Part shown: one piece after another, positions 1 to 64,000 of the stretch | Numbering within the stretch: position 1 is the stretch's first letter | Layout: the number at the start of each line of letters is the position of its first letter | Assembly: GCA_041748855.1 (NCBI GenBank) | Contig: JBGTCK010000058.1 | Location: 22,758 to 86,757, forward strand | Direction of reading: 5' to 3' | Length of the DNA stretch: 64,000 nucleotides | Source of the DNA: Acidimicrobiia bacterium | Lineage (GTDB): Bacteria > Actinomycetota > Acidimicrobiia > Spongiisociales > ZC4RG35 | The notes under the pieces: generated by a model | What the model saw: the letters and a program-made list of their open reading frames with translations, nothing else | Told to the model about the DNA's origin: nothing | The model's database searches: none | Translations under genes and position numbers: made by a program

Positions 1-2631
1 GTTGGATCTGGCACCGATCATGTTCATTGCGACAGCGAGCGCCTCGTGGGCCTCTTCGGAGAGGGCACCGAGCGACATCGCCGCTGTGGTGAAGCGGCGC
101 ATGATGTACTCGGTGGACTCGACCTCGTCGATGGGCACCGGCTCGCGCTGGACGAACGTCAGGAGATCTCGCACAACCGCGGGCGGGCGCGAGTTGATGG
201 TTTCGAGATAACGCGACCAGGCGTCAGTCTCTCCAGAACGGACCGACTTCTGCAGGTCGAGGACCACCTTCGGGCCGGTGATATGAGGGTCCTCACCGCG
301 ACGGTGCTTGTAGAAGCCACCCGACGCCGCCTCACCCGCGGCATAGAGCTGGTTTCGAGCCAGGGCGTGGGCGGCCAGATCTTCGATTGTGGAACCGCGC
401 AGCCGGCGTGGTGCATTCCGGAAGGCCCTGCGGCACACCTTTTCGGCTAGTCCGATCACCTCGAACAGTTCGGAGCCGCGGTATGCGGAAAGGGTGCAGA
501 TCCCCATCTTCGACATGATCTTGAGGATTCCCGCCTCGAGTGCGGCCCGGTAGTTCTCCTGGGCTGTCACCGGGTCGACGTCGACCTGGTCGCGGGTAGC
601 GAGCCCGATCACCTGGTCGATGGCCAGGTACGGATTCACGGCCGAGGCCCCGAACCCGATCAGGCAGGCAAGGTCGTGGGCGTCTCGTGGCTCCCCGGAG
701 ACGACGACCAGCGAGACGTCTCCACGGACACCCTCGTCGATGAGGTGGTGATGGACTGCCCCCACAGCCAGCAGCACGGGGATCGGTGCCTGCTCGGCGC
801 CGGTTTCGCGATCGGAGAGGACGAGGATCGTCGCCCCGAGTCTGACGGCCTGGGCCGCCTCGGCACAGATCTCGTCGAGCCGCTTCTCCATCCCGGCCAC
901 GCCTGCGGAGACGCTCCAGGTGACGGGGATCCAATGAGAGAAGAAACGGGGGTCGCCGGAGCGCACGATCGACTCCAGTTCGGCGTCGGAGAGGACAGGG
1001 CTGGAAAGCTCGATCAGGTGCGCCTGGGAGGGCTGGTCCTCGAGGAGTGGGCCGCGTCGCCCCAGTTGGATCCGCAGCGACATCACCAGGTGCTCCCGGA
1101 TCGGGTCCATCGGCGGGTTGGTGACCTGGGCAAACATCTGGTGGAAGTACCGGGTCAGCCGTCGCGGCCGCTCCGCAAGGACCGCAAGACCGGTGTCGTC
1201 ACCCATCGAACCGATCGGGTCGGTGCCTTCAGCCATCGGGGCGAGGATCAATCTGATCTCCTCGGCGGTGTAACCGAAGACCCGGGAGAGCGCGCCGGCA
1301 TCGAACCTGTCGTCGGCCTCGGAGTCGAACGGGGCTTCGATGTGGAGGGTCTCGGTGTTGATCCAGTCGGCGTACGGCTGCAGGGAGGCCAGTTCGTCAC
1401 GTACCTCCCCGGAGTGGCGCACCTCGCCGGTGACGCCGTCGAAGAGGAGGAACTCACCCGGGCCAAGCTGGCCGGTGTCGATCGCCCTGGCTTCTTCCTC
1501 AGGGCAAACCCCGGCCTCCGAAGCCACCAGGACCACTTCGGGGGTGATCGACCAGCGGGCCGGGCGCAGGCCGTTGCGGTCCATGGCGGCGAGCAGCGAG
1601 ATGCCGTCTGTCACCGAGATCGCTGCCGGGCCGTCCCAGGGCTCGGTGAGGAAAGCGTGATAGGCATAGAAGGCGGCGAGTTCGGGGGGCAGGTCGTTGA
1701 CGTTTTCCCAGGCGGAGGGGATCAGCAGTTCCTTGACGTGTGCCAGGGACCGACCGCTCTGCATCAGCAGTTCGTAGGCGTTGTCCAGGCTCCCGGAGTC
1801 AGAAATACCCGGCTGGAGGAACGGGAGCAGGTCGGCAAAACGGTCTCCCCAAGTGGCAGGGGTTGCTCCCCGTTCCCGGGCCTTCATCCATGACCGGTTC
1901 GATTGGATGGTGTTGATCTCACCGTTGTGTGCCAGGACCCGGAACGGCTGAGCGTTGTCCCAACTCGGGAAGGTATTTGTGGAGTAGCGCTGGTGGAAGA
2001 TGGCAAATGCGGTCTCGAAGTCGGGGTCGCGAAGGTCCCAGTAGAAATCGGAGACGCGGCTTGCGGTGAACAGTCCCTTGTACACGACCGTGCGGCCCGA
2101 AGCGGACGGGATCGAGAGACCGGGCTTGGCGACCCGTTCGATGCGCTTGCGCGCCAGGTAAAGGGTTCGCTCCAGGTCTTCGGATCCGGTTCCGCCGGTG
2201 ACGATGGCCTGTTCGATCAGCGGGAGCACGTCACGGGCATGCTCGCCGAGGACCGAGGGATCGATGGGGACCGAGCGCCAGAACATCACCTTGAGACCTT
2301 CGGCCTCGAGGGCGTCGTTGACGATTGCCCGAGATTCCCCGGCCTCCATCGGAGGGAGGAAGCACATCACGACACCGAGGCGCTCGGGGTCGATCTCGAG
2401 ACCGTGGCCGGCGAGTTCACGCTGGATCAATCGGTATGGGATCTGGGTCAGTAGCCCGGCCCCGTCACCGGTGCCGTCTGCGGCGCGCGCACCACGATGG
2501 TCGAGGCGTTCCAGACACTCGACTGCAAGCCGGGTCAGCCGGTAGGTGGGCACCCGATCGAGCGCGGCGATGAATCCGACGCCACAGGCATCGTGCTCAA
2601 AGCCAGGATCGATCAACGGACGGATCACCAA
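1..2631 (-). CDS. gltB: Glutamate synthase large subunit, N-terminal ~877 codons (3' end lies left of the window)
   Basis: Absent from the ORF track because its stop is outside the window. My minus-strand translation from ~2631 reads IRPLIDPGFEHDACGVGFIAALDRVPTYRL... and later QRYSTNTFPSWDNAQPFRVLAHNGEINTIQSNRSWMKARE, the class-II glutamine amidotransferase N-terminus of GltB. The start is TTG 2631 or GTG 2628, after AGGGGG. The + strand ORFs here (e.g. 676..1893) are antisense artefacts. Confidence 0.9.
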   Translation of the reverse strand, partial: MVIRPLIDPGFEHDACGVGFIAALDRVPTYRLTRLAVECLERLDHRGARAADGTGDGAGLLTQIPYRLIQRELAGHGLEIDPERLGVVMCFLPPMEAGESRAIVNDALEAEGLKVMFWRSVPIDPSVLGEHARDVLPLIEQAIVTGGTGSEDLERTLYLARKRIERVAKPGLSIPSASGRTVVYKGLFTASRVSDFYWDLRDPDFETAFAIFHQRYSTNTFPSWDNAQPFRVLAHNGEINTIQSNRSWMKARERGATPATWGDRFADLLPFLQPGISDSGSLDNAYELLMQSGRSLAHVKELLIPSAWENVNDLPPELAAFYAYHAFLTEPWDGPAAISVTDGISLLAAMDRNGLRPARWSITPEVVLVASEAGVCPEEEARAIDTGQLGPGEFLLFDGVTGEVRHSGEVRDELASLQPYADWINTETLHIEAPFDSEADDRFDAGALSRVFGYTAEEIRLILAPMAEGTDPIGSMGDDTGLAVLAERPRRLTRYFHQMFAQVTNPPMDPIREHLVMSLRIQLGRRGPLLEDQPSQAHLIELSSPVLSDAELESIVRSGDPRFFSHWIPVTWSVSAGVAGMEKRLDEICAEAAQAVRLGATILVLSDRETGAEQAPIPVLLAVGAVHHHLIDEGVRGDVSLVVVSGEPRDAHDLACLIGFGASAVNPYLAIDQVIGLATRDQVDVDPVTAQENYRAALEAGILKIMSKMGICTLSAYRGSELFEVIGLAEKVCRRAFRNAPRRLRGSTIEDLAAHALARNQLYAAGEAASGGFYKHRRGEDPHITGPKVVLDLQKSVRSGETDAWSRYLETINSRPPAVVRDLLTFVQREPVPIDEVESTEYIMRRFTTAAMSLGALSEEAHEALAVAMNMIGARSN

Positions 2632-2699
2632 GCCCCCTAAAAGTGGGAGCGATCCATTGTAAACGCCGGGAAAGCCCCGACGAAAACGACGCCCGGAAC

Positions 2700-2750
2700 C
2701 GTTCTGTGTCGGTTCCGGCTCTCTATGCGGAACTTTTCCGACACAGAACG
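2700..2750 (+). repeat. REP-like palindromic element, copy A1 (CGTTCTGTGTCGG-25 nt-CCGACACAGAACG)
   Basis: It has a 13-bp terminal inverted repeat and the central motif CTATGCGGA. The same family recurs at 2774, 30948, 33328 and 33399. Confidence 0.8.
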
Positions 2751-2773
2751 GCTCCGTACGGACGGCATATCCC

Positions 2774-2822
2774 TTCTGTGTCGCTTTCGGTTCCCTATGC
2801 GGATCTTCTCCGACACAGAACG
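2774..2822 (+). repeat. REP-like palindromic element, copy A2
   Basis: The sequence is TTCTGTGTCGC...CTATGCGGA...CCGACACAGAACG, lying 23 nt after copy A1. Confidence 0.8.
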
Positions 2823-2846
2823 ATTCCGGATCCGACACGCACAGCG

Positions 2847-2870
2847 GAGTTTCGCCGTTCGGCGAAACTC
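2847..2870. other. Perfect 10-bp stem / 4-nt loop hairpin (GAGTTTCGCC gttc GGCGAAACTC) in the gltB/purA divergent spacer
   Basis: Read directly from the sequence. There is no U-tract on either strand. The arm type (GAGTTT..GC / GC..AAACTC) matches the hairpins of the 41305-41470 array. Confidence 0.6.
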
Positions 2871-2914
2871 AATCGCTCGACGAAGTCGAGACGCGACTAC
2901 CGTCCGGTCACGTC

Positions 2915-4189
2915 ATGCCAGCCACAGTTGTTTTGGGTGCCCAATGGGGCGATGAGGGCAAGGGCCGTGTCGTCGACTACTTCGCCGAATCGGCCGACTA
3001 CGTCGTCAGGTACCAGGGCGGGAACAACGCCGGGCACACCATCGTCGTCGGTGACGAAAAGCTTGCCCTCTCTCTCATCCCGTCCGGGATCCTCTACCCC
3101 GAGTGCACCCCGGTGATCGCATCGGGAACGGTGATCGACCCCAAGGTGTTGCTCGCTGAGATGGAGATGACAAGAGCCAAGGGCCTCGACCCCTCCCGGG
3201 TGCGGCTGTCGGCCAACGCCCACCTGATCATGCCGTATCACCGGAAGCTGGACGCCGCCATCGAGCGCTACCTCGGGAAGAACCAGATCGGAACCACCAA
3301 GAAGGGCATCGGCCCCACCTACACCGACAAGTACGCCCGATTCGGGATAAGGGTTCAGGACCTCTTCGACCCCAAGATCTTCAGGCAAAAAGTCGAAGCA
3401 GCCCTCGAGGAGAAGAACAAGATCCTCCCCCGGATCTACAACACCCTCCCCATGGATGCCGATGAGATCATCGAGGAGTACACCGAGTACGCCAAGCTTC
3501 TCGAGCCACACGTGACCGACACTTCCCTCCTCCTCTGGAACGGCCTCAAAGCCGGCGAACAGGTTCTCTTCGAAGGAGCCCAGGGCACCCTGCTCGACAT
3601 CGACCACGGGACATATCCCTTCGTCACCTCCTCCAATCCGACAGCAGGTGGTGCGGCGGTCGGCTCCGGCATCGGCCCTAGAGCGATCGACGAGATCATC
3701 GGCGTGGCCAAGACGTACATCAGCCGGGTCGGCACCGGGCCCTTCCCCACTGAACTCACCGACGAGATCGGCGACACGATGATCGAACTCGGCGGCGAGT
3801 ACGGGACCGTGACGGGACGTCGTCGCCGTTGTGGCTGGCTCGACATGGTGGCACTGCGCTACTCCCACCGGGTGAACACCTTCACCAACCTCTTCCTCAC
3901 CAAGCTGGACATCCTCTCTGCCTTCGACACCATCAAAGTTGCCAACGCCTACACCTCCGGAGGCGCTCGTTACGACGAGTTCCCGATGCAACAGTCCGTC
4001 CTCTATCACTGCGAGCCCGAATACGAGGAGCTTCCCGGTTGGAACACCGATATCACCGGCGTCCGCGAGTTCTCCGATTTGCCCGGACCGGCTCAGGACT
4101 ACATCCGCTACATCGAGGAGCTCGCCGACGTACCGGTTGGCTGGGTTTCGGTGGGCCCTGAGCGCAGCCAGCTGATCACCCTGAAATGA
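2915..4189 (+). CDS. purA: Adenylosuccinate synthetase
   Basis: 424 aa. Motifs are VVLGAQWGDEGKGRVVD (GDEGKG P-loop), GGNNAGHT and the SRVGTGPFPTEL region. Confidence 0.97.
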   Translation: MPATVVLGAQWGDEGKGRVVDYFAESADYVVRYQGGNNAGHTIVVGDEKLALSLIPSGILYPECTPVIASGTVIDPKVLLAEMEMTRAKGLDPSRVRLSANAHLIMPYHRKLDAAIERYLGKNQIGTTKKGIGPTYTDKYARFGIRVQDLFDPKIFRQKVEAALEEKNKILPRIYNTLPMDADEIIEEYTEYAKLLEPHVTDTSLLLWNGLKAGEQVLFEGAQGTLLDIDHGTYPFVTSSNPTAGGAAVGSGIGPRAIDEIIGVAKTYISRVGTGPFPTELTDEIGDTMIELGGEYGTVTGRRRRCGWLDMVALRYSHRVNTFTNLFLTKLDILSAFDTIKVANAYTSGGARYDEFPMQQSVLYHCEPEYEELPGWNTDITGVREFSDLPGPAQDYIRYIEELADVPVGWVSVGPERSQLITLK

Positions 4190-5418
4190 GAGTCCTTCTC
4201 ATCGGGAGCGGGGGCCGGGAACACGCCCTCGGCTGGAAGATCGCACAGTCGCCGAGAGTCAAGGAATTGGTCTCCCTCCCCGGAAATCCCGGGCTCGCGG
4301 AGTTGGGCCCGACCGTGGAAGGCATCGCAGCCACCGATGTCGGGGCGATCGCTGCGATGGCCAGGATTCAAAAGATCGACCTGGTAGTCGTCGGTCCGGA
4401 AGCCCCTCTGGCGGCGGGGGTGGCCGATGCGGTGTCCCGCCTCGGGATCCTCGTCTTCGGCCCGACTCGGGCAGCCTCCCGGCTGGAGTCGTCCAAGCAG
4501 TTCGCCAAAGAGGTGATGGCACGGGCGGGGGTGGCCACTGCTTCGTCGGGTTCGTTCGGCGATCCGGATGCAGCCCGCGCCCACCTGGAAAAGATGCAAC
4601 CTCCCTATGTGGTCAAGGCCGATGGGCTGGCTGCGGGTAAGGGAGTGCTGGTCACCGACTCGGTCGCCGACGCCCGGGAGTGGGTCGACCGTTGCTTCGA
4701 GGGTGCCTTCGGCGAGGCCGGGTCGTCGGTCCTCATCGAAGAGTTCCTCGACGGCCCCGAGATCAGTGTCTTCGCGGTATGCACCGAGAAAGGAGCAGTC
4801 ACCCTCGAACCGGCGAGGGATTACAAACGTTTGCATGACGGTGACGAAGGCCCCAACACCGGAGGGATGGGCTCATACTCACCCGTACTCGACCTTCCGG
4901 ACAATCTCATGGCACGGACGATGGCGGAGGTAGTCGAGCCGACGCTTGCACAGTTGAAGGAGGACGGAAATCCGTTCACCGGGTTCCTCTATGCAGGGTT
5001 GGTCCTGACCGCCGACGGCCCCAAGGTCCTCGAGTTCAACGTGAGGCTTGGCGACCCCGAGACCCAGGCAGTGCTCCCCCGGATGAGCAACGACCTCGTC
5101 GATGTCCTCGAAGGCACAACACCGGAGTGGTCGGACACCGCAGCGGTGAATGTGGTTCTGGCCGCCAAGGGATATCCGACAGCGCCGGAGAAGGGAGCAA
5201 CGATCAAGGGCATGTCCAACCTGCCCGACGACGTTCTCGTCTTCCACGCTGGAACTGCACGGGACGGGAAGAAGCTGGTGGTCGATGGTGGTCGCGTCCT
5301 CAGCGTTGTCGGTGTCGGCCCTGATCTCGCCTCTGCCCGGGACCGTGCCTACGCCGCAGCGGAAACGATCCGCTGGCCAGGTATGCAGCTGCGAACCGAC
5401 ATCGCCGCTCAGGTCTGA
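4186..5418 (+). CDS. purD: Phosphoribosylamine--glycine ligase
   Basis: 410 aa, starting MRVLLIGSGGREHALGWK, with an ATP-grasp layout. The start overlaps the purA stop (ATGA). Confidence 0.96.
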   Translation: MRVLLIGSGGREHALGWKIAQSPRVKELVSLPGNPGLAELGPTVEGIAATDVGAIAAMARIQKIDLVVVGPEAPLAAGVADAVSRLGILVFGPTRAASRLESSKQFAKEVMARAGVATASSGSFGDPDAARAHLEKMQPPYVVKADGLAAGKGVLVTDSVADAREWVDRCFEGAFGEAGSSVLIEEFLDGPEISVFAVCTEKGAVTLEPARDYKRLHDGDEGPNTGGMGSYSPVLDLPDNLMARTMAEVVEPTLAQLKEDGNPFTGFLYAGLVLTADGPKVLEFNVRLGDPETQAVLPRMSNDLVDVLEGTTPEWSDTAAVNVVLAAKGYPTAPEKGATIKGMSNLPDDVLVFHAGTARDGKKLVVDGGRVLSVVGVGPDLASARDRAYAAAETIRWPGMQLRTDIAAQV

Positions 5419-5981
5419 GCGCCCTTCTCGTCGCGAACCAGACCGCTATCCCCTTCCGGACGAGCCAACTCGACCAATCCATTGACTGTTCCTCCGATCA
5501 TCAGAGATGTCGCGACGACCAGGCCTCCGAGGAGCGAAACCATGGCTGCGAGCGTGTAATAGAGGATCGAGTAATACGAGCTGAGTTCGTCCACCTCTGC
5601 AATCGGAATCGCCAGGACCACCAGGACTGACACGCTGACCACGATCTGCGCAATGGCAAGGAAGTTCACGTTGCGAATTCGCTGGAAAAGCTTTTCGGAG
5701 AAGGACACGTCGGATGACGAGGTGATACCGATCAAGGTCAGCATGAGCGCCAGGACAGTCACCCCCGCACCTACTCCGGCCGCGGCAAGGAACCGGGCTG
5801 TGGGCAGGGTTGCTTCGATCAGGCGGAGTGCCTCGAAATCGCCGACGTTTCCAACGAGGATCACTCCCCCGAGAAGGCTAATGAAGACAACAGCGCCACC
5901 GACGAGGGCGCCCTTTAGTTCGGAGCTGGTTGTAGGCACGGAAGACGCCCATACCCCGATGTCTCGACCCCCAACCATCAC
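5409..5981 (-). CDS. Polytopic membrane protein, family not recognised
   Basis: 190 aa with at least four hydrophobic helices. The GTG start overlaps the stop of the upstream lipoprotein gene (GTGA). The 3' end overlaps the purD 3' end by 10 nt (convergent). Confidence 0.6.
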   Translation of the reverse strand: MMVGGRDIGVWASSVPTTSSELKGALVGGAVVFISLLGGVILVGNVGDFEALRLIEATLPTARFLAAAGVGAGVTVLALMLTLIGITSSSDVSFSEKLFQRIRNVNFLAIAQIVVSVSVLVVLAIPIAEVDELSSYYSILYYTLAAMVSLLGGLVVATSLMIGGTVNGLVELARPEGDSGLVRDEKGAQT

Positions 5982-6727
5982 CTGGGGGTGGAGTTCTCCC
6001 CCAGGGTGACGGCGGCCCTTCGGCCACCCAGCGAAGAGATCGCAGCCGTCGTGGCCGAGAAGGCCGGGTGACCTTCATAGAGCGCGAGGGCCGGGATCAC
6101 CTGGACCAATTCATTCCCGCTACAGATCGCTGCCAGGTCGTTGCAGGAGCCGCGAACCAGAAAACTCTCATAGACCACTTCCAAGAGAAACCGGTCGTGG
6201 TCCCAACTGAAGGGATCATCGAGAAGGAGCACAGGCATACCGAGAAGGGTTACAGTGGTGATGCTTTCCATAACCACTTCATGGGCGTCTTCACCAAGCA
6301 CGATGAGGGCAGTGTCGGTGAACTCGACCTGAACAGACCATCCACCGGAGTTCGATCGATACGTCCCGTCGGAGTAGGAGCTTCCCAGACCGCCCCCAGC
6401 CCGATACGAGACTTGGCCGACCGGGATCGTACGTTCACCGGTGTCGAGAACAAACCCCCCTCTGATCGCGGTGACTTGTTCATCCTCTCCGCCGATCAAG
6501 GTAGCCAGATACCCGGTGCCATCCGGTAGCGATCCGGAGTAGTCGCGCTGCGGTCGGGATGCGGACAGGTTGGCGCCGGCAGCGGTGGTGCTCGTCGGAG
6601 CGGAGCGCGCAGTATTCGACCCGGCTATATCGGGAGGGGGGAGCACGTCACTTGTGGTCGTCGCCGGAACCGCCAACGTTTCACAAGCGGACATCAACAC
6701 CACCGCAACGAGTACGACCAATCTCAC
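5978..6727 (-). CDS. Putative lipoprotein, family not recognised
   Basis: 249 aa. It has a signal peptide with a lipobox-like LMSAC, followed by a Thr/Pro/Ala-rich linker. Confidence 0.65.
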   Translation of the reverse strand: MRLVVLVAVVLMSACETLAVPATTTSDVLPPPDIAGSNTARSAPTSTTAAGANLSASRPQRDYSGSLPDGTGYLATLIGGEDEQVTAIRGGFVLDTGERTIPVGQVSYRAGGGLGSSYSDGTYRSNSGGWSVQVEFTDTALIVLGEDAHEVVMESITTVTLLGMPVLLLDDPFSWDHDRFLLEVVYESFLVRGSCNDLAAICSGNELVQVIPALALYEGHPAFSATTAAISSLGGRRAAVTLGENSTPR

Positions 6728-6802
6728 GATGCGTCGTCACCTCTCGATTAGGTTCCAACCCAGGTTACGCCGACGGGCGCAGATTCACTACCGTCGTCGC
6801 CC

Positions 6803-7267
6803 ATGAGTCACAAGGTTGCAATTGTTATGGGGTCGGGATCGGATAGACCGATTATGGAGAAGGGTTCACAGATGCTCGATAAGTTCGGGATCGAGCACGA
6901 AACACGGGTGCTCTCGGCGCACAAAACGCCGGACCAGGCGCTGGAGTTCGCCACCAACGCTGCAGACAACGGCTTCGAGGTGATCATCGCCGGGGCCGGA
7001 AAGGCGGCGCACCTGGCGGGAGTAATGGCCGCCAAATCGTTGCTGCCAGTGATTGGGGTCCCGATCAACGCCTCGCTCGACGGGATGGACGCTCTGCTTG
7101 CCACCGTCCAGATGCCCACCGGGATCCCGGTGGCGACCGTCGCCATCGACGCCGCCAACAACGCGGCGCTGCTTGCGGTCGCCATCCTCGCCATCAACGA
7201 CGACGAACTCCGCCAGAAACTGGCCGACTATCGAAGCGACCTCGCCGAGAAGACACTGGCCGGCTAG
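6803..7267 (+). CDS. purE: N5-carboxyaminoimidazole ribonucleotide mutase (PurE)
   Basis: 154 aa with the motifs VAIVMGSGSD and AGKAAHLAGVMAA. There is no purK next to it. Confidence 0.94.
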   Translation: MSHKVAIVMGSGSDRPIMEKGSQMLDKFGIEHETRVLSAHKTPDQALEFATNAADNGFEVIIAGAGKAAHLAGVMAAKSLLPVIGVPINASLDGMDALLATVQMPTGIPVATVAIDAANNAALLAVAILAINDDELRQKLADYRSDLAEKTLAG

Positions 7268-7638
7268 TCGCTGAAAGAGTCGGGTAACTGATCCGCTAAT
7301 CGCTGCGGGGCCACGGTCAGGTAGGCGTCGACCACGATCTCTTCGATCTCACCCCAATCTGGGTTGCGGTCGAGTCGGACTCCGAGCCATCCCCTGTGAC
7401 CTACATACGGCGGAACGAAATACTGATCCGGGTTCGATTCCACCATGACTTGCTGTGAGCCCTCGGGTGCAGCACACCAGAAAGCCAGCCGGTCCTCGCC
7501 GTGGTGGTGGTCGTCGAACGAGACGAACTGCTTGCCCTTCTCGATGAACCAGCCGGGCTCACCGTGGCTGAGCCGCTCCTCGGTCCCGGGCAAGGCCCGG
7601 CAGATCGCTCGCAACCGCTGGATAGGTTCGGTGCTCAT
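7264..7638 (-). CDS. MmcQ/YjbR-family DNA-binding-like protein
   Basis: The ORF 7264..7758 is trimmed to the internal ATG (MSTEPIQRLRAICRALPGTEE...), which gives a family-typical ~124 aa. The longer form would run into the divergent acyl-CoA dehydrogenase start. Confidence 0.65.
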   Translation of the reverse strand: MSTEPIQRLRAICRALPGTEERLSHGEPGWFIEKGKQFVSFDDHHHGEDRLAFWCAAPEGSQQVMVESNPDQYFVPPYVGHRGWLGVRLDRNPDWGEIEEIVVDAYLTVAPQRLADQLPDSFSD

Positions 7639-7733
7639 CGACACAATTTTGCCAGAAGGGGAGAGCTCGACACTGCGGTGACTTCCAGAGCCGAATGTGT
7701 CGCGGCGCTCCGAAGTCGATACCATTTGGCGCA

Positions 7734-8918
7734 ATGAGCGACATTTCTTTCGACACACCGGACCCGCACGACTTTTTGGGGATCGATTCTCTGCTTTCCG
7801 ATGAGGAGAAGCTGCTTCGGGGGACGGTCCGCGATTTCGTCCAGAAGGAGATAGTTCCCGAGGTTGGTGACTGGTGGGAGGCGGGTGAGCTTCCTCACGC
7901 AGAGCTGGCGAAGACGATCGGCGATATCGGCTTGCTCGGAATGCATCTCGAGGGGTATGGCTGTGCGGGCACGTCGGCCACCGCCTATGGGTTGGCCTGT
8001 CTCGAGTTGGAGGCCGGGGATTCGGGGATCCGTTCGTTTGTGTCGGTTCAGGGCTCGCTTGTGATGTTCCCGATCTGGAAGTTCGGTTCGGAGGAGCAGA
8101 AGAACGAGTGGCTGCCCAGGATGGCGACCGGTGAGGTAATCGGGTGTTTCGGGTTGACCGAAGCCGACTCCGGCTCCGACCCGTCCTCGATGCGGACCAA
8201 CGCCAAACGTGACGGTTCGGACTGGATTCTCAACGGGTCGAAAATGTGGATCACCAACGGCTCGATCGCCGACGTTGCAGTGGTGTGGGCCAAGACCGAT
8301 GAAGGTGTGCGCGGGTTCCTCGTCCCCACCGACGCCCCCGGGTTCTCGGCTCCTGAGATCAAAAAGAAGGCTTCGTTGCGGGCGTCGGTGACTTCTGAGC
8401 TGCTGTTCGACAACGTGAGGCTCCCCGACGATTTCGTTCTCCCCGGTGTAGCTTCGATGCGGGGGCCGCTCTCCTGTCTCAACGAGGCCCGGTTCGGTAT
8501 CGCCTTCGGGGCGATGGGCGCAGCACGTGCCTGCTATGAGGCGGCACTCTCCTACTCCAAAGAACGCGAGCAGTTCGACAAGCCGATTGCATCGTTCCAG
8601 ATGACCCAGCGCAAACTGGTCGAGATGATGGTCGCGGTGCAAAGGGGCACTTTGGTCGCCCTCCACCTCGGCCGCCGCAAAGACGACGGGACCCTCACCC
8701 CCCAGCAGGTGTCATTCGGGAAGTTCGACAACGTCCGCAACGCCCTCGAAGTCGCCCGTACCGCCCGCTCGGTGCTCGGAGCCAACGGGATCACACTCGA
8801 ATACTCCCCGATGCGACACATGGCCAACCTCGAAACGGTCTTCACCTACGAAGGCACCAACGAAATTCACACCCTGATCATGGGCCAGGCCATCACAGGA
8901 ATCGAAGCGTTCTCCTGA
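7734..8918 (+). CDS. Acyl-CoA dehydrogenase (glutaryl-CoA dehydrogenase-like)
   Basis: It contains FGLTEADSGSDPSSMRT...WITNGSIADVAVVWAKT and a C-terminal ...TYEGTNEIHTLIMG. The start is taken at MSDISF (the ORF track starts at 7695). Confidence 0.85.
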   Translation: MSDISFDTPDPHDFLGIDSLLSDEEKLLRGTVRDFVQKEIVPEVGDWWEAGELPHAELAKTIGDIGLLGMHLEGYGCAGTSATAYGLACLELEAGDSGIRSFVSVQGSLVMFPIWKFGSEEQKNEWLPRMATGEVIGCFGLTEADSGSDPSSMRTNAKRDGSDWILNGSKMWITNGSIADVAVVWAKTDEGVRGFLVPTDAPGFSAPEIKKKASLRASVTSELLFDNVRLPDDFVLPGVASMRGPLSCLNEARFGIAFGAMGAARACYEAALSYSKEREQFDKPIASFQMTQRKLVEMMVAVQRGTLVALHLGRRKDDGTLTPQQVSFGKFDNVRNALEVARTARSVLGANGITLEYSPMRHMANLETVFTYEGTNEIHTLIMGQAITGIEAFS

Positions 8919-9023
8919 ACGTCGGCGGGTGGAGCCCGCCCCTCGGCCGGCGCAGACCTGCCGAACGCTGCATTCGGTGCTCCGCCGTCGGCCGTTATCC
9001 TTCCGATCCGTCAAACTGCAGAG

Positions 9024-10385
9024 GTGACGAGAGTTCCTGAGCCGCATGACCAGACCCCTGGCAGTGGCCTCACTGAGAGGCGGGACCATAGGCCCAGGCC
9101 TGTCTGGCGCCGCGTGCTGTTCTTCTTGGGGATTGCGGGGGTCTCCCTAGTCATTCTCTGTGGGCTCTTCTATGTCTTCCTCTACCTGATGGCGCGCGAG
9201 CCTGCCAGGTACGAGGGCGTCGAGTCGAGATCAGTGGTGGCTGAGATCGAACCTGGCCAGACCGTCGTAGTCAGGATTGACGTTTCGGTTGACATGAACG
9301 AGATCTTCGAGTCCTTCGACCGCCTGAAGATCGAACTGTCGCTCACCGATCCATCTCCCCGAGCAGCAATCTTCGGCTGGTTCGGGGTCGAGCATGTGGG
9401 AGAGACCAGACCAGCACTTGTCGGCGAGACGGTCGGTGTAGCGGCCCTTGACGTGCCATATCCTTGTGTGGCGGACGAGCGACGATGCCTGATCCCTGTC
9501 GATGTGCGGCTGGGGAATGCCGGAACTACGACCGAACTCTGGGCCGTGACTGCCGCGATCAGTCGGTCAACCGATACCCAGGATCAGGCCGACGCCTTCG
9601 AAGTCCCGTCCTTGAAGGCGGAGATCGCCGCATCTGAGGTACATCGAGACGAGTGGGTGAGCCCGGGACCCATCGCATTTGATTCATCCGGAGAACTCGT
9701 CGCCTATTCAGTCACCGTGGACACTTCTGTCAGCGACCCGTCGCTGTTCGAGGTTGTAGTGACCGAACCCAGACACTGGCTGGTCACACGGAGCATCGAA
9801 GCTGTTGTTGGTCCTCGAGACCATTCCTGGTCCCTTGTCTATTTCGAGCATTCTCCAGATCCACTCGCCGGGCAGGCTCGATGTGACCAGGAAGGATGTC
9901 AGCTCAGCTTTGTTGCGATGTTTCGACCCCTTGAGGATGACTGGTGGATTCCGATCGTACGCCCCACCGCGACAGCTCCGCCGGACCTGCTCGAGCACCA
10001 CTCGACAAGCATCGAGATCGAGCAGATCAGCGTCACCGAGGTGTCCGGTCAGCTCGGTGAAAGAGATCCGTCGGGCAGTCTCACCCTTCACATCGAAGGC
10101 GCATCTAACACGATGCAGGCCGCGCTGGCGATCCTGGTATACCCCGAGGAACAGTTCGAATGGGCGGTGCCGCAACTCCGTACCGACGACGGTCAGACAC
10201 CACAGATGTATCGATGGTTCGACCTCGAGTGCGACGAGCGGAGTTGTAACCGGGATGTGGAAGTGACCTGGGATCTTGCTGATCACACAGAGCGAATTCC
10301 CCTCGAGTACTGGGGCGTCGTGATCGGCGGAACCGGCGACGGGCTCGCCAACCCAACACCGCCAAGTATCGCAATCGACGAGTAG
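9024..10385 (+). CDS. Membrane-anchored protein with a large extracytoplasmic domain, no family recognised
   Basis: 453 aa. It has a basic N-terminal tail, one TM helix (VLFFLGIAGVSLVILCGLFYVFLYLMA) and a ~380-aa domain with three CxnC pairs (CVADERRC, CDQEGC, CDERSC). GC looks lower than in the flanks. Confidence 0.55.
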   Translation: MTRVPEPHDQTPGSGLTERRDHRPRPVWRRVLFFLGIAGVSLVILCGLFYVFLYLMAREPARYEGVESRSVVAEIEPGQTVVVRIDVSVDMNEIFESFDRLKIELSLTDPSPRAAIFGWFGVEHVGETRPALVGETVGVAALDVPYPCVADERRCLIPVDVRLGNAGTTTELWAVTAAISRSTDTQDQADAFEVPSLKAEIAASEVHRDEWVSPGPIAFDSSGELVAYSVTVDTSVSDPSLFEVVVTEPRHWLVTRSIEAVVGPRDHSWSLVYFEHSPDPLAGQARCDQEGCQLSFVAMFRPLEDDWWIPIVRPTATAPPDLLEHHSTSIEIEQISVTEVSGQLGERDPSGSLTLHIEGASNTMQAALAILVYPEEQFEWAVPQLRTDDGQTPQMYRWFDLECDERSCNRDVEVTWDLADHTERIPLEYWGVVIGGTGDGLANPTPPSIAIDE

Positions 10386-10403
10386 ACCCATAGATCATGA
10401 CGC

Positions 10404-10862
10404 TCAGGCTCTCCCTGCGTAGGACGGGTTCGAGAAAGGCCATGACTCATCGATCCACTTGGCCAGTTCCTCCCGAACCGCTGTATCCAATTCAGCACGG
10501 CTCTCACGAACCCATGAGCTGATTTCTGCGTCGTGGCCCGGAGTTCGACTCGGATAGATGTAGATACAGCCGATGACCTCGTTGCCCTCGAGGATCGAGT
10601 ACGTGAAGCCCCTGCGCTCGTCGAAGTCCTTGGCGTGGCGCACCAGGTCCTCCAGGTTCCTTTCCAACGTCATGGCCCTCGGCCAGCTCGGCTCTTCCCC
10701 TGGACTGAATCCAGGTGTCGACCGGATGTGGTCGATGCTCGACATCCATGCAGCGTGGTCGCGCTCGTTGTGTTGCTCGCCTAACGGTTCCAGGTGAAAC
10801 CCAGCCCAGGCATGCGCCTGCGGAACTTCGAAGCTCGGAGGTACGAACGAGTTCTCCATCAT
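10404..10862 (-). CDS. GNAT-like N-acetyltransferase family protein
   Basis: 152 aa. The pattern ...LEPLGEQHNERDHAAWMSSIDHI...WP...MTLERNLEDLVRH...FTYSILEGNEVIGCIYIYP resembles the Acetyltransf_3-like family. This call is by eye only. Confidence 0.55.
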   Translation of the reverse strand: MMENSFVPPSFEVPQAHAWAGFHLEPLGEQHNERDHAAWMSSIDHIRSTPGFSPGEEPSWPRAMTLERNLEDLVRHAKDFDERRGFTYSILEGNEVIGCIYIYPSRTPGHDAEISSWVRESRAELDTAVREELAKWIDESWPFSNPSYAGRA

Positions 10863-10934
10863 CAGAATCTAGCCTCGGCTCAAGGCGCAACGGAGTGGCA
10901 CAAATCCGGAGGTAGTCCGCCCACTGAGCAGAGA

Positions 10935-10965
10935 GAAGGCGGCGAGGCCAATGCTCGCCGCCTTC
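10935..10965 (-). terminator. Hairpin with a 12-bp perfect stem (GAAGGCGGCGAG/CTCGCCGCCTTC) after the beta-propeller gene
   Basis: Read directly from the sequence. It lies 19 nt downstream of the 10984 stop. On the minus strand it is followed by TCTCTGCTC, a weak U-tract. Confidence 0.5.
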
Positions 10966-10983
10966 CACTGCTCTGATATGTGC

Positions 10984-12078
10984 TCAGTAATCGATTGATC
11001 TCACCGTTGGGGAAGTGATATTCCCTTCGAGCAACCAGAGGTTTCCCCACTTGTCGAACGTGATCGCACTCGGAAGATTGAACTCTCCCGGAACTTCATC
11101 ACAATCACCCGTCGCGATGTCACAGGCATGAATAGCGCCACCGATCGACAATGCCGGCACGAAAGCCGCCAACCAGCTGCCCCTGTCATACTCGACCACG
11201 TACAGCTTCCCATCGGGGCCGAACTCGACATCGATCACGGATGTGAGCCCGTCGAGGAAGAGACTGCAGTCCACTGAAGGGCACACCACGTTTCGTGCTC
11301 CGGGTTCGATCCGCCATACCCGAGAAAGGCCAATAGGAAGGCTGCCCTCTGCGGTGGCTCCCGTCAGTTCCCCGACGTAGTAGGCACGATCAGGTCCGAT
11401 GGCAACCGATGTCGGGACAGGCTGGACGTAACAAGGAATGGAACCAGTTTCGGTCTCTGCTTCCCACCTGACCAGCCAGTCTCCATTCTGATCAACTGGC
11501 GGTGTGAAGATGGCCACCCAATCGACAGATCCGTTGACCCTCCCCGATAGCAGCGTGTTTCCGGCGGCATCAGCGATCAGCGCAGTGCTGGGTGACAACG
11601 CGGCCACGTGATATGGGTTGTTCTGCGGACCAGCGCTGAAGCCATCGATCGCCTCGCACCGCTGGTCCTTCCACATGGGCCCCTCGAAGGCATCAGGATC
11701 GCTGTTCCGCTCGAACGCCCCCAGATCGGCAACCATTCGAGCCGAGCCTGGAGAGACACGCCACAAAGCGCCGTCCATTGCCAGATCGGTGCTGGCGGTG
11801 GCGACAAATGCGCTGCCTCGCCCAAACGCGGCCAAACCGTTGATGGGTGTGGTGGAGCCGACCTCGACGAGGTCGTTGACCGCACCACGACGGATCTCTT
11901 TGATCGTGAAGTTCTCGCCCACGAGGATGCTCCCATCCGGGGCTGCGGCAATGTCGAATACTGCCGGTCCGAACTCGTACGGCCCTTCGCCGTTGTCGCC
12001 GGGCAATCCAGCTCCGGCGGACAGCATCGTCGACAACACCATCGCCAGGGCCGTCAGTAGGGTCAATAATCGTCTCAT
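10984..12078 (-). CDS. Secreted beta-propeller protein (ScyD/ScyE-family-like)
   Basis: 364 aa with a signal peptide (MRRLLTLLTALAMVLSTMLSAGAG). Repeated ...PDGS..V/..G.L.. blade-like segments end in ITFDKWGNLWLLEG. The family assignment is from memory of ScyD/ScyE-annotated actinobacterial proteins. Confidence 0.6.
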   Translation of the reverse strand: MRRLLTLLTALAMVLSTMLSAGAGLPGDNGEGPYEFGPAVFDIAAAPDGSILVGENFTIKEIRRGAVNDLVEVGSTTPINGLAAFGRGSAFVATASTDLAMDGALWRVSPGSARMVADLGAFERNSDPDAFEGPMWKDQRCEAIDGFSAGPQNNPYHVAALSPSTALIADAAGNTLLSGRVNGSVDWVAIFTPPVDQNGDWLVRWEAETETGSIPCYVQPVPTSVAIGPDRAYYVGELTGATAEGSLPIGLSRVWRIEPGARNVVCPSVDCSLFLDGLTSVIDVEFGPDGKLYVVEYDRGSWLAAFVPALSIGGAIHACDIATGDCDEVPGEFNLPSAITFDKWGNLWLLEGNITSPTVRSIDY

Positions 12079-12129
12079 TTCTCTCCCTTCCTTCCTTCTC
12101 GTGTCTGTCTTCGAATGACGCCAGACCGA

Positions 12130-12161
12130 AACGTAAGGAAGACCCCTAAACGATCTCTGAA
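12130..12161 (-). promoter_or_regulatory. Candidate SARP-dependent promoter: TTCAGAG-N4-TTTAGGG-N8-TACGTT
   Basis: The minus strand reads TTCAGAGatcgTTTAGGGgtcttcctTACGTT. That is two heptamers at 11-bp period with the proximal one 8 bp from a TANNNT hexamer, ~50 nt upstream of the 12078 start. The same layout occurs at 17050..17081. Confidence 0.55.
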
Positions 12162-12182
12162 CTGATCACGATCTGATCGCCG

Positions 12183-15100
12183 TCAGACGTTGAGAGAGCC
12201 GATGAGACGGAGTAACCCTCTGGCCTGTATTCGTTGCGAATCGGCCCGGGCAGATTCCATCTCGGCCAGGGCAGTATCACGGTCGCCCCGGTGCGACAAG
12301 GCTTCGGCAAGGCGAACCCGGCCGTACAGCTGGAAGTAGATGTAGTCGGCACGGTCCGTCGCCTCTCGCCACAGCCCGGGGTCGGGGTCGGTGACTCTAG
12401 AAAGCTCGGCGCGGGCGAACGCGAGGTGTGTCCCCTGTGTCTCGATGCCCAGGGACCCATCCGAAGGAGGGGGGAAGTTCAAGAGAAGGGCTTCCATCTC
12501 GGAAAATGTGGTCACGGCGTGGCCGATGTGTGCCTCTCTTTTAGATCCATCCGAGAGCAGCGCGGCGTTGACCTCTGCCCTGACGAGGGGATTGAGAACC
12601 CCAAGCTTCTTCGCTTCCTCCGACGGGTCCACCCGAACCGCCTGGTATGTCCGGGCATGGGCACGAACGGCCTCCACATCGCCCGCGTCGGCAGCTATGT
12701 CGGCAAGCAACGGGTAGTAGTCGTGGTACCAGCGGGGGTTGACCCCTATCTCATCTATCTCACTCATGGCCCGGGAGGCCTCTTCGAGGTCTCCTCTCAT
12801 CCAGCAGAGAGTCCCGTGGGTCATGAGATACCAAATACGGTCATAGCCCTCCATTCGGCCTTCCCGCAAGAGCCGGTTTGCTTCTTCAGCTTTGGCCCAC
12901 TCCCCGCTCTGCATGTACACATACGGAAACCAAGCCACAATTTGGCCCCATTGCTCCGGCCTCTGTTCGAGTGGAAATCGATCCATCAGCTCTTCGAGCA
13001 GACGCCGCGGCATCTCTCGGCGCATCTTCGGGTGCAGGGGGAGGATGTCGAACGTGAAATGGTAGGCCGCAATGGTGAGCTCAGGATCATCGAGCTTCAG
13101 GGCCTCATCCCGCGCATTCGACAGGACGGTGAGAGCCTCCTCGATCTCACCGTTCCAACCCAAAACGTGTCCGAGACAGATGTCGGCACGTATTCTTGCC
13201 GCAGCCTCGCCGGTGGCCTGTGCTACCGACACTGCCGATCGCGCCAGAGGGACAGCCTCTCGTGGATCTTGATCTACGAGCAGTAGGTGAAGATTGGCAA
13301 ATCTGGAGAGAACGGCCGCCTTTTGGGCAGATGGACCCGAAGTCGACGCTACCTCGTTCGCCGCCGAGGCCTCGGCAAACGCAGTGTCGCTCATGTTGAG
13401 ATGGAAGAAGACTTGGGCTAAGCGGGCCCGCAGTTCGGCTTCTCGCACGGAACTATCGCCGACGGCTTGAAGGGCGAGCTGGAGGACAGTCCTGGCTCCA
13501 GTGATGTTGCCTGTCATCAACCAATGCCATGCCAGAGCACTGGCGACCATCGATGTAGAAGCGCTGTCCGCTTCCTCCTGTGCCGTCTCTAGAGCAAGTA
13601 GCAGGTTGTCGCTTTCGAGCCGTAGCCGGGTCCGAAGCTCGTATCGGCCAGTGCCGTAGACCTTGTTCTCGGCCTCGGTGGCGAACTGCACGCACCACTC
13701 GAGGTGGCGACGCAGAGCATCGGCGATCTGCCCACGATCTATGAGGCGCTGGAGAGCGAATTCACGTACGGGCTCGAGGAGCCTGAACCGGGCGGGCTCC
13801 GAGCGATGTCGCGCTATCAGGGACTTGGCGACGAGGCTCTCGAGCACATCGAGGACAGAGTCCAGCGATCGGGATTCGTGCGCGGCTATGTGTTGCACCA
13901 TCGTGATGTCAAACCCACCCCGGAACACGGAGACTCGCTCGAACAGCGTCCTTTCTTCGTCGTCGAGCAAGTCGTAACTCCACCCGATCGCTGCACTCAG
14001 AGTCTGATGTCGAGGAAGGTCTGCGGCGTGGCTGGAGGCCAGGGAGAGAATTCGTTCGGTCAGATGCTGCCCAATCAACTCCAGACCCAGTGTCTTGACC
14101 TTGGATGCAACCAGCTCGATAGCTAGCGGTATGCCGTCGAGACGACGGCAAACCGCTGCCACCGATTCCGTGGTGCCATCGAGGTCGAACCGGGGATCGA
14201 CTAGCGCTGCTCGATCCGCGAAGAGAAGCACCGCGTCATATTCCCGGACCCCCAAGGGAGTCACACCTTCAGGCGGTATGGCGAGCGGGGGCACATCGAA
14301 TAGGGCCTCACCCGGCACATGCAGCGGCTCGCGGCTGGTCGCCAGAACCGTGACGCCCTCGCCCGCGGTGACCAGTGCTCGGGCGACAGAGGCGGCCCCT
14401 TCTCGAAGGTGCTCGCAGTTGTCCAACACCAGGAGGGCCTTGTCTCTGCGCAGAGAGTCGACCAGGCCCTGTAGAGGATCTTCGGTGTGAGGTTTCAGAC
14501 CGATGGCTGCGGCCACCTCGATAGGGATGAGCTCGGGGTCACGCAGGTCGGCCAGGTTCACGAACCAACACCCATCGGGGAACTCATTCAGCTGATTCAT
14601 AGAAGCACTCAGAGCGAGCCGGGTCTTGCCGGAGCCACCGACACCGGTAAGGGTCACGAGTCGGTGTGCACCGAGCAGCTTCTCGACAATTCTCAGCTCC
14701 TCTTCGCGACCGATGAATGCGGTGAGCTCGACGGGGAGGTTGTGCCTGGTGGATGTGAGCTCTTCACTGTGGAGCAGGATCTTTTCTTCGAGGCGGCGGA
14801 GTGCCGGTCCTGGCTGCAGCCCGATGCGGGCCAACACGGCGTTGTACTCCTGGTAGGCGTGCAGTGCCTCGACGTGACGACCCAGCCGGTACCGGGCTGT
14901 CATCAGATACTCCCAGAGTCGTTCCCGCAATGGGTTATCCACCACCAGCCTCTCCAATTCGGGTACAGCCTCCGATGGCCTTCCCAATCTGAGCAGTGCC
15001 TCGGCCCACATCTCCCACAAGTCGAGATAGAGCTCTTCGAGACGGACGATCTCGGCCCGCGCGAACTCATCATCGACCAGCTCGGTATAGGGCTGCCCCC

Positions 15101-15530
15101 GCCACATCCCAAGACCGATCGAGCTGGAAGCCAGGGCCTGCTCCCAATCACCTACCTCCACTGCCTCCCGCGCCCGTTGTGCCGCTTCGACGAACTGGGG
15201 CGCATCGAGGGCCCACGTCTCCACGTCCAGCCGGTAGCCGTAGCCTTCGGTGACGATCGCGTCGGCGCCCAGTATCCGCCTCAAAGCCGAGACATGAGTC
15301 TGCAGTGCGGCCCTCGCACTATCAGGCGGGCTTTCCCCCCAGAACATATCGATCAGGCGTTCCGTCCCGATCCGTCGGTTTGGTTCGAGAGCGAGGATCG
15401 AGAGCAGCCGAAGATGTGAGACCCGGGTGGGCTGCGATAGCCCCTCACCCATCACCCGAAGGTCGCCCAAAACCTCAATCCGCAGACCCGCCTCACCGGT
15501 CATGGACCCGATTCTTACAGGTGATCCCAT
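12183..15530 (-). CDS. AfsR/SARP-family regulator (OmpR-type wHTH + BTAD + NB-ARC ATPase + TPR)
   Basis: 1115 aa. The N-terminus is LRIEVLGDLRV...SHLRLLSILALEPNRRI, followed by a BTAD-like helical region, the P-loop GVGGSGKTRLA and a long TPR-like C-terminus. Confidence 0.9.
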   Translation of the reverse strand: MGSPVRIGSMTGEAGLRIEVLGDLRVMGEGLSQPTRVSHLRLLSILALEPNRRIGTERLIDMFWGESPPDSARAALQTHVSALRRILGADAIVTEGYGYRLDVETWALDAPQFVEAAQRAREAVEVGDWEQALASSSIGLGMWRGQPYTELVDDEFARAEIVRLEELYLDLWEMWAEALLRLGRPSEAVPELERLVVDNPLRERLWEYLMTARYRLGRHVEALHAYQEYNAVLARIGLQPGPALRRLEEKILLHSEELTSTRHNLPVELTAFIGREEELRIVEKLLGAHRLVTLTGVGGSGKTRLALSASMNQLNEFPDGCWFVNLADLRDPELIPIEVAAAIGLKPHTEDPLQGLVDSLRRDKALLVLDNCEHLREGAASVARALVTAGEGVTVLATSREPLHVPGEALFDVPPLAIPPEGVTPLGVREYDAVLLFADRAALVDPRFDLDGTTESVAAVCRRLDGIPLAIELVASKVKTLGLELIGQHLTERILSLASSHAADLPRHQTLSAAIGWSYDLLDDEERTLFERVSVFRGGFDITMVQHIAAHESRSLDSVLDVLESLVAKSLIARHRSEPARFRLLEPVREFALQRLIDRGQIADALRRHLEWCVQFATEAENKVYGTGRYELRTRLRLESDNLLLALETAQEEADSASTSMVASALAWHWLMTGNITGARTVLQLALQAVGDSSVREAELRARLAQVFFHLNMSDTAFAEASAANEVASTSGPSAQKAAVLSRFANLHLLLVDQDPREAVPLARSAVSVAQATGEAAARIRADICLGHVLGWNGEIEEALTVLSNARDEALKLDDPELTIAAYHFTFDILPLHPKMRREMPRRLLEELMDRFPLEQRPEQWGQIVAWFPYVYMQSGEWAKAEEANRLLREGRMEGYDRIWYLMTHGTLCWMRGDLEEASRAMSEIDEIGVNPRWYHDYYPLLADIAADAGDVEAVRAHARTYQAVRVDPSEEAKKLGVLNPLVRAEVNAALLSDGSKREAHIGHAVTTFSEMEALLLNFPPPSDGSLGIETQGTHLAFARAELSRVTDPDPGLWREATDRADYIYFQLYGRVRLAEALSHRGDRDTALAEMESARADSQRIQARGLLRLIGSLNV

Positions 15531-15641
15531 CGCGCGACGAGTGATCTGGCGGAATCGAGGTGCACCACGTTGAAGCGCCCGACCACCCGAGTTCGGCGAG
15601 CGCGCTGAGCAGATTGATACCGCGTTCGGGGTCAGGGAGGC

Positions 15642-17024
15642 CTAAGTGAGGACGACTGCCTGATTTGCCTGGCTGAACAGGTTGTTTGGGTCGTATCTCG
15701 CTTTGATCTCTTGAAGCCGCTGTAGGTTGGGCCCGTAGGTGGCGTTCACCCGGTCGTTGTCGTCCTTGTCGACATAGTTGGAATAGACACCCGACGCCGC
15801 ATGGGGTCGCATCGTCTCATGAAGGGAGCGGGTCCATTCGATGGCAGCCAAATCATCGGTCGGGCTCTCCCAACCAGAAGAGATGCCGAGGCCGAACTTC
15901 ACACCTCGATGAGGGAATGCGGTCACCGAAGGATCCACCCGCGACACTGCCCCTCCCAGAGGCTCCAGGAACACGTTCGAATAGATACCGGGAAGTGAGT
16001 CGACGCCTGCGACCAGAGTGCCAATTGCCTCGTCAGTGAGCTCGTTGAGATACTGCGCTTTCCAGTAATAGCGGCCACCATCCGGGGCACCGGCGTCGAA
16101 GCTCGACTGCAGGTCTGCGTACGGGATCGGAGCGAGGACGGACAGCATCGACGATCCGAACTCGGCGAGTGGGGCCAGTTCGGCCTCCCCTTCTTCGAGC
16201 GAGCCCGCATGACAGGCAACCAACGCCAGACACGTAGCCCCATGCTGAGACACGGGGAATGGTTCGACCGGTGGAGTGTTTATGAACAACGCAAAGCAGC
16301 CGACCGCATCTGAGGCATCGGCCATGAAGTCCCGATAGAAGGTGAGTGCTCGCCTCGACTGATCCATCGAATAGAAGGCCTGTGCGTGCATCACATCCGG
16401 CCCGACCTCGCTAAGCCGGAACTCGAATGCCGTGACCACACCGAAGTTGCCGCCCCCACCGCGCAGTGCCCAGAAGAGATCCGGGTGTTGCTTCTCGGTC
16501 GCATACACCGTGCGACCATCGGCGAGTACCACCTCGGCTCCCACCAGCTGGTCGATCGTGAGTCCGATGCTTCGAGCCAGATAGCCGATCCCGCCGCCGA
16601 GTGTGAGCCCGCCCACGCCGGTTCGAGAGTCCACTCCCCCGGTCACCGCCAGGCCAAACGCCTGGGTCTCGTGATCGACAACTCCCCAGGTTGCACCGGC
16701 GCCGACACGGGCGGTCTTGGTCTGCTGATCGACCTGCACCGACTTCATCAACGAGAGGTCGATCATCAAGGATCCATCCCGGACCGCTTTCCCGGCTACG
16801 CCATGACCGCCGCCCTTCACCGTGATGTCCAGACCCTCTTTTCTTGCCAGGTCGAGGGCAGCTATCACGTCTGCGGTCCCCTCACAACGAGCGATGAGGA
16901 CGGGGTACTGATCAACCATCCCGTTCCACACTCGACGGGCCATGTCGTAGCCGTCGTCCTCGGATGAGAGGAGGGACCCACGGAATGACCCGCCTGCATC
17001 TCGGATTGACTGTGTGTCGAGCAT
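15642..17024 (-). CDS. FAD-linked oxidase (PCMH-type FAD-binding domain + C-terminal BBE domain)
   Basis: 460 aa. It contains ...VKGGGHGVAGKAV...GGGIGYL... and a C-terminal YSNYVDKDD...YGPNLQRLQEIKARYDPNNLF (berberine-bridge-like tail). Confidence 0.85.
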   Translation of the reverse strand: MLDTQSIRDAGGSFRGSLLSSEDDGYDMARRVWNGMVDQYPVLIARCEGTADVIAALDLARKEGLDITVKGGGHGVAGKAVRDGSLMIDLSLMKSVQVDQQTKTARVGAGATWGVVDHETQAFGLAVTGGVDSRTGVGGLTLGGGIGYLARSIGLTIDQLVGAEVVLADGRTVYATEKQHPDLFWALRGGGGNFGVVTAFEFRLSEVGPDVMHAQAFYSMDQSRRALTFYRDFMADASDAVGCFALFINTPPVEPFPVSQHGATCLALVACHAGSLEEGEAELAPLAEFGSSMLSVLAPIPYADLQSSFDAGAPDGGRYYWKAQYLNELTDEAIGTLVAGVDSLPGIYSNVFLEPLGGAVSRVDPSVTAFPHRGVKFGLGISSGWESPTDDLAAIEWTRSLHETMRPHAASGVYSNYVDKDDNDRVNATYGPNLQRLQEIKARYDPNNLFSQANQAVVLT

Positions 17025-17049
17025 TCTTTCTCCTTGGTATGAGGAGTTG

Positions 17050-17081
17050 AACCTACGTGAGGCCTCTAAACGGCCTCTGAA
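17050..17081 (-). promoter_or_regulatory. Candidate SARP-dependent promoter: TTCAGAG-N4-TTTAGAG-N8-TAGGTT
   Basis: The minus strand reads TTCAGAGgccgTTTAGAGgcctcacgTAGGTT, followed 17 nt later by AAGGAGAAAGA-ATG of the FAD oxidase gene. Confidence 0.55.
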
Positions 17082-17130
17082 CCCGGGTATCGAGGGGTTA
17101 TGACCGCGCGGGAGTAACCCGGTGCCAGAT

Positions 17131-17436
17131 TCAGTCGGCGATCAGGCGAAAGCGGTCGAATCCCTTGGGCTTCGGGCGGCTCGGCTCCGATGGGATACGG
17201 GCATGGGAGCGTCGGTGGCTGTCGCTGCGCATGTAGGAGCGGAAGCTCGCCTCGTCGTCCCACCACGACACCATCAGGAATCGTCCGTCGTCCCGCTGGT
17301 CCTGCCACACTTCCAAATGGCGGAACCCCGGCCAATCGTCGACTTCGCCCAATCGGTTCCGAAATGCTTCAACGAGAGTGTCCGATGCATTCTCCTCGCT
17401 GGAGATCTCCGAGACTGCCACAAAAGGCTCACTCAT
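17131..17436 (-). CDS. Antibiotic-biosynthesis-monooxygenase (ABM) domain protein
   Basis: The ORF 17131..17619 is trimmed to MSEPFVAVSEI... (101 aa). This is a ferredoxin-like ABM pattern (...FRHLEVWQDQRDDGRFLMVSWWDDEASFRSYMRSDSHRRSH). The ATG overlaps the upstream stop by 8 nt (ATGAGTGA). Confidence 0.7.
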   Translation of the reverse strand: MSEPFVAVSEISSEENASDTLVEAFRNRLGEVDDWPGFRHLEVWQDQRDDGRFLMVSWWDDEASFRSYMRSDSHRRSHARIPSEPSRPKPKGFDRFRLIAD

Positions 17437-17788
17437 CGTCACTACTCCCGGGAACGGAAGCGAGGAGGTCGAGGAGCACATTCCGTGCGGGTGGTTCGAG
17501 ATGAGCCTCGCCGATTGCGCCCATATAAGTCCAGGCATCGTCGAGCCACTTTCGGGGAAACCCTCGATCCCGGAACAGGTCATAGCAGTAGTCAACGTGG
17601 CTTCTGAAGGCGTCCTCACCGTCGGCTACGGCCTGAAAGTGCAGCGTGAAGTCATTCAGCGTGTGCTGCCGCCCCTTCTCGCCCAGGTCCCAGAGGTCGG
17701 GCTGATCGGCATACATGGTCTCAGTCGCGAGAAAGGCCAGATGGGGGGCGGCCTCCCTGATGACAACGTCAGGATTCCTGGTGGTCAT
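17429..17788 (-). CDS. Hypothetical 119-aa protein, no family recognised
   Basis: The composition looks all-helical. The start overlaps the histidine kinase stop (ATGA), and the stop overlaps the ABM start. Confidence 0.55.
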   Translation of the reverse strand: MTTRNPDVVIREAAPHLAFLATETMYADQPDLWDLGEKGRQHTLNDFTLHFQAVADGEDAFRSHVDYCYDLFRDRGFPRKWLDDAWTYMGAIGEAHLEPPARNVLLDLLASVPGSSDDE

Positions 17789-19506
17789 GCCGCCAGGTGG
17801 TGACGCTCGAGCGCATCTAGTGCGGCTTCAGGTCGGGTGCCGAGGTTCGTGCCAGGCAGCCCATCCACCGGGGCGAAATCTTCGGCGAACAGGCGCCCAC
17901 CGAATCCAAGGAAGAGACCCTTCTCCAGATGCCCGTTGAGCGCGGCGCCCAGCTCGCGCAGGCCGTTCAGGTCGCGAGCTGTGGAAAGCGACAGGAGCAG
18001 GGCATCGGCACCTGTAGTCTCCACGGTTTCGACGAGCGAGTCGACCGGCACTCCTCTTCCGATGTAGATCACCCGATAGCCGGCCTCGGCGACCAGCAGT
18101 GCCAGCGAGACGAGGCCCGTTTCGTGCTCATTGCCCGGGGCCGAGGCACATATCACGGTTTCTTCTCGAGTCGGCTGGTAGCGAGCCAGGAGCATCATCA
18201 GCCAGGAGTGCACAACCGAGGACGCGTGATGTTCCTGTGCAACGCTGATCTCACCTCGCTGCCAACGGTCACCCACTTCGTACATGACGGGCTGAACGAT
18301 CTCCTCGAGCACGCGTTTGGGAGGCTGGTCGAACGACAACCGATTGACACGATGGCGAGCATCCTCGGTCTGATAAGCAAGGAGCTCGTCAATCAGCTCG
18401 ATCCGCTCACGTTCGAAGTCGATGGGCTTCTGTCCAGAGGCCCCACCCGATTTGAGCAAGGTGATCCGGAAGATTGCCCCGGCGTCAGTTGGCACGTATT
18501 CGAGGATGCCTCCCATGTCTGATACCAATGAGCGGCCTATCGCCAACCCGATTCCCGTACTCGCGATTGAAGCACCAGCCGTTCCAGTGCTGAATGGTTG
18601 AAATACCCTCTCGATATCGCCAGGATCGATGCCCGACCCGTTGTCCCTGACGTCGATAATGGCTTGATCGTCCACTTCGTGAAGACGGATTCCTATTTCC
18701 GGCCCGCCGTATTTGACTGCATTCTGGAGGAGTCCTCTCACCACCTGCAAGAGTCTGCGGGTGTCGGCAACCACGACAGAGGGCGTGAGGCTGCCTTCGA
18801 TCGTCACGACCGCGTCGGGAAAGCTCTGCGCGAGCTTGATTATCGCTCCGGTCAATTCGGTTCCTGCGACTCCGGCGCTCTCGACCTGAAGTCGACCAGA
18901 TGCGGTGAGACCCACGGTGAGAAGATCATCAATCAAACTATCGAGCTCGGTCGCCTGGTCGACGATTATCGTGAGGAACTCTGCCAACTCCTCCTTATCG
19001 TTCTGCTCCAGGGCGATCTCGCCGAAGCCCCGAATCGAGGTCACGGGTTGCCGGAGCTCGTGAACCACGCCGCCGATCATCTCGAACGCTTGCGACTTCC
19101 CCTTCAACGCCTCCTCTAGAAGGACGCTGTAACGGTATTGACCGGTAAGGTCGAGGGCGAAGATAACCCAATGATCTGCATCGAGGCGACGCACCTCGAC
19201 TCTCCAAACGGTCACTGAATCATCGAGCTCCCATTTTCGGCCGTAGGCCAGTCCCTGGATACGTAACGGGAAGGTCTCCGAGGAGCCGGGGGCCATGTCG
19301 AGCAGCGTCTCCAACCATCCCTCGAAGTGGGCTCCGGGGAACACCTCGGCCGGGCTCTTGGCGATCATGTCATCCTGACTGCTCAGCTCGCAAGCCAGGC
19401 TGCTGGCCATCGTGGTGACCAACTGGTCGGAGCGTCGTTCGACCACGATGATCGCCAGAGGCGCATCTTCAACGGCCTTGGACAGCAGGCTTTCGTAGGA
19501 GGTCAA
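17785..19506 (-). CDS. Sensor histidine kinase with a C-terminal CarH-type cobalamin-binding module
   Basis: 573 aa with a TTG start after AAGGA. It has a PAS-like N-terminus, the H-box VVHELRQPVTSIRGF, the N-box LLQNAVKYG and G-boxes DNGSGI and STGIGLAIG. These are followed by GDRWQRGEISVAQEHH (Wx9EH) and APGNEHETG...RVIYIGRGVP...ADALLLS (a B12 Rossmann domain). Confidence 0.85.
   Translation of the reverse strand: MTSYESLLSKAVEDAPLAIIVVERRSDQLVTTMASSLACELSSQDDMIAKSPAEVFPGAHFEGWLETLLDMAPGSSETFPLRIQGLAYGRKWELDDSVTVWRVEVRRLDADHWVIFALDLTGQYRYSVLLEEALKGKSQAFEMIGGVVHELRQPVTSIRGFGEIALEQNDKEELAEFLTIIVDQATELDSLIDDLLTVGLTASGRLQVESAGVAGTELTGAIIKLAQSFPDAVVTIEGSLTPSVVVADTRRLLQVVRGLLQNAVKYGGPEIGIRLHEVDDQAIIDVRDNGSGIDPGDIERVFQPFSTGTAGASIASTGIGLAIGRSLVSDMGGILEYVPTDAGAIFRITLLKSGGASGQKPIDFERERIELIDELLAYQTEDARHRVNRLSFDQPPKRVLEEIVQPVMYEVGDRWQRGEISVAQEHHASSVVHSWLMMLLARYQPTREETVICASAPGNEHETGLVSLALLVAEAGYRVIYIGRGVPVDSLVETVETTGADALLLSLSTARDLNGLRELGAALNGHLEKGLFLGFGGRLFAEDFAPVDGLPGTNLGTRPEAALDALERHHLAA
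17788..18324 (-). other. B12-binding_2 helical bundle + B12-binding Rossmann module of the kinase (aa ~395-573)
   Basis: By my residue count the key residues are W415, E425, H426 and H461 (NEH461ETG). Confidence 0.7.
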
Positions 19507-19698
19507 GAACGATCCTTGGAGTAGGTCAAGATGATACTCCTATCGGCATGAATGCATCTTTGCTACAGGGCCTTCGGTGTTCCGGACTTCAACGCATGGT
19601 GTTCGAGTGTCGCCCTCATCCGAGCTTCTCAAACTTCCTTTGGTAACGACCGACTCGGCTCTAGCGAATGTGTCAAACCTAGCCGAATTCGTAGGCGG

Positions 19699-20490
19699 CT
19701 AGTCGGGGAGGACTTCGCCGGTTTTGTCGGGGCGTTGTTTGTGGACCCGGCCTTCCACTCCGCGCAGCGGCGTGCCGGTGCCGTGGCCGTAACGCACCTG
19801 GGTCATCTCGGCGAGGATGGATACCGCTACTTCTTGGGGGCTTTCCGCGCCGATATCGAGGCCAACCGGTCCGTGGATTCGGGCGATGTCCTCGTCGCTG
19901 AAGCCCTTCTCCTGGAGACGCTCCACCCTGAGACCGTGGGTTCGCCTGCTTCCCATCGCCCCGATATATCGGACCGGGCTCTTCAGGGCCGCTTCGATGA
20001 CCGGGTCCTCGAGACGCTTCTCGTGGGAGAGGACGATCACCCAGGTGCGGCGGTCCAGCGTCAGCTGATCGAGGATCTCCTCGGGACGGCCCACCAGGAC
20101 CTTCGATTCGGGGAACCGATCGTCGGTGGCGAACATGGCACGGGAGTCGGCGACCGTGGCGCGGTAGCCCATCTGGGTGGCGAATGACGCCAGTGATTGG
20201 GCAACGTGAACCGCTCCGAAGATGACCATCTCCTGGGGCGGGGCCAGCGTCTCGACGAACACCTCGTGGCCGCCGTATTGCATGGTCCGGTGCTGCTCGT
20301 GCTCCATCAGCGTTAGGGCATCGGCGACCACGTCTTCGGCAATCTCGTCGGGGACAGAGCCGGCAACGACCTCGCCGTCGGAGTCCACAACTGCTTTCCC
20401 GCCGACTTCAGGCCCGGCGGTGATGGTGACGACCGACCCGTATACCTCGCGATCGAGCAGGTCCTGCACTGCGTGAAGCGCGGTCACCAT
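19699..20490 (-). CDS. XdhC-family maturation protein, C-terminal part (second XdhC_CoxI-like segment + Rossmann domain)
   Basis: 263 aa from [12 protein letters not shown]... It contains ...[14 protein letters not shown]...[11 protein letters not shown].... Its ATG overlaps the stop of the 102-aa XdhC N-domain ORF (ATGGTGA). Confidence 0.8.
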
Positions 20491-20792
20491 GGTTCGATGA
20501 ACACTTCGATGGTGCCACCGCAAGCCATCCCGACCTCGAATGCGTCCTCGTCGGCGATCCCGTAGGTCACCTTTTTCGGCTTTCCGGTCTCGATGACCTC
20601 CTGGGCGTGGAGGAAGACATCGTTCTCGACACATCCGCCGCTCACCGAGCCGGCCATGTCGCCTGCGTCGGAGACCATGAACTTGGAGCCTTCCGGGCGT
20701 GGCGCACTGCCATAAACCCGGATCACAGTGGCGACGGCAACCTTCTTGCCCTCGTCGGTCCAGGTCTTCCACGTTTCCATCTGGTTTCTCAT
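20484..20792 (-). CDS. XdhC-family protein, stand-alone N-terminal XdhC_CoxI domain
   Basis: 102 aa: ...[23 protein letters not shown]...GSVSGGCVE...[12 protein letters not shown]. The start overlaps the coxE stop. Confidence 0.8.
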
Positions 20793-21913
20793 GCTCTGAC
20801 TCCAGCTATCGAATCGAGTATCCGTACCACTCCCTGGAAGTCACTAACGCTAGCGGCGGGGAGCAGATGATCGACGTGGGGGAGCACTGCCTGCATGCCT
20901 CTGGTCAGCGGTTCATAGGTCTCCCGTGCGGCCAGCGGATTGAGCCAGATCACCTGATGCACCGAGCGCGACAGCCGGGCCATCTCAGTTCGGAGCAGTA
21001 CGGGGTCGCCGCAGTCCCAACCGTCGGAGAGGATGAGCAAGACGGGCCCGCCCCGGGCAAGTCTCCGGCTCCAGCGGCGGTTCCACTCGGCGAGAGCCTC
21101 GCCGATCTGGGTGCCTCCCGACCATCCGGTCACCCGGGCAGCGGCACTTTGCAGCGCCGTCTTCGTGTCTCGCCGTCGCATCTCTTCGGTGATCCGACTG
21201 AGGTGGGTGGAGAAGGTGAAGATCTCGACCTCGCGCAGCCGACGTTGGGCGGAATGGGCGAAGACGAGAAAGATGTCCGAGTAGGCCTCCATCGACCCGG
21301 AGATGTCAGCGATGATCACCAGAGGGCGTTGCTTGCGGGTGCGCTTCTTCCAGCTCATCAACATCATGTCGCCTTCGGGACCGATCGCTCGCCGCAGGGT
21401 GCGCCTCATATCAGGCCGCCTTCCATGATTCGACCTTGCCCAACGCCGGGTCCGGTAGTCGGTCGGGTGCCAGAGCATGGTCATGATCAACCGCCTCGCC
21501 TCTGCAAGATCGTCGTCGCTCAATTCGGCGAAGTCGCGCCGTGTGATCATCTCGACGGCCGAGGCACCGGAACGTTCGGCTGCACTGTCGAACTCCTCGG
21601 AGCCCACAGACCCGTGTAGCCCCAGCGCCGCTCCGCTCGAGGATTCGGTCTTGTCGGGGTTGCGTGACACCAGCATCGGCGGGGACAGCCTGTGGAAGAA
21701 GCGTTCGAACTCCTCTTCGAAGACCGGAATCTGCGCCGGGTCGGTGACCGTCAACGCCTGCAACGAGGCTCGGGCCTGTGACTTGCTGGCGATGTCGACC
21801 AACTGCAACGAACGGGCCATATCCGCGGTCTGGTCTGCCGTGACCGCAAGCCCCCGACCGCGCAGGGTGCCTGCGAACTGGCTCAATTGGTCGATGAGCG
21901 TTGCAGCACTCAT
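20789..21913 (-). CDS. coxE: VWA-domain CO dehydrogenase maturation protein (CoxE-like)
   Basis: 374 aa with a VWA MIDAS-type segment ([10 protein letters not shown]). It sits directly after the MoxR ATPase with a 4-nt overlap. Confidence 0.85.
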
Positions 21914-22788
21914 CCGACCAGGGATTCGACCCCCGCGCTCCTCACCAGGTCGATGTCGTCTTTGTACTTGAGAAACACGCCAAGTGTGGACTCGATGACG
22001 GGCACCGAGAGCTCGCCTGCTTGAAGCAGCCGGAGCGACTCCGCCCAGTCGAGTGACTCGGCAACACCGGGTGGCTTGAACAGGTCGACGTTGCGAAGGC
22101 GGCTCATCGCCTCGCTCACCGAGTCGGCGAGGGCTGCATTCAACTCGGGGACCTTGCGCTGGATGATTGCTGACTCCCGCTCGGGTGTCGGATAGTCGAT
22201 CCAGTGGTAGACACAGCGCCGCTTGAGGGCGTCGTGGATTTCACGGGTCCGGTTGGAGGTGAGCACGACGATCGGCGGCTCTTCTGCCTTAATGGTGCCA
22301 ATCTCGGGTATCGACACCTGGAAGTCGGACAGCAACTCGAGGAGAAACGCCTCGAACTCCTCGTCGGCCCGGTCGAGTTCGTCGATCAGCAATACCGGCC
22401 GGCTGCCGGCGGTGCTCGCTTCGATCGCCCGAAGGAGAGGGCGAGCGATCAAGTACTCCCGGCTCATGATGTCCTCGGGGGTGGCGTCGGAGCCTTTCCC
22501 GCTGGCTTCGAGAAGCCGGATGGCCATCATCTGTCGGGCATAGTCCCACTCGTAGAGGGCCTGGCCGACGTCGAGGCCTTCGTAACACTGCAACCTGATC
22601 AGCTCTGAACCTGACATCAGGGCGAGGACTTTGGCCACCTCGGTTTTACCGACACCGGCCTCCCCTTCGAGGAACAGCGGCCTCCCCAGCTGCACCGCGA
22701 TATGAATGGCGACCGTGAGGCTCTCATCACTGAAATAGTCGAACTCGTCGAGCTTTCCGGCGAGGTCTTCGACCGTGTTAGGAATCAC
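21910..22788 (-). CDS. coxD: MoxR-type AAA+ ATPase (CoxD-like)
   Basis: 292 aa with Walker A GEAGVGKT and Walker B VLLIDELDRA. Confidence 0.9.
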   Translation of the reverse strand: MIPNTVEDLAGKLDEFDYFSDESLTVAIHIAVQLGRPLFLEGEAGVGKTEVAKVLALMSGSELIRLQCYEGLDVGQALYEWDYARQMMAIRLLEASGKGSDATPEDIMSREYLIARPLLRAIEASTAGSRPVLLIDELDRADEEFEAFLLELLSDFQVSIPEIGTIKAEEPPIVVLTSNRTREIHDALKRRCVYHWIDYPTPERESAIIQRKVPELNAALADSVSEAMSRLRNVDLFKPPGVAESLDWAESLRLLQAGELSVPVIESTLGVFLKYKDDIDLVRSAGVESLVG

Positions 22789-22797
22789 AGATCAAGC

Positions 22798-22935
22798 CTA
22801 AATCGCCTCAGTGGCAAGAAACGAAGTGGGGTCCTTCTCGAAGGCCGTCTTGCAGCCCGGGGCGCAGAAGTAGTAGGTCTCGCCTTCGTGCTCGCTGATC
22901 CAGCGGGCGTTGGAGATGTCGACCTCCATCTCACA
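22798..22935 (-). other. TRASH/YHS domain segment of the XdhC fusion
   Basis: By my count the first Cys is at residue 299. The motif C-X22-C-X3-C plus YYFC is typical of YHS/TRASH domains. Confidence 0.7.
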
Positions 22936-23829
22936 CACCGGGTCGATAGCGGTGTGCGGTGGCTCGGTTGGAGCGATCCCTCCGTTCATCTTCCCCGCTG
23001 CGTGCATCGAGACGAGTTCTGCGATGATGGCCACACCGATCTCGCGGTGCTGGATGGCACCGAGGTCGATCCCCGCCGGTGCCGTGATCCTGGCGAGCTG
23101 TTCGTCGGAGACACCACGGTCTTTGAGATAACCGAGGACCGTCTCCGCACGGCGCTTCGACGCCACCAGGCCGATGTACCCGGCGGCTGTCGCCAGGGCC
23201 GCCTCGAGGGCGGGCTCGTCGTAATGGCCCTGGGTGGCGACCACAATCGCATCGCCCGACCCGACATCAGCAGGCATCTTCAAACTGGCGACTACCGCAG
23301 AGGCTCCGGGATGATCGGAAGGGTCGCCGCCGTCGTCGACAACAGTGACCTGCCAGCCCAGCGCAGACGCCAGGTTGGTGAGAGTCTTCACGGCCGGGGA
23401 TCTGCCCACAGAAACGACGTGTTGTCTCGGGAGCATGGGTTCCAGATACACCTCCAGTGCGCCTTCGCTGGTGCAAGAAATCGGCACCGACACCACGTCG
23501 GGCCGGTCGAGTTCCCGGATGTCGTCGGGTGTGCCCAGGAAGAGGAGCCGGGGTTGGCCGTCGGCCATAGCCTCTCGTGCCTCCCTGATCACCACAGGTT
23601 CGGCACAGGCGCCGCCGATCCAACCGGTGACCTTCCCGGCTGCGTCGATGATCGCCGAAGACCCCCGCTTGCCCGAGGACGGACCTCGGGCCCAGACGAC
23701 CGTAGCGACGAGAAACGGCTGGTGGCGGCTGCTCATTTCAGCGGCCAGCTCCAGCAGTTCGGGCTTCATCAGTGGTCCGTCGCTGAAATAGGGCGAGGGT
23801 GTCTCCGAGTCATCGGCGTCATCTGGCAA
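22798..23829 (-). CDS. XdhC-family protein fused to a C-terminal TRASH/YHS metal-binding domain
   Basis: 343 aa. The XdhC segments are FLVATVVWARGPSSGKRGS...GGACAEP and the Rossmann segment is VVSVGRSPAV...YIGLVASKRR. The tail is DPVCEMEVDISNARWISEHEGETYYFCAPGCKTAFEKDP (C-X22-C-X3-C). An alternative start is M21, at 23769. Confidence 0.8.
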   Translation of the reverse strand: MPDDADDSETPSPYFSDGPLMKPELLELAAEMSSRHQPFLVATVVWARGPSSGKRGSSAIIDAAGKVTGWIGGACAEPVVIREAREAMADGQPRLLFLGTPDDIRELDRPDVVSVPISCTSEGALEVYLEPMLPRQHVVSVGRSPAVKTLTNLASALGWQVTVVDDGGDPSDHPGASAVVASLKMPADVGSGDAIVVATQGHYDEPALEAALATAAGYIGLVASKRRAETVLGYLKDRGVSDEQLARITAPAGIDLGAIQHREIGVAIIAELVSMHAAGKMNGGIAPTEPPHTAIDPVCEMEVDISNARWISEHEGETYYFCAPGCKTAFEKDPTSFLATEAI

Positions 23830-23938
23830 GAAGAAAAGCGCAGTCGCAGCCGGAAGCTGCGGCGAGCATTTTCGACGCCGCCAGGGATGTCGCGGGCCGA
23901 AGAGACCCCGTCTGTATTTCTGCGACGGGCCACCAGCG

Positions 23939-26326
23939 CTATCCCTGTCCGGACTCTTTCATCGCATCCCAGACCCGATCGGCCGACACCGGCATGTCGA
24001 TGTTGGTGATCCCGAGGTGTGACAGCGCGTCGATGACTGCGTTGACAAAGGCCGCCGGCGAGCCCACCGTGGCCGATTCGCCGACTCCCTTGGCGCCAAT
24101 CGGGTGGTGCGGTGACGGGGTCACCGTCGCACCGAGCTCGAAGCGGGGGGTCTCCCAGGCCGTGGGCACCAGGTAGTCCATGAACGTTGAGCCAATGCAG
24201 TTGCCGGCATCGTCGAACGATATGTGCTGCATCGACGACATCGCGTAACCCTCGGCTAGCCCTCCGTGGATCTGGCCCGCGACGATCATCGGGTTGATCC
24301 GCACCCCGCAGTCGTCAACAGCGACCATCCTGCGCACCTTCCACTGACCGGTCCCCGGGTCGACGTCGACGACAACGATGTAGCTGCCGAACGGATAGGT
24401 CATGTTGGGCGGGTCGTAGTAGTTGACACCTTCGAGGCCGGGCTCGATCCCTTCAGGCACATTGGTATACGCAGCGAAGGCAATGTCCTGGATGGTCACC
24501 GAGCTCTCCGGGTCGCCCTTGACGTAGAACTTGCCGACCTCCCACTCGAGATCGTCCTCCGACGCCTCGAGGAGATGGGCAGCGATCTTCTTTGCCTTGG
24601 CCCTGATGCTCCGTGAGATCATCGCGGTGGCGGCACCGGCGACAGGAGTGCTCCTGGAGGCATAGGTCCCCAACCCGTATGGCGTGTTGTCGGTGTCTCC
24701 CTCCATCACCTTGATGTCGGTGGATGGGATCCCGAGCTCTTCGGCGACGATCTGGGCGAACGTCGTCTCATGGCCCTGACCCTGGGACTTGACCCCGAGT
24801 TTGAGGATTGCCTTGCCCGTGGGGTGGATCCTCAGCTCGGCGGAGTCGAACATTCGCAGACCGAGGATGTCGAAGTCGTCACCGTGTCCGGCGCCGACCA
24901 CTTCGGTGAACGAGGCGATGCCGATGCCGACCAGTTTTCCCTCCTTGAGCGCTTCCTCCTTCTCCTTCTGGATGTCGTCGTAGCCGACCATGTCCATCGC
25001 CAGTTTCAACGCTGTCTCGTAGTCACCTGAGTCGTAGACGAATCCCGTTGGCGAGAGGTAGGGGAACTGGTCCTTCTTGATGAAGTTGTTCATCCGGAAC
25101 TCGGCCGGGTCGATACCCAGCTCGTAAGCGGCATTCTGGACGAGCCGTTCGATCAAATACGACGCCTCCGTAACCCGGAACGAGCACCGGTAGGCAACAC
25201 CTCCCGGTGCCTTGTTGGTGTACGCGCCTTTGGTCGAGATATGCGCAACCGGGTAGTCGTAGGAGCCGGTGACGATGTGAAACAGGCCAGCTTTGAATTT
25301 GGTGGGTTGGGCATCGGAGAAGAACGCACCTTGATCGGAGAGCATCTCCACCTTGAGCCCGAGGATCTTGCCCTCGTTGGTCACCGCCAGCTCGCCGTGC
25401 ATGTGATAGTCGCGGCCGAAACCTGTCGAAATCAGGTTCTCGGTGCGGGTCTCGACCCATTTCACCGGCTGTCCGATCACCAGCGAGGCCGCGGTCGCCA
25501 CCACATACCCTGGGTAGACCGGCACCTTGTTCCCGAACCCGCCCCCGAGGTCGGGAGAGATTATCCTGATGTTTTGCTCGGGGAGCCCGGCGACCAGAGC
25601 GAACACCGTCCGGTGGGCGTGGGGGGCCTGCGACGTCAGGTAGAGCGTCGCCTGGCCCGTTGCCGAGTTGACGTCGGCGACGATCCCACAGGTCTCCAAC
25701 GGGGCGGGGTGCGAACGCGGGTAGAAGGTGTCGAGTTTGACCACCCTGTCGGCGGTAGCGAAGGCGGCGTCGGTAGCGGCCTTGTCACCCGATTCCCATT
25801 CGTAGACCAGGTTGGAGTTCTGCCCCTCCTTATCGTCGCGGATGATCGGAGCGTCGGCTTCCAGCGAGCGCTGCGGGGTGACGATCGGTTCGAGGTCTTC
25901 GTACTCGACCTGGATCCGGTCGGCCGCGTCCTGGGCGATGTAGCGATCGGTGGCGATGACCGCCGCTATCTCCTGTCCCTGGAAACGCACCTTGTCGGTC
26001 GCGAGCACCGCCTGGGTGTCGCCGCTCATCGTCGGCATCCAGGCGAGGTTGTAGCCGGCTAGCAACTCGCCGGTCACCACCGCTATCACACCTTCGACCG
26101 CCTCAGCTTCAGAGGTGTCGATGGAGATGATCCGGGCGTGGGCCAGGGGGCTGCGGTGGATCGCCATGTGGAGCATCCCGGGAAGGATGATGTCATCGAC
26201 GTAGTTACCCCTTCCCTCGAGGAATCTCGCATCCTCGACGCGTTTGCGGCTGTGGCCGAGGCCACCTACTTCGAATGTGGTCTTCGGGGAGTCCTGGGTT
26301 GTTGGGGTGTCCTGGGTCGTTGTCAT
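23939..26326 (-). CDS. coxL: Aerobic CO dehydrogenase large (molybdopterin) subunit, form I
   Basis: The ORF 23939..26404 is trimmed to MTTTQDTP..., so that the ATG overlaps the coxS stop (ATGA). The active-site loop GGVAYRCSFRV is present, coded at about 25074..25094. Confidence 0.92.
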   Translation of the reverse strand: MTTTQDTPTTQDSPKTTFEVGGLGHSRKRVEDARFLEGRGNYVDDIILPGMLHMAIHRSPLAHARIISIDTSEAEAVEGVIAVVTGELLAGYNLAWMPTMSGDTQAVLATDKVRFQGQEIAAVIATDRYIAQDAADRIQVEYEDLEPIVTPQRSLEADAPIIRDDKEGQNSNLVYEWESGDKAATDAAFATADRVVKLDTFYPRSHPAPLETCGIVADVNSATGQATLYLTSQAPHAHRTVFALVAGLPEQNIRIISPDLGGGFGNKVPVYPGYVVATAASLVIGQPVKWVETRTENLISTGFGRDYHMHGELAVTNEGKILGLKVEMLSDQGAFFSDAQPTKFKAGLFHIVTGSYDYPVAHISTKGAYTNKAPGGVAYRCSFRVTEASYLIERLVQNAAYELGIDPAEFRMNNFIKKDQFPYLSPTGFVYDSGDYETALKLAMDMVGYDDIQKEKEEALKEGKLVGIGIASFTEVVGAGHGDDFDILGLRMFDSAELRIHPTGKAILKLGVKSQGQGHETTFAQIVAEELGIPSTDIKVMEGDTDNTPYGLGTYASRSTPVAGAATAMISRSIRAKAKKIAAHLLEASEDDLEWEVGKFYVKGDPESSVTIQDIAFAAYTNVPEGIEPGLEGVNYYDPPNMTYPFGSYIVVVDVDPGTGQWKVRRMVAVDDCGVRINPMIVAGQIHGGLAEGYAMSSMQHISFDDAGNCIGSTFMDYLVPTAWETPRFELGATVTPSPHHPIGAKGVGESATVGSPAAFVNAVIDALSHLGITNIDMPVSADRVWDAMKESGQG

Positions 26327-26799
26327 GCTGACACCTCTTCGTTGTTCATGGCGGCTGCGGTCTGGATCGAGTTGACGATGTTCATGTATCCGGTGCAACG
26401 GCACAGGTTTCCCGATATTGCCCAGCGGATCTCCTCATCCGTGGGGTCCGGGTTTTCTTCGAGGAATGCGGAGCCGACGAGCATCATCGCCGGTGTGCAG
26501 AACCCGCACTGGAGCCCGTGCTCCTCGTGGAATGCCTTCTGCATGTTGGACAGCTCGCCATTCTGCTTGAGGCCCTCCACCGTGGTGATGCTGCGCCCGT
26601 CCGCCTGAACGGCGAACATGGTGCACGACTTCACGGGAGTGCCTTCGACGAGGATCGTGCACACCCCGCAGCTGGTGGTGTCACAACCGATGTGGGTACC
26701 GGTGAGGCCGAGTGTCGTGCGGATGAAGTCGACCAGAAGCAGGCGGGGCTCGACCTCTCCAGACCGGTTAGTGCCGTTGATGCTGACGGTTACCTTCAT
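26323..26799 (-). CDS. coxS: CO dehydrogenase small subunit (2x [2Fe-2S])
   Basis: 158 aa with CDTTSCGVCT and CGFCTPAM...CRCTGY cysteine clusters. Confidence 0.95.
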   Translation of the reverse strand: MKVTVSINGTNRSGEVEPRLLLVDFIRTTLGLTGTHIGCDTTSCGVCTILVEGTPVKSCTMFAVQADGRSITTVEGLKQNGELSNMQKAFHEEHGLQCGFCTPAMMLVGSAFLEENPDPTDEEIRWAISGNLCRCTGYMNIVNSIQTAAAMNNEEVSA

Positions 26800-27674
26800 G
26801 ACTGACCTCTCTGAGCCATGGACAGTGAGTTGGCGAGACCTCGCTCGACAAACACACCCACCACGTGGCGTTTGTATTCGGCGCTCCCCCTGTGATCGCC
26901 GGCGGGGTCGGATGCCGCGGCCGCGATGGCGCCCGCTTCCTTGAATAGTTCGTCGCCCGGCTGGTTGCCGACCAGCAGATCTTCGGCAGCGGTGACTTTC
27001 AAGTTGTAGGGGTAGACCGAGGTCAGGGCGATCCCGGCGCTAGCGACGGCACCGTCGTCGCCGAGCTCGAGAGAGGTGGCGACGCCGACCGTCGCGTAGT
27101 CGCCAATCTTGCGCTCCAGCTTCTGGTAGTCGCCTCCGCTGCGGGCCGAGTGCTTGTTGACCCGGACTTCGGTCACCAGCTCATTGGGCTGACACGATGT
27201 CGAGAACATGTCGACGAGGAACTCTGCTATCGGCACGACTCGTTCGCCGTCACTGCTGGAGAGCACAAGCTCGGCTCCCGTGGCCAGCATTACCGATGCC
27301 CAGTCACCTTCCGGATCGTGGTGGGCGAGGGAGCCGCATACCGTGCCCAGATTGCGCACGATGGGATCGGCGATCCACGGTGCGGCGGCAGCGACCGTGT
27401 GATTCGACTTGGTGGCGAGGTCTGATTTCACCACGTCGTTGTGTCTGACCAGGGCACCGAAAGTCAGATGTCCGTTGGACTCCCCGATCGTGTCCAAGCC
27501 GGGCAGTCGGTTGATGTCCATCAGGGTCGTCGGGTTGGCGAGCCGGAGCTTCATCATCGGGATCAGACTCTGGCCTCCGGCGAGAACTTTGACCTCGTCG
27601 CCACGTTCGGCAAGCACGGAAAGTGCCTCATCGAGTGTCGTCGGGGCCAGGTATTCGAACTGATTCGGATACAT
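26796..27674 (-). CDS. coxM: CO dehydrogenase medium (FAD-binding) subunit
   Basis: 292 aa with the AGGQSLIPMMKLR motif. The stop overlaps the coxS start. The RBS is GAGGAGG. Confidence 0.92.
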   Translation of the reverse strand: MYPNQFEYLAPTTLDEALSVLAERGDEVKVLAGGQSLIPMMKLRLANPTTLMDINRLPGLDTIGESNGHLTFGALVRHNDVVKSDLATKSNHTVAAAAPWIADPIVRNLGTVCGSLAHHDPEGDWASVMLATGAELVLSSSDGERVVPIAEFLVDMFSTSCQPNELVTEVRVNKHSARSGGDYQKLERKIGDYATVGVATSLELGDDGAVASAGIALTSVYPYNLKVTAAEDLLVGNQPGDELFKEAGAIAAAASDPAGDHRGSAEYKRHVVGVFVERGLANSLSMAQRGQS

Positions 27675-27794
27675 TGGGCCTCCTCTAGGCGGTCCCGGGA
27701 AATCCGGGATCCACTCTGGAAACTTACTCAGCCCGACCGGCCCGCGTCGCCCAGAAGGTGAAACTTCAACTGAACTCTTCCTGACAAAGCTCGC

Positions 27795-28313
27795 TCAGGT
27801 CGCTCGAACCGCTTCGGTCCAGAACAGGATCCGGGGCTGGCCGTCGTCTTTGAGATAGTTGCGCTCGAAGGCGTGCAGCCGCCTCGCGACCGCCATCGAC
27901 GGGACATTCGCCGGATGAACAGTCGAACACACCATCGGCGCCTCGAGTGTGTCTAATGCGTAATCGAGACAGGCTTGTCCCGCCTCGGTGACAAAGCCCT
28001 CGCCACGATGCTCGGCGCGCAGGTGATAACCGAGTTCGAGCAGCCGATCCCCTTCAACTGGCTGGTAGGTGAGGCCACAATCCCCGAGGAACTCTCCGCT
28101 CGTTACGTGTTCGATCACCCACAGCCCGAAGCCGTGGTCCCGGTAATTTCTCTTGCTCCACTCGATCCAGCCGCGACAGGCCTCAGGAGTGTCCATCTCC
28201 GGATAAAACCGGCGGGCCTGCGGGTCGCTGAACATGGCGACGACATCATCGAGATCGTCATCGCGATACTCCCTGAACCTGAGCCTTTCCGTCGATGGAG
28301 GCAATGAGGTCAT
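27795..28313 (-). CDS. GNAT N-acetyltransferase (RimJ/RimL-like)
   Basis: 172 aa: ...LRFREYRDDDLDDVVAMFSD...LGYHLRAEHRGEGFVTEAGQACLDYA. The start overlaps the upstream stop. Confidence 0.8.
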   Translation of the reverse strand: MTSLPPSTERLRFREYRDDDLDDVVAMFSDPQARRFYPEMDTPEACRGWIEWSKRNYRDHGFGLWVIEHVTSGEFLGDCGLTYQPVEGDRLLELGYHLRAEHRGEGFVTEAGQACLDYALDTLEAPMVCSTVHPANVPSMAVARRLHAFERNYLKDDGQPRILFWTEAVRAT

Positions 28314-29500
28314 CGAACGAAGGGGGCCAGGTCGCCGTTGGGGAAGACCTCGACTTCATCCATATCGAGCCACGACGCGATTCTCTCCAACTCCTTCATT
28401 AGTTCGGCACCAACATGAGCCTGATCTATCCCGCTTTCGCCAAACGAGCCTTTCACCAGCAGTCGACGCGACTTGCGATCGGTCTTCAGGTCGACCCGAG
28501 CGACCAGCTGGCCGTCGAGCAGGAACGGGAGCACGTAATAGCCGTGGACTCGCTTCGCCGCCGGTACGTAGATCTCGATCCGGTAGTAGAAGTCCCAGAG
28601 CCTCTCGGTCCGATCCCGGAACCAGATGAGACTGTCGAAAGGGGAAAGCAGGGCCGTGCCGCGAGCTTTCCTCGGCAACCTGGCCTCGGAGTGGAGGTAG
28701 GCAGTTCGGTCCCACCCTCTCACCACGACCTCTTCGAGCTGGCCCTGCTTGGCCAGGTCCGCGATGGCAGCCCTCCCCGCTTTGACCCCGTTGCGGCGCT
28801 GGTTGAGCCGGGGATAGTCGATGAGGTCCTGGATAGTGGCCACGCCCAGGTGGCGAGCTGCGTTGATAATCAGCTGCGGAATTGCCTCCTCCTCGCTGAG
28901 CTCGGGTGGCCCGAGGTATTCGGCGTCGATGACCCGCTCGGTCAAGTCGTACATCCTGGTGAAGTTGGGTCGTTCGGCGGTGGTCACAATGCCCTGGGCG
29001 AACAGGGCCTCGAGTGCGATCTTGCCCCGAGACCAGCCCCACATTTCGTTGCCATCGCGATCTCCCGGGTCTTTGAGATCGGAGGTCTTCACCGGCCCGA
29101 AGGTCCTCACCTGCTCGAGGACCTCTTCGAGGTACTCCGGTTGGTTCTCGTGGATCTCGATGAACTTCTCCCAGCGCAGCTCCCGCTTCATCAGCCAGCG
29201 CCATAGTCGATGGTCCTCAACGGGGAGGAGGGATGCCTCGTGGCCCCAGTATTCGAACATCTCCCCCGACCCCCAGAGGTAACGGTCGAGTGCATCCCGG
29301 TCGTAAGGGCCGAGGCGGGAGAAGAAGGGCATGTAGTGGGTGCGGCTGAACACGTTCACCGAATCGAGCTGGACGATCCCCACTTGTTTGATCACCTTCC
29401 GGAAGTGTCTGACATCGATATTCCCGGACGAGCGTGAGTCGTTGAAACCCTGGGCGGCAAGCGCAAATCTCCTCGCCTGATCGATGGTCAGCTGCCGCAT
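28310..29500 (-). CDS. Winged-helix YcaQ/AlkZ-like protein (putative crosslink-repair DNA glycosylase family)
   Basis: 396 aa. The N-terminus MRQLTIDQARRFALAAQGF and the overall length are typical of this family. The call is by eye. Confidence 0.7.
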   Translation of the reverse strand: MRQLTIDQARRFALAAQGFNDSRSSGNIDVRHFRKVIKQVGIVQLDSVNVFSRTHYMPFFSRLGPYDRDALDRYLWGSGEMFEYWGHEASLLPVEDHRLWRWLMKRELRWEKFIEIHENQPEYLEEVLEQVRTFGPVKTSDLKDPGDRDGNEMWGWSRGKIALEALFAQGIVTTAERPNFTRMYDLTERVIDAEYLGPPELSEEEAIPQLIINAARHLGVATIQDLIDYPRLNQRRNGVKAGRAAIADLAKQGQLEEVVVRGWDRTAYLHSEARLPRKARGTALLSPFDSLIWFRDRTERLWDFYYRIEIYVPAAKRVHGYYVLPFLLDGQLVARVDLKTDRKSRRLLVKGSFGESGIDQAHVGAELMKELERIASWLDMDEVEVFPNGDLAPFVR

Positions 29501-29628
29501 AGGAACTGGAAGTTAGGTCGGATCGAGGACACATGCTGTCCGTTAATCGCATGCCGGAGCTTTCATCGTGTCAAGTCCGAAGACCATCTGCGGTGTGTGG
29601 CGGTCTAGACGTGCCATCATCCCCAACT

Positions 29629-30930
29629 GTGATCGAGCGGTACACCCTGGCCGAGATGGGCGACATCTGGGATGAGCAGCGAAAGCTGGAGGTCTGGAAA
29701 GACGTCGAGGTCCTCGCCCTGGAAGCATGGAACCGTCTGGGCAAAGTGCCCCACGGGGTCGCCACAGCTGCGCGCGAGGCTGCCTGTCCCACGCCAAGGG
29801 AGGTGGCCGAGCGCGAAGCGGTCACCAACCACGACCTCGCCGCTTTTGTCGATCTCCTCGGATCCAACGCCGGTGGCGACGCTGCCGGATGGGTCCACTA
29901 CGGCCTGACCTCGTCGGACGTCCTCGACACCGCCGGAGGCGTCCAACTCAAGGAGGCCAGTGCAGTTCTCCTGGCACGTATCGCTGGACTGTTCGAAGTG
30001 GTGAAGGCAAAAGCCCGGGAGCACGGATCGACCTACATGATCGGGCGCACCCACGGAATCTGGGCGGAGCCGACTTCTTTCGGACTGAAGCTGGCGGGAT
30101 GGGCCTTCGAACTGGAGCGTGACTTCCGACGAATGGAAGCTGCAGCTGAGTCGGTGGCTGTAGGCAAGATCTCGGGTGCGGTCGGCACCTATGCCCAGGT
30201 CCCACCTGAAGTTGAGGCACACGTGTGTGAGCAACTTGGCCTCGCCATCGAGCCGGCATCGACCCAGGTCACGGCCCGGGACCGCCATGCCCACTGGCTG
30301 CAGACCATCGCCCTGGTAGGCGCCTCGATCGAGCGAATGGCAACCGAGATCCGTCATCTCCAGCGATCCGAACTGGGTGAGGTGCAGGAAGCCTTCGGGA
30401 AAGGCCAGAAGGGCTCTTCGGCGATGCCCCACAAACGGAACCCGATTCTCTCCGAGCGGATGACGGGGATGGCCCGGTTGCTGCGCGGTTATGCCCAGGT
30501 GGGCCTGGAGAACGTGGCGCTCTGGCATGAGCGTGACATCAGCCACTCCTCGGCGGAACGGGTGGTGCTACCGGACGCCTCGATCGCCCTCCACTACATG
30601 CTGGTCAAGTTCACCGGCTTGGTCGAAGGCCTGGTCGTCGACGGCGAGCGGATGGCCTCCAACCTCGAAGGCACCCGTGGCCTGGTCTTCAGCCAGCCGG
30701 TCCTTTTGGCCCTGGTCGAGGCGGGGTTGACCCGTGACGAGGCCTACCGGATCGTGCAACGCAACGCAATGGCTGCGTGGGACGGCGAAGGCCATCTCCG
30801 GGACCTCCTGACCGCCGACCCCGAAGTCACCGTCGACGACGCCACCCTCGACGCCTGCTTCGACCTCACCCGGGTCCACGACTCCACCCGGATCGTCTTC
30901 CAGAGGCTGGAGAAGCTCACTCTGGATTGA
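29629..30930 (+). CDS. purB: Adenylosuccinate lyase
   Basis: The start is taken at the GTG giving (M)IERYTLAEMGDIW (the ORF track starts at 29533). The fumarate-lyase signature GSSAMPHKRNP is present. Confidence 0.93.
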   Translation: MIERYTLAEMGDIWDEQRKLEVWKDVEVLALEAWNRLGKVPHGVATAAREAACPTPREVAEREAVTNHDLAAFVDLLGSNAGGDAAGWVHYGLTSSDVLDTAGGVQLKEASAVLLARIAGLFEVVKAKAREHGSTYMIGRTHGIWAEPTSFGLKLAGWAFELERDFRRMEAAAESVAVGKISGAVGTYAQVPPEVEAHVCEQLGLAIEPASTQVTARDRHAHWLQTIALVGASIERMATEIRHLQRSELGEVQEAFGKGQKGSSAMPHKRNPILSERMTGMARLLRGYAQVGLENVALWHERDISHSSAERVVLPDASIALHYMLVKFTGLVEGLVVDGERMASNLEGTRGLVFSQPVLLALVEAGLTRDEAYRIVQRNAMAAWDGEGHLRDLLTADPEVTVDDATLDACFDLTRVHDSTRIVFQRLEKLTLD

Positions 30931-30947
30931 GCTGGAGGTCCCCAAAC

Positions 30948-30998
30948 CGTTCTGTGTCGCGAAAGGTCCGGATAGGGTACCAAAACCGACACAGAACG
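30948..30998 (-). repeat. REP-like palindromic element, copy B1
   Basis: The sequence is CGTTCTGTGTCGC...TCCGGATAGGG...CCGACACAGAACG, lying 18 nt after the purB stop. Confidence 0.75.
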
Positions 30999-31035
30999 AT
31001 CCAGATGGTCGTCGGGACGGACCTACGCTGTCGGA

Positions 31036-31917
31036 GTGGGCCACTATCCGCCATTCCCTCCAAGCCTCCGATGGGTGTTCATCGGCCTCCGGATCTTCAG
31101 CACCCTCCTGCTGGCCGGCGTGGCGTGGATAGGGCTCGGCCTGGTGGAGGACGGAGAGACCCTTGCCGCACTCAGGTATATGGCCGGCGCCGCCTCGTTC
31201 TCGGTGGCGACATGGGTGAGTCCGTACTCGATTGCCTTCCTGGTATTCCTCGGACTGCCGATTTTGGTTCTCCCGGTATCGCCCGGCTCCAGTGTCATCT
31301 TCACGGTCATCGTTGTGGTCGCTTTCGGCTGGCTGCTCTGGAGCACGAGACGACCGCTCAAACTCGATTCTGAGACGATTGTTCGAGCCGCAGATGACGC
31401 AGTGATGCCTCATGCGGTTCCTTTCGTGAATGAGTTCTCGTCCATAGGTTGGGGACAGGTGGGTGCGGTATCGATCTTGCTGAGGCGGGTGAACGTGATC
31501 AGCTCGCTGCTCCTTTCCCCGGACAGAACCAGGTGTGCTCAGGTAACAGACGTCGTCATCGCGATCACAAGTAAATTCAGCGGAGGGCGAACGCTGGTGA
31601 CCAGGAACTCAGGAGGCACGGCTCTACCGACATGGAGCCTTGCGAACGATCTGCAAGGGGAGAAGCCGATGGCGCTGGTGGACGCACACGACGAGGCGCT
31701 ACGGACCCTCGCGGACAGGGGCTTCAGGCCACGCCCATTCGATCTGGATGATGTCGTCGACTTCTTCCTCACCGAAGAGAAACACCACATCGCGTATGCG
31801 GTGGATATGGAGACCCGGCCGCAACCCAGCCTCAAGGATTCAGGGCCGATCGACGGTTCCGATGTCTCCGCCCAACGAATCCGGGAGTGGAAGATGGCAA
31901 AAGGCCCAACCGACTAA
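31036..31917 (+). CDS. Hypothetical membrane protein, no family recognised
   Basis: 293 aa. It has 3-4 N-terminal TM helices and then a ~190-aa soluble region. The start is uncertain. Confidence 0.5.
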   Translation: MGHYPPFPPSLRWVFIGLRIFSTLLLAGVAWIGLGLVEDGETLAALRYMAGAASFSVATWVSPYSIAFLVFLGLPILVLPVSPGSSVIFTVIVVVAFGWLLWSTRRPLKLDSETIVRAADDAVMPHAVPFVNEFSSIGWGQVGAVSILLRRVNVISSLLLSPDRTRCAQVTDVVIAITSKFSGGRTLVTRNSGGTALPTWSLANDLQGEKPMALVDAHDEALRTLADRGFRPRPFDLDDVVDFFLTEEKHHIAYAVDMETRPQPSLKDSGPIDGSDVSAQRIREWKMAKGPTD

Positions 31918-32079
31918 CGGCGACGGTTCTGTGAGGGTTTGTGCACACTCGGTATCGGTAGACCGTAAGAGCGATTCCAGACCGTACTCGCGCCGGCCGC
32001 TGAGCGAACACGCATCGAAATCTCGATGACCGGTCGGTAACGTGCACCCGAGCCACAGCCCGGTAGGACGGTTCCTCAC

Positions 32080-33309
32080 ATGGCAAGCAAGCTTGGAAAG
32101 GACTTCGACAAGCTCTCGCTTGCCGCCGGAATCTCCAACCTCGGTGACGGCGTCTTTGGTGCTGCCTTTCCTCTCCTTGTTGCATCGATCACCCGGGATC
32201 CGGTACTCGTCGCCGGTGCGACTATGGCTTCGCGTCTCCCCTGGCTGCTCTTCGCCTTGATATCGGGTGCTCTCGTCGATCGCATGGACCGCAAGCGTGT
32301 CATGGTGGTCACGAACGTCCTCCGCACGGTGGGAGTGGGCCTTCTTTCGATCTCAGTGGCGACCGACCAGGTCAACCTCCCCTTCATATATCTCATCGCA
32401 TTCGGTCTGGGTCTGAGCGAGACCTTCTTCGACACCTCGGCCGAAGCGATGACACCACGCACGGTGAGCGAGCCCCAACTCTCCGCTGCAAACGGTCGAC
32501 TGCAGGGACTGGAATGGGCCGGCAACGCCTTCGTCGGACCGCCACTGGGCGCCTTCATGTTCGCAGCTGTCGCTGCCGCCCCCTTCTTCTTCGACGCCGC
32601 CACTTTCGCCGTCTCCGCACTCTTCATCGCCCTCATCCCGGGAACTTTCCGCAGTGAGCGGACCGAGATCACATCGGTTCGGGCCGACGTCACGGATGGT
32701 CTTCGCTGGCTGTGGAATCAACGCGTGGTGAGGACCCTGGCGATCATGGCAGGCATCACCAACCTCTTCAGCATGGGAATCGTGGCAATTTTCGTGCTCT
32801 TCGCCCAGGACATACTCGGCGTTTCCGAGGCGGGATACGGCATATTGCTGGCAAGCCTGGGAGTGGGGGGCTTGGCCGGTGTAGTTCTCACCCCGCGGGT
32901 GGTGACAGCGCTTGGATCAGGGAACACGATTCGCTCCTCATTGATCGTTCAGATCTTTGTGACCCTGGCCTTTGCTTTCACGACGAATGCTCTTGTCGCC
33001 GGTTTCCTAATGGCCCTTTACGGGTTCACCATCACCGCATGGAACGTCGTTGCGGTCACGCTGCGCCAAAGCCTCACGCCCGACGAAAAGCGGGGGCGTG
33101 TCGCAGGGGCGTCGCGCCTTTTGGCTTGGGGATCACAACCCTTGGGTGCCCTCCTCGGGGGTGTCACCGCGGCGGCCTTCGGTCTGCGGAGCCCGTTCTG
33201 GATCGCCTCGGCAGCTTTTACCATCGCCACCGTGGTCGTCTGGGACATCATCTCGAACAGGTCGATCGACCAAGCGCGAAGTGCCCCGAGAGCCGGAGCC
33301 ACCCCCTGA
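32080..33309 (+). CDS. MFS transporter
   Basis: 409 aa with about 12 hydrophobic helices. The N-terminal ...GISNLGDGVFGAAFPLLV... and DRMDRKRVM loop are typical of MFS_3/EntS-like exporters. Confidence 0.85.
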   Translation: MASKLGKDFDKLSLAAGISNLGDGVFGAAFPLLVASITRDPVLVAGATMASRLPWLLFALISGALVDRMDRKRVMVVTNVLRTVGVGLLSISVATDQVNLPFIYLIAFGLGLSETFFDTSAEAMTPRTVSEPQLSAANGRLQGLEWAGNAFVGPPLGAFMFAAVAAAPFFFDAATFAVSALFIALIPGTFRSERTEITSVRADVTDGLRWLWNQRVVRTLAIMAGITNLFSMGIVAIFVLFAQDILGVSEAGYGILLASLGVGGLAGVVLTPRVVTALGSGNTIRSSLIVQIFVTLAFAFTTNALVAGFLMALYGFTITAWNVVAVTLRQSLTPDEKRGRVAGASRLLAWGSQPLGALLGGVTAAAFGLRSPFWIASAAFTIATVVVWDIISNRSIDQARSAPRAGATP

Positions 33310-33327
33310 CGAAGCGTCCCCACCACC

Positions 33328-33378
33328 GCTTCTGTGTCGCAAAAGGTCCGCATACCGAACCAAAACCGACACAGACCG
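33328..33378 (-). repeat. REP-like palindromic element, copy C1
   Basis: The sequence is GCTTCTGTGTCGCAAAAGGTCCGCATACCGAACCAAAACCGACACAGACCG. Confidence 0.8.
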
Positions 33379-33398
33379 ATTTGGGCGCAACCCGCTAA

Positions 33399-33450
33399 CG
33401 CTTCTGTGTCGCAAAAGGTCCGCATACCGAACCAAAACCGACACAGAACG
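33399..33450 (-). repeat. REP-like palindromic element, copy C2
   Basis: Nearly identical to C1; I see one mismatch in the 3' arm. It ends 4 nt before the LCP gene stop. Confidence 0.8.
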
Positions 33451-33453
33451 GCT

Positions 33454-34554
33454 CTAAGGGAGATAGCTGGCGAAGGGTCTGGTGGGAAGGAGCACCTGGG
33501 CACCGCCGGGGGTGCGGTAGTTTCTGACTCCGATCGAGAAGCGGGTAACCGAATCCTTGGAGATCCCGCGATACTTCCAGGCGGTAGACACAGCCGAGGA
33601 GAACGACCACGACGAGTCGAGCCGGACCGACCCGGTGACCGCCGAGAGGGTATTGACCAGGGTGGTGGGACTGTTGAACCCTGCAGCCTTACCGGCCAGT
33701 TGGAAGAGCACATCCTGCTGGCGGGTCTGCCTGCCGAAGTCGGATCCTCCCACCGAGACCCAGTCCTCGCCTCGCAACTCCTGGCCTTGACGGGAACGCA
33801 CCCATGCCAGGGCCGTCGTTCCGTTGGCTGCCTGACATCCGGGCTCCTCGATGAGCAGGTGCGACTTCAAGTCCCGGGTCGGATAGTCGACACAGACTGT
33901 CACCCCGCCGAGGGCGTCGACGACCTTGGCGAAACCGGAGAAGTCGATTCGGGCGAGATGGTCGATGGGAATCCCGGTGTAGTCCTCGACGAGTATCGCC
34001 ATCATCTCGGGGCCCGAAGCGAAACCCGAACACCCGCCCAGCCCGGCATTCAGTCTGGTAAAGGTTTCTCTGCAGACGTTCCAGACGTAGAGGTCACGAG
34101 GAAGGCTGACCATGATCGGCCTCCCCCCGCCCGCAGGCTGGAGGGCAAGGATGATTGCGTCGGCGCGAGCTCCGGAAGCATCCGTGCCGAGGAGCAGGTA
34201 GGCCTCGTACGCCTCGTCGGGTATCGGCTCACCGAAGGAGTAGGGGGAAAACTCGCGAGGATCAAAAGGCCTGGTGATGTCATAAACAGCCGCCAGCTCC
34301 TCCTGGAAGCCCACCATGTCGAGGGCCTCTAGGTCGATGTCGGTCGGTTCGACAAAGACGATGTTGCGCTCGTCGGCGTTCTCGTTCCCGATGTCGTCGC
34401 GAGCGCCATCGGGGTCGAAGTCCTCGCTGGCGATGGCGGTGAAGGCTGTGCTCACCTGGTACGCGTAGAAGCACGCCACGCCAAGCAGGACCCCGGCAAT
34501 GACGGCGAAAGCCACCCGGACCGGGTGGAAGACGACGTATTTGACTACAGCCAA
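33454..34554 (-). CDS. LCP (LytR-CpsA-Psr) family protein
   Basis: 366 aa. It has an N-terminal TM helix and the motifs LLLGTDASGARADAIILA and SLPRDLYV. Confidence 0.8.
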   Translation of the reverse strand: MAVVKYVVFHPVRVAFAVIAGVLLGVACFYAYQVSTAFTAIASEDFDPDGARDDIGNENADERNIVFVEPTDIDLEALDMVGFQEELAAVYDITRPFDPREFSPYSFGEPIPDEAYEAYLLLGTDASGARADAIILALQPAGGGRPIMVSLPRDLYVWNVCRETFTRLNAGLGGCSGFASGPEMMAILVEDYTGIPIDHLARIDFSGFAKVVDALGGVTVCVDYPTRDLKSHLLIEEPGCQAANGTTALAWVRSRQGQELRGEDWVSVGGSDFGRQTRQQDVLFQLAGKAAGFNSPTTLVNTLSAVTGSVRLDSSWSFSSAVSTAWKYRGISKDSVTRFSIGVRNYRTPGGAQVLLPTRPFASYLP

Positions 34555-34581
34555 CGCCCTGAGACTAGAACGCCGACACTG

Positions 34582-34986
34582 TCATTCCGGGGAGATGTGA
34601 ACCGTCCCTGTGAACAACCCCGCCACCCTTCCGTCGTCGCGGACCACTGTGACGTGGTAGGTGCCCAGGGTCCGGCCACGCGACAATTCGGTGGCCGTTG
34701 CAGTCAGGCGGTTGCCGGTGCGTGCCGCCGCGGTGAACACCATGTGGGTGTCGATTGCAACCGCGACCGGCCCCGCTGAGTTCGATGCCAGGGAAAAGGC
34801 GCAGTCGGCCAGAGAGAAGACCATCCCACCGTGCCCACCGCCGAGGAAGTTGAGATGGCGGTCTTCTACGACGAGGGCGACGACCAACTCCTCCTCACTG
34901 ACCGAGACCAGCTCGACGCCAAGCGCGCTGGCATAGGTGTCGGCGGCGAACAGTTCGGTAATGCGACCCGGGTTGAAACCTGACAT
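34582..34986 (-). CDS. PaaI-family hot-dog thioesterase
   Basis: The ORF is trimmed to MSGFNPGRITELF... (134 aa). The motif GGGHGGMVFSLADCAFS is present. Confidence 0.8.
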   Translation of the reverse strand: MSGFNPGRITELFAADTYASALGVELVSVSEEELVVALVVEDRHLNFLGGGHGGMVFSLADCAFSLASNSAGPVAVAIDTHMVFTAAARTGNRLTATATELSRGRTLGTYHVTVVRDDGRVAGLFTGTVHISPE

Positions 34987-35026
34987 CGGGCAGCACGGTA
35001 GTTCCTGGAAGCCTGAATTCGCATCG

Positions 35027-35947
35027 ATGCCAGAAGTCGCCGCGCGGGTGTTAGCCTCCCGACACGTGCTGCCACTTTCACACGTCGCCTCCGGCAAGGT
35101 GAGGGAAATCTACGAGATCGACCCTGACCACCTTCTTTTTGTCGCAACCGATCGCATCTCCGCATATGACGTGATCCTCCCCCAACTGATTCCCGACAAG
35201 GGCCGGGTGCTCACCGGGCTCAGCCTCCACTTCTTCGACCTCCTCGACGCCCCCAACCACCTGGTGTCGACAGACCTCTCCTCTATCGAAGCCCTGGACG
35301 ATGCCCAGCGGGAGGAACTCGACGGACGGTCAATGATCGTCCGCCGCGCCGAGGTGATTCCTGTCGAGTGCGTCGTGCGCGGCTATCTCTACGGATCGTC
35401 GTGGCGCGAATACCGCGACGGAGGTGGGCCTACGACCGAGCATCTACCCCAGGGCCTGAAGCTCGCCGACAAGCTGGACGAACCGATATTCACCCCCGCC
35501 ACCAAGGCGGCCAGTGGCCACGACGAGAACATCACCGAAGCTCAGACCAGGGAGATGCTCGGCAACGACCTCTATGAGGAGCTGCGCCAGCGATCGATCG
35601 ACATCTACACCAGGGCCACCGAATACGCCGCTGAGAAGGGCGTAATCCTCGCCGACACCAAGTTCGAGTTCGGCTTTGCGGGTGACGAACTACTCCTCAT
35701 CGACGAGGTGCTCACCCCCGATTCCTCCCGCTATTGGCCCGTCGATGAATGGGAGCCCGGCAACGACGTCCCCAGCTTCGACAAGCAGTACGTGCGGGAG
35801 TGGCTCGAACAGCAGCCCTGGGACAAGAACCCGCCGGCACCCGACCTTCCCGACGATGTGGTTGAGGGGACCAGGGTGCGGTATGTCGAGGCCTACGAGA
35901 AGATCACCGGCAAGAGCTTCGACGATTATCTCGCGGGAACAGTCTGA
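35027..35947 (+). CDS. purC: SAICAR synthase
   Basis: The start is taken at MPEVAARV... (the ORF track starts at 34937). The motifs are HVASGKVREIY and ATDRISAYD. Confidence 0.93.
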   Translation: MPEVAARVLASRHVLPLSHVASGKVREIYEIDPDHLLFVATDRISAYDVILPQLIPDKGRVLTGLSLHFFDLLDAPNHLVSTDLSSIEALDDAQREELDGRSMIVRRAEVIPVECVVRGYLYGSSWREYRDGGGPTTEHLPQGLKLADKLDEPIFTPATKAASGHDENITEAQTREMLGNDLYEELRQRSIDIYTRATEYAAEKGVILADTKFEFGFAGDELLLIDEVLTPDSSRYWPVDEWEPGNDVPSFDKQYVREWLEQQPWDKNPPAPDLPDDVVEGTRVRYVEAYEKITGKSFDDYLAGTV

Positions 35948-36077
35948 GAGTGGGTAGTTCGGGCCGCGCCAGCGTAGCGTGGGTGAGATCGGCCCCCCCT
36001 CCCCCTCGCTTCGCTCGGGTACTCCCCCCGTTCGGCTCCGCCTCCGGGGGGAGAGTTCGTGGTGCTTGGGGGAGGAT

Positions 36078-36320
36078 GTGAAGGTTCGGGTCGAGGTGAC
36101 ACGCCGGCCCGAGATCGCCGACCCGCAGGGCACCACTATCAAGAGGGCGCTTCACGATCTAGGGCACACCCACGTCAACGAAGTGAGGGTCAATAGCGTC
36201 TTCCATCTCGAGATCGACGGCGCAGACCCCGACGGTGTACGGAGCAAAGTCGAAGAAATGTGCCGCCAGCTTCTCGCCAACCCGGTGCTCGAAGACTTCG
36301 ACATCGAGCTTCTCCAGTGA
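36078..36320 (+). CDS. purS: FGAM synthase PurS subunit
   Basis: A GTG start gives (M)KVRVEVTRRPEIADPQG, the typical PurS N-terminus (80 aa). TTG 36066 is an alternative start. Confidence 0.85.
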   Translation: MKVRVEVTRRPEIADPQGTTIKRALHDLGHTHVNEVRVNSVFHLEIDGADPDGVRSKVEEMCRQLLANPVLEDFDIELLQ

Positions 36321-36961
36321 CGACCGCAGTCGTCGTGTTCCCCGGCACCAACTGCGAGCACGACGTGGTGAGCGCCATCTCCTCCCTCGGCGGAAATGCC
36401 CGGTTGGTGTGGCACCGGGAGACCGATCTCGATGGCTATGACAGCGTCATCCTCCCCGGCGGATTCGCTCACGGCGACGCCCTCCGCACCGGTGCAATCG
36501 CCCGCTTCTCCCCCATCATGGAACCGGTCGCCCGTTTCGCCCGAGCAGGTAAGCCGGTGGTCGGGATCTGCAACGGGTTCCAGATCCTTTGCGAAGCGGG
36601 CCTCCTTCCCGGCGCGCTCATCGCCAACCGCGACCTTTCGTTCATCTGCCGATATGTCGACGTCGAGGTAACCGACACCGGGACTGTCCTCACCAACAAT
36701 GCCGAACCTGGCCAGAGGCTGCGCATCCCGCTGAATTCATATGAAGGCAACTGGGTCAGCCCCGAAGGTGAGGGACGGGTTGTGGTCAGGTACGTCGACG
36801 ACCCCAACGGCTCGACGGACCGGGCCGCGGCCGTCGCCAACTCAGCCGGGAACGTAGTCGGGATCATGCCCCACCCGGAGCGGGCTACCGATCGTCTCCT
36901 CGGGTCCACCGACGGAAACGTCTTCCTCCGCAGCTTCCTCAGCTCTCTCGTTCCGGCATGA
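36317..36961 (+). CDS. purQ: FGAM synthase glutaminase subunit
   Basis: The GTG overlaps the purS stop (GTGA). The motifs are [12 protein letters not shown], the GICNGFQIL nucleophile elbow and MPHPER. Confidence 0.93.
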
Positions 36962-39108
36962 CCGAACAACCCGTACATCGCCTGCTCGGGATGACCGACG
37001 GGGAATACGCGTCCGTCGTCGACATCCTCGATCGTCCACCGATGCCCGCCGAGCTCGCCATGTACTCGGTGATGTGGTCGGAGCACTGCTCGTACAAATC
37101 GTCCCGCAAGCACCTCGGCCGCTTCCCCACCGAGGCTCCCTGGGTTGTCGTCGGCCCCGGCGAGAACGCAGGAGTTGTCGATCTCGGCGACGGCTGGCTG
37201 GCCGCGCTCCGCATCGAATCCCACAACCACCCTTCATTCGTCGAGCCCTACCAGGGTGCGGCCACCGGGGTTGGGGGAATCCTCCGCGATGTGTTCACGA
37301 TGGGAGCCCGCCCTATCGCCCTCTGGGACCAGATTCGCTTCGGACCTCTCGACAACCCAAAGAACCGCTACCTGCTCAACGGTGTTGTCGGAGGAATCGC
37401 AGGCTACGGGAACGCCGTTGGCGTTCCCACCGTGGGCGGTGAGATCGAGTTCGATCCCGGCTACACGGGAAACCCCCTGGTCAACGTGATGTGCCTCGGG
37501 ATCCTGAAGAGGGAGCAACTGGTCCTGGGCACTGCCGGGACTCCGGGCACCATGGCGGTGTTGTTGGGCAAGGCGACCGGCCGGGACGGAATCGGCGGGG
37601 CTTCCGTTCTGGCTTCGGCGTCGTTCGACGAGGAGTCCGGAGCGAAACGGCCCTCGGTGCAGGTAGGTGACCCGTTCGAAGAGAAGAAGCTGATCGAGGC
37701 TTGTCTCGAGCTCTACGACAAAGCGCTGGTAGTCGGCGTGCAGGACCTCGGCGCGGCCGGGCTTTCCTGTGCCACCTCCGAGCCGGCGGGGAGGGCGGGA
37801 GTCGGCATGGAGGTCGATCTCGACCGGGTGCATACCAGGGAGTCGGGAATGACAGCACCGGAGCTGCTGATGTCGGAGTCCCAGGAACGGATGATGGCGT
37901 TTGTCGCACCGGACAAGGTCGAAGAGGTGCTCGCCATCGCCGATAAATGGGAGATCGACTCCGCCGTCGTTGGTGAAGTGAAGGCCGGCGGCACACTGCG
38001 GATCTCTCATCGGGGAGAGGTGGTCGCCGAGCTGCCCGCAGCCACCCTCGCCGACAACGCTCCCCTCTACGACCGGCCCGCGCGACGCCCCGCCTGGCTC
38101 GACGAAGTCCAGGGACGGCCGGGGCCGGACCTGTCCTTCCATGACCCCGCCGACTTGCTGCGAGACCTTCTCGACGATCCGGCAATAGGGTCGTCTGCCT
38201 GGATCCACGAGCAGTACGACCACATGCTCTTCCTCAACACCGTGGTCGGCCCGGGTTCGGACGGCTCCCTGCTTCGGGTCAAAGGGACGGACAAAGGACT
38301 GGCAGTCTCTACCGACGGGAACGGTCGACTCTGCTATCTCGAACCCCGGATCGGGGGTGCACGGCTGGTCTACGAGGCGGCACTCAACGTTGCAGTGACC
38401 GGGGCGCGCCCAATGGCGGTGGTTGACAACCTCAACTTCGGTAACCCGGAGAAGCCGGAGGTCATGTGGCAATTCAAGGAATCCGTCGAGGGAATCTCAC
38501 AGGCATGTGAGGCGCTGGAGATCCCGGTGGTCGGCGGCAACGTCTCGTTCTACAACGAGACCGACGGCGTCGACATCAACCCGACCCCGGTCATCGGGGT
38601 CCTCGGACTTGCCGACCCGATGCCCGGAGACCCGCCCCGGCTCTCCCGGGCAACTGAGGGCATGGAATTGTGGTTGGTCGGCCCGGAGGCATCCGGCAAC
38701 CTTTCCGGGACCGCCGTGCAACGGCTACTCGACGACAAGCCCGGCGGCATCCCCACTGCGCCGGACCCCGCCACCGCACGCCACGTGATCGCCCTGGCCG
38801 CCGACCTCGCCCACACCGCCCCGGTCCTCCACGATATCTCTGACGGCGGCCTGGCGGTGGCAGCAGCCGAGATCAGCATTGCTTCCGGGATTGGAGTCAG
38901 CATCGAGGCGCCGGAAGCAGAGATCTTCTCCGAGGACCCGCACCGGTTCCTGGTCGCTATCGAAGCCGGGGCGAGCAGACCGGCTGCCGAATCCGCCCGA
39001 AAGGTGGGCGTCTTCGGGGGTGACCAGATCGTCCTCAACGGATCGGCGTTGGACGTCGATATCGGAGCATCCACCTATCTCGATGCCCTCCCCCGAAGAA
39101 TGCGATAG
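36958..39108 (+). CDS. purL: FGAM synthase II (PurL)
   Basis: 716 aa with [21 protein letters not shown]. The start overlaps the purQ stop (ATGA). Confidence 0.95.
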
Positions 39109-39491
39109 CGCTCCGGGGCTCGGAGAGCACCTTCGCGAAGCATCCAGTACTCGTACAGGTGGGAGCAGAGGCTTCCGGTGAATTCGAGGATCAAGGCGCC
39201 GGAATCGGTCGTGACAGACTTTCCTCTCTTCACCACCGCCCACCACTCCACAGCCACCCTGTCCCCGTCGATCAGCGGCGAGGAGAAGTCGACCGCGGCT
39301 TCATCCACGCCGACCAATTCTTTCCGCCAACGAGAAACGACGAGGTGACGGCCGACGAGTGTTTCCTCGAACGGAGATGTCTGGTAGACGACGGTTCGGG
39401 TGAACATCCTTCCGATGGCAACAGCCTCGCCTGCTGACCATGCTCTGCCCAATTCTTCGATCCAGGCGTCCACACCGCTGCGATCGATCAT
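39075..39491 (-). CDS. NTF2/SnoaL-like fold protein
   Basis: 138 aa with an alternating pattern ending ...[11 protein letters not shown]...LILEF.... The start overlaps the QueA-like stop (ATGA). The 3' end overlaps the purL 3' end by 34 nt. Confidence 0.55.
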
Positions 39492-40537
39492 CGCCGGAGG
39501 AGGAGAAGGCTATCCCCGAACTCATGCCACAGGTAACCGTGTTCGAGAGCTGCTCGATAGCTGTCGGTGAGAACGGCCCTCCCCGCCATCGCTTCCAGCA
39601 TGGCCAGATGTGTGGACCTCGGTTCATGCCATCCCGTGATCAGCCCATCGACCGCCTTCATGCTGTGGTCGGGCGCGACAACCAGGTCGCTCCATGACTT
39701 CATGGGATGGACAGCGCCGTGTCGGTCCGCTGAGGTCTCCAGAGCGCGAACGACGGTCGTTCCCACCGCCACCACCCTGCCGGAGCGACTTCTCGTGTGG
39801 TTGACCAGGGCGGCCGTTGCCTCCGGCACCTCGAACCACTCCGGGTAGGGAGACTCACCCGCCTCCAGAGACGAGACTCCTGTGTGAAGAGTCACCGGAG
39901 CCAACCCAATACCGGCTCTCACCAGGGCGGACACCACCCGCTCGCTGAACGGTCTCCCGGCGCTGGGCATCTCCGCCGACCCGGGAACGGTGGCGAACAC
40001 GGTCTGGTAGGCGTCGATCGGATAGCTGTCATCCACGTAGCTGTAGCGAATGGGACGGCCCCATCGGCGCAGGTAGTCGTGGAGCGAAGCTTCGAACTGG
40101 AACGCCGCCAGCCAGAGGCGGCGATTGTTCGAGCTGAGTGGATATGGGGAGAAGAGTTCGACGGAGGCGGCACCGGGCAGCCTGATTGGGCCGGGGCCGG
40201 CGGTTTGGAGGGGGACCGAAGCGACTCCCTCTGGCAACCTGGGCTCCACTACCACCAATCCCCCTGGTTGGACGGTGGAAAAGTGGATGGCCAGCGAGTC
40301 GTCGACAAGGACAGCGGCGGGAAGCGTGGCGGAGTTGTTGAATACCACCAGATCGCCCGGGTCGAGAAGGGACGCAAGGCCGGTGAACCGCCCGTGGGCG
40401 ATTCCATCGTTGCTCGCGACCATCAGCCGCACCCTGTCGCGCTCGAGGGTCCTTGACTCAGGCGGACCGGGTGCCTCCAGCTCGCTCGGGACCACGAAGT
40501 CGTCGAGCAAACTCGCAGATTCCTGCGTGAGGGTCAT
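39488..40537 (-). CDS. QueA-family (S-adenosylmethionine:tRNA ribosyltransferase-isomerase-like) protein
   Basis: 349 aa. The motifs YQTVFATVPGSAEMPSAGRPF, TLHTGVSS, VGTTVVRALE and GLITGWHEPRSTHLAMLEA parallel canonical QueA motifs but are divergent. Confidence 0.75.
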   Translation of the reverse strand: MTLTQESASLLDDFVVPSELEAPGPPESRTLERDRVRLMVASNDGIAHGRFTGLASLLDPGDLVVFNNSATLPAAVLVDDSLAIHFSTVQPGGLVVVEPRLPEGVASVPLQTAGPGPIRLPGAASVELFSPYPLSSNNRRLWLAAFQFEASLHDYLRRWGRPIRYSYVDDSYPIDAYQTVFATVPGSAEMPSAGRPFSERVVSALVRAGIGLAPVTLHTGVSSLEAGESPYPEWFEVPEATAALVNHTRSRSGRVVAVGTTVVRALETSADRHGAVHPMKSWSDLVVAPDHSMKAVDGLITGWHEPRSTHLAMLEAMAGRAVLTDSYRAALEHGYLWHEFGDSLLLLRR

Positions 40538-41241
40538 GCTCCAACCTTGTCGTCGAGCAAGCTCGATGCGGTGTAGCGACCGCCGGGAAGGTTGCGCTCC
40601 AGGAGATCGATCAATGCCGGGACTCTTGTCGCCGGAAGCGGACGGTCGGAAATGTCTTCGCCAGGAAAGGCCTCCTGATGCATTCGCGTCCGCATATCGC
40701 CCGGGTCGAACCAGTAAACGGTGAGGTCGGGCTCTTCGGCATCAAGGACCGACGAGGCCTGTTCCAGAGCTGCCTTTGATGCGCCATAGCCGCCCCAACC
40801 TTCGTAGGGCTCCACTGCAGCGTCGGAGGTGATATTGACGATGGTTCCTCGCCTGGCCCGGAGGTGAGGGAGCGCCAGCTGGATGAGAGAAATCGGGGCC
40901 AGGACATTCACCCGGAAGACTTCATCCAAAATCTCGATCGGATACTCACCCAGACCCGGCTGCGGGCTGGGACCGAGGATGGAGGCATTGTTGACCAGCA
41001 GTTCGAAGTCGCCACTGTCGACCGCAGCGTCGACAAGGTGACTGGCGTGAAGGCGATCGCTGACATCACCGACCACGAACACCACCCGGCCCGGTCCGAG
41101 ACGGTCGAGCCCGGCAGCCGCGATTGCCAGACCAGTTCCGTCCCGGGCGTCGACAACCAGGTTCCAGCCCTGCCGGGCCAGGGCCGCTGCCAGCTCAAAT
41201 CCGAAGCCCCGGGATGCCCCGGTGACGATTGCAGTACTCAT
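40534..41241 (-). CDS. Short-chain dehydrogenase/reductase
   Basis: The start is taken at [14 protein letters not shown] (the TGxxxGxG motif). The stop overlaps the QueA-like start (ATGA). Confidence 0.85.
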
Positions 41242-41304
41242 AGGAATCTCCTTTCTGATGAGACTCCTGTCAACGTACAACTTGAAGTTAGGTTGAAGTC
41301 AAGG

Positions 41305-41470
41305 TCTCTTGCTACGCAAGAGATTCGAGTTTGCTCGGGCAAAACTCGTGCGCCTGCTGCTGCGCCTTGCTTCGCAGGGCGTTTGAGATTTTCGGCTCGG
41401 CCGAAAGCTCATGCCCCTCTTAGCGCGCCTTGCTGCGCAGGAGGATTGAGATTTTTGCTCCGCAAAACTC
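41305..41470 (+). repeat. Three tandem ~59-65-nt units, each with two hairpins (CTTGC-N3-GCARG, then GAG(A)TTT..GC-loop-GC..AAACTC)
   Basis: By hand alignment the units start at ~41305, ~41364 and ~41428. The stems are kept while their sequences differ. The array lies in the divergent SDR/pfk spacer. Confidence 0.7.
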
Positions 41471-41520
41471 AGCCAGGGCGTCGGGGTTTGGGTGGGGGTT
41501 TGAGGCTCTACCATCGGCTC

Positions 41521-42642
41521 GTGGCCAAAAAGATCGGGATACTTACTGCCGGGGGGGATAGCCCGGGGTTGAATGCTGCGATTCGCGCGGTGGGGAAAGC
41601 GGCGATCCGGGCGCATGGGATGACCGTCATTGGTTTCAAAGACGGCTTCCGCGGGCTCATGGAGAATCGCTATATCCAGCTCGAGTCGGATGATCTTTCC
41701 GGCATTCTCACCCGGGGCGGCACTGTCCTCGGGACCAGTCGCACCAACTGCACCAAGGTCGAAATGCCCGACGGCACCGTCATTGACGGTCGCACCGAGA
41801 TGGCTCGGGTCATCGAAGAGCACCAAATCGACGCCCTGGTCTGTCTCGGCGGCGACGGCACTGCCAAGAATGCGATCAAACTGGAGAGCGTCGGCGTTCA
41901 GGTGCTCACCCTTCCCAAGACCATCGACAACGATGTGGTCGGCACCGATGTGACTTTCGGATTCGACACCGCAGTGAATATCGCCACGGAGGCAATCGAC
42001 CGACTCCACTCGACCGCCCACTCCCACCACCGGATCATGGTTGTCGAGTTGATGGGTCACACCGTTGGCTGGCTGGCTCTCGGAGCAGGCCTCGCCGGCG
42101 GGGCGGATGTGATCCTCATCCCCGAAATCCCCCACGATGTCGACACGGTGGCCAAATCGATCGTTGCGCGCAAGGAGGCGGGGAGCACCTTCTCGATCGC
42201 CGCGGTCGCCGAGGGTGCAATCAGCGCAGAAAACGCGGCGAAACGCGCAGAGATGGTCCCCGAGAAAGCGAAGGCAACCGGGGAGCGCAAGGCAACCCTC
42301 AAGAGGGCCCTGGTCGAATTCGACAAGGCCAACGTCGGAGGGACCAGCGATCTCGCCAAAAAACTGAGTGACCTGACCGGCCTCGAGTCGCGCCTGACCA
42401 TCCTGGGCCATGTCCAGCGAGGAGGTACCCCGACACCCGCAGACCGGCTGCTGGCCACCCGGCTGGGGACGGCATGTGCGGATTTCATCGCCGCAGGCAT
42501 TCACGGAGTGATGATTGCCGCGCGGGGACAGGACACCATCGCCGTCCCACTCGATGAGGTCGCGGGACAAACGAGGGCGGTGCCGGTCGACCACTCATGG
42601 GTGCTGTCGGCACGCCGCCTAGGAATCTCGTTGGGCGATTGA
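41521..42642 (+). CDS. pfkA: ATP-dependent 6-phosphofructokinase
   Basis: A GTG start gives (M)[21 protein letters not shown] (the ORF track starts at 40864, inside the spacer and the SDR antisense). The motifs GGDGT and PKTIDND are present. Confidence 0.9.
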
Positions 42643-44957
42643 GCACACTCAATAGGGTCGCGATCGTTGGGGGAGGCCCGGCAGGGCTCTACCTATCGAT
42701 TCTGCTCAAGAAGAACGCACCGTACATCACCGTCGACCTCTACGAGCGCAACACCCCCGGTGACGCCTTCGGGTTCGGTGTGGTGTTTTCCGACGAGACG
42801 CTGGAGAACATCGAAGCTGCCGACCAAGACTTCTACCGCTCGCTCACCGCGACGTTCCGCCATTGGGGTGACATCGAAGTGCGGCACTTCAGCGGGCGGG
42901 TGATCCGCTCCGGTGGCCACGGTTTCGCGGCTGTAGGGCGACGCACCATGCTCGAGCTATTGACCGCTCGGGCGAGACAAGTCGGGACCAACCTCCATTT
43001 CTCGGCTGAAGTCGGCGGCCTCGAGTCGCTCGGGGATGCCGATGTGATTGTCGGAGCCGACGGCGCCCACAGCATGACCCGAAACCTGTTCCCGGAGGCG
43101 TTTGGACCTTCGGTCGATCTCCGGCACAACAAATACATCTGGTTCGGGACCGATCGGGTCTTCGAGGACTTCACCTTCATCTTCGAAGACACGGCTCCGG
43201 GGATGGTCTGGGCACATGTCTACCCCTACTCGGCTGACGCCAGCACCTTCATCGTCGAAATGGCACCCTCCACCTGGGGAGAGCTTGGCCTCGACGCCAA
43301 CGAGAGTCGCGACTGGGGCCCTCAGGAGAGCGACGAGTTGGCGTTGGAGAAATGCGAGGAGTTGTTCGCCGCCCATCTGAACGGTGCCCGCCTCGTTGGA
43401 AACAAATCACGATGGCTCCAGTTCCCCACCATCGAATGTGAGACCTGGTCGCATGAGAACATCGTCCTCATGGGCGACGCAGTGCACACCGCCCACTTCT
43501 CGATCGGGTCAGGAACCAAGCTAGCTCTGGAGGACGCGATTTCACTTGCCGGCCACCTCCTCGCCGACCAACCAGTTGCCGACGCGCTATTGGCCTACGA
43601 GGACGAGCGACGACCGGTGGTCGAGAGCACGCAGCGTGCGGCCAAGGCCAGCCTGCAATGGTTTGAAGGGGCCGACAGGTACCGGGAGATGGAGCCGGAG
43701 CAGTTCGCCTTCTCGATGCTGACCCGGAGCCAGCGGGTCACATACGACAACCTCCGTCTCCGCGATCCCGCCTATATGAACGAAGTCGACCGCTGGTATG
43801 CCAGTTCCGACCACGGCTCTCCGGTGCCGACACCGCCGGAAGTGCCTCCGATGTTCCATCCGTTCCAGCTCCGGGAACTGATCCTGGCCAACCGGATCGT
43901 GGTGTCCCCGATGGACCAGTACAGCGCTGCCGACGGGATGCCCAACGATTGGCATCTCGTTCACCTCGGCAGTCGCGCGGTGGGCGGGGCCGGGCTGGTG
44001 ATGACTGAGATGGTGTGTGTCTCCCCGGAAGGACGGATCAGCCCCGGATGTACCGGCATCTGGACACAGGACCAGGCCGCCTACTGGTCGAAAATCGTCG
44101 ACTTCGTCCACAGCAACACCAACGCTGCGTTCGGGCTTCAGATTGGCCACTCAGGTCGCAAGGGCTCCACGAAGCTGATGTGGGAGGGTGACAGCGAACC
44201 GCTGGATTCGGGAAACTGGGAGATCATTGGCCCCTCCCCGATCAGGTATCGGGCAGACAGCCAGGTACCGCGGGAAATGGACCGCAAGGACATGACACGT
44301 GTCATCGAAGAGCATGTGATTGCGGCACGACGCGGGGCGGAAGCCGGCTTCGACCTGCTCGAACTCCACTACGCGCATGGTTACCTCCTTTCCAGCTTTC
44401 TCACTCCACTGGCGAACAAACGAAACGACGAATACGGCGGCTCTCCGGAGAACCGGATGCGCTTTCCGCTCGAGCTCTTCGACGCGGTCCGCAACGTGTG
44501 GCCGGATGACCGGCCGATGTCGGTGCGGATCTCGGCAACCGACTGGGTCGAGGGAGGGTTCGACGGTGACGACGCCGTCGCCCTATCCACCGCCCTCAAG
44601 GAGCATGGTTGCGACATCATCGACGTTTCCACCGGCCAGACCAGCATCGAAGCCCGGCCCGAGTATGGACGGCTCTATCAGACACCGTTCTCCGACCGCA
44701 TCCGGAACGAATCCGGCATCCCCACCATGACCGTGGGAGCGGTTTCGAGTATCGACGACGTGCACAACATCCTGGTGGCCGGGCGGGCAGACCTCTGCTT
44801 GCTCGCCAGGCCACACCTCGTCGACCCCTACTGGACTATGAACGCAGCGATCGACCTCGGCTACACCGGCCACGAGTTCCCTGATCAATACCTCACCGGG
44901 TTGCGAGCAAGACGGCGGGAACAGGATCCGATCGCCCCGGACGTGTTCAGGCGCTGA
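42639..44957 (+). CDS. Two-domain flavoprotein: FAD monooxygenase + Old-Yellow-Enzyme-type oxidoreductase (salicylyl-CoA 5-hydroxylase-like)
   Basis: The Rossmann motif [12 protein letters not shown] lies near the N-terminus, and the C-terminal half has ...[26 protein letters not shown] (OYE). The TTG start overlaps the pfk stop (TTGA). The ORF-track start at 42597 is the alternative. Confidence 0.8.
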
Positions 44958-44972
44958 TTGCGGCGAATGGGA

Positions 44973-46208
44973 TCAACCTGCCAGGGAGGCGAGGCGTGAG
45001 GCGAGAAAGCGACGCTCTGTTTCGTTGTCGACGAGTTCGAGAGCCCGCCTGTACTCGCCTGCCGCTTCCCCCGGCCGCCCCGCCGCATCGAGAAAGTGGC
45101 CCCGTGCGGTGTGGAGCCCGTGATAGCCATCGAGAACATCACCCAACTCCCCGATCGCCTCGAGGGCCCGATCCGGCCCGTGCGCCTCGCCGATTGCCAC
45201 AGCGCGGTTGAGCCGCACCACCGGAGATGGATACCTGGCGGCGAAGCGATCGTAGAGACCGGCGATGGCCTGCCAGTCGGTTTCCGCCGCTCCCGCGGTG
45301 TGGTGTGCGGCGATCTCGGCCTGGAGCAGAAAGATGCCGGGTTCGACCGTTCTTCTCGCCCGCTTCAGCGCCACGAAACCCCTGGCGATCATGTCATGAT
45401 CCCAGCGCGACCGGTCCTGGTCGCGTAGGAGCACCAGCTCCCCGGCCGCATCGACCCTGGCCTGCCTGCGACTGTGCTGGAACAACATCAGAGCACACAA
45501 AGCGTGGACTTCTGACTCATCCGGCATCAGCTCTGCCATGACCTGGCCCAACTCGATTGCCTTGGCGCCGAGCTCCTCACGGATCAGTTCGGCACCGGAG
45601 GAGGCGAGATATCCCTCGTTGAAGATCAGATAGATCACCGAAAGGACCTCGGTGGTGCGGCCCACCAATTCATGCCCCTCGGGGACTTTGAACGGAATCC
45701 CCGCATCGCGGATCTTGGCTTTTGCCCGCACCAGGCGCTGGGCCATCGCCGGCTCTGCGACCAGGAACGCTCTCGCGATCTCCCCGGTGGTCAGGCCGCC
45801 TACCGTCCGCAGAGTGAGGGCGATCTGCTTATCGGAGTCGAGCGCCGGGTGACAGCAGGCGAAGATCATCTCCAACCTGTCGTCCGAGAGCTCATCGGTG
45901 TCAGCGATATCCGGCATCTCCCCGCTCCTCTCCACTTCCTGATAACCGGCCAGGACCTGATGCTTTCGAGCGAGGTTTTCCCGACGTCGGATTCGATCGA
46001 TCGACTTGCGCCGCGCCACCGTCGAAACCCAGCCGGGAGGATTGTCCGGGATTCCGCGGCGCGCCCAGTCGATGAGGGCTTGGGCAAGTGCGTCCTGAAC
46101 GGCTTCCTCAGCGAGATCGATGTCGCGGGAAAGGCGAGCGACCGACGCAAGCACCACCGGGTACGACTCCCGGAACACCTGCTCCACAACGGTCTCGACT
46201 TCGCTCAC
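44973..46208 (-). CDS. ECF sigma factor with a long helical-repeat C-terminal extension (ECF42-like)
   Basis: 411 aa. Region 2 reads [18 protein letters not shown]...[16 protein letters not shown]. Region 4 reads [34 protein letters not shown] ~200-aa extension follows. Confidence 0.85.
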
Positions 46209-46371
46209 TACAGCTCCCGATGGTCGGCATGTTCGTCAATTTCCACCATTTCGTAGCTCCTTGTCGAACGGGAAAGGCTCGAATCAACAATCTATCTCGG
46301 CCCAACCCTTGCGAATCGACTGAAACACTCACTAGCTGTGGAATAGGGGCGATGACCGGTAGCATGCGTTT

Positions 46372-47808
46372 GTGCCGCAGGACGCGAACGAATACATGTC
46401 CAACGGCCCCCGAGAAGCCTGCGGGGTCTTCGCCGCCTACTCGCCGGGCGAAGCCGTCTCGTCACTCATCTACTTCGGTCTTTTTGCTTTACAACACCGC
46501 GGCCAGGAAAGCGCAGGTATCGCCAGCTCTGATGGGGAGACGGTCACGGTCTTCAAGGACATGGGCCTGGTCGCACAGGTCTTTGACAAGGCTGCCCTCG
46601 CCGGTCTCGACGGGCATCTCGGTATTGGCCACACCAGATACTCGACGACCGGGTCGACCAGTTGGAACAACGCCCAGCCCGCTCACCGTCAGGTCGGTTC
46701 GACCAGCATCGCACTCGGACACAACGGGAATCTGACCAACACCGCGGAACTGGCCGCCGACCTGGGGATAACGACGGCAACCACCGACTCCGACCTCATC
46801 GCCGAAGGCCTCTCCCGGGCCATCGACGACGAACGCTCCGATGCCCGCGGCCTGGAGGAGGCAGTCAAGGCCGTCGCCCCCACCTGGAAAGGGGCGTTCT
46901 CGCTCGTCATCATGGATCAGGGCCGAATCATTGGGTTACGAGACCCCAACGGCTTCCGACCGCTCTGTCTCGGTTCGCTTCCCGGCGGCGGATGGGTGAT
47001 GGCATCGGAGACCGCGGCCCTAGACATCGTCGGGGCCCGCTTCATGCGCGAGGTGAATGCCGGGGAGATGGTCGTCATCGATGCCGCGGGGGTGCACAGC
47101 TATTTCCCCTTCGACAAAGTCGATCCGGGGCTCTGCGTCTTCGAATTCGTCTACTTTGCCCGGCCCGACTCCCAGATCTACGGGCGAAACGTCCACTCGG
47201 CGCGATATGACATGGGCAAGCAGCTGGCCGCTGAGCACCCGGTGGGCGCCGATGTGGTGGTCCCGGTCCCCGAGTCGGGTATCCCCGCAGCCCAGGGATA
47301 CGCAGCAGTGAGCGGAATCCCTTACGCCGATGGACTGGTGAAGAATCGTTATGTCGGCCGCACCTTCATCGAGCCTTCCCAACTAATACGGGATCAGGGG
47401 ATCCGGCTCAAGCTCAATCCAATTCCCGACAACCTCGCAGGCAAAAGGGTGGTTCTCGTCGACGACTCGATCGTCCGCGGATCGACCACCAGAAAGCTGG
47501 TGGAGATCGTCCGCGAAGCCGGAGCGCTCGAGGTCCACCTCCGGGTCTCGTCACCCCCGTACAAGTGGCCGTGTTTCTACGGGATGGACACCTCCGACCA
47601 ATCCACTCTCATCGCAGCGCGTATGGAAACCGACGAGATCAGGGAGCACCTCAACGCCGACTCCCTCGGCTACCTCTCCCTCGATGGCCTTCTCGACGCC
47701 ACCGGTGTTTCCGACGCCGGCTTCTGCAACGCGTGCCTGTCCGGAGACTACCCGACCGAGGTGCCCGTGGTCATCGACAAATTCCACTTGGAACGCAATC
47801 GGTCGTGA
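46372..47808 (+). CDS. purF: Amidophosphoribosyltransferase
   Basis: It has the nucleophile context REACGVFAAY and the PRPP loop VVLVDDSIVRGST. An alternative start is the ATG at 46396. Confidence 0.95.
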   Translation: MPQDANEYMSNGPREACGVFAAYSPGEAVSSLIYFGLFALQHRGQESAGIASSDGETVTVFKDMGLVAQVFDKAALAGLDGHLGIGHTRYSTTGSTSWNNAQPAHRQVGSTSIALGHNGNLTNTAELAADLGITTATTDSDLIAEGLSRAIDDERSDARGLEEAVKAVAPTWKGAFSLVIMDQGRIIGLRDPNGFRPLCLGSLPGGGWVMASETAALDIVGARFMREVNAGEMVVIDAAGVHSYFPFDKVDPGLCVFEFVYFARPDSQIYGRNVHSARYDMGKQLAAEHPVGADVVVPVPESGIPAAQGYAAVSGIPYADGLVKNRYVGRTFIEPSQLIRDQGIRLKLNPIPDNLAGKRVVLVDDSIVRGSTTRKLVEIVREAGALEVHLRVSSPPYKWPCFYGMDTSDQSTLIAARMETDEIREHLNADSLGYLSLDGLLDATGVSDAGFCNACLSGDYPTEVPVVIDKFHLERNRS

Positions 47809-48767
47809 CCTACCGGGATGCGGGAGTCGATCTCGTCGGCGCCGACCGCCACGTGGCGGCAATCGCATCGACGGTCACCTCCACCTGGACTGACAACGTC
47901 GTCGGCGGCTTCGGGGGGTTCGCCGCCGGAGTGACCATCCCACCTGGCTATTCCGACCCGGTCTTGATGATGTCGACCGACGGTGTCGGCACCAAGCTCG
48001 AGCTCGCCCGTCGATCCGGACAATGGGATGGGGTCGGCCACGACCTGGTGGCCATGTGTGTCGACGACCTTGCCGCAGTCGGGGCACAGCCGCTTGGTTT
48101 TGTCGACTACATGGCCGTCGGCTCCCTCCAGCCCGAACGTGACACCGCGATCGTCGCTTCGATCGCAAGGGCCTGCGCTGAAGCCGGATGTGCCCTGCTC
48201 GGCGGGGAGACTGCCGAACATCCCGGGGTGATGGAATTCGATGCAGTCGATCTCGCCGGGGCGGTCATGGGCGTGGTCGAACGAGACGCCAGACTGTCGC
48301 CGGACGGTGTCGTTGCCGGAGATCTGGTCGTCGGCCTCCGGTCGCCCAACCTTCGATCCAACGGATTCTCCCTCGTTCGCAGGGTGATGGGAGAAGATCC
48401 GGACTATGAGACTCTTCTCCAGCCATCGGTCATTTACAGCCCGGACGTCCTCGAGATCGCACCACAGATGGTGAAGGCGGCCGCTCACATCACCGGCGGC
48501 GGGCTCCCCGGCAACCTCCCCCGCGCAATCCCCGCCGCTCTTGGAGTCGAAGTCGACACTTCGACCTGGCAACCTCCCGAAATTTTCTCGACACTCAGCT
48601 CCCACGGCATCGACGAAGCAGAGATGTTCGCGACCTTCAACATGGGCATCGGGTTCTGCCTGATCGTCGACCCCTCGGCGGCTGAGCAGGTCGCCGGCAC
48701 TCTCTCCCGGCACCAAGCAACCGTGATCGGCAGGGTCACCCCGAATCCCGGATTCACCCTGAAATGA
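47805..48767 (+). CDS. purM: AIR synthetase
   Basis: The GTG overlaps the purF stop (GTGA), giving (M)TYRDAGVDL.... The motif STDGVGTKLELA is present. The ORF track starts at 47565, inside purF. Confidence 0.93.
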   Translation: MTYRDAGVDLVGADRHVAAIASTVTSTWTDNVVGGFGGFAAGVTIPPGYSDPVLMMSTDGVGTKLELARRSGQWDGVGHDLVAMCVDDLAAVGAQPLGFVDYMAVGSLQPERDTAIVASIARACAEAGCALLGGETAEHPGVMEFDAVDLAGAVMGVVERDARLSPDGVVAGDLVVGLRSPNLRSNGFSLVRRVMGEDPDYETLLQPSVIYSPDVLEIAPQMVKAAAHITGGGLPGNLPRAIPAALGVEVDTSTWQPPEIFSTLSSHGIDEAEMFATFNMGIGFCLIVDPSAAEQVAGTLSRHQATVIGRVTPNPGFTLK

Positions 48768-49564
48768 AATTCCGCGAGGCCACGGCGGTGCGCCGCACCG
48801 GGGATCAAACCTGGGACACCCAGTTCGCCGAGAACTGGGACATCATGGAGAACACCAACGGCGGCTACATGCTGGCCATCGCGTCCCGGGCGGCAAGTGA
48901 GGCAACCGGGGGACGGCATCCGGTGACCATCACCGGCCACTACACCAGACCTGGACACACCGGGCCGGCAACTGCCCGGACCGAGGTAGTCCGTTCCGGC
49001 CGAAGGTTTTCCGTGGTGCGCACCAGCCTGTTCCAGGATGACGCTGTTGTCCTCGACACCCTGGGTACTTTTGTCGAGCCCGGCGGCGAACCCCCCGGCG
49101 TGATCCTCTCCGACGCCGAGCCTGCCGATCTGCCCCCACCCGAAGAGTGTGTACTCGCAGTTCCGGGAGGCGACGCCCCGTTCCCGCCACCGTCGGTAGG
49201 ACAAGTCGAGATGCGTCTCGATCCGAGGATGGCAGAGCTGTTCGAGGGCAATCCGCTCGGCGAGCCGGTGGTGCTGGGCTGGCTTCGGCTCAAGGACGGC
49301 GAGCCTCTGGACGCGCACGCCTTGATCATGGCCACCGACGCCTTTCCTCCGACCACATTCAATGCGGGGTTGCCGGTGGGCTGGACCCCGACGCTGGAAC
49401 TGACCGTGCATGTTCGCTTCCCCGAGGCATCAGGATGGATCCGATGCGAGTTCCGGAGCCGATTTGTCTCGGGAGGCTTCATCGAAGAGGACGGGCTCTT
49501 CTGGGATGAAGGGAATCGTCTCGTGGCCCAGTCCCGACAACTGGCCCTCGTCTCCACCGGATAG
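48764..49564 (+). CDS. Thioesterase-like (double hot-dog, TesB-like) protein
   Basis: 266 aa with ...NTNGGYMLAIA... and ...RSGRRFSVVRTSL.... The start overlaps the purM stop (ATGA). The family call is by eye. Confidence 0.6.
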   Translation: MKFREATAVRRTGDQTWDTQFAENWDIMENTNGGYMLAIASRAASEATGGRHPVTITGHYTRPGHTGPATARTEVVRSGRRFSVVRTSLFQDDAVVLDTLGTFVEPGGEPPGVILSDAEPADLPPPEECVLAVPGGDAPFPPPSVGQVEMRLDPRMAELFEGNPLGEPVVLGWLRLKDGEPLDAHALIMATDAFPPTTFNAGLPVGWTPTLELTVHVRFPEASGWIRCEFRSRFVSGGFIEEDGLFWDEGNRLVAQSRQLALVSTG

Positions 49565-49702
49565 CCCGCCCTCCCCCAGGGTTGACGGTTGGTTAGGATT
49601 CGGGCGTGACTGTTAACAAGCCGATTCATCTGAGACGGGGCCTTTTCGCCTCCCCGTAGCTCCCCTCCGTCCCCGACGAGACGAGAAGAGATTGGAGCAC
49701 AA

Positions 49703-50983
49703 ATGACCGACCTGACAACACGCCACAACCAAGTGATCGCACCGGTGATCGCATTCGACACCGACATCCACGCAGAAACCGCCGAAGGGATCTGGATAAC
49801 TGACATCGATGGCAACCGTTGGGCCGATTTCGCCTGCGGTACGGCTGTCACCAACCTCGGACACAACCACCCGGCGGTGGTCGAGGCGGCACATGGCCAG
49901 CTCGACAAGTTCATGCACTCAGGATGCATAGTTCGTTACGAATCCATTGTCAGCGCCGCCGAGAGGCTGCGCGACATCACCCCGCCATCGATCGAGAAGT
50001 TCGCCTTCGCCAACTCCGGAGCTGAAGCCGTAGAAGCCGCCGTGAAACTCGCTCGCTACACCAGCGGGCGTCACGGGGTGGTCGTCTTCCGCGGTGGATT
50101 CCACGGGCGGACGATGGGATCTGTTGCCTACACCACTTCCAATGCCAAGTACCGCGACGGGTACCACCCGGTGCTCGGCGGCGTCTTCCTCGCACCCTTC
50201 CCCCACCCCTACCGATGGGGCATGTCTGAAGAGGAAGCCACTGCCCACTCCCTCGAAGAATTGCGTTTCCTGTTCAAGCACGTCGTGACCCCGAAGAACA
50301 TCGCGTGTTTCCTCATCGAGCCGGTCCAGGGCGAAGGCGGGTACTACCCCGCTCCGCCGGCTTTCCTGTCAGCTCTCCGCGAGCTCGCTGACGAGCACGG
50401 GATCCTGATGATCTACGACGAGGTGCAAACCGGTTTCGGGCGCACTGCCGAATGGTTTGCGGCCGACCACTTCGACGCCAAGCCCGACATCATCGCCATG
50501 GGCAAAGGCATTGCCAACGGGCTGCCGCTCTCGGCCTATGGGGCTCCGGCAGAGATGATGGATGCCTGGCCCGTGGGGTCACATGGCACCACCTTCGGCG
50601 GGAACCCGGTGGCCACCGCGGCGGCCGTGGCGGTAATCGACACAATGGAAGACCTCCTCCCCCACGCCAGGGATCTCTCCAAGGCCGCATTCGAGAGCTT
50701 CGAGTCTCTCGCCGAGCGCCACCCAACGATCGGTGATGTGCGGGGCCTCGGGTTGATGATCGGGGTCGAGTTGATATCGGATGCCGACTTGCGAACGCCC
50801 GACGCCGAAGCCTTCAAAGCCGTGCAGAGCTACGCCTTCGAGCGGGAGCTCATCATCATCGACTGTGGTCCCGACGGCAACGTGCTCCGGTTCATCCCGG
50901 CGCTGGTCACGACCCGTGACGAGCTCGATTGGGCGATCGGACTGGTCGATGAGGGCCTGACTGCGTGGGAAAGCAGCAGCTGA
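49703..50983 (+). CDS. Class-III (GabT-like) PLP aminotransferase
   Basis: 426 aa with the motifs FANSGAEAVEAAVKLAR, DEVQTGFGRTAEWFA and GKGIANGLPLSA. Confidence 0.88.
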   Translation: MTDLTTRHNQVIAPVIAFDTDIHAETAEGIWITDIDGNRWADFACGTAVTNLGHNHPAVVEAAHGQLDKFMHSGCIVRYESIVSAAERLRDITPPSIEKFAFANSGAEAVEAAVKLARYTSGRHGVVVFRGGFHGRTMGSVAYTTSNAKYRDGYHPVLGGVFLAPFPHPYRWGMSEEEATAHSLEELRFLFKHVVTPKNIACFLIEPVQGEGGYYPAPPAFLSALRELADEHGILMIYDEVQTGFGRTAEWFAADHFDAKPDIIAMGKGIANGLPLSAYGAPAEMMDAWPVGSHGTTFGGNPVATAAAVAVIDTMEDLLPHARDLSKAAFESFESLAERHPTIGDVRGLGLMIGVELISDADLRTPDAEAFKAVQSYAFERELIIIDCGPDGNVLRFIPALVTTRDELDWAIGLVDEGLTAWESSS

Positions 50984-50999
50984 GGCGTAACCTGTAGGG

Positions 51000-51905
51000 G
51001 TGAGCCGATTCGGAATGGCAGCCGCCGGTCTGGCGGTGCTTCTCGTGGTCGCGGTCTTCCTCGTCATCAACGCCCTCGGCGACCGGGGCACGGAGGCCGG
51101 CGCGATCGCGACGACGTTCACATCTGTAACAGAATCCACCGACCCGGGCACGGTGACATCGGAATCCTCGACGTCAGCCCAGCATCAACCAGACATCTTC
51201 GCAATCGAAACATCGACTACCACAACGAGCTCAACCACGTCTACGACTCTCGCGGCGACCACCTCGGCCCCGACGACCTCAGCGACGACATCGATCACTT
51301 CAACCACCCCAGCGCCCACCACGACCAGCACAACTCCGGCGCCCCCATTCATCTCCTCGCTGGCGACCCCAACCGCCGCCGACCTCCCGGCGTCATGGGA
51401 ACCGGGATGCCCGATCCCCCCCGACGGCCTGCGCATCATCACGATGTCACACTGGAACTACGCCGGCTCGGTGAGCACCGGCAAACTGGTTGTGGCTGCC
51501 GACCTGGCCAACCAGGTGGTCGACATCTTCCGTGATCTCTACGACGCTCGCTTCCCGATCGAGCGCATGAGGCTCGTTGATGAGTACGACGGCGACGACG
51601 ATCTGAGCATGGCTGCCAACAACACCAGCGCCTTCAACTGCCGCCCGGTCACAGGGGGAAGCAGCTATTCCGAGCACTCCTACGGCCGCGCCGTCGACAT
51701 CAATCCCGTCGTGAACCCGTATGTAAAAGGCTCGACGGTGCTCCCGCCGGCCGGCAGCGCCTACCTCAATCGCAGTCTCGATGCGCCTGGCATGATCCAC
51801 GCCAACGACGAAGTGGTCCAGGCCTTCGCCTCCAGAGGGTGGATCTGGGGCGGCACCTGGAACTCGCTCAAGGACTACCAGCACTTCTCCACGACAGGAA
51901 AGTAA
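51000..51905 (+). CDS. M15-family (VanY/D-Ala-D-Ala carboxypeptidase-like) peptidase with a Thr/Ser/Pro linker
   Basis: It has an N-terminal TM/signal segment and a T/S/P-rich stretch at about aa 70-116. The zinc motif SEHSYGRAVDINP and a C-terminal ...DYQHFS are present. Confidence 0.8.
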   Translation: MSRFGMAAAGLAVLLVVAVFLVINALGDRGTEAGAIATTFTSVTESTDPGTVTSESSTSAQHQPDIFAIETSTTTTSSTTSTTLAATTSAPTTSATTSITSTTPAPTTTSTTPAPPFISSLATPTAADLPASWEPGCPIPPDGLRIITMSHWNYAGSVSTGKLVVAADLANQVVDIFRDLYDARFPIERMRLVDEYDGDDDLSMAANNTSAFNCRPVTGGSSYSEHSYGRAVDINPVVNPYVKGSTVLPPAGSAYLNRSLDAPGMIHANDEVVQAFASRGWIWGGTWNSLKDYQHFSTTGK

Positions 51906-51943
51906 GTCGGAACCAATTTGGTGTCCCGCGCCATCAAAGACCC

Positions 51944-52795
51944 ATGAGATCGAAATCCAAAACCATCTTCGGGCTTCTTTTTGTCGTTGCCCTACTCATA
52001 TCAGCATGCGGATCGGGCGAGGTGTTGGGCCCCCCGGACACCACACCGGACAGCACTCCCGAAACCCCGCCGGGAGATCCGCTGCTCCAGGTGCACTCCG
52101 AGGGGGGCTTCGTCCCTGTCGAGTGGAACCTGGGGAACGGACCCACTTTCACGGTCACCAAGGGAGGGACGTTCGTGTTCCCGGGAGTGACGACCCTCGA
52201 GTACCCTGGCCGGCTAGTGCCGTCGTACTTTGCGGGACAGCTCGACGACGACCAGATGGCAAGAGTCAACGAGTTACTCACCGCAATGGGGATCGCCGAA
52301 ATCGACAACGAGCACGACGACTCTGTCGACAACGTCGCCGACGCCTCGACGGAAGTAATCCAGTTCTGGGATGAGAACGGTGTCCACAGGTACTCGGTAT
52401 ACGCCCTCGGGAGCACCGACGCACCCGCTTCTGAGACAACCGCTGCATTTGCCGATCTCCTCGGATACCTACACGAGTTGTCCACAACAGTTGAAGGCAC
52501 CGAATTCCAGCCGGAACGGGTCCGGGTCGTGGCCGGCACCTACCAGGGCGGCTTCGACTCCGAATTCGAGAGGGTCGAGGACTGGCCGCTGGAAGGTGAG
52601 AACCCTGAGGGCTGGGATACATTCACCACGGTCGGTGAGGACGTGTGGACCTGCAAGGCTTTCGACGGATCCATCCTCGATGTCTTTGCCGACGCCAAGC
52701 AGACCACGATCTACACCCATCCCGACGCTGACGGCAGCGAGATTCAGCTCCTGGTGCGGCCGCTGCACCCGGGTGAAGAAGACTGCACCCTCTGA
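51944..52795 (+). CDS. Putative lipoprotein, no family recognised
   Basis: The ORF is trimmed to MRSKSKTIFGLLFVVALLISACGSGE (lipobox LISAC). Confidence 0.55.
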   Translation: MRSKSKTIFGLLFVVALLISACGSGEVLGPPDTTPDSTPETPPGDPLLQVHSEGGFVPVEWNLGNGPTFTVTKGGTFVFPGVTTLEYPGRLVPSYFAGQLDDDQMARVNELLTAMGIAEIDNEHDDSVDNVADASTEVIQFWDENGVHRYSVYALGSTDAPASETTAAFADLLGYLHELSTTVEGTEFQPERVRVVAGTYQGGFDSEFERVEDWPLEGENPEGWDTFTTVGEDVWTCKAFDGSILDVFADAKQTTIYTHPDADGSEIQLLVRPLHPGEEDCTL

Positions 52796-52807
52796 AGCCC
52801 ACAAATA

Positions 52808-52837
52808 AGAGGGCCGGGTCGATCGACCCGGCCCTCT
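52808..52837. terminator. Perfect 30-nt palindrome (AGAGGGCCGGGTCGA|TCGACCCGGCCCTCT) between convergent genes
   Basis: Read directly from the sequence. It has a GC-rich 13-15-bp stem. It is followed by ...GATTTTC on the + strand and lies between the stops at 52795 (+) and 52856 (-). Confidence 0.7.
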
Positions 52838-52855
52838 CTCGATTTCCCCGATTTT

Positions 52856-53653
52856 CTAGTTCAGCGGGCAACCGCTCTCGTTGGCGGCTTCGAGGAGGTT
52901 CTTGGCACCTGCGAAGTCACCCGAGGCGTACGCATCCTGAACAAGGGCGATCACTTCAGCCGTCGAGTAGTCGTAGGACACTCCACCACTCGCCGAATTC
53001 AGCAGTGCGGCCACGGCATGCCTACCGAGAGCCTTTTCTCCCCCGCCGCCCTGCTTGAGGGCGCCGAGAAGGTCCTTGTCGAACGATGCATCGACACCGA
53101 ACACTGTCTCATAGTCGTCGGTCGGGCTATACCCGGTCCACGAATCGAAGTGATGTGCCTGCTTCCAGTAACCCGGTGTGCAACCTTCACCACCATCGTC
53201 CGGCGGTGGCGGTGGCGGTGTTGGCGTGCAGGTCACGGTCAGGCTCCCCTCCGTCGAGGTCAGATCGTCCTGGGTGGCCTCGAGGAATACGGTGAGCTGA
53301 TCGGATCCTGACGAGGTGAACCCCTCGGCGTCGCTGCTGACCTTGCCCGGTGCATCCTCAACGCCGAGTAGCGTAATCAGGAGCGTCCCGTTCAGGTAGA
53401 CATTGATGTTGTGGCCCAGGTGCACCGAGCGACCGTTGGTTGTGTCGACTTCCGCCGTGCACTCCGCACCAGCTGGGTCAGGAACCGTGAGTGCGCCGAT
53501 CAGGGTCTCCTCTCCTACCTCGACCGTCAGGCCGCGCGAGAAATCCCAAGAGACCGTACTGGTCTCAGCCAAAGCCGGACCTGCCAACATGACCATACAC
53601 AGAGCGAGGGTTGCGCTCAGCACAACCTTGCCCAATTTTGAATGCCTTTGCAT
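52856..53653 (-). CDS. Secreted protein, no family recognised
   Basis: 265 aa. It has a signal peptide (...MLAGPALAE), an N-domain, a TPTPPPPPPDDGGEG linker and a C-domain starting CTPGYWKQAHHFDSW and ending ...ESGCPLN. The RBS is GGGAGG. Confidence 0.55.
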   Translation of the reverse strand: MQRHSKLGKVVLSATLALCMVMLAGPALAETSTVSWDFSRGLTVEVGEETLIGALTVPDPAGAECTAEVDTTNGRSVHLGHNINVYLNGTLLITLLGVEDAPGKVSSDAEGFTSSGSDQLTVFLEATQDDLTSTEGSLTVTCTPTPPPPPPDDGGEGCTPGYWKQAHHFDSWTGYSPTDDYETVFGVDASFDKDLLGALKQGGGGEKALGRHAVAALLNSASGGVSYDYSTAEVIALVQDAYASGDFAGAKNLLEAANESGCPLN

Positions 53654-53787
53654 TACTTGCCTCCCACTTGGTTGTTATCCATCCCCACAGATGCAGGGCG
53701 CAGCATAGCGCTATAAAGCCGACGACCGCCGCAGAGAGTGATGGCGAATTCAGACGGCTCCAGCCCCGGGAAGTAACGTCGTCCGGC

Positions 53788-54912
53788 ATGGAGAGAAGTG
53801 TCGAGTCAGATGTAGTTCAGGGTGGCCACTTGCTGGATCCCGACGGCGGCGTGGTTCCCCCGATCCAGCCTGCTACCACCTTCGCCCGTGACAGTGGCTA
53901 CGAATTGGCAAGCGGATACCTCTACTCGAGGGACGGCGCACCCAATCACCGGGCAGTGGAAGACATCGCCGCACGTCTGGACAACGGCGCTGACGCTCGG
54001 GTTTTCGCCTCAGGACTTGCGGCCTTCACCGCTCTTGTGGAGACGGTGCCGCCGGGGGCCGGGGTGGTCGCACCCGAAGTCATGTATCACGGCGGTCAGT
54101 TGTGGTTGCAGAGACTCCACGACGCCGGGCGGATCGAGCTTGTTGTTTTCGACCAGTCGAAGCCGGGGGCGATGGAAGAGGCAATCGGTCAGGCTAATCC
54201 CGATCTGGTATGGATCGAGACGCCGGTCAATCCAACCTGGGATGTGATCGACATTCGCGCCGCGACGCGGGCCGCGCATTCGAAAGGCGCGCTGCTGGCA
54301 GTTGACGCCACAGTTGCTCCACTGACCACCCGGCCTATCGACCTTGGCGCCGACTACACGTTCCACTCCGCCACCAAGTACTACAACGGCCACGCCGACC
54401 TGCTCGGCGGGGTTCTGGTGGCCGCAGAGACGAATGGGCGATGGGACCAGGTCCACTGGATCAGGACCCACACCGGAGCGGTGATGGGAGCATTCGAAGC
54501 CTGGCTGCTCCTCCGGGGATTGAAGACCCTCTACCTCAGGGTCGACAGAGCCTCTGCGAGTGCAATGGCCATCGCCTCCCACTTCGAAGCCCACCCTTCC
54601 CTGGAGGCAGTCCTCTACCCGGGACTCGAGTCACACCCGGGCCATGAAGTGGCGAAGGCGCAGATGGACCGGGGTTTTGGTGCGATGCTCTCCATTCTGG
54701 TCAAAGATGGGTTTGAGGCGGCACATCGGGCTGCCACTTCGACCCAGGTGTTCATCCCCGCAACGTCCCTCGGCGGGGTCGAAAGCCTGATCGAGCACCG
54801 CGCCGTCCTCGAGCCACCCGAATCGGTAGTTCCCGACAACCTCCTCCGCCTGTCTATCGGCATCGAGCCAGTCGCTGAGTTGATCGAAGACCTCGAACAA
54901 GCCCTTTCCTGA
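53788..54912 (+). CDS. Cys/Met-metabolism PLP enzyme (cystathionine gamma-synthase/lyase family)
   Basis: The ORF is trimmed to MERSVESDVVQGGH.... The PLP lysine context is FHSATKYYNGHADLLGG. Confidence 0.85.
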   Translation: MERSVESDVVQGGHLLDPDGGVVPPIQPATTFARDSGYELASGYLYSRDGAPNHRAVEDIAARLDNGADARVFASGLAAFTALVETVPPGAGVVAPEVMYHGGQLWLQRLHDAGRIELVVFDQSKPGAMEEAIGQANPDLVWIETPVNPTWDVIDIRAATRAAHSKGALLAVDATVAPLTTRPIDLGADYTFHSATKYYNGHADLLGGVLVAAETNGRWDQVHWIRTHTGAVMGAFEAWLLLRGLKTLYLRVDRASASAMAIASHFEAHPSLEAVLYPGLESHPGHEVAKAQMDRGFGAMLSILVKDGFEAAHRAATSTQVFIPATSLGGVESLIEHRAVLEPPESVVPDNLLRLSIGIEPVAELIEDLEQALS

Positions 54913-54931
54913 AACTCCGGACCGAGTTCGG

Positions 54932-56290
54932 TTAACCGGCCACCACCGGGACGTCCTCCATGGCCGCAGCTATCGCCTCGGCCGGGTGGTCGTAATCGAC
55001 CAGTTCGCCGTTGAAGTGGGCCTGGTACGAGGCCATGTCGAAGTGGCCGTGCCCGGAGAGGTTGAACAGGATCACCTTCTCCTCGCCCGACTCTTTGGCC
55101 CTGATTGCCTCGTTCATGGCAGACGCCACCGCATGTGTCGGCTCGGGGCCGGGAATGATCCCTTCCACCCGGGCGAATTCGACGGCTCGGGCGAAGGTCT
55201 CGGTCTGGTTGAGTGCTTCCGCCTCGACAATGCCCTCGTCGACCAGCAGCGACACCAGTGGCGCCATCCCGTGGTAGCGAAGTCCGCCGGCATGGATCGG
55301 GTCGGGGATGAAACCGTGGCCGAGGGTGTGCATCTTCACCAGCGGGGTCATCCCGGCGGTGTCGCCGAAGTCGAACTGGTAGCTCCCCTTGGTTAGCGAC
55401 GGCGCCGCAGCCGGCTCCACCGCCCGGATCACCGGGTCCATCTTCCCGGCGAGCTTCTCCCGGACGAAGGGGAAAGCGAGGCCGGCAAAGTTCGAGCCGC
55501 CGCCAGTGCAACCGATCACGACATCAGGGGTCTCGTCGACGAGTGCGAGTTGTTTCAGTGCCTCCTCGCCGATGACCGTCTGGTGCATCAGGACATGGTT
55601 GAGGACCGAGCCCAACGAGTACTTGACGTCGTCGTTGGTGGCCGCCACCTCAACGGCTTCGGAGATGGCAATGCCGAGGCTGCCGGTGGTGTTCGGGTCG
55701 CTGGCAAGGATGCGCCGACCGGTCTCAGTCCGGTCAGACGGCGATGGGTGGATTGTCGCCCCGTAGGTCTCGATCATCGCCTTCCGGTAAGGCTTCTGGT
55801 CGTAAGACGCTCGGACCATGAATACCTCACACTCCAGGCCGAACAGAGCACAGGCGAAGGAGAGGGCCGAGCCCCACTGGCCGGCCCCGGTCTCCGTCGA
55901 CAACTTTTTCACCCCGGCTTTTGCGTTGTAGTACGCCTGTGCCACCGCCGTATTCGGCTTGTGTGACCCGACCGGGCTGACGCCTTCGTACTTGTAATAG
56001 ATGCGAGCAGGGCCGCCGATCATCTCCTCGAGCCCATGGGCCCGGTACATCGGAGTCGGGCGCCACTTGAGATAGACCTCCCGAATCTCCTCGGGAATCT
56101 CGACGAAACGGTCCTGGGACACTTCCTGGAGGATCAGGTCCATCGGGAACAGGGGCGCCAGATCGTCGGGGCCCACCGGTTGGTGTGTCCCGGGATGTAG
56201 CACCGGAGGTGCGGGGACCGGAAGGTCGGGGACGATGTTGTACCAGTGCGACGGAAGGTCTGATTCTGCGAGAGTGATCTTGGTAACCAT
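54932..56290 (-). CDS. TrpB2-type tryptophan synthase beta-like PLP enzyme
   Basis: The ORF is trimmed to [24 protein letters not shown] (452 aa). The motifs are [14 protein letters not shown] and [11 protein letters not shown]. No trpA is adjacent. Confidence 0.85.
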
Positions 56291-56440
56291 GCCAAGAACA
56301 TACACACTCGAAATCTCCGGTGAGCTATAGAACAGGGTCGGGTGGGCCTGAGCTGCGGTTGTGGGCACCTGGGCTGAGTAGGGTTCCAACAGAATGGATT
56401 CACCAGACACGACCCGAACCAGGCGGGCTGAGCAAAGCCA

Positions 56441-56920
56441 ATGAGCACGGCCGGGGAGGTCCTCGTCGGGGTTGTGATCCTGGTCGGTCTGGCCGGAATC
56501 GTGCTGCCGATACTTCCCGGGCTTGCCCTGATCGTCGGTGCGGTGCTCATCTGGGCTCTGGTCGAGGCAACTGCCATCGCCTGGGTCGTCTTTGCCATCT
56601 GTTTCGGCCTTGGGGCGGCTGCGACGGTCATCAAATACCTGATCCCGGGCCGGAAGCTCAAGGAGTCGGGTGTTGCCCTATCGACGATGCTGATGGCTCT
56701 GGTCGGTGCCGTAATCGGCTTCTTTGTCATTCCCGTTGTTGGGGCGCCGATCGGTTTCATGGCCGGGATCTACCTGGTCCAGTGGAACCGGATGGGACGC
56801 GGCGAGGCTTGGCCGGCGACGTTGCGGACTGCAGGAGCCATCGCCCTCTCCATTGGTATCGAACTCGCCGGCGGCCTGCTCATTCTTGGCGTATGGCTCG
56901 TCGCCGCGATCTGGGCCTAG
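56441..56920 (+). CDS. DUF456-family membrane protein
   Basis: 159 aa with four hydrophobic helices. The LPILPG motif near the N-terminus is typical of DUF456. Confidence 0.7.
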
Positions 56921-56934
56921 CCCTCCCCCTTCCT

Positions 56935-56982
56935 TTGCACAGTGCAACGGGGTGCGGTTTTCGCACCCTCCTGCACAGTGCA
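56935..56982. repeat. Composite palindromic element: TTGCACAGTGCAA - hairpin GGGTGCG/CGCACCC - TGCACAGTGCA
   Basis: Read directly from the sequence. Two copies of the self-complementary 11-mer TGCACAGTGCA flank a 7-bp GC hairpin (56950..56968). The element lies between convergent DUF456 and acs. Confidence 0.65.
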
Positions 56983-56994
56983 AAAAGAAGTGGG

Positions 56995-58944
56995 TCAGGC
57001 GTCTTCGGTGGAGGAGGCCATGTTGGAGATTTCCTGGACGATGTCCTCGTTGGCCAGGGTGGTCACATCACCCAACTGTCGATGCTCGGAGATGTCCTTG
57101 AGTAGGCGGCGCATGATCTTGCCCGATCTGGTCTTGGGCAGATCTGTGGTGAAGACGATCGACTTCGGCTTGCCAATCGGGCCCAACGTTGCCGCAACAT
57201 GGTCCCGAAGTTCAGCGAGGAGTTTCTCATCACCGGTCACCGAGCTCCGAAGTGTGACGAATGCCGCAATCGCTTGACCGGTCAGGTCGTCCTTACGGCC
57301 TACAACTGCCGCTTCGGCGACGCTGGGATGGCTGACCAGGGCTGACTCGACCTCAGTTGTGGAGATGTTGTGCCCGGAGACCAACATGATGTCGTCGACC
57401 CGTCCCAAGAGCCAGTAGTAGCCGTCGTCGTCGCGCTTGCACCCGTCACCGGGGAAGTACCGGCCGGGAAACCGTCTCCAGTAGGTGTCGACGTAGCGGT
57501 CGTCATCGCCGTAGATGGTGCGTGCCATCGACGGCCAGGGCTGGGTGATCGTGAGGTAACCGCCGCCGCCGAGAGGCACCGAGTTGCCCTCTTCGTCGAC
57601 GACGTCTGCGGAGATCCCGGGAAAGGGGATGGTTGCCGAACCGGGTTTGGTGGCGACGACACCGGGCAACGGGGAGATCATGATCCCGCCAGTCTCGGTC
57701 TGCCACCAGGTGTCGACAACGGGACAGCGCTCCTTGCCGATGTTGAGGTGGTACCAGATCCACGCCTCGGGATTGATCGGCTCACCGACCGTGCCCAGGA
57801 GCCGCAACGAGGACAGGTCATGCTTTTCGACGTTCTCGTCCCCCCACTTCATGAAGGCGCGGATTGCCGTGGGTGCGGTGTAGAAGATTGTCACGCCATA
57901 GTCGTCGACGATCTGCCAGAGCCGGTCGAAGTCGGGATAGTTGGGAGCACCCTCATACATCACGCCTGTAGTCCGGTTGGCCAGAGGGCCGTAGACGATG
58001 TAGCTGTGCCCGGTGACCCAGCCGATGTCGGCAGCGCACCAGTAGACATCTGAATCGGGCTTGATGTCGAAGACGTAGGAGTGGGTGGTGGTGACACCGG
58101 TTAGGTAGCCGCCCTGGGTGTGGACGATCCCTTTGGGCTTTCCGGTGGTTCCGGAGGTGTAGAGGATGTACAGAGGGTCTTCGGCGTTGAGCGACACCGG
58201 CTCGCATTCTTCGGACTGTCCATCGACGAGGTCGTGCCACCAAATATCCCGGCCCTCGACCATGTCCACGCCGTGATCGGTCCGCTTGACCACAACTACG
58301 TTTTCGATGCCGGGTGTTGAGGCGACTGCGGCGTCGGAGTTCGCCTTCAGCGGCACGACCTTGCCTCCGCGCCAGGCGCCGTCCTGGGTGATCACGAGGC
58401 GGGCCTCGGCGTCGAGGATCCTGCTGGACAGTGCGTCAGCAGAGAACCCTCCGAAAACCACCGAGTGGACCAACCCCAGTCGGGCGCAGGCAAGCATCGC
58501 GATCGGCAGTTCGGGGACCATTCCCATGTAGATGGCGACCCGGTCCCCTTTCTCCAAGCCCAAGCTCAGAAGGCCGTTGGCGAACTTGCCCACCTCGGCA
58601 TGGAGGTCCGAATAGGTAAGGGTCCTGGTGTCGCCAGGCTCGCCGATCCAGTGGTAGGCCACCTGATCCCCATGTTCGGCCAGATGTCTGTCGAGACAGT
58701 TGTACGAGAGGTTCAACTCACCGTCGGCGAACCATTTGTAGAAAGGTGGATTCGAGTCGTCGAGGACCAGGGTGGGCTCCTTGAACCAGTTGATCCGCTC
58801 GAGGGCCTGCTTCTGCCAGAAGGACTCGAAGTCCGCCGCCGCCTCGTCATGGATCCCGGGCCGGGCGTTTGCCACGGCTGTGAATTCGGGATCTACCTCG
58901 AAGAGACGCTCCTCATGGAGCAGGTTCTCAAGAGCTTCGGACAT
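56995..58944 (-). CDS. acs: Acetyl-CoA synthetase
   Basis: 649 aa with the AMP-binding signature [11 protein letters not shown] and a C-terminal ...[14 protein letters not shown]. Confidence 0.96.
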
Positions 58945-58957
58945 GCAAATTCCTCCT

Positions 58958-60457
58958 CTACAAGTTCTGCTCGGTGGAAACTAACAGCCTTCGCTGCCAC
59001 CAAACCACGAAAAGGACGGAAAGGACGGCGAGGTACATCAGCCAGTCCCCGAGCCGTGCATAGAGCGTGGGTGAACCCGGCTGCACTTCCCCGTAGACGA
59101 TTTCGATCGTCCCAAGCCCTGAGATATCCGACGTGAGAACGCCGTGACGGTCGATGATCACCGACTTCCCGGTTACCGCGGCATGGATCACCGGGACACC
59201 CAACTCGGCCGCCCTCATCCTCGTCATCCCGATCAACTGGTCCGATACCGAAGTCAACCCGTAGGAGGCTTCGTTGGTGGCAATCACGATCAGTTCCGCC
59301 CCGGCCACGACATGCTGTCTGGCGTACCGCGCGAAAGATCCCTCGAACGAAATGACCGAGCCGAGGACGAAGTCAGGATGATCGAACACCACCGGGCCCT
59401 CCCCCGGAATCATGTCCCTGGGGACCTGGGACAGGTCGGGGATCCAGTCGAACAGCGGCCGAAACGGGATGTACTCCCCGAAGGGGACCCCTTGCTGCTT
59501 GCGATACTCGCCGACGATTTCGCCGCTCTCGTTGAAAACCACGTTGGCGTTGATCCAATTCTCCTCACTGATCGGACGGTCGGTCCCGACGAGGAACCAT
59601 GAACCGATACGGCGCGCTTCGTCGCCAATTGCTTCTCCGATCTCCTCGTTCTGGACAGGGTCGGCATTGAACGAACCTGATGATCCCTCAGCCCACACCA
59701 CCAGGCCGACCGAGCCGGGATCGATGTCACCGGTCAGAGCCAGGTGCTGTTGGAAAGTGCGGAGTCGCTCGTCGGGTGGGCACTTTTCGAACGGACATGG
59801 TGTGGAGCCCTGGACTATTGCCACAGAGGTCGCCTCAGGGGCGTCGTAGGCGACGAGCGTCTCCAGAAGAAGCGCAGTACCAATCGCAACAGCCGGCAAT
59901 GTAAACGGCACCAACAGCCACCACGACCAGGGGTCTCGCCCGAGGATGACCCGGACCACGAGAACCAGACCCGCCGCAACTCCGACGATGAGGACAGTCC
60001 AGCCCGAGGTGCCGATCAGGGAGGCGGCAGATCGAACCGGGGACAACCCGGAGAGGGCATACCCGGCCCCTCCCCACTCAAGGCCGCTGAACGGGAAGTT
60101 GTAGCGCACGAGCTCCACCAGCGACCAGACCGCCACTGCGTACCCAGCCCAGATCCCCGGTGTGGCGTCACGGTGGCCCGCCAGCCACCAGCCGAAAACC
60201 CAAAAGTAGGACGACTGGACCAGGGCGAGCGGAACAAGCGCGATGAGGCCGAGCTCGATCGACCACCACATCAGGACCATGAAGAAGCTGAACCCGTAGA
60301 GCGCTCCCACGAACATCCCGTGGAAGCGACTGCTCGTCGATCGCAGCGCCCACAGGAACAGCGCTATTCCGGGGACGATCAGCAACCCGGGACCGAATCT
60401 GGGATATGCCAGACCGGAGACGACACCGCCGATGAGTGCGAACAGCAGAGGAATCAC
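58958..60457 (-). CDS. lnt: Apolipoprotein N-acyltransferase
   Basis: The ORF 58958..61009 is trimmed to the GTG giving (M)[23 protein letters not shown]. It has multiple TM helices and then a CN-hydrolase domain. The upstream 184 codons are antisense to the IMPase gene. It ends 13 nt before the acs start. Confidence 0.8.
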
Positions 60458-60523
60458 GACGCCACGGTACCCATCGGATTCTCCAAGTTCCCCGGCCCGG
60501 CGCAACGCCGTAGAGTCTGCGGG

Positions 60524-61318
60524 ATGTGGGAAGGCGATCTCTGGGTGGCCCTGCGCGCGGCGCGGGCCGGTGCCGAAGAAGTGTTGGCAGGGGCCAGCAC
60601 GATCTTCCTTACCGAGATGAAGGGAGATGTCGACCCGGTCACCGAGGTCGACCTGCGTGCAGAGACCGTGATACGCGCCGGCATCACGGCACATTTTCCC
60701 GACGACTCGATTCTCGGCGAGGAAGAAGGAGGCGACGGCTGGAAGCAGGGCAGGGTGTGGATCATCGATCCTCTGGACGGGACCATCAACTTCGTTCACC
60801 ACATACCTCAGTTCGCAGTGTCGGTCGCGTTGTGGGACGACGGCCTTCCGTTGATCGGCGTAGTCATCGACGTCATGCGCCAGGAGGAGTTCGTTGCGGT
60901 GCGCGGGGAGGGGGCGCGGCTCAATGACGTGCCCATCGGCGTGTCGGAGACTCCAGCGATGAACGAATCGATCATCGGTACCGGGTTTCCCTACGACCGC
61001 CAAACCCACGCTCGGGCGTACCTCGAAGTCGTAGCCGGAGTACTGGAGAATGCCCAGGGGATCCGCCGACTCGGCTCAGCGGCACTCGACCTCGCCTGGG
61101 TGGCCTGCGGACGCTACGACGCCTACTGGGAGTTCGATATCCAGCCCTGGGATGCAGCAGCGGGAACCCTGCTCGTCACCGAAGCCGGCGGCTCTGTGAC
61201 CGACCAGAGAGGAGTGGGCAACGATCTCGACGCCGTCGCCTGCATCGCCAGTAACGGCAAGATCCACGACGAACTGCGCGACATCGTGTCCGCCGGAATG
61301 CCGGAGCACCTGAGTTGA
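60524..61318 (+). CDS. Inositol monophosphatase family protein (SuhB/HisN-like)
   Basis: The ORF 59744..61318 is trimmed to MWEGDLWVAL... (264 aa). The motifs are EVDLRAE, WIIDPLDGT and WDAAAG. Confidence 0.88.
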   Translation: MWEGDLWVALRAARAGAEEVLAGASTIFLTEMKGDVDPVTEVDLRAETVIRAGITAHFPDDSILGEEEGGDGWKQGRVWIIDPLDGTINFVHHIPQFAVSVALWDDGLPLIGVVIDVMRQEEFVAVRGEGARLNDVPIGVSETPAMNESIIGTGFPYDRQTHARAYLEVVAGVLENAQGIRRLGSAALDLAWVACGRYDAYWEFDIQPWDAAAGTLLVTEAGGSVTDQRGVGNDLDAVACIASNGKIHDELRDIVSAGMPEHLS

Positions 61319-62556
61319 GATTCCACGACCACCACTTCCACCCGCTCGGATATGTGGGGATGGTCACCGGGCTCGACCTCAACGACGCCGCGGATTTCGA
61401 CGACCTCGCCAACCGCCTTGCCGAGCGGAGAGACGCCATCGACAGTGCGATCATCGGCCAGCGCCTCAACGACGAGGGCCTGCGGGAACGATCTCTCCCG
61501 GACAGGAACCTCCTCGACTCGGTCTCGCCCGACCGGCCCATCCTGGTCTACAGATATTGCGGCCATATCGGAATCGCCAATTCAGCCGCCCTCGAGCTGG
61601 CCGGGATCGATGCCGGAGCGCCCGACCCCGAAGGTGGCTCCTTCGACCGCGCCCCGGGAGGGGAACCAACAGGGGTCGTTCGCGAAACGGCCCTGAAGCT
61701 GGTGTCTGACGCACTGTCCGGCCTGACTACCGGGCCCAGCAATCAGGAGGTTCTCGACGCCCTCGGCCGCCTCGAGGACCTCGGCATCGGATCGGTGACG
61801 GGAATGGTCTCTGCGGGAGAGCCGCTGTGGTGCGGTGTCGGCAATGAGCTGGAGACGTTGATCGGTCTCGCCCCCGACCTCCCCATCGACATCGATGTGA
61901 TCGTCATCACCGATACGCCGGAGAAACTTGCATCGGCGGCAAAGCGGATCAGTGCGGCCGACGGGCGGCTCCGGTTCGGAGGGTGGAAAGACTTCGCCGA
62001 CGGAAGTCTCGGAGGGCACACCGCGGCGATGTACGAGCCATTTGCCGACAACCCCGATGAGGTGGGGGTGCTCAGACTCCGCCCGGCGCAGGCCGGGGCC
62101 ATGGCACGCGCGTCGCTCGAACTGGGGGGGGATGTCGCAATCCACGCTATCGGGGATCGGGCGAATGACGATGTCGCCGACTTCTTCGAACATCTGATCT
62201 CCGATGGGGCCGACCCGAACCGACTCCGGGTGGAGCATGCGTCCGTCCTCACCGAGCGGACCGTGACCCGGTTCGCCGAACTCGGGATCACGGCTTCGAT
62301 ACAGCCCGCCTTTCTCGCTTCCGAGGAGGAATGGCTGGAGAGAAGGCTCGGCGCGGCGCGGATGAGCCGGGCATACCCTTTCCGGGAGATGGCCGAGGCC
62401 GGGTTGAGGCTGCTCGGGGGCAGCGACTGCCCGGTGGAGCCGCCCGACCCCCGGATCGGGATCAGCGCTGCGGTCGATCGGCACGGGATCAATCCCGGCC
62501 AGGCCCTCACCGAGGACCAGGCGCTACAGCTTTTCCAGCCACCCGTTGGCCGCTGA
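61315..62556 (+). CDS. Amidohydrolase-family metallohydrolase
   Basis: 413 aa with an N-terminal FHDHHFHP metal-binding motif. The TTG start overlaps the IMPase stop. Confidence 0.8.
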   Translation: MRFHDHHFHPLGYVGMVTGLDLNDAADFDDLANRLAERRDAIDSAIIGQRLNDEGLRERSLPDRNLLDSVSPDRPILVYRYCGHIGIANSAALELAGIDAGAPDPEGGSFDRAPGGEPTGVVRETALKLVSDALSGLTTGPSNQEVLDALGRLEDLGIGSVTGMVSAGEPLWCGVGNELETLIGLAPDLPIDIDVIVITDTPEKLASAAKRISAADGRLRFGGWKDFADGSLGGHTAAMYEPFADNPDEVGVLRLRPAQAGAMARASLELGGDVAIHAIGDRANDDVADFFEHLISDGADPNRLRVEHASVLTERTVTRFAELGITASIQPAFLASEEEWLERRLGAARMSRAYPFREMAEAGLRLLGGSDCPVEPPDPRIGISAAVDRHGINPGQALTEDQALQLFQPPVGR

Positions 62557-62609
62557 CCCGACTATTTCGGGTTTGAGAAATCCGGGAAACAACTACCGTT
62601 CTGCTTCGC

Positions 62610-64000
62610 ATGTACTCATACACAAACATTTCCGCAGAAGACATCACCAGGGGCACTGATCGGGCCATCGACGAGGCGCGCGGCGTGCTCGACGATGCCG
62701 TCGCTCCCAAGGACGATCGATCATTCGCCAACACCCTGATGCCGGTGGACCGGATCGGCGACATCCTCTCCCATGCCTTCGCCCGCTTCGCGTTCATGGG
62801 CTACGTCCACCCCGATGCCGGGGTGCGCAAGGCGGCCAACGACGCACAGGAGAAGTTGAACACTTTCGGGGTCGAGATGATCTTTCGCGACGATCTCAAC
62901 GCCGCGGTCAGGGAATACGCGGAAACCGACGAAGCCGCGAACCTCGAAGGCGAGAAGGCGCGATTCCTCGAGTTCCTCCTCCGGGACTTGCGGCGGGCCG
63001 GCCACGAGCTCGATCCCGCAGTCAGGGGTGCGGTCAAGGAGAAGACCCAGCGCCTGGTGGAGCTCGGTGTACGATTCCAGAACAACATCGACGAATGGTC
63101 CGATCACATCCTTGTGACAAACGACGAGTTGGAGGGCTTGCCCCGGTCGTTCGCTGAGTCGCTCGAAACGGATGAAGAAACCGGGAAGCTCAAAGTCACT
63201 CTCGACTATCCCCACATCCTCCCGTTCACGGAGAACGCCAAACGCCGCGACCTCAGGGAAGAGCTCAGCCGGAAGTTCAACACGCAGGCCGTTGCAGAGA
63301 ACCGTCCCCTGCTCGAGGAGGCGATCCAGCTTCGGGACGAAATCGCAAATGCCTTCGGTCTCTCCAGCTGGGCGCACCATCAACTCGAGGAGCAGATGGC
63401 CAAGACGCCAGAGGCAATCTTCGACTTCTACGAGAAGCTCCTGCCTCCGCTCACCGAGCAAGGGAAGGCCGACGTCGGCGAGATGGCAGCCCTTCTTGCG
63501 AGCGACGATGGCGACGACGAGGTGCAGGTCTGGGACTGGCGCTTCTACGACACACAGCAGAGGAAGACCGACTACGGGGTCGACCCGTTCGATGTAGCTG
63601 CCTACTTCCCCCTCGACGCGGTCCTCGACGGGATGTTCGAGTTGGTCCAGGAGACCTTTGGCCTGACGTTCGAGGAGGTCGACGCGTCCGCGGCGTGGCA
63701 TCCCGACGTCCGTTTGTTCTCGATGTCCGACACCGCCTCTGGCGAAGAGCTCGCCCACTTCTACCTCGACCTGTTCCCGAGGGAAGGCAAGTACGGACAC
63801 GCCGCCGAGTTCCCGCTGGTGTTGAGCCGACGGCTCGAGGACGGCTCGTATCAGAATCCGTTGTGCGCCATGGTCGCCAACTTCACCAAGCCCACCAAGA
63901 GCGCACCTTCGCTGCTCCAGCACTCCGAGGTCGAGACCCTGTTCCACGAGTTCGGGCACGTGCTCCACCAGAATCTGGGACGGACCGAACTGGCCAGGTT
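62610..64000 (+). CDS. M3-family zinc metallopeptidase (oligopeptidase/Dcp-like), 3' end beyond the window
   Basis: Absent from the ORF track (no stop in the window). My translation from ATG 62610 stays open to 64000 and reaches LFHEFGHVLHQ (HEXXH, about 63945..63959). The minus ORF 62721..63968 is its antisense artefact. Confidence 0.88.
   Translation, partial: MYSYTNISAEDITRGTDRAIDEARGVLDDAVAPKDDRSFANTLMPVDRIGDILSHAFARFAFMGYVHPDAGVRKAANDAQEKLNTFGVEMIFRDDLNAAVREYAETDEAANLEGEKARFLEFLLRDLRRAGHELDPAVRGAVKEKTQRLVELGVRFQNNIDEWSDHILVTNDELEGLPRSFAESLETDEETGKLKVTLDYPHILPFTENAKRRDLREELSRKFNTQAVAENRPLLEEAIQLRDEIANAFGLSSWAHHQLEEQMAKTPEAIFDFYEKLLPPLTEQGKADVGEMAALLASDDGDDEVQVWDWRFYDTQQRKTDYGVDPFDVAAYFPLDAVLDGMFELVQETFGLTFEEVDASAAWHPDVRLFSMSDTASGEELAHFYLDLFPREGKYGHAAEFPLVLSRRLEDGSYQNPLCAMVANFTKPTKSAPSLLQHSEVETLFHEFGHVLHQNLGRTELAR

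Follow-up and report, generated by a model that had tools for sequence, protein, structure and literature searches.

Two short elements on the minus strand of the stretch of DNA analysed here (64 kb, hereafter the window) are very probably operator-promoters of the AfsR type (afs boxes), belonging to the large SARP regulator that is encoded between them. Each element can be read as a 22-bp box of two 11-bp direct repeats with the core (C)G-TTYAGNG, in which the end of the promoter-proximal heptamer is separated by 8 bp from a putative -10 hexamer (TACGKT). The box is conserved in 12 loci carrying an ortholog of the regulator and absent from 677 kb of control DNA, which supports the local regulon of two promoters that the preliminary description of this DNA had proposed for the flanked SARP. 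The coordinates of the features, together with the gene orders found in the relatives, are collected in Table 1.

Table 1. Boxes and genes of the window, second targets of the box and gene order in the SARP ortholog loci (positions refer to the window unless a locus is named).
Feature	Position or locus	Strand	Remark
Upstream heptamer TTCAGAG, ScyD/E box	12155..12161	-	The upstream repeat lies here at every ortholog site
Downstream (promoter-proximal) heptamer TTTAGGG, ScyD/E box	12144..12150	-	11 bp after the first
-10-like hexamer TACGTT, ScyD/E box	12130..12135	-	8 bp past the downstream heptamer, 51 nt before ATG 12078
Upstream heptamer TTCAGAG, FAD/BBE oxidase box	17075..17081	-	
Downstream heptamer TTTAGAG, oxidase box	17064..17070	-	
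-10-like hexamer TAGGTT, oxidase box	17050..17055	-	8 bp past the heptamer, 25 nt before ATG 17024
Large SARP gene	12183..15530	-	Trans_reg_C (winged HTH), BTAD, AAA (P-loop NTPase, NOD-like) and TPR (Pfam)
FAD/BBE oxidase gene	15642..17024	-	FAD_binding_4 and BBE domains
ScyD/ScyE-family secreted beta-propeller gene	10984..12078	-	NCBIfam 145 bits, cut-off 80
Second target, secreted protein of about 250 aa	L001 5143-5883, L089 6126-6884, L090 6161-6907, L091 5887-6837		316 aa in L091
Second target, ScyD/E propeller	Window and L003		L003 ortholog has the same box
Second target, lipoprotein-like proteins	L004, L091		
Second target, luciferase-like enzyme	L093		
Order oxidase, SARP, propeller, all on one strand	Window, L003		
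Oxidase convergent with SARP	L001, L004, L086-L090, L093		
Oxidase downstream of SARP, same strand	L005		
Oxidase divergent from SARP	L091, L092		

The identities that had been proposed for the three genes of the locus, a SARP regulator, an FAD oxidase and a ScyD/E-like protein, are confirmed by their domains. The SARP gene corresponds to an ORF of 1115 aa (1106 aa in the database gene call) and lies 111 nt downstream of the oxidase gene, while the ScyD/ScyE-family protein (10984-12078) begins with a signal-peptide-like N-terminus. In NCBIfam, the best models for the oxidase (15642-17024) are the bagremycin/ferroverdin oxygenases BagK/FevA1 and BagG/FevA2, and the BagI/FevR regulator comes second to the AfsR model for the SARP (12183-15530), with scores far below the cut-offs for both proteins. 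This likeness is a loose parallel, namely a SARP and a BBE-like oxygenase in a known Streptomyces cluster. Another neighbour is a histidine kinase on the minus strand (17785-19506), with HisKA and HATPase_c domains followed by C-terminal B12-binding_2 and B12-binding domains, which would make it a sensor kinase linked to cobalamin and possibly responsive to light. It is located two genes upstream of the oxidase promoter, with a gene for an ABM monooxygenase-domain protein (17131-17619) in between.

The two look-alike elements of the preliminary description are both present on the minus strand, at 12161-12130 and 17081-17050. The first one reads TTCAGAG-atcg-TTTAGGG-gtcttcct-TACGTT and occupies the spacer between the SARP stop (12183) and the ATG (12078) of the 364-aa ORF of the ScyD/E-like protein, ending 51 nt before this codon. 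The second one reads TTCAGAG-gccg-TTTAGAG-gcctcacg-TAGGTT and ends 25 nt before the ATG (17024) of the 460-aa ORF of the oxidase; an AAGGAG ribosome-binding site is found between its hexamer (17050..17055) and the start codon. An identity of 19 out of 23 nucleotides had been reported for the pair, and this figure is right when the G preceding the first heptamer is counted; over 32 nt, 24 positions are identical. Alignment of the two spacers limits the likeness to the element, and the flanks do not align. The pattern TTYAGRG-N4-TTYAGRG-N8-TANNNT has exactly two matches in the 64-kb window and none in 100 shuffles that preserve dinucleotides, and the same two sites are the only exact matches to the two-heptamer pattern when the hexamer is left out. 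A further match from a relaxed search (19202-19219, 1-2 mismatches) was rejected, as it falls in the coding region of the histidine kinase, in its 5' part, lacks a hexamer and is at chance level. A sigma-70 scan covering 10.5-20.5 kb of the window gave no -35/-10 promoter on the minus strand, the sole -35-like hexamer at the two boxes being TTCAGA, 20 bp from the -10-like hexamer, and terminator-like sites were predicted neither in the box spacers nor between the oxidase and SARP genes. The minus-strand spacer directly upstream of the ScyD/E box (12162-12182) is GCGATCAGATCGTGATCAG, with GATCAG twice and three GATC motifs, and it is partly retained in the related locus L003 as ggcgatcaaaatcgggatgag.

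Full-length homologs of the SARP form a graded series from 89% down to about 40% identity, and their hosts, where named, are Gaiellaceae, Thermoleophilia, Acidimicrobiia and other Actinomycetota MAGs. A scan of a genome collection with the SARP gave two relatives. The ortholog set consists of 13 distinct loci (L001-L005 and L086-L093, where L086 and L087 are two contigs of the same locus), and 12 of them, with SARPs 41-83% identical, have enough flank for the box to be counted. The remaining one, L002, is a 5.5-kb contig that stops inside the SARP gene; no box was found in it, and it is uninformative on this point because the oxidase side is absent from the contig. In all 12 loci with enough flank, a FAD_binding_4/BBE oxidase adjoins the SARP (60% identical to the window oxidase in L001). 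As a negative control, 80 loci of paralogous SARP/NTPase proteins (677 kb) were used. These came from a metagenome scan with an alignment of 30 SARP sequences, which picked generic Walker-A and LDNCEH patterns and hence paralogs (30-44% identity) of no use as orthologs.

The conservation of the box in orthologous loci, which the preliminary description had put forward as a check, is borne out by the same layout at the oxidase operon in 12 of 12 loci with rearranged gene order, and a second box is often present before a neighbouring gene for a secreted protein. Using the broader pattern TTNAGNG-N4-TTNAGNG-N8-TANNNT, 15 sites were obtained in 11 ortholog sources (10 distinct loci) versus none in the 80 control loci. 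A weight matrix built from these 15 sites scores ortholog sites at 17-47 bits, the best control reaching 12.8 bits, and it recovered sites outside the training set, i.e., the oxidase promoter of L089, two sites in L091, one in L092, and two in L093; the L093 site at 12982 has 11.8 bits only, which is under the best control score. Another oxidase site of L093 was seen by eye (TTTAGCG-ccgg-TTTAGGT-N8-CACGAT). The loci L091-L093 were fetched once the pattern was fixed and constitute therefore a test of prediction, in which the box was found at the predicted places next to SARPs only 41-47% identical. In addition, an unseeded enumeration of 17,069 gapped 7-mers in the upstream regions (200 nt) of the 12 oxidase operons ranked TTTAGNG first (9 of 12, p 3e-19), and TTNAGNG occurs in every one of these upstream regions.

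Regarding the anatomy of the family sites, the distance from one heptamer start to the next is exactly 11 bp at the two window sites, and the 18 family sites that were aligned all show it too, with no gaps; TANNNT is found exactly 8 bp past the downstream heptamer in 18 of 20 family sites, with TACGKT as consensus. The two sites with no TANNNT at this position are distant ones (that of L092 and the oxidase site of L093). In the family alignment, conservation extends from about -3 to +31, with flanks of about 0 bits, and includes columns outside the search pattern, namely a CG ahead of the second heptamer, a C at each of positions +20 and +24, and a CG within the hexamer. The heptamer had been described as TTYAGRG; its purine at position 6 stands for the window and the closest relative, but not for the family, whose consensus is TT[T/C/G]AG[C/A/T/G]G with mostly C at position 6 and an invariant G at positions 5 and 7. 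Every family site faces a gene start, and the box precedes either the oxidase operon or the gene adjoining the SARP, whatever the order or orientation of the genes. At 8 of 15 sites, 25-30 nt separate the hexamer from the start codon and include a Shine-Dalgarno sequence, which fits short leaders.

The occurrence of the box is also restricted in space, as all sites above about 17 bits in some 250 kb of ortholog DNA plus the 64-kb window are no more than about 3 kb away from the SARP gene. In two loci whose oxidase homolog (53-54% identity, both from distant phyla) has no neighbouring SARP, the box is missing, so that, to judge from the sequences of these two loci, the box goes with the SARP and not with the oxidase. 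These homologs (L094 7001-8377 and L095 7001-8401) belong to a low-GC Bacillus MAG and to an organism that has Por-secretion-tail proteins, and neither is near a SARP gene; therefore, the oxidase family is much wider than the SARP module. Some related arrangements were observed as well. Just past a paralogous SARP gene in L013 (3754-3831), the pair TTCAGCG-N4-TTCAGCG occurs twice, back to back and once on each strand, and neither copy is followed by TANNNT at 8 bp. The SARP of this locus is 41% identical and has a different recognition helix (NALQVHVGTLRR), and the repeat pairs may represent the afs-type box of another SARP subfamily. In L014 (about 2667-2684, minus strand), TTCAGCC-tttt-TTCAGCG, a single match with 1 mismatch, lies immediately ahead of a further paralogous SARP gene, in divergent orientation, and is possibly a related box. 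Only in L005 (11320-11347) is there a third heptamer, TTCAGCA, placed 10 bp (not 11) upstream of the first repeat.

Two kinds of genes are preceded by the box in the ortholog loci. The first kind comprises the oxidase gene or, ahead of it, the gene for a conserved small secreted protein of 134-146 aa. The latter protein is encoded in L004 (10699-11139), L005 (11446-11850), and L087 (4876-5307; 5251-5598 in L086), carries the motif AHECMV.NRSQ.GEQAVGNSPMWLSENMAT, and has no Pfam or NCBIfam match. The second kind is the gene adjoining the SARP, which belongs to at least three unrelated families (Table 1). For example, in several loci the ScyD/E propeller is replaced by a secreted family of about 250 aa, again with no match in Pfam or NCBIfam, whose gene is divergent from the SARP gene and has a box-containing promoter. 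By sequence comparison, the second target of L001 is unrelated to the ScyD/E protein of the window and, therefore, the second target varies between lineages.

The layout of these sites is that of a known kind of promoter. According to the rule for SARP promoters, the direct repeats recur at 11 or 22 bp, with 8 bp between the 3' repeat and the -10 element (PMC10936776, citing Tanaka 2007; PMC7040171, PMC10972967). In our sites, direct repeats of 11 bp are found 8 bp from the -10 element deduced from the sequence, there is no -35 element at normal spacing, and a cognate SARP with winged-helix and BTAD domains adjoins in all 12 box-bearing ortholog loci. The closest parallel is the afs box bound by AfsR of Streptomyces coelicolor (cryo-EM structures 8HVR, 8JKE, and 8K60), which is also a 22-bp box of two 11-bp direct repeats. 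At the afsS promoter, the upstream repeat has TTC and the downstream one TTT, as in the window (PMC10936776), the 3' repeat is likewise separated by 8 bp from the -10 hexamer, and a weak -35 motif, TTCAGC, lies inside the upstream 11-bp repeat at an unusually long spacer of 20 bp (PMC10936776, PMC11301090); its counterpart in the window is TTCAGA, at about 20 bp. The AfsR consensus derived from 20 afsS promoters is YGTTYAKSD in the form quoted in PMC10832544. Compared with this quoted form, 11 of the 36 repeat units match at 9 of 9 positions, 12 at 8, and 12 at 7, the T at position 3 is present in all 36, and the proximal repeat is the one that agrees best; in fact, the downstream heptamer of the ScyD/E box with its preceding CG, CGTTTAGGG, is a 9/9 match. 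Thus, the box had been rightly set apart from the classical TCGAGXX, but it is not new, as it fits the AfsR consensus so quoted. The regulators are also alike, both being large SARPs with NTPase (NOD) and TPR parts. On the other hand, the conserved targets are here the FAD/BBE oxidase and secreted proteins instead of afsS (a gene for a small sigma-like regulator), the hosts are uncultured Thermoleophilia/Acidimicrobiia-like Actinomycetota instead of Streptomyces, and the G at heptamer positions 5 and 7 is invariant, in contrast to the afs box. The boxes of small SARPs (ActII-ORF4, DnrI, RedD, and FdmR1) share with the window heptamer direct repeats that are spaced by 4 nt, overlap or replace the -35 element, and are separated from the -10 element by 8 bp, and these regulators are also encoded beside their targets (PMC10972967, PMC7040171). 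They differ in the heptamer, which is here TTYAGNG in only two repeats and not TCGAGXX; besides, the regulator described here has large C-terminal sensor domains, and its locus is not an obvious antibiotic gene cluster.

The likeness to AfsR extends to the structure of the regulator. In a structure search, the N-terminal 277 residues of the SARP matched EmbR (2FEZ, E 2e-33) and AfsR (8K60, 8JKE, and 8HVR, E about 1e-29), aligning with residues 23-266 of the latter. This similarity was found in the SARP and NTPase parts only, and the protein falls short of being an AfsR equivalog, with 173 bits (residues 12-629) versus a cut-off of 1430 for the NCBIfam AfsR model. Among the residues of AfsR that contact DNA, W74, P79, T88, S91, R94, and K95 are conserved or conservatively replaced. 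R87 corresponds to Gln, and in place of R92, from which AfsR makes a hydrogen bond to the repeat's first, essential T (PMC10936776), the family has Ala, or Gly in one locus; therefore, the read-out of the TT cannot be transferred from the AfsR structure. All 14 ortholog sources, representing 13 distinct loci, keep the recognition helix AKAALQTH[VI]SALR[RK], four loci showing single substitutions in it; it differs in more than 40 paralogs of the control loci, most of which have Arg or Lys at the R92 position. The paralog loci with a differing helix have no box, except for the weak look-alike in L013. The distinctive helix, conserved in the orthologs only, thus goes with a distinctive G-rich variant of the box. 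A search of the literature found no SARP from these uncultured actinobacterial lineages.

The only serious rival of the SARP as the protein that reads the boxes is another OmpR-family regulator, similar to PhoP and recognizing 11-bp repeats of the PHO-box kind, with the SARP as a bystander or competitor. In Streptomyces, the PHO box also consists of 11-nt direct repeats with a GTTCA-like core, of which two units are needed, over the -35 region of activated promoters (PMC6988585), and the repeat unit GTTCAGC is one position off the PHO-box core GTTCACC. In addition, PhoP and AfsR bind overlapping sequences and compete at afsS (PMC6988585, PMC10936776), and the linkage between SARP and oxidase confounds arguments from association: since both genes are always neighbours, any regulator of the oxidase would also look associated with the SARP. 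The details of the box point away from PhoP. The GTTCACC core is not found, as the C of the TCA core is a variable position here (C, T, or G), with G and N at positions 6-7 in place of CC, and the invariant AG-G is not a feature of the PHO box. Moreover, the sites above about 17 bits cluster around the SARP gene, neither a phoP gene nor any other response regulator gene is conserved in the ortholog loci, and the 8-bp distance to the -10 element is a SARP signature (PMC10936776). A PhoP-like regulator is for these reasons an unlikely reader of the boxes. Still less probable is a promoter for an ECF-type sigma factor, with the GTT repeat as -35 and the CGT within TACGKT as -10 element. It would account for the conservation of the CG within the hexamer, which exceeds the needs of a housekeeping -10 element, and genes for ECF sigma factors do occur near two loci (L088 and L093); however, they are missing from most loci, a tandem direct repeat with a period of one turn is not a feature of sigma recognition, and the reading was rejected on spacing, the distance from GTTTAG to CGT being 12 nt (proximal) or 23 nt (distal) instead of the usual 16-17.

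The preliminary description had offered an RNA hairpin (GAGGCC/GGCCUC and GAGAUC/GGUCUU) as an alternative, which would act as an attenuator or processing signal in read-through transcripts. Both window copies can indeed form a stem of 6 bp with a loop of 7 nt, a potential that exists because a self-complementary G-R-Y-C follows each direct repeat, and there is a weak excess of double changes (10 cells versus 5.2 in shuffles). However, folding and a pairing test over 18 sites show that the stem is not conserved in the relatives, and this alternative is very improbable. The folding energies of the window copies are unremarkable (z -1.2 and -1.5), and the relatives fold differently or worse than shuffles (z +1.2 in L005 and +1.9 in L086). 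Over the 18 sites, the share of cells that pair is 68.5% (63.4% in the shuffles), for three of the six pairs the pairing is lost in 7-12 sites, and it is the loop and the heptamers, not the stem, that are conserved. Besides, if the hexamer is the -10 element, the hairpin would not be transcribed from its own promoter. Finally, the idea that the likeness arose by chance, or by a recent local duplication, and has no function, conceivable for only two short copies, is refuted by the comparative data, given that none of the 100 shuffles reproduced the match and the layout is kept in 12 other loci, down to 41% identity of the regulator, and a recent duplication is rejected because the flanks of the elements are unrelated.

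For the operator-promoters of the SARP, the mechanism expected is that of AfsR. By analogy with the initiation complexes of AfsR, two SARP protomers would use their winged-helix domains to bind next to each other on the same face of the DNA, covering the -35 region and touching region 4 of sigma as well as the polymerase core, including the beta flap. The promoters appear to lack a usable -35 element, with the upstream heptamer probably substituting as a poor one about 20 bp before the -10 element, and the SARP pair would recruit the housekeeping holoenzyme to a promoter that has a -10 element only. In this manner, the SARP would turn on the FAD/BBE oxidase and the secreted ScyD/E-family protein. 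The C-terminal NTPase/TPR part presumably gates the activity of the SARP, as in AfsR, in response to a signal that it would sense. Since the SARP gene lies just past the oxidase gene and no terminator is predicted between them, the regulator may boost its own transcription by read-through; in the window as well as in L003, the oxidase promoter has the SARP gene downstream of it, which suggests positive feedback of this kind. In loci where a box promoter and the SARP gene are divergent, the protein, once bound, would be located in the short intergenic region just before the start codon of its own gene, so some autoregulation is possible as well. The box itself is an old and widespread afs-type design, that is, a known kind of promoter.

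A broader reading, which is tentative, would take the locus as one instance of a widespread, uncharacterised module of deep-branching, mostly uncultured Actinomycetota (Thermoleophilia, Gaiellaceae, and Acidimicrobiia). Such a module would comprise an AfsR-like NOD/TPR SARP, an afs-type box, a BBE-like FAD oxidase, and secreted proteins that vary between lineages, with an alternative read-out of the box by the helix Q-T-H-V-S-A. If this is true, the same operator would be read differently, with Ala where AfsR uses R92 for the key thymine, and the product or substrate of the oxidase could be a ligand that feeds back on the sensor domains. The combination of a conserved box with a changed base-reading residue bears on the specificity of SARP winged helices. 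From a practical point of view, the weight matrix can be used for target prediction in metagenome-assembled genomes, and the SARP/box pair could serve to switch on linked oxidase genes heterologously. The two elements supply a family of large SARPs from uncultured soil actinobacteria with a candidate operator and a minimal regulon, and they indicate that the architecture of the afs box, and nearly its sequence, is used well beyond Streptomyces and antibiotic gene clusters.

Follow-up and report, generated by a model that had tools for sequence, protein, structure and literature searches.

A histidine kinase gene in the window (the whole 64-kb stretch of DNA that was analyzed) is predicted to encode a complete transmitter with a CarH-type cobalamin-binding domain (CBD) behind it, and it heads a cassette whose other two genes encode a phycobiliprotein-like globin and an ABM-domain protein. 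We regard the cassette as a candidate green/red light-controlled kinase. The reading that we favor, and think probable, is that it forms a "photocobilin" split over separate genes and coupled to a kinase, whose autophosphorylation would be gated by adenosylcobalamin (AdoCbl), with or without a bilin. The kinase is called HK-CBD here, and the features of the locus are as follows.

17785..19506, minus strand: gene 1, the HK-CBD histidine kinase, 573 aa (ORF list, Pfam, ortholog alignment, junction sequences)
19147..19506, minus strand: PAS-like domain of gene 1, aa 1 to 120 (AF2 model and Foldseek)
18916..19083, minus strand: HisKA/DHp domain of gene 1, aa 142 to 197, with phospho-acceptor H149 in HELRQP (Pfam, E 7e-13)
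18457..18765, minus strand: HATPase_c domain of gene 1, aa 248 to 350, with N box N262, G1 DNGSGI, and G2 STGIGLAIG (Pfam, E 9e-21)
18196..18396, minus strand: B12-binding_2 four-helix bundle of gene 1, aa 371 to 437, with G412-x-x-W415...E425-H426 (Pfam PF02607, E 6e-15)
17890..18159, minus strand: B12-binding Rossmann domain of gene 1, aa 450 to 539, with G458-x-x-H461 and G483-x-x-x-P487 (Pfam PF02310, E 2e-10)
17429..17788, minus strand: gene 2, a putative standalone photoglobin, 119 aa, with T43-x-x-D46 (homologs, AF2, Foldseek, hhalign, PDB profile)
17131..17436, minus strand: gene 3, an ABM-domain protein, 101 aa, IsdG/HmoB-like (Pfam ABM, PDB matches, ortholog alignment)

The HK-CBD reading frame opens with a TTG start codon that has AAGGA 6 nucleotides 5' of it, and its product shows the domain order PAS-like fold, HisKA, HATPase_c, B12-binding_2, and B12-binding, the last four all matched above the Pfam gathering scores. 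The kinase motifs lie at residues 147 to 154 (VVHELRQP), 259 to 267 (LLQNAVKYG), 288 to 293 (DNGSGI), and 316 to 324 (STGIGLAIG). The HK-CBD family is rare and was found only in Acidimicrobiia MAGs. Across an alignment of 15 orthologs with 41 to 87% overall identity, H149, E150, Q153, and P154 were invariant, as were N262, D288, G290, G292, and G318 to L321. The pattern is that expected of a complete HisKA-type transmitter with its H, N, G1, and G2 boxes, in a kinase that is apparently cytoplasmic. Pfam gave no PAS match in residues 1 to 137, even at an E value of 10 or less. In the AF2 model, the N terminus folds into a five-strand sheet flanked by helices (pLDDT about 80 to 92), and the top Foldseek matches of the HK-CBD model were the LOV-histidine kinase structures 8a52 and 4gcz, aligned over about 385 columns that comprise PAS, DHp, and CA.

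An HMM search for receiver domains, which detected 34 REC-containing proteins as a control, returned none from all six-frame ORFs of the 64-kb window. Likewise, no REC domain was found within 6 to 10 kb in six related loci, and HK-CBD is best described as an orphan kinase. Small proteins encoded upstream of the cassettes at loci L002, L019, and L022 were considered as receivers and rejected, and nothing in the window corresponds to them. A degenerate receiver is present only in L023. An earlier sequence-only reading of this DNA had proposed the ORF and the residue number of each of its motifs, the complete transmitter, and a window devoid of response regulators, all of which our searches bear out; the N terminus that it took for a PAS-kinase is PAS-like in the AF2 model.

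The same reading had placed a CarH-type module at the C terminus. The segment GDRWQRGEISVAQEHH (residues 412 to 427) holds W415, Q416, E425, and H426, and APGNEHETG (residues 456 to 464) holds H461. In a phmmer search of the PDB, the C terminus of HK-CBD matched Thermus thermophilus CarH (5c8a) with an E value of 1e-15, and W415, E425, H426, and H461 fell in the columns of CarH W131, E141, H142, and H177, with Q416 opposite H132. Both the proposed equivalence to the CarH W/E/H triad and the noted Gln in place of the CarH His are thus upheld, and H461 is the predicted lower axial His of cobalamin. The closest CBD relatives outside the HK-CBD family are MerR-CBD (CarH/LitR) regulators at 35 to 40% identity, and the NCBIfam CarH model is the best non-kinase match of HK-CBD. 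No MerR DNA-binding domain was found by Pfam in HK-CBD, whose N-terminal 350 aa are accounted for by the PAS-like fold, HisKA, and HATPase_c. A W-x9-E-H pattern by itself is weak evidence because it occurs twice among the 86,144 residues that the window encodes in its six-frame ORFs, and it is the profile matches that bear the weight.

Four short motifs, GxxW, EH, GxxH, and GxxxP, have been described as the signature that separates light-responsive CBDs from other CBDs (PMC11796333). All four are invariant in the 15 HK-CBD orthologs (G412/W415, E425/H426, G458/H461, and G483/P487), so that the module, as far as its sequence tells, is CarH-type and carries the complete light-CBD signature. The residue after the Trp is Q, L, M, or A among the orthologs; the corresponding residue is Gln in SasPcob, Tyr in AbDPcob, and Arg in CtMerR, all three of which are light-responsive (PMC11796333), and light activity of SasPcob, the one with Gln, is experimentally established (PMC11796333, PMC10979010).

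We think it unlikely that the CBD instead senses cobalamin chemically, by its availability or form, such that the kinase would report B12 status and light would have no physiological role. Functions other than photochemistry are known for B12-binding and B12-binding_2 domains, as in MetH and corrinoid proteins, which are weaker phmmer PDB matches of HK-CBD. In addition, light exposure is uncertain for the source organisms of the HK-CBD family, which are uncultured Acidimicrobiia in soil or sediment-type metagenomes. However, the W-x9-E-H pocket is invariant together with the full signature, the nearest CBDs are MerR-type proteins annotated by JGI as "light-induced transcriptional regulator," and the obligate partner of the kinase is a phycobiliprotein-like globin. 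It is highly improbable that the C-terminal domain has lost cobalamin binding altogether, its fold having degenerated or been put to another use such as SCHIC-like heme binding or pure dimerization. SCHIC domains do provide a precedent for repurposing of this fold, and weak AppA_SCHIC matches occur in some related globin-CBD fusions, but HK-CBD itself has no SCHIC match in Pfam and its signature residues, His461 included, have stayed invariant at 41 to 87% overall identity.

The stop codon of gene 1 overlaps the start codon of gene 2 in an ATGA junction, and the last 8 nucleotides of gene 2 are shared with the start of gene 3, giving a module of about 2.4 kb in which the kinase and photoglobin genes are predicted to be translationally coupled. 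Seven distinct loci were compared, the window and L002, L003, L005, L019, L020, and L021. HK-CBD, at 42 to 53% kinase identity, adjoins a globin gene in all seven, the ABM gene comes next in six (L021 has none), and the genes flanking the HK-CBD/globin pair vary. The ABM-globin pair is also kept in the more distant relatives L022 and L023, and in L023 it adjoins a photocobilin-type CBD-globin protein. Gene order thus points to a conserved three-gene operon of kinase, photoglobin, and ABM genes. The sequence-only reading was sound in recognizing a CarH-type kinase but incomplete, since the operon with its photoglobin and ABM protein had been missed; because the kinase heads such an operon, the photocobilin, with B12 and bilin, is a closer analog than CarH alone.

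No Rfam family, the cobalamin riboswitch included, was matched in the window at gathering thresholds. A consensus scan of positions 16900 to 19800 returned no promoter-like sites, and the terminator-like sites that it returned all fall within coding sequence. A large downstream STAND regulator was ruled out as a conserved partner, since the one in the window has no homology to that in L006. The remainder of the window is housekeeping in character, with purine biosynthesis genes, a CO-dehydrogenase-type cluster, and an ECF sigma factor, and no carotenoid, B12, or light-related genes were seen elsewhere in it.

The 119-aa product of gene 2 had no match in Pfam, including Pfam Phycobilisome, or in NCBIfam, and both plain phmmer and a narrow 14-sequence profile (A1) returned only noise from the PDB. 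Its globin homology surfaced only once all representative proteins had been searched and the profile had been broadened. Fifteen homologs were found, and the AF2 model has five helices (pLDDT 91.5), for which the top Foldseek matches were allophycocyanin, phycocyanin, and smURFP (TM 0.63 to 0.76), with photocobilins at a TM of about 0.65. A profile search of 1.84 billion representative proteins reached proteins of about 355 aa composed of a globin, B12-binding_2, and B12-binding; in some such fusions the globin segment also matches Pfam Phycobilisome. Aligned by hhalign, the 119-aa family and the globin domain of the globin-CBD fusions were related with a probability of 99.5% (E 4e-23), and the broader profile (A5) matched allophycocyanin (E 1e-8), SasPcob (8j2w/8j2x, E 1e-7), and 8j2y (4e-5) in the PDB. 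The motif T43-L-N-D46 is of the (C/S/T)-x-x-D type, and the A5 alignment puts T43 in the column of the allophycocyanin bilin-attachment Cys and D46 in that of the bilin-binding Asp. D46 is the sole invariant column in 39 diverse family sequences and aligns with SasPcob Asp270, an equivalence that holds if author numbering runs 6 ahead of the chain index (+6), as the position of Trp61 suggests. Gene 2 most likely encodes a standalone photoglobin, that is, a phycobiliprotein-like globin.

Whether such a globin is a cosensor bears directly on the favored reading. The photocobilin globin of AbPcob has a low biliverdin occupancy (PMC10979010), and the 119-aa globin may therefore have a nonchromophore role. 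HK-CBD might then be a simple CarH-like green-light sensor, with the globin and ABM proteins engaged in heme, O2, or redox sensing, or with the globin as a downstream partner or output. That a CBD by itself suffices for light sensing in CarH and that the catalytic Asn of IsdG-type enzymes is missing from the ABM protein speak for this arrangement, and with no linked response regulator, the kinase output could be a small partner protein. We nevertheless rate it as rather unlikely, as the one column that never varies is the putative bilin-binding Asp, the globin is homologous to domains physically fused to CBDs, and its gene appears to be translationally coupled to that of the kinase.

Gene 3 is an ABM protein (Pfam ABM, E 1e-14) for which the best PDB matches were Bacillus subtilis HmoB (E 5e-9), IsdI, and MhuD. 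The catalytic Asn is essential in IsdG and MhuD. The Asn-Trp-His catalytic triad is incomplete in the gene 3 family, where S9, W59, and H78 are invariant among eight orthologs; Trp and His are kept, and the Asn position (N70 of HmoB, Ala in the mutant structure 4fvc) is Ser9. All NCBIfam matches were to heme-oxygenase models, at 18 to 31 bits against cutoffs of 115 to 156. The protein appears nearest to the IsdG/HmoB heme oxygenases, and we propose it, less firmly than the rest, as a putative bilin supplier. The Ser in place of Asn, the scores far below the NCBIfam cutoffs, and the L021 locus without an ABM gene argue against that role.

The mechanism that we propose builds on these domain identities, conserved motifs, globin homology, and operon conservation, which the analysis shows; what it says of bound cofactors, the response to light, docking in trans, the direction of kinase regulation, and ABM function is inferred. 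In the dark, the CBD, joined to the ATPase domain by what would be a short linker, would hold adenosylcobalamin, with H461 as lower axial ligand and with W415, E425, and H426 packed on the adenosyl group, and the two CBDs of the kinase dimer would pair as in CarH and photocobilins. The 119-aa photoglobin would dock on the CBD in trans, like the fused globin of photocobilins, and would carry a bilin noncovalently on D46; less firmly, the ABM protein may be the noncanonical heme-degrading enzyme that supplies this bilin. The Co-C bond would be broken by green light directly, or perhaps by red light via the bilin. An altered CBD conformation or pairing would then change the geometry of the neighboring ATPase and DHp domains, and hence H149 autophosphorylation and phosphotransfer to a response regulator presumably encoded elsewhere. 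A sensor C-terminal to the ATPase domain is unusual, and control of DHp and CA from that position is without structural precedent. The full version of this scheme, in which a Ser-for-Asn ABM protein makes the bilin, the globin docks in trans, and green and red light both gate phosphotransfer, is possible, but we lean against it.

Experiments have established B12-based photoreception in transcription factors of the CarH/LitR and AerR type. A kinase output has so far only been predicted, and no published characterization of a natural CBD-kinase was found in the literature searched, as the sequence-only reading had supposed. The novelty was nonetheless overrated there, since a bioinformatic catalog of 2021 (PMC8717448) already included photoglobins coupled to B12 domains and histidine kinases, with ABM neighbors, and the photocobilins characterized in 2024 control a diguanylate cyclase, not a kinase (PMC10979010). 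If the full scheme with bilin supply and docking in trans is true, no natural two-component kinase regulated by light through B12 would precede HK-CBD, and its photosensor would be the first to act from behind the ATPase domain. A light-controlled cassette would also mean that uncultured, nonphototrophic Acidimicrobiia are capable of light sensing. The module is a clean candidate for asking whether AdoCbl photochemistry can gate a two-component kinase, and it suits the questions of whether a photoglobin can work in trans, whether an IsdG-type protein can supply a photoglobin chromophore, and how a sensor placed after the ATPase domain can control autophosphorylation. It could also yield a green/red-responsive kinase part for optogenetics.

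Among known systems, the photocobilins SasPcob and AbDPcob (Zhang et al., Nat Commun 2024, PMC10979010; PDB 8J2W/8J2X/8J2Y) share with HK-CBD a CarH-type CBD with W-x9-E-H and a lower axial His; SasPcob also has Gln after the Trp, and AbDPcob, like HK-CBD, is from Acidimicrobiia. In photocobilins and in the operon alike, the partner of the CBD is a five-helix phycobiliprotein-like globin with a bilin-binding Asp, and both globins have Thr at the position of the bilin-attachment Cys. In photocobilins the globin is a fused domain, whereas here it is the product of a separate, apparently translationally coupled 119-aa gene, and the photocobilin output is a diguanylate cyclase or none, whereas here a HisKA-type kinase is N-terminal to the CBD. 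Unlike in photocobilins, an IsdG-like ABM gene belongs to the cassette. T. thermophilus CarH and the LitR proteins (5C8A/5C8D) have a homologous CBD with conserved equivalents of W131, E141, H142, and H177. They carry a MerR DNA-binding domain that HK-CBD lacks, His132 of CarH forms the bis-His photoproduct where the HK-CBD family has Gln, Leu, Met, or Ala, and the CarH output is DNA release whereas that predicted for HK-CBD is phosphorylation.

The photoglobin and BBAG-2 operons, which are B12- and heme-oxygenase-associated (Schneider et al. 2021, PMC8717448; Rockwell et al. 2023, PMC10151467), resemble the locus in having a standalone globin beside a B12-domain gene, a signaling context, and an oxygenase neighbor. 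Standalone photoglobins almost always adjoin B12-domain genes, in operons where ABM or heme-oxygenase genes are also found (PMC8717448); heme oxygenase and B12-binding proteins are the general company of globins of this lineage, and biliverdin is bound by the BBAG-2 members (PMC10151467). The gene 2 subfamily differs in its motif, T-L-N-D versus C-x-Q-D in reported photoglobins and RGMC in BBAG-2, and its oxygenase neighbor is an IsdG-like ABM protein rather than a canonical PF01126 heme oxygenase. Finally, the PAS/LOV-histidine and bacteriophytochrome kinases (YF1, 4GCZ; Pseudomonas aeruginosa BphP, 9EUT) are light-regulated HisKA kinases on which the predicted PAS-DHp-CA part of HK-CBD superposes in the model. 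In these light-regulated kinases the chromophore domain is N-terminal and signals via a coiled coil into DHp, whereas the predicted photosensor of HK-CBD follows the ATPase domain.

The histidine kinase with a cobalamin module that the sequence-only reading placed at 17785-19506 is indeed a minus-strand ORF of 573 aa, and all of the quoted motifs were found at the residues named for them. The reading of a single gene held for the kinase; the operon that it forms with a globin gene and an ABM gene had been missed. The three ORFs and the domains of the kinase, which we call HK-CBD for its C-terminal cobalamin-binding domain (CBD), are as follows.

17785..19506, minus strand, HK-CBD kinase (573 aa; TTG start with AAGGA six bases upstream)
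17429..17788, minus strand, standalone photoglobin (119 aa; its ATG overlaps the kinase stop codon, ATGA)
17131..17436, minus strand, ABM-domain protein (101 aa; its ATG is overlapped 8 nt by the end of the globin ORF)
Kinase residues 142-197, HisKA
Kinase residues 248-350, HATPase_c
Kinase residues 371-437, B12-binding_2
Kinase residues 450-539, B12-binding

All four Pfam matches exceed the gathering scores, and with them the original observation of a transmitter joined to B12 domains is confirmed in full. The long form of the kinase is supported by orthologues (41-87% identity), which share the start position and conserve the residues ahead of the alternative Met33. H149, the N box and the G boxes are all kept in the alignment of the 15-sequence family. 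In the AF2 model (mean pLDDT 78.7), residues 1-120 form a PAS-like fold, followed by a long DHp hairpin and the CA domain, which a short linker (about 352-363) joins to the CBD; in Foldseek, LOV-histidine kinases such as YF1 aligned over about 385 columns, and Pfam gave no PAS match in the N terminus. The H box is H-E-L-R-Q-P, and the Gln at H+4 (Q153, window 19048-19050) is invariant in 15/15 orthologues. In HisKA kinases this position is usually Thr or Asn, a residue tied to phosphatase activity. Judged from this substitution, phosphatase activity in the family may be altered or absent.

The last 210 aa match Thermus thermophilus CarH with an E value of 1e-15 (phmmer, PDB sequences). The proposed CarH superposition holds in that alignment, with W415/E425/H426/H461 in the columns of W131/E141/H142/H177 and Q416 opposite H132. 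Across the window's six-frame ORFs there are two occurrences of the bare pattern W-x9-E-H, and the weight therefore rests on the profile matches. The light-responsive CBD signature defined by Scrutton, Leys, and colleagues (GxxW, EH, GxxH, GxxxP; PMC11796333) is kept whole across the family (G412/W415, E425/H426, G458/H461, G483/P487). A cobalamin-free, repurposed fold is thus a reading we consider very improbable, and a sensor of B12 status is also improbable. The Gln after the Trp was read correctly, and no family member has His at position 416, which is occupied by Q, L, M or A. The doubt raised over its chemistry is answered by precedent: the equivalent residue is Gln in SasPcob, Tyr in AbDPcob and Arg in CtMerR, all of which are light responsive without the CarH bis-His state (PMC11796333). 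A second His, H427 (window 18226-18228), is invariant after E-H in the stretch Q-E-H-H-A, where CarH has Leu; since the His132 equivalent is absent, H427 could serve instead as an upper ligand after illumination. Beyond the family, the CBD is most closely related to CarH/LitR-type MerR-CBD proteins (35 to 40% identity).

For the 119-aa protein we found 15 close homologues, and neither Pfam nor NCBIfam gave a match. Its AF2 model is a confident five-helix bundle (pLDDT 91.5), for which the best structural neighbors in Foldseek are allophycocyanin, phycocyanin, the biliverdin-binding smURFP and the photocobilins 8J2W/X/Y, with TM scores of 0.63 to 0.76. Searched against 1.84 billion representative proteins, its profile reaches proteins of about 355 aa in which a globin is followed by B12-binding_2 and B12-binding; several of these globins also match Pfam Phycobilisome, and hhalign joins the two groups with a probability of 99.5% (E value, 4e-23). 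A broader profile of 39 globins matches allophycocyanin (1e-8) and SasPcob (1e-7) in the PDB. In it, D46 is the sole invariant column and corresponds to the Asp that binds the pyrrole nitrogens, Asp270 in SasPcob if the +6 offset inferred from Trp61 is applied. T43 aligns with the Cys through which allophycocyanin attaches its bilin; SasPcob also has Thr there and binds biliverdin non-covalently (PMC10979010). On the combined evidence of predicted fold, homology, profile and Asp, we assign the protein to the standalone photoglobins as defined by Schneider et al. 2021 (PMC8717448), who state that their genes almost always adjoin B12-domain genes.

The nearest solved relatives of the ABM protein are Bacillus subtilis HmoB (E value, 5e-9), IsdI, MhuD and a Thermus protein without known function, and its only NCBIfam matches are heme-oxygenase models, far under the cutoffs. 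Two members of the IsdG triad, Trp (W59) and His (H78), do not vary among the orthologues. The Asn position, equal to N70 of HmoB (Ala in the deposited 4fvc sequence), is an invariant Ser, so that the protein fails one defining IsdG feature. Of the 7 distinct HK-CBD loci, 6 have the ABM gene after the globin gene, and an ABM-globin pair persists, in reversed order, in more distant relatives, once beside a photocobilin-type CBD-globin protein. Photoglobin neighbors include ABM monooxygenases and heme oxygenases (Schneider et al. 2021, PMC8717448), and the globin lineage is generally associated with heme oxygenase and B12-binding proteins, BBAG-2 members binding biliverdin (Rockwell et al. 2023, PMC10151467). 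This context argues for a functional ABM-globin link, and we tentatively suggest that the ABM protein might supply the bilin. In the distant locus L023 (77-2727) the pair overlaps with ABM first; the photocobilin-type protein has 320 aa (B12-binding_2, B12-binding and a Phycobilisome-like globin), and nearby are a HATPase_c protein and a degenerate 141-aa receiver whose acceptor-site region, LVLEH, lacks the Asp.

The four-domain architecture at >40% identity forms about 22 protein clusters among 5.8 billion, and orthologues occur in 2 of 185,579 species-representative genomes, both Acidimicrobiia MAGs. Flanking genes differ between loci, which marks the cassette as a conserved unit. That the CBD alone makes a green-light kinase, the neighboring genes serving other roles, is in our view unlikely. 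Kinase parts (345-446 aa, HisKA and HATPase_c only) and CBD parts (215-243 aa) were called as separate proteins in some assemblies, in the putative pairs P0022+P0184 and P0038+P0186, at 51 to 86% identity to the window protein; the longest contig for both P0038 and P0186 is 18,618 nt. These are either real gene fissions or frameshifts or gene-calling artifacts. Two Acidimicrobiia MAGs encode proteins with an ice-binding domain close to the cassette (L003, 1504-2226; L020, 2923-3924), a hint that the habitats of some carriers are cold and possibly exposed to light. As the sequence-only reading had it, the window holds no response regulator: a receiver HMM that recognized 34 control proteins found none, nor was a receiver gene found within 6-10 kb in the six related HK-CBD loci. 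The rest of the window is housekeeping, with no Rfam families.

12183-15530, large STAND/TPR regulator (BTAD + NB-ARC/AAA + TPR)
15642-17024, minus strand, BBE/FAD-linked oxidase, 106 nt downstream of the cassette
19699-27674, minus strand, CO-dehydrogenase/xanthine-dehydrogenase-type cluster, directly upstream of the cassette, including the next four
20789-21913, 374-aa ORF resembling a VWA protein by eye
21910-22788, 292-aa ORF resembling a MoxR-type AAA protein by eye
22798-23829, XdhC with a C-terminal YHS metal-binding domain
23939-26404, large molybdopterin subunit, assigned by reading the sequence
2915-7267, 29533-30930, 34937-39108, 46372-48767, purine-biosynthesis genes
44973-46208, minus strand, ECF-type sigma factor with a C-terminal DUF6596 extension

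The dehydrogenase cluster also has a [2Fe-2S] subunit, an FAD subunit and a second XdhC gene. The purine genes (adenylosuccinate synthetase, GAR synthetase, AIR carboxylase, adenylosuccinate lyase, SAICAR synthetase, FGAM synthase subunits, and amidophosphoribosyltransferase-like and AIR synthase-like proteins) are scattered through the window, which indicates core chromosome. The sigma factor, the sole sigma factor or regulator besides a SARP-like protein among the ORFs scanned, has no evident link to the cassette. Another cassette-bearing locus, L006, has an oxidase homologue (12032-13459; 38% identity) about 3.6 kb from its cassette; the STAND/TPR regulators beside the two oxidases are not homologous, that of L006 being AAA_16 + TPR + GerE.

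A split photocobilin coupled to a kinase is the reading best supported by the observed domain identities, motif conservation, globin homology and operon conservation, and its core is probably correct. Beyond these observations we infer cofactor binding, a light response, docking in trans and the sign of regulation. AdoCbl would be held His-on via H461, its adenosyl group packed by W415/E425/H426, and the globin, with a bilin on D46, would dock on the CBD; crystal structures of photocobilins show the fused globin in contact with both subdomains of the CBD and shielding the edge of the corrin ring (PMC10979010). Green light would cleave the Co-C bond directly, and red light may do so via the bilin, as shown for photocobilins (PMC10979010; PMC11796333). 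The resulting change in CBD conformation or pairing would be relayed to the neighboring CA and DHp domains, altering H149 autophosphorylation, with the PAS-like domain perhaps supplying a second input.

The claim that no B12-kinase fusion has been characterized experimentally agrees with our full-text searches, in which we found no characterized natural CBD-kinase; many subscription-journal papers fall outside that coverage, and absence there is not proof. The architecture class was already predicted: a computational catalogue from 2021 lists two-component operons with photoglobin and B12 domains, including kinase fusions and ABM neighbors, and notes that no such locus had been studied so far (PMC8717448). 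In the photocobilin papers of 2024, the forms tested were standalone or fused to a cyclase, and kinases go unmentioned (PMC10979010). Lacking both a MerR domain and a His132 equivalent, HK-CBD is not a member of CarH/LitR, and with its globin unfused it is not strictly a photocobilin, the system that it would work most like. The cassette is a compact, testable candidate for the first B12/bilin-gated kinase.
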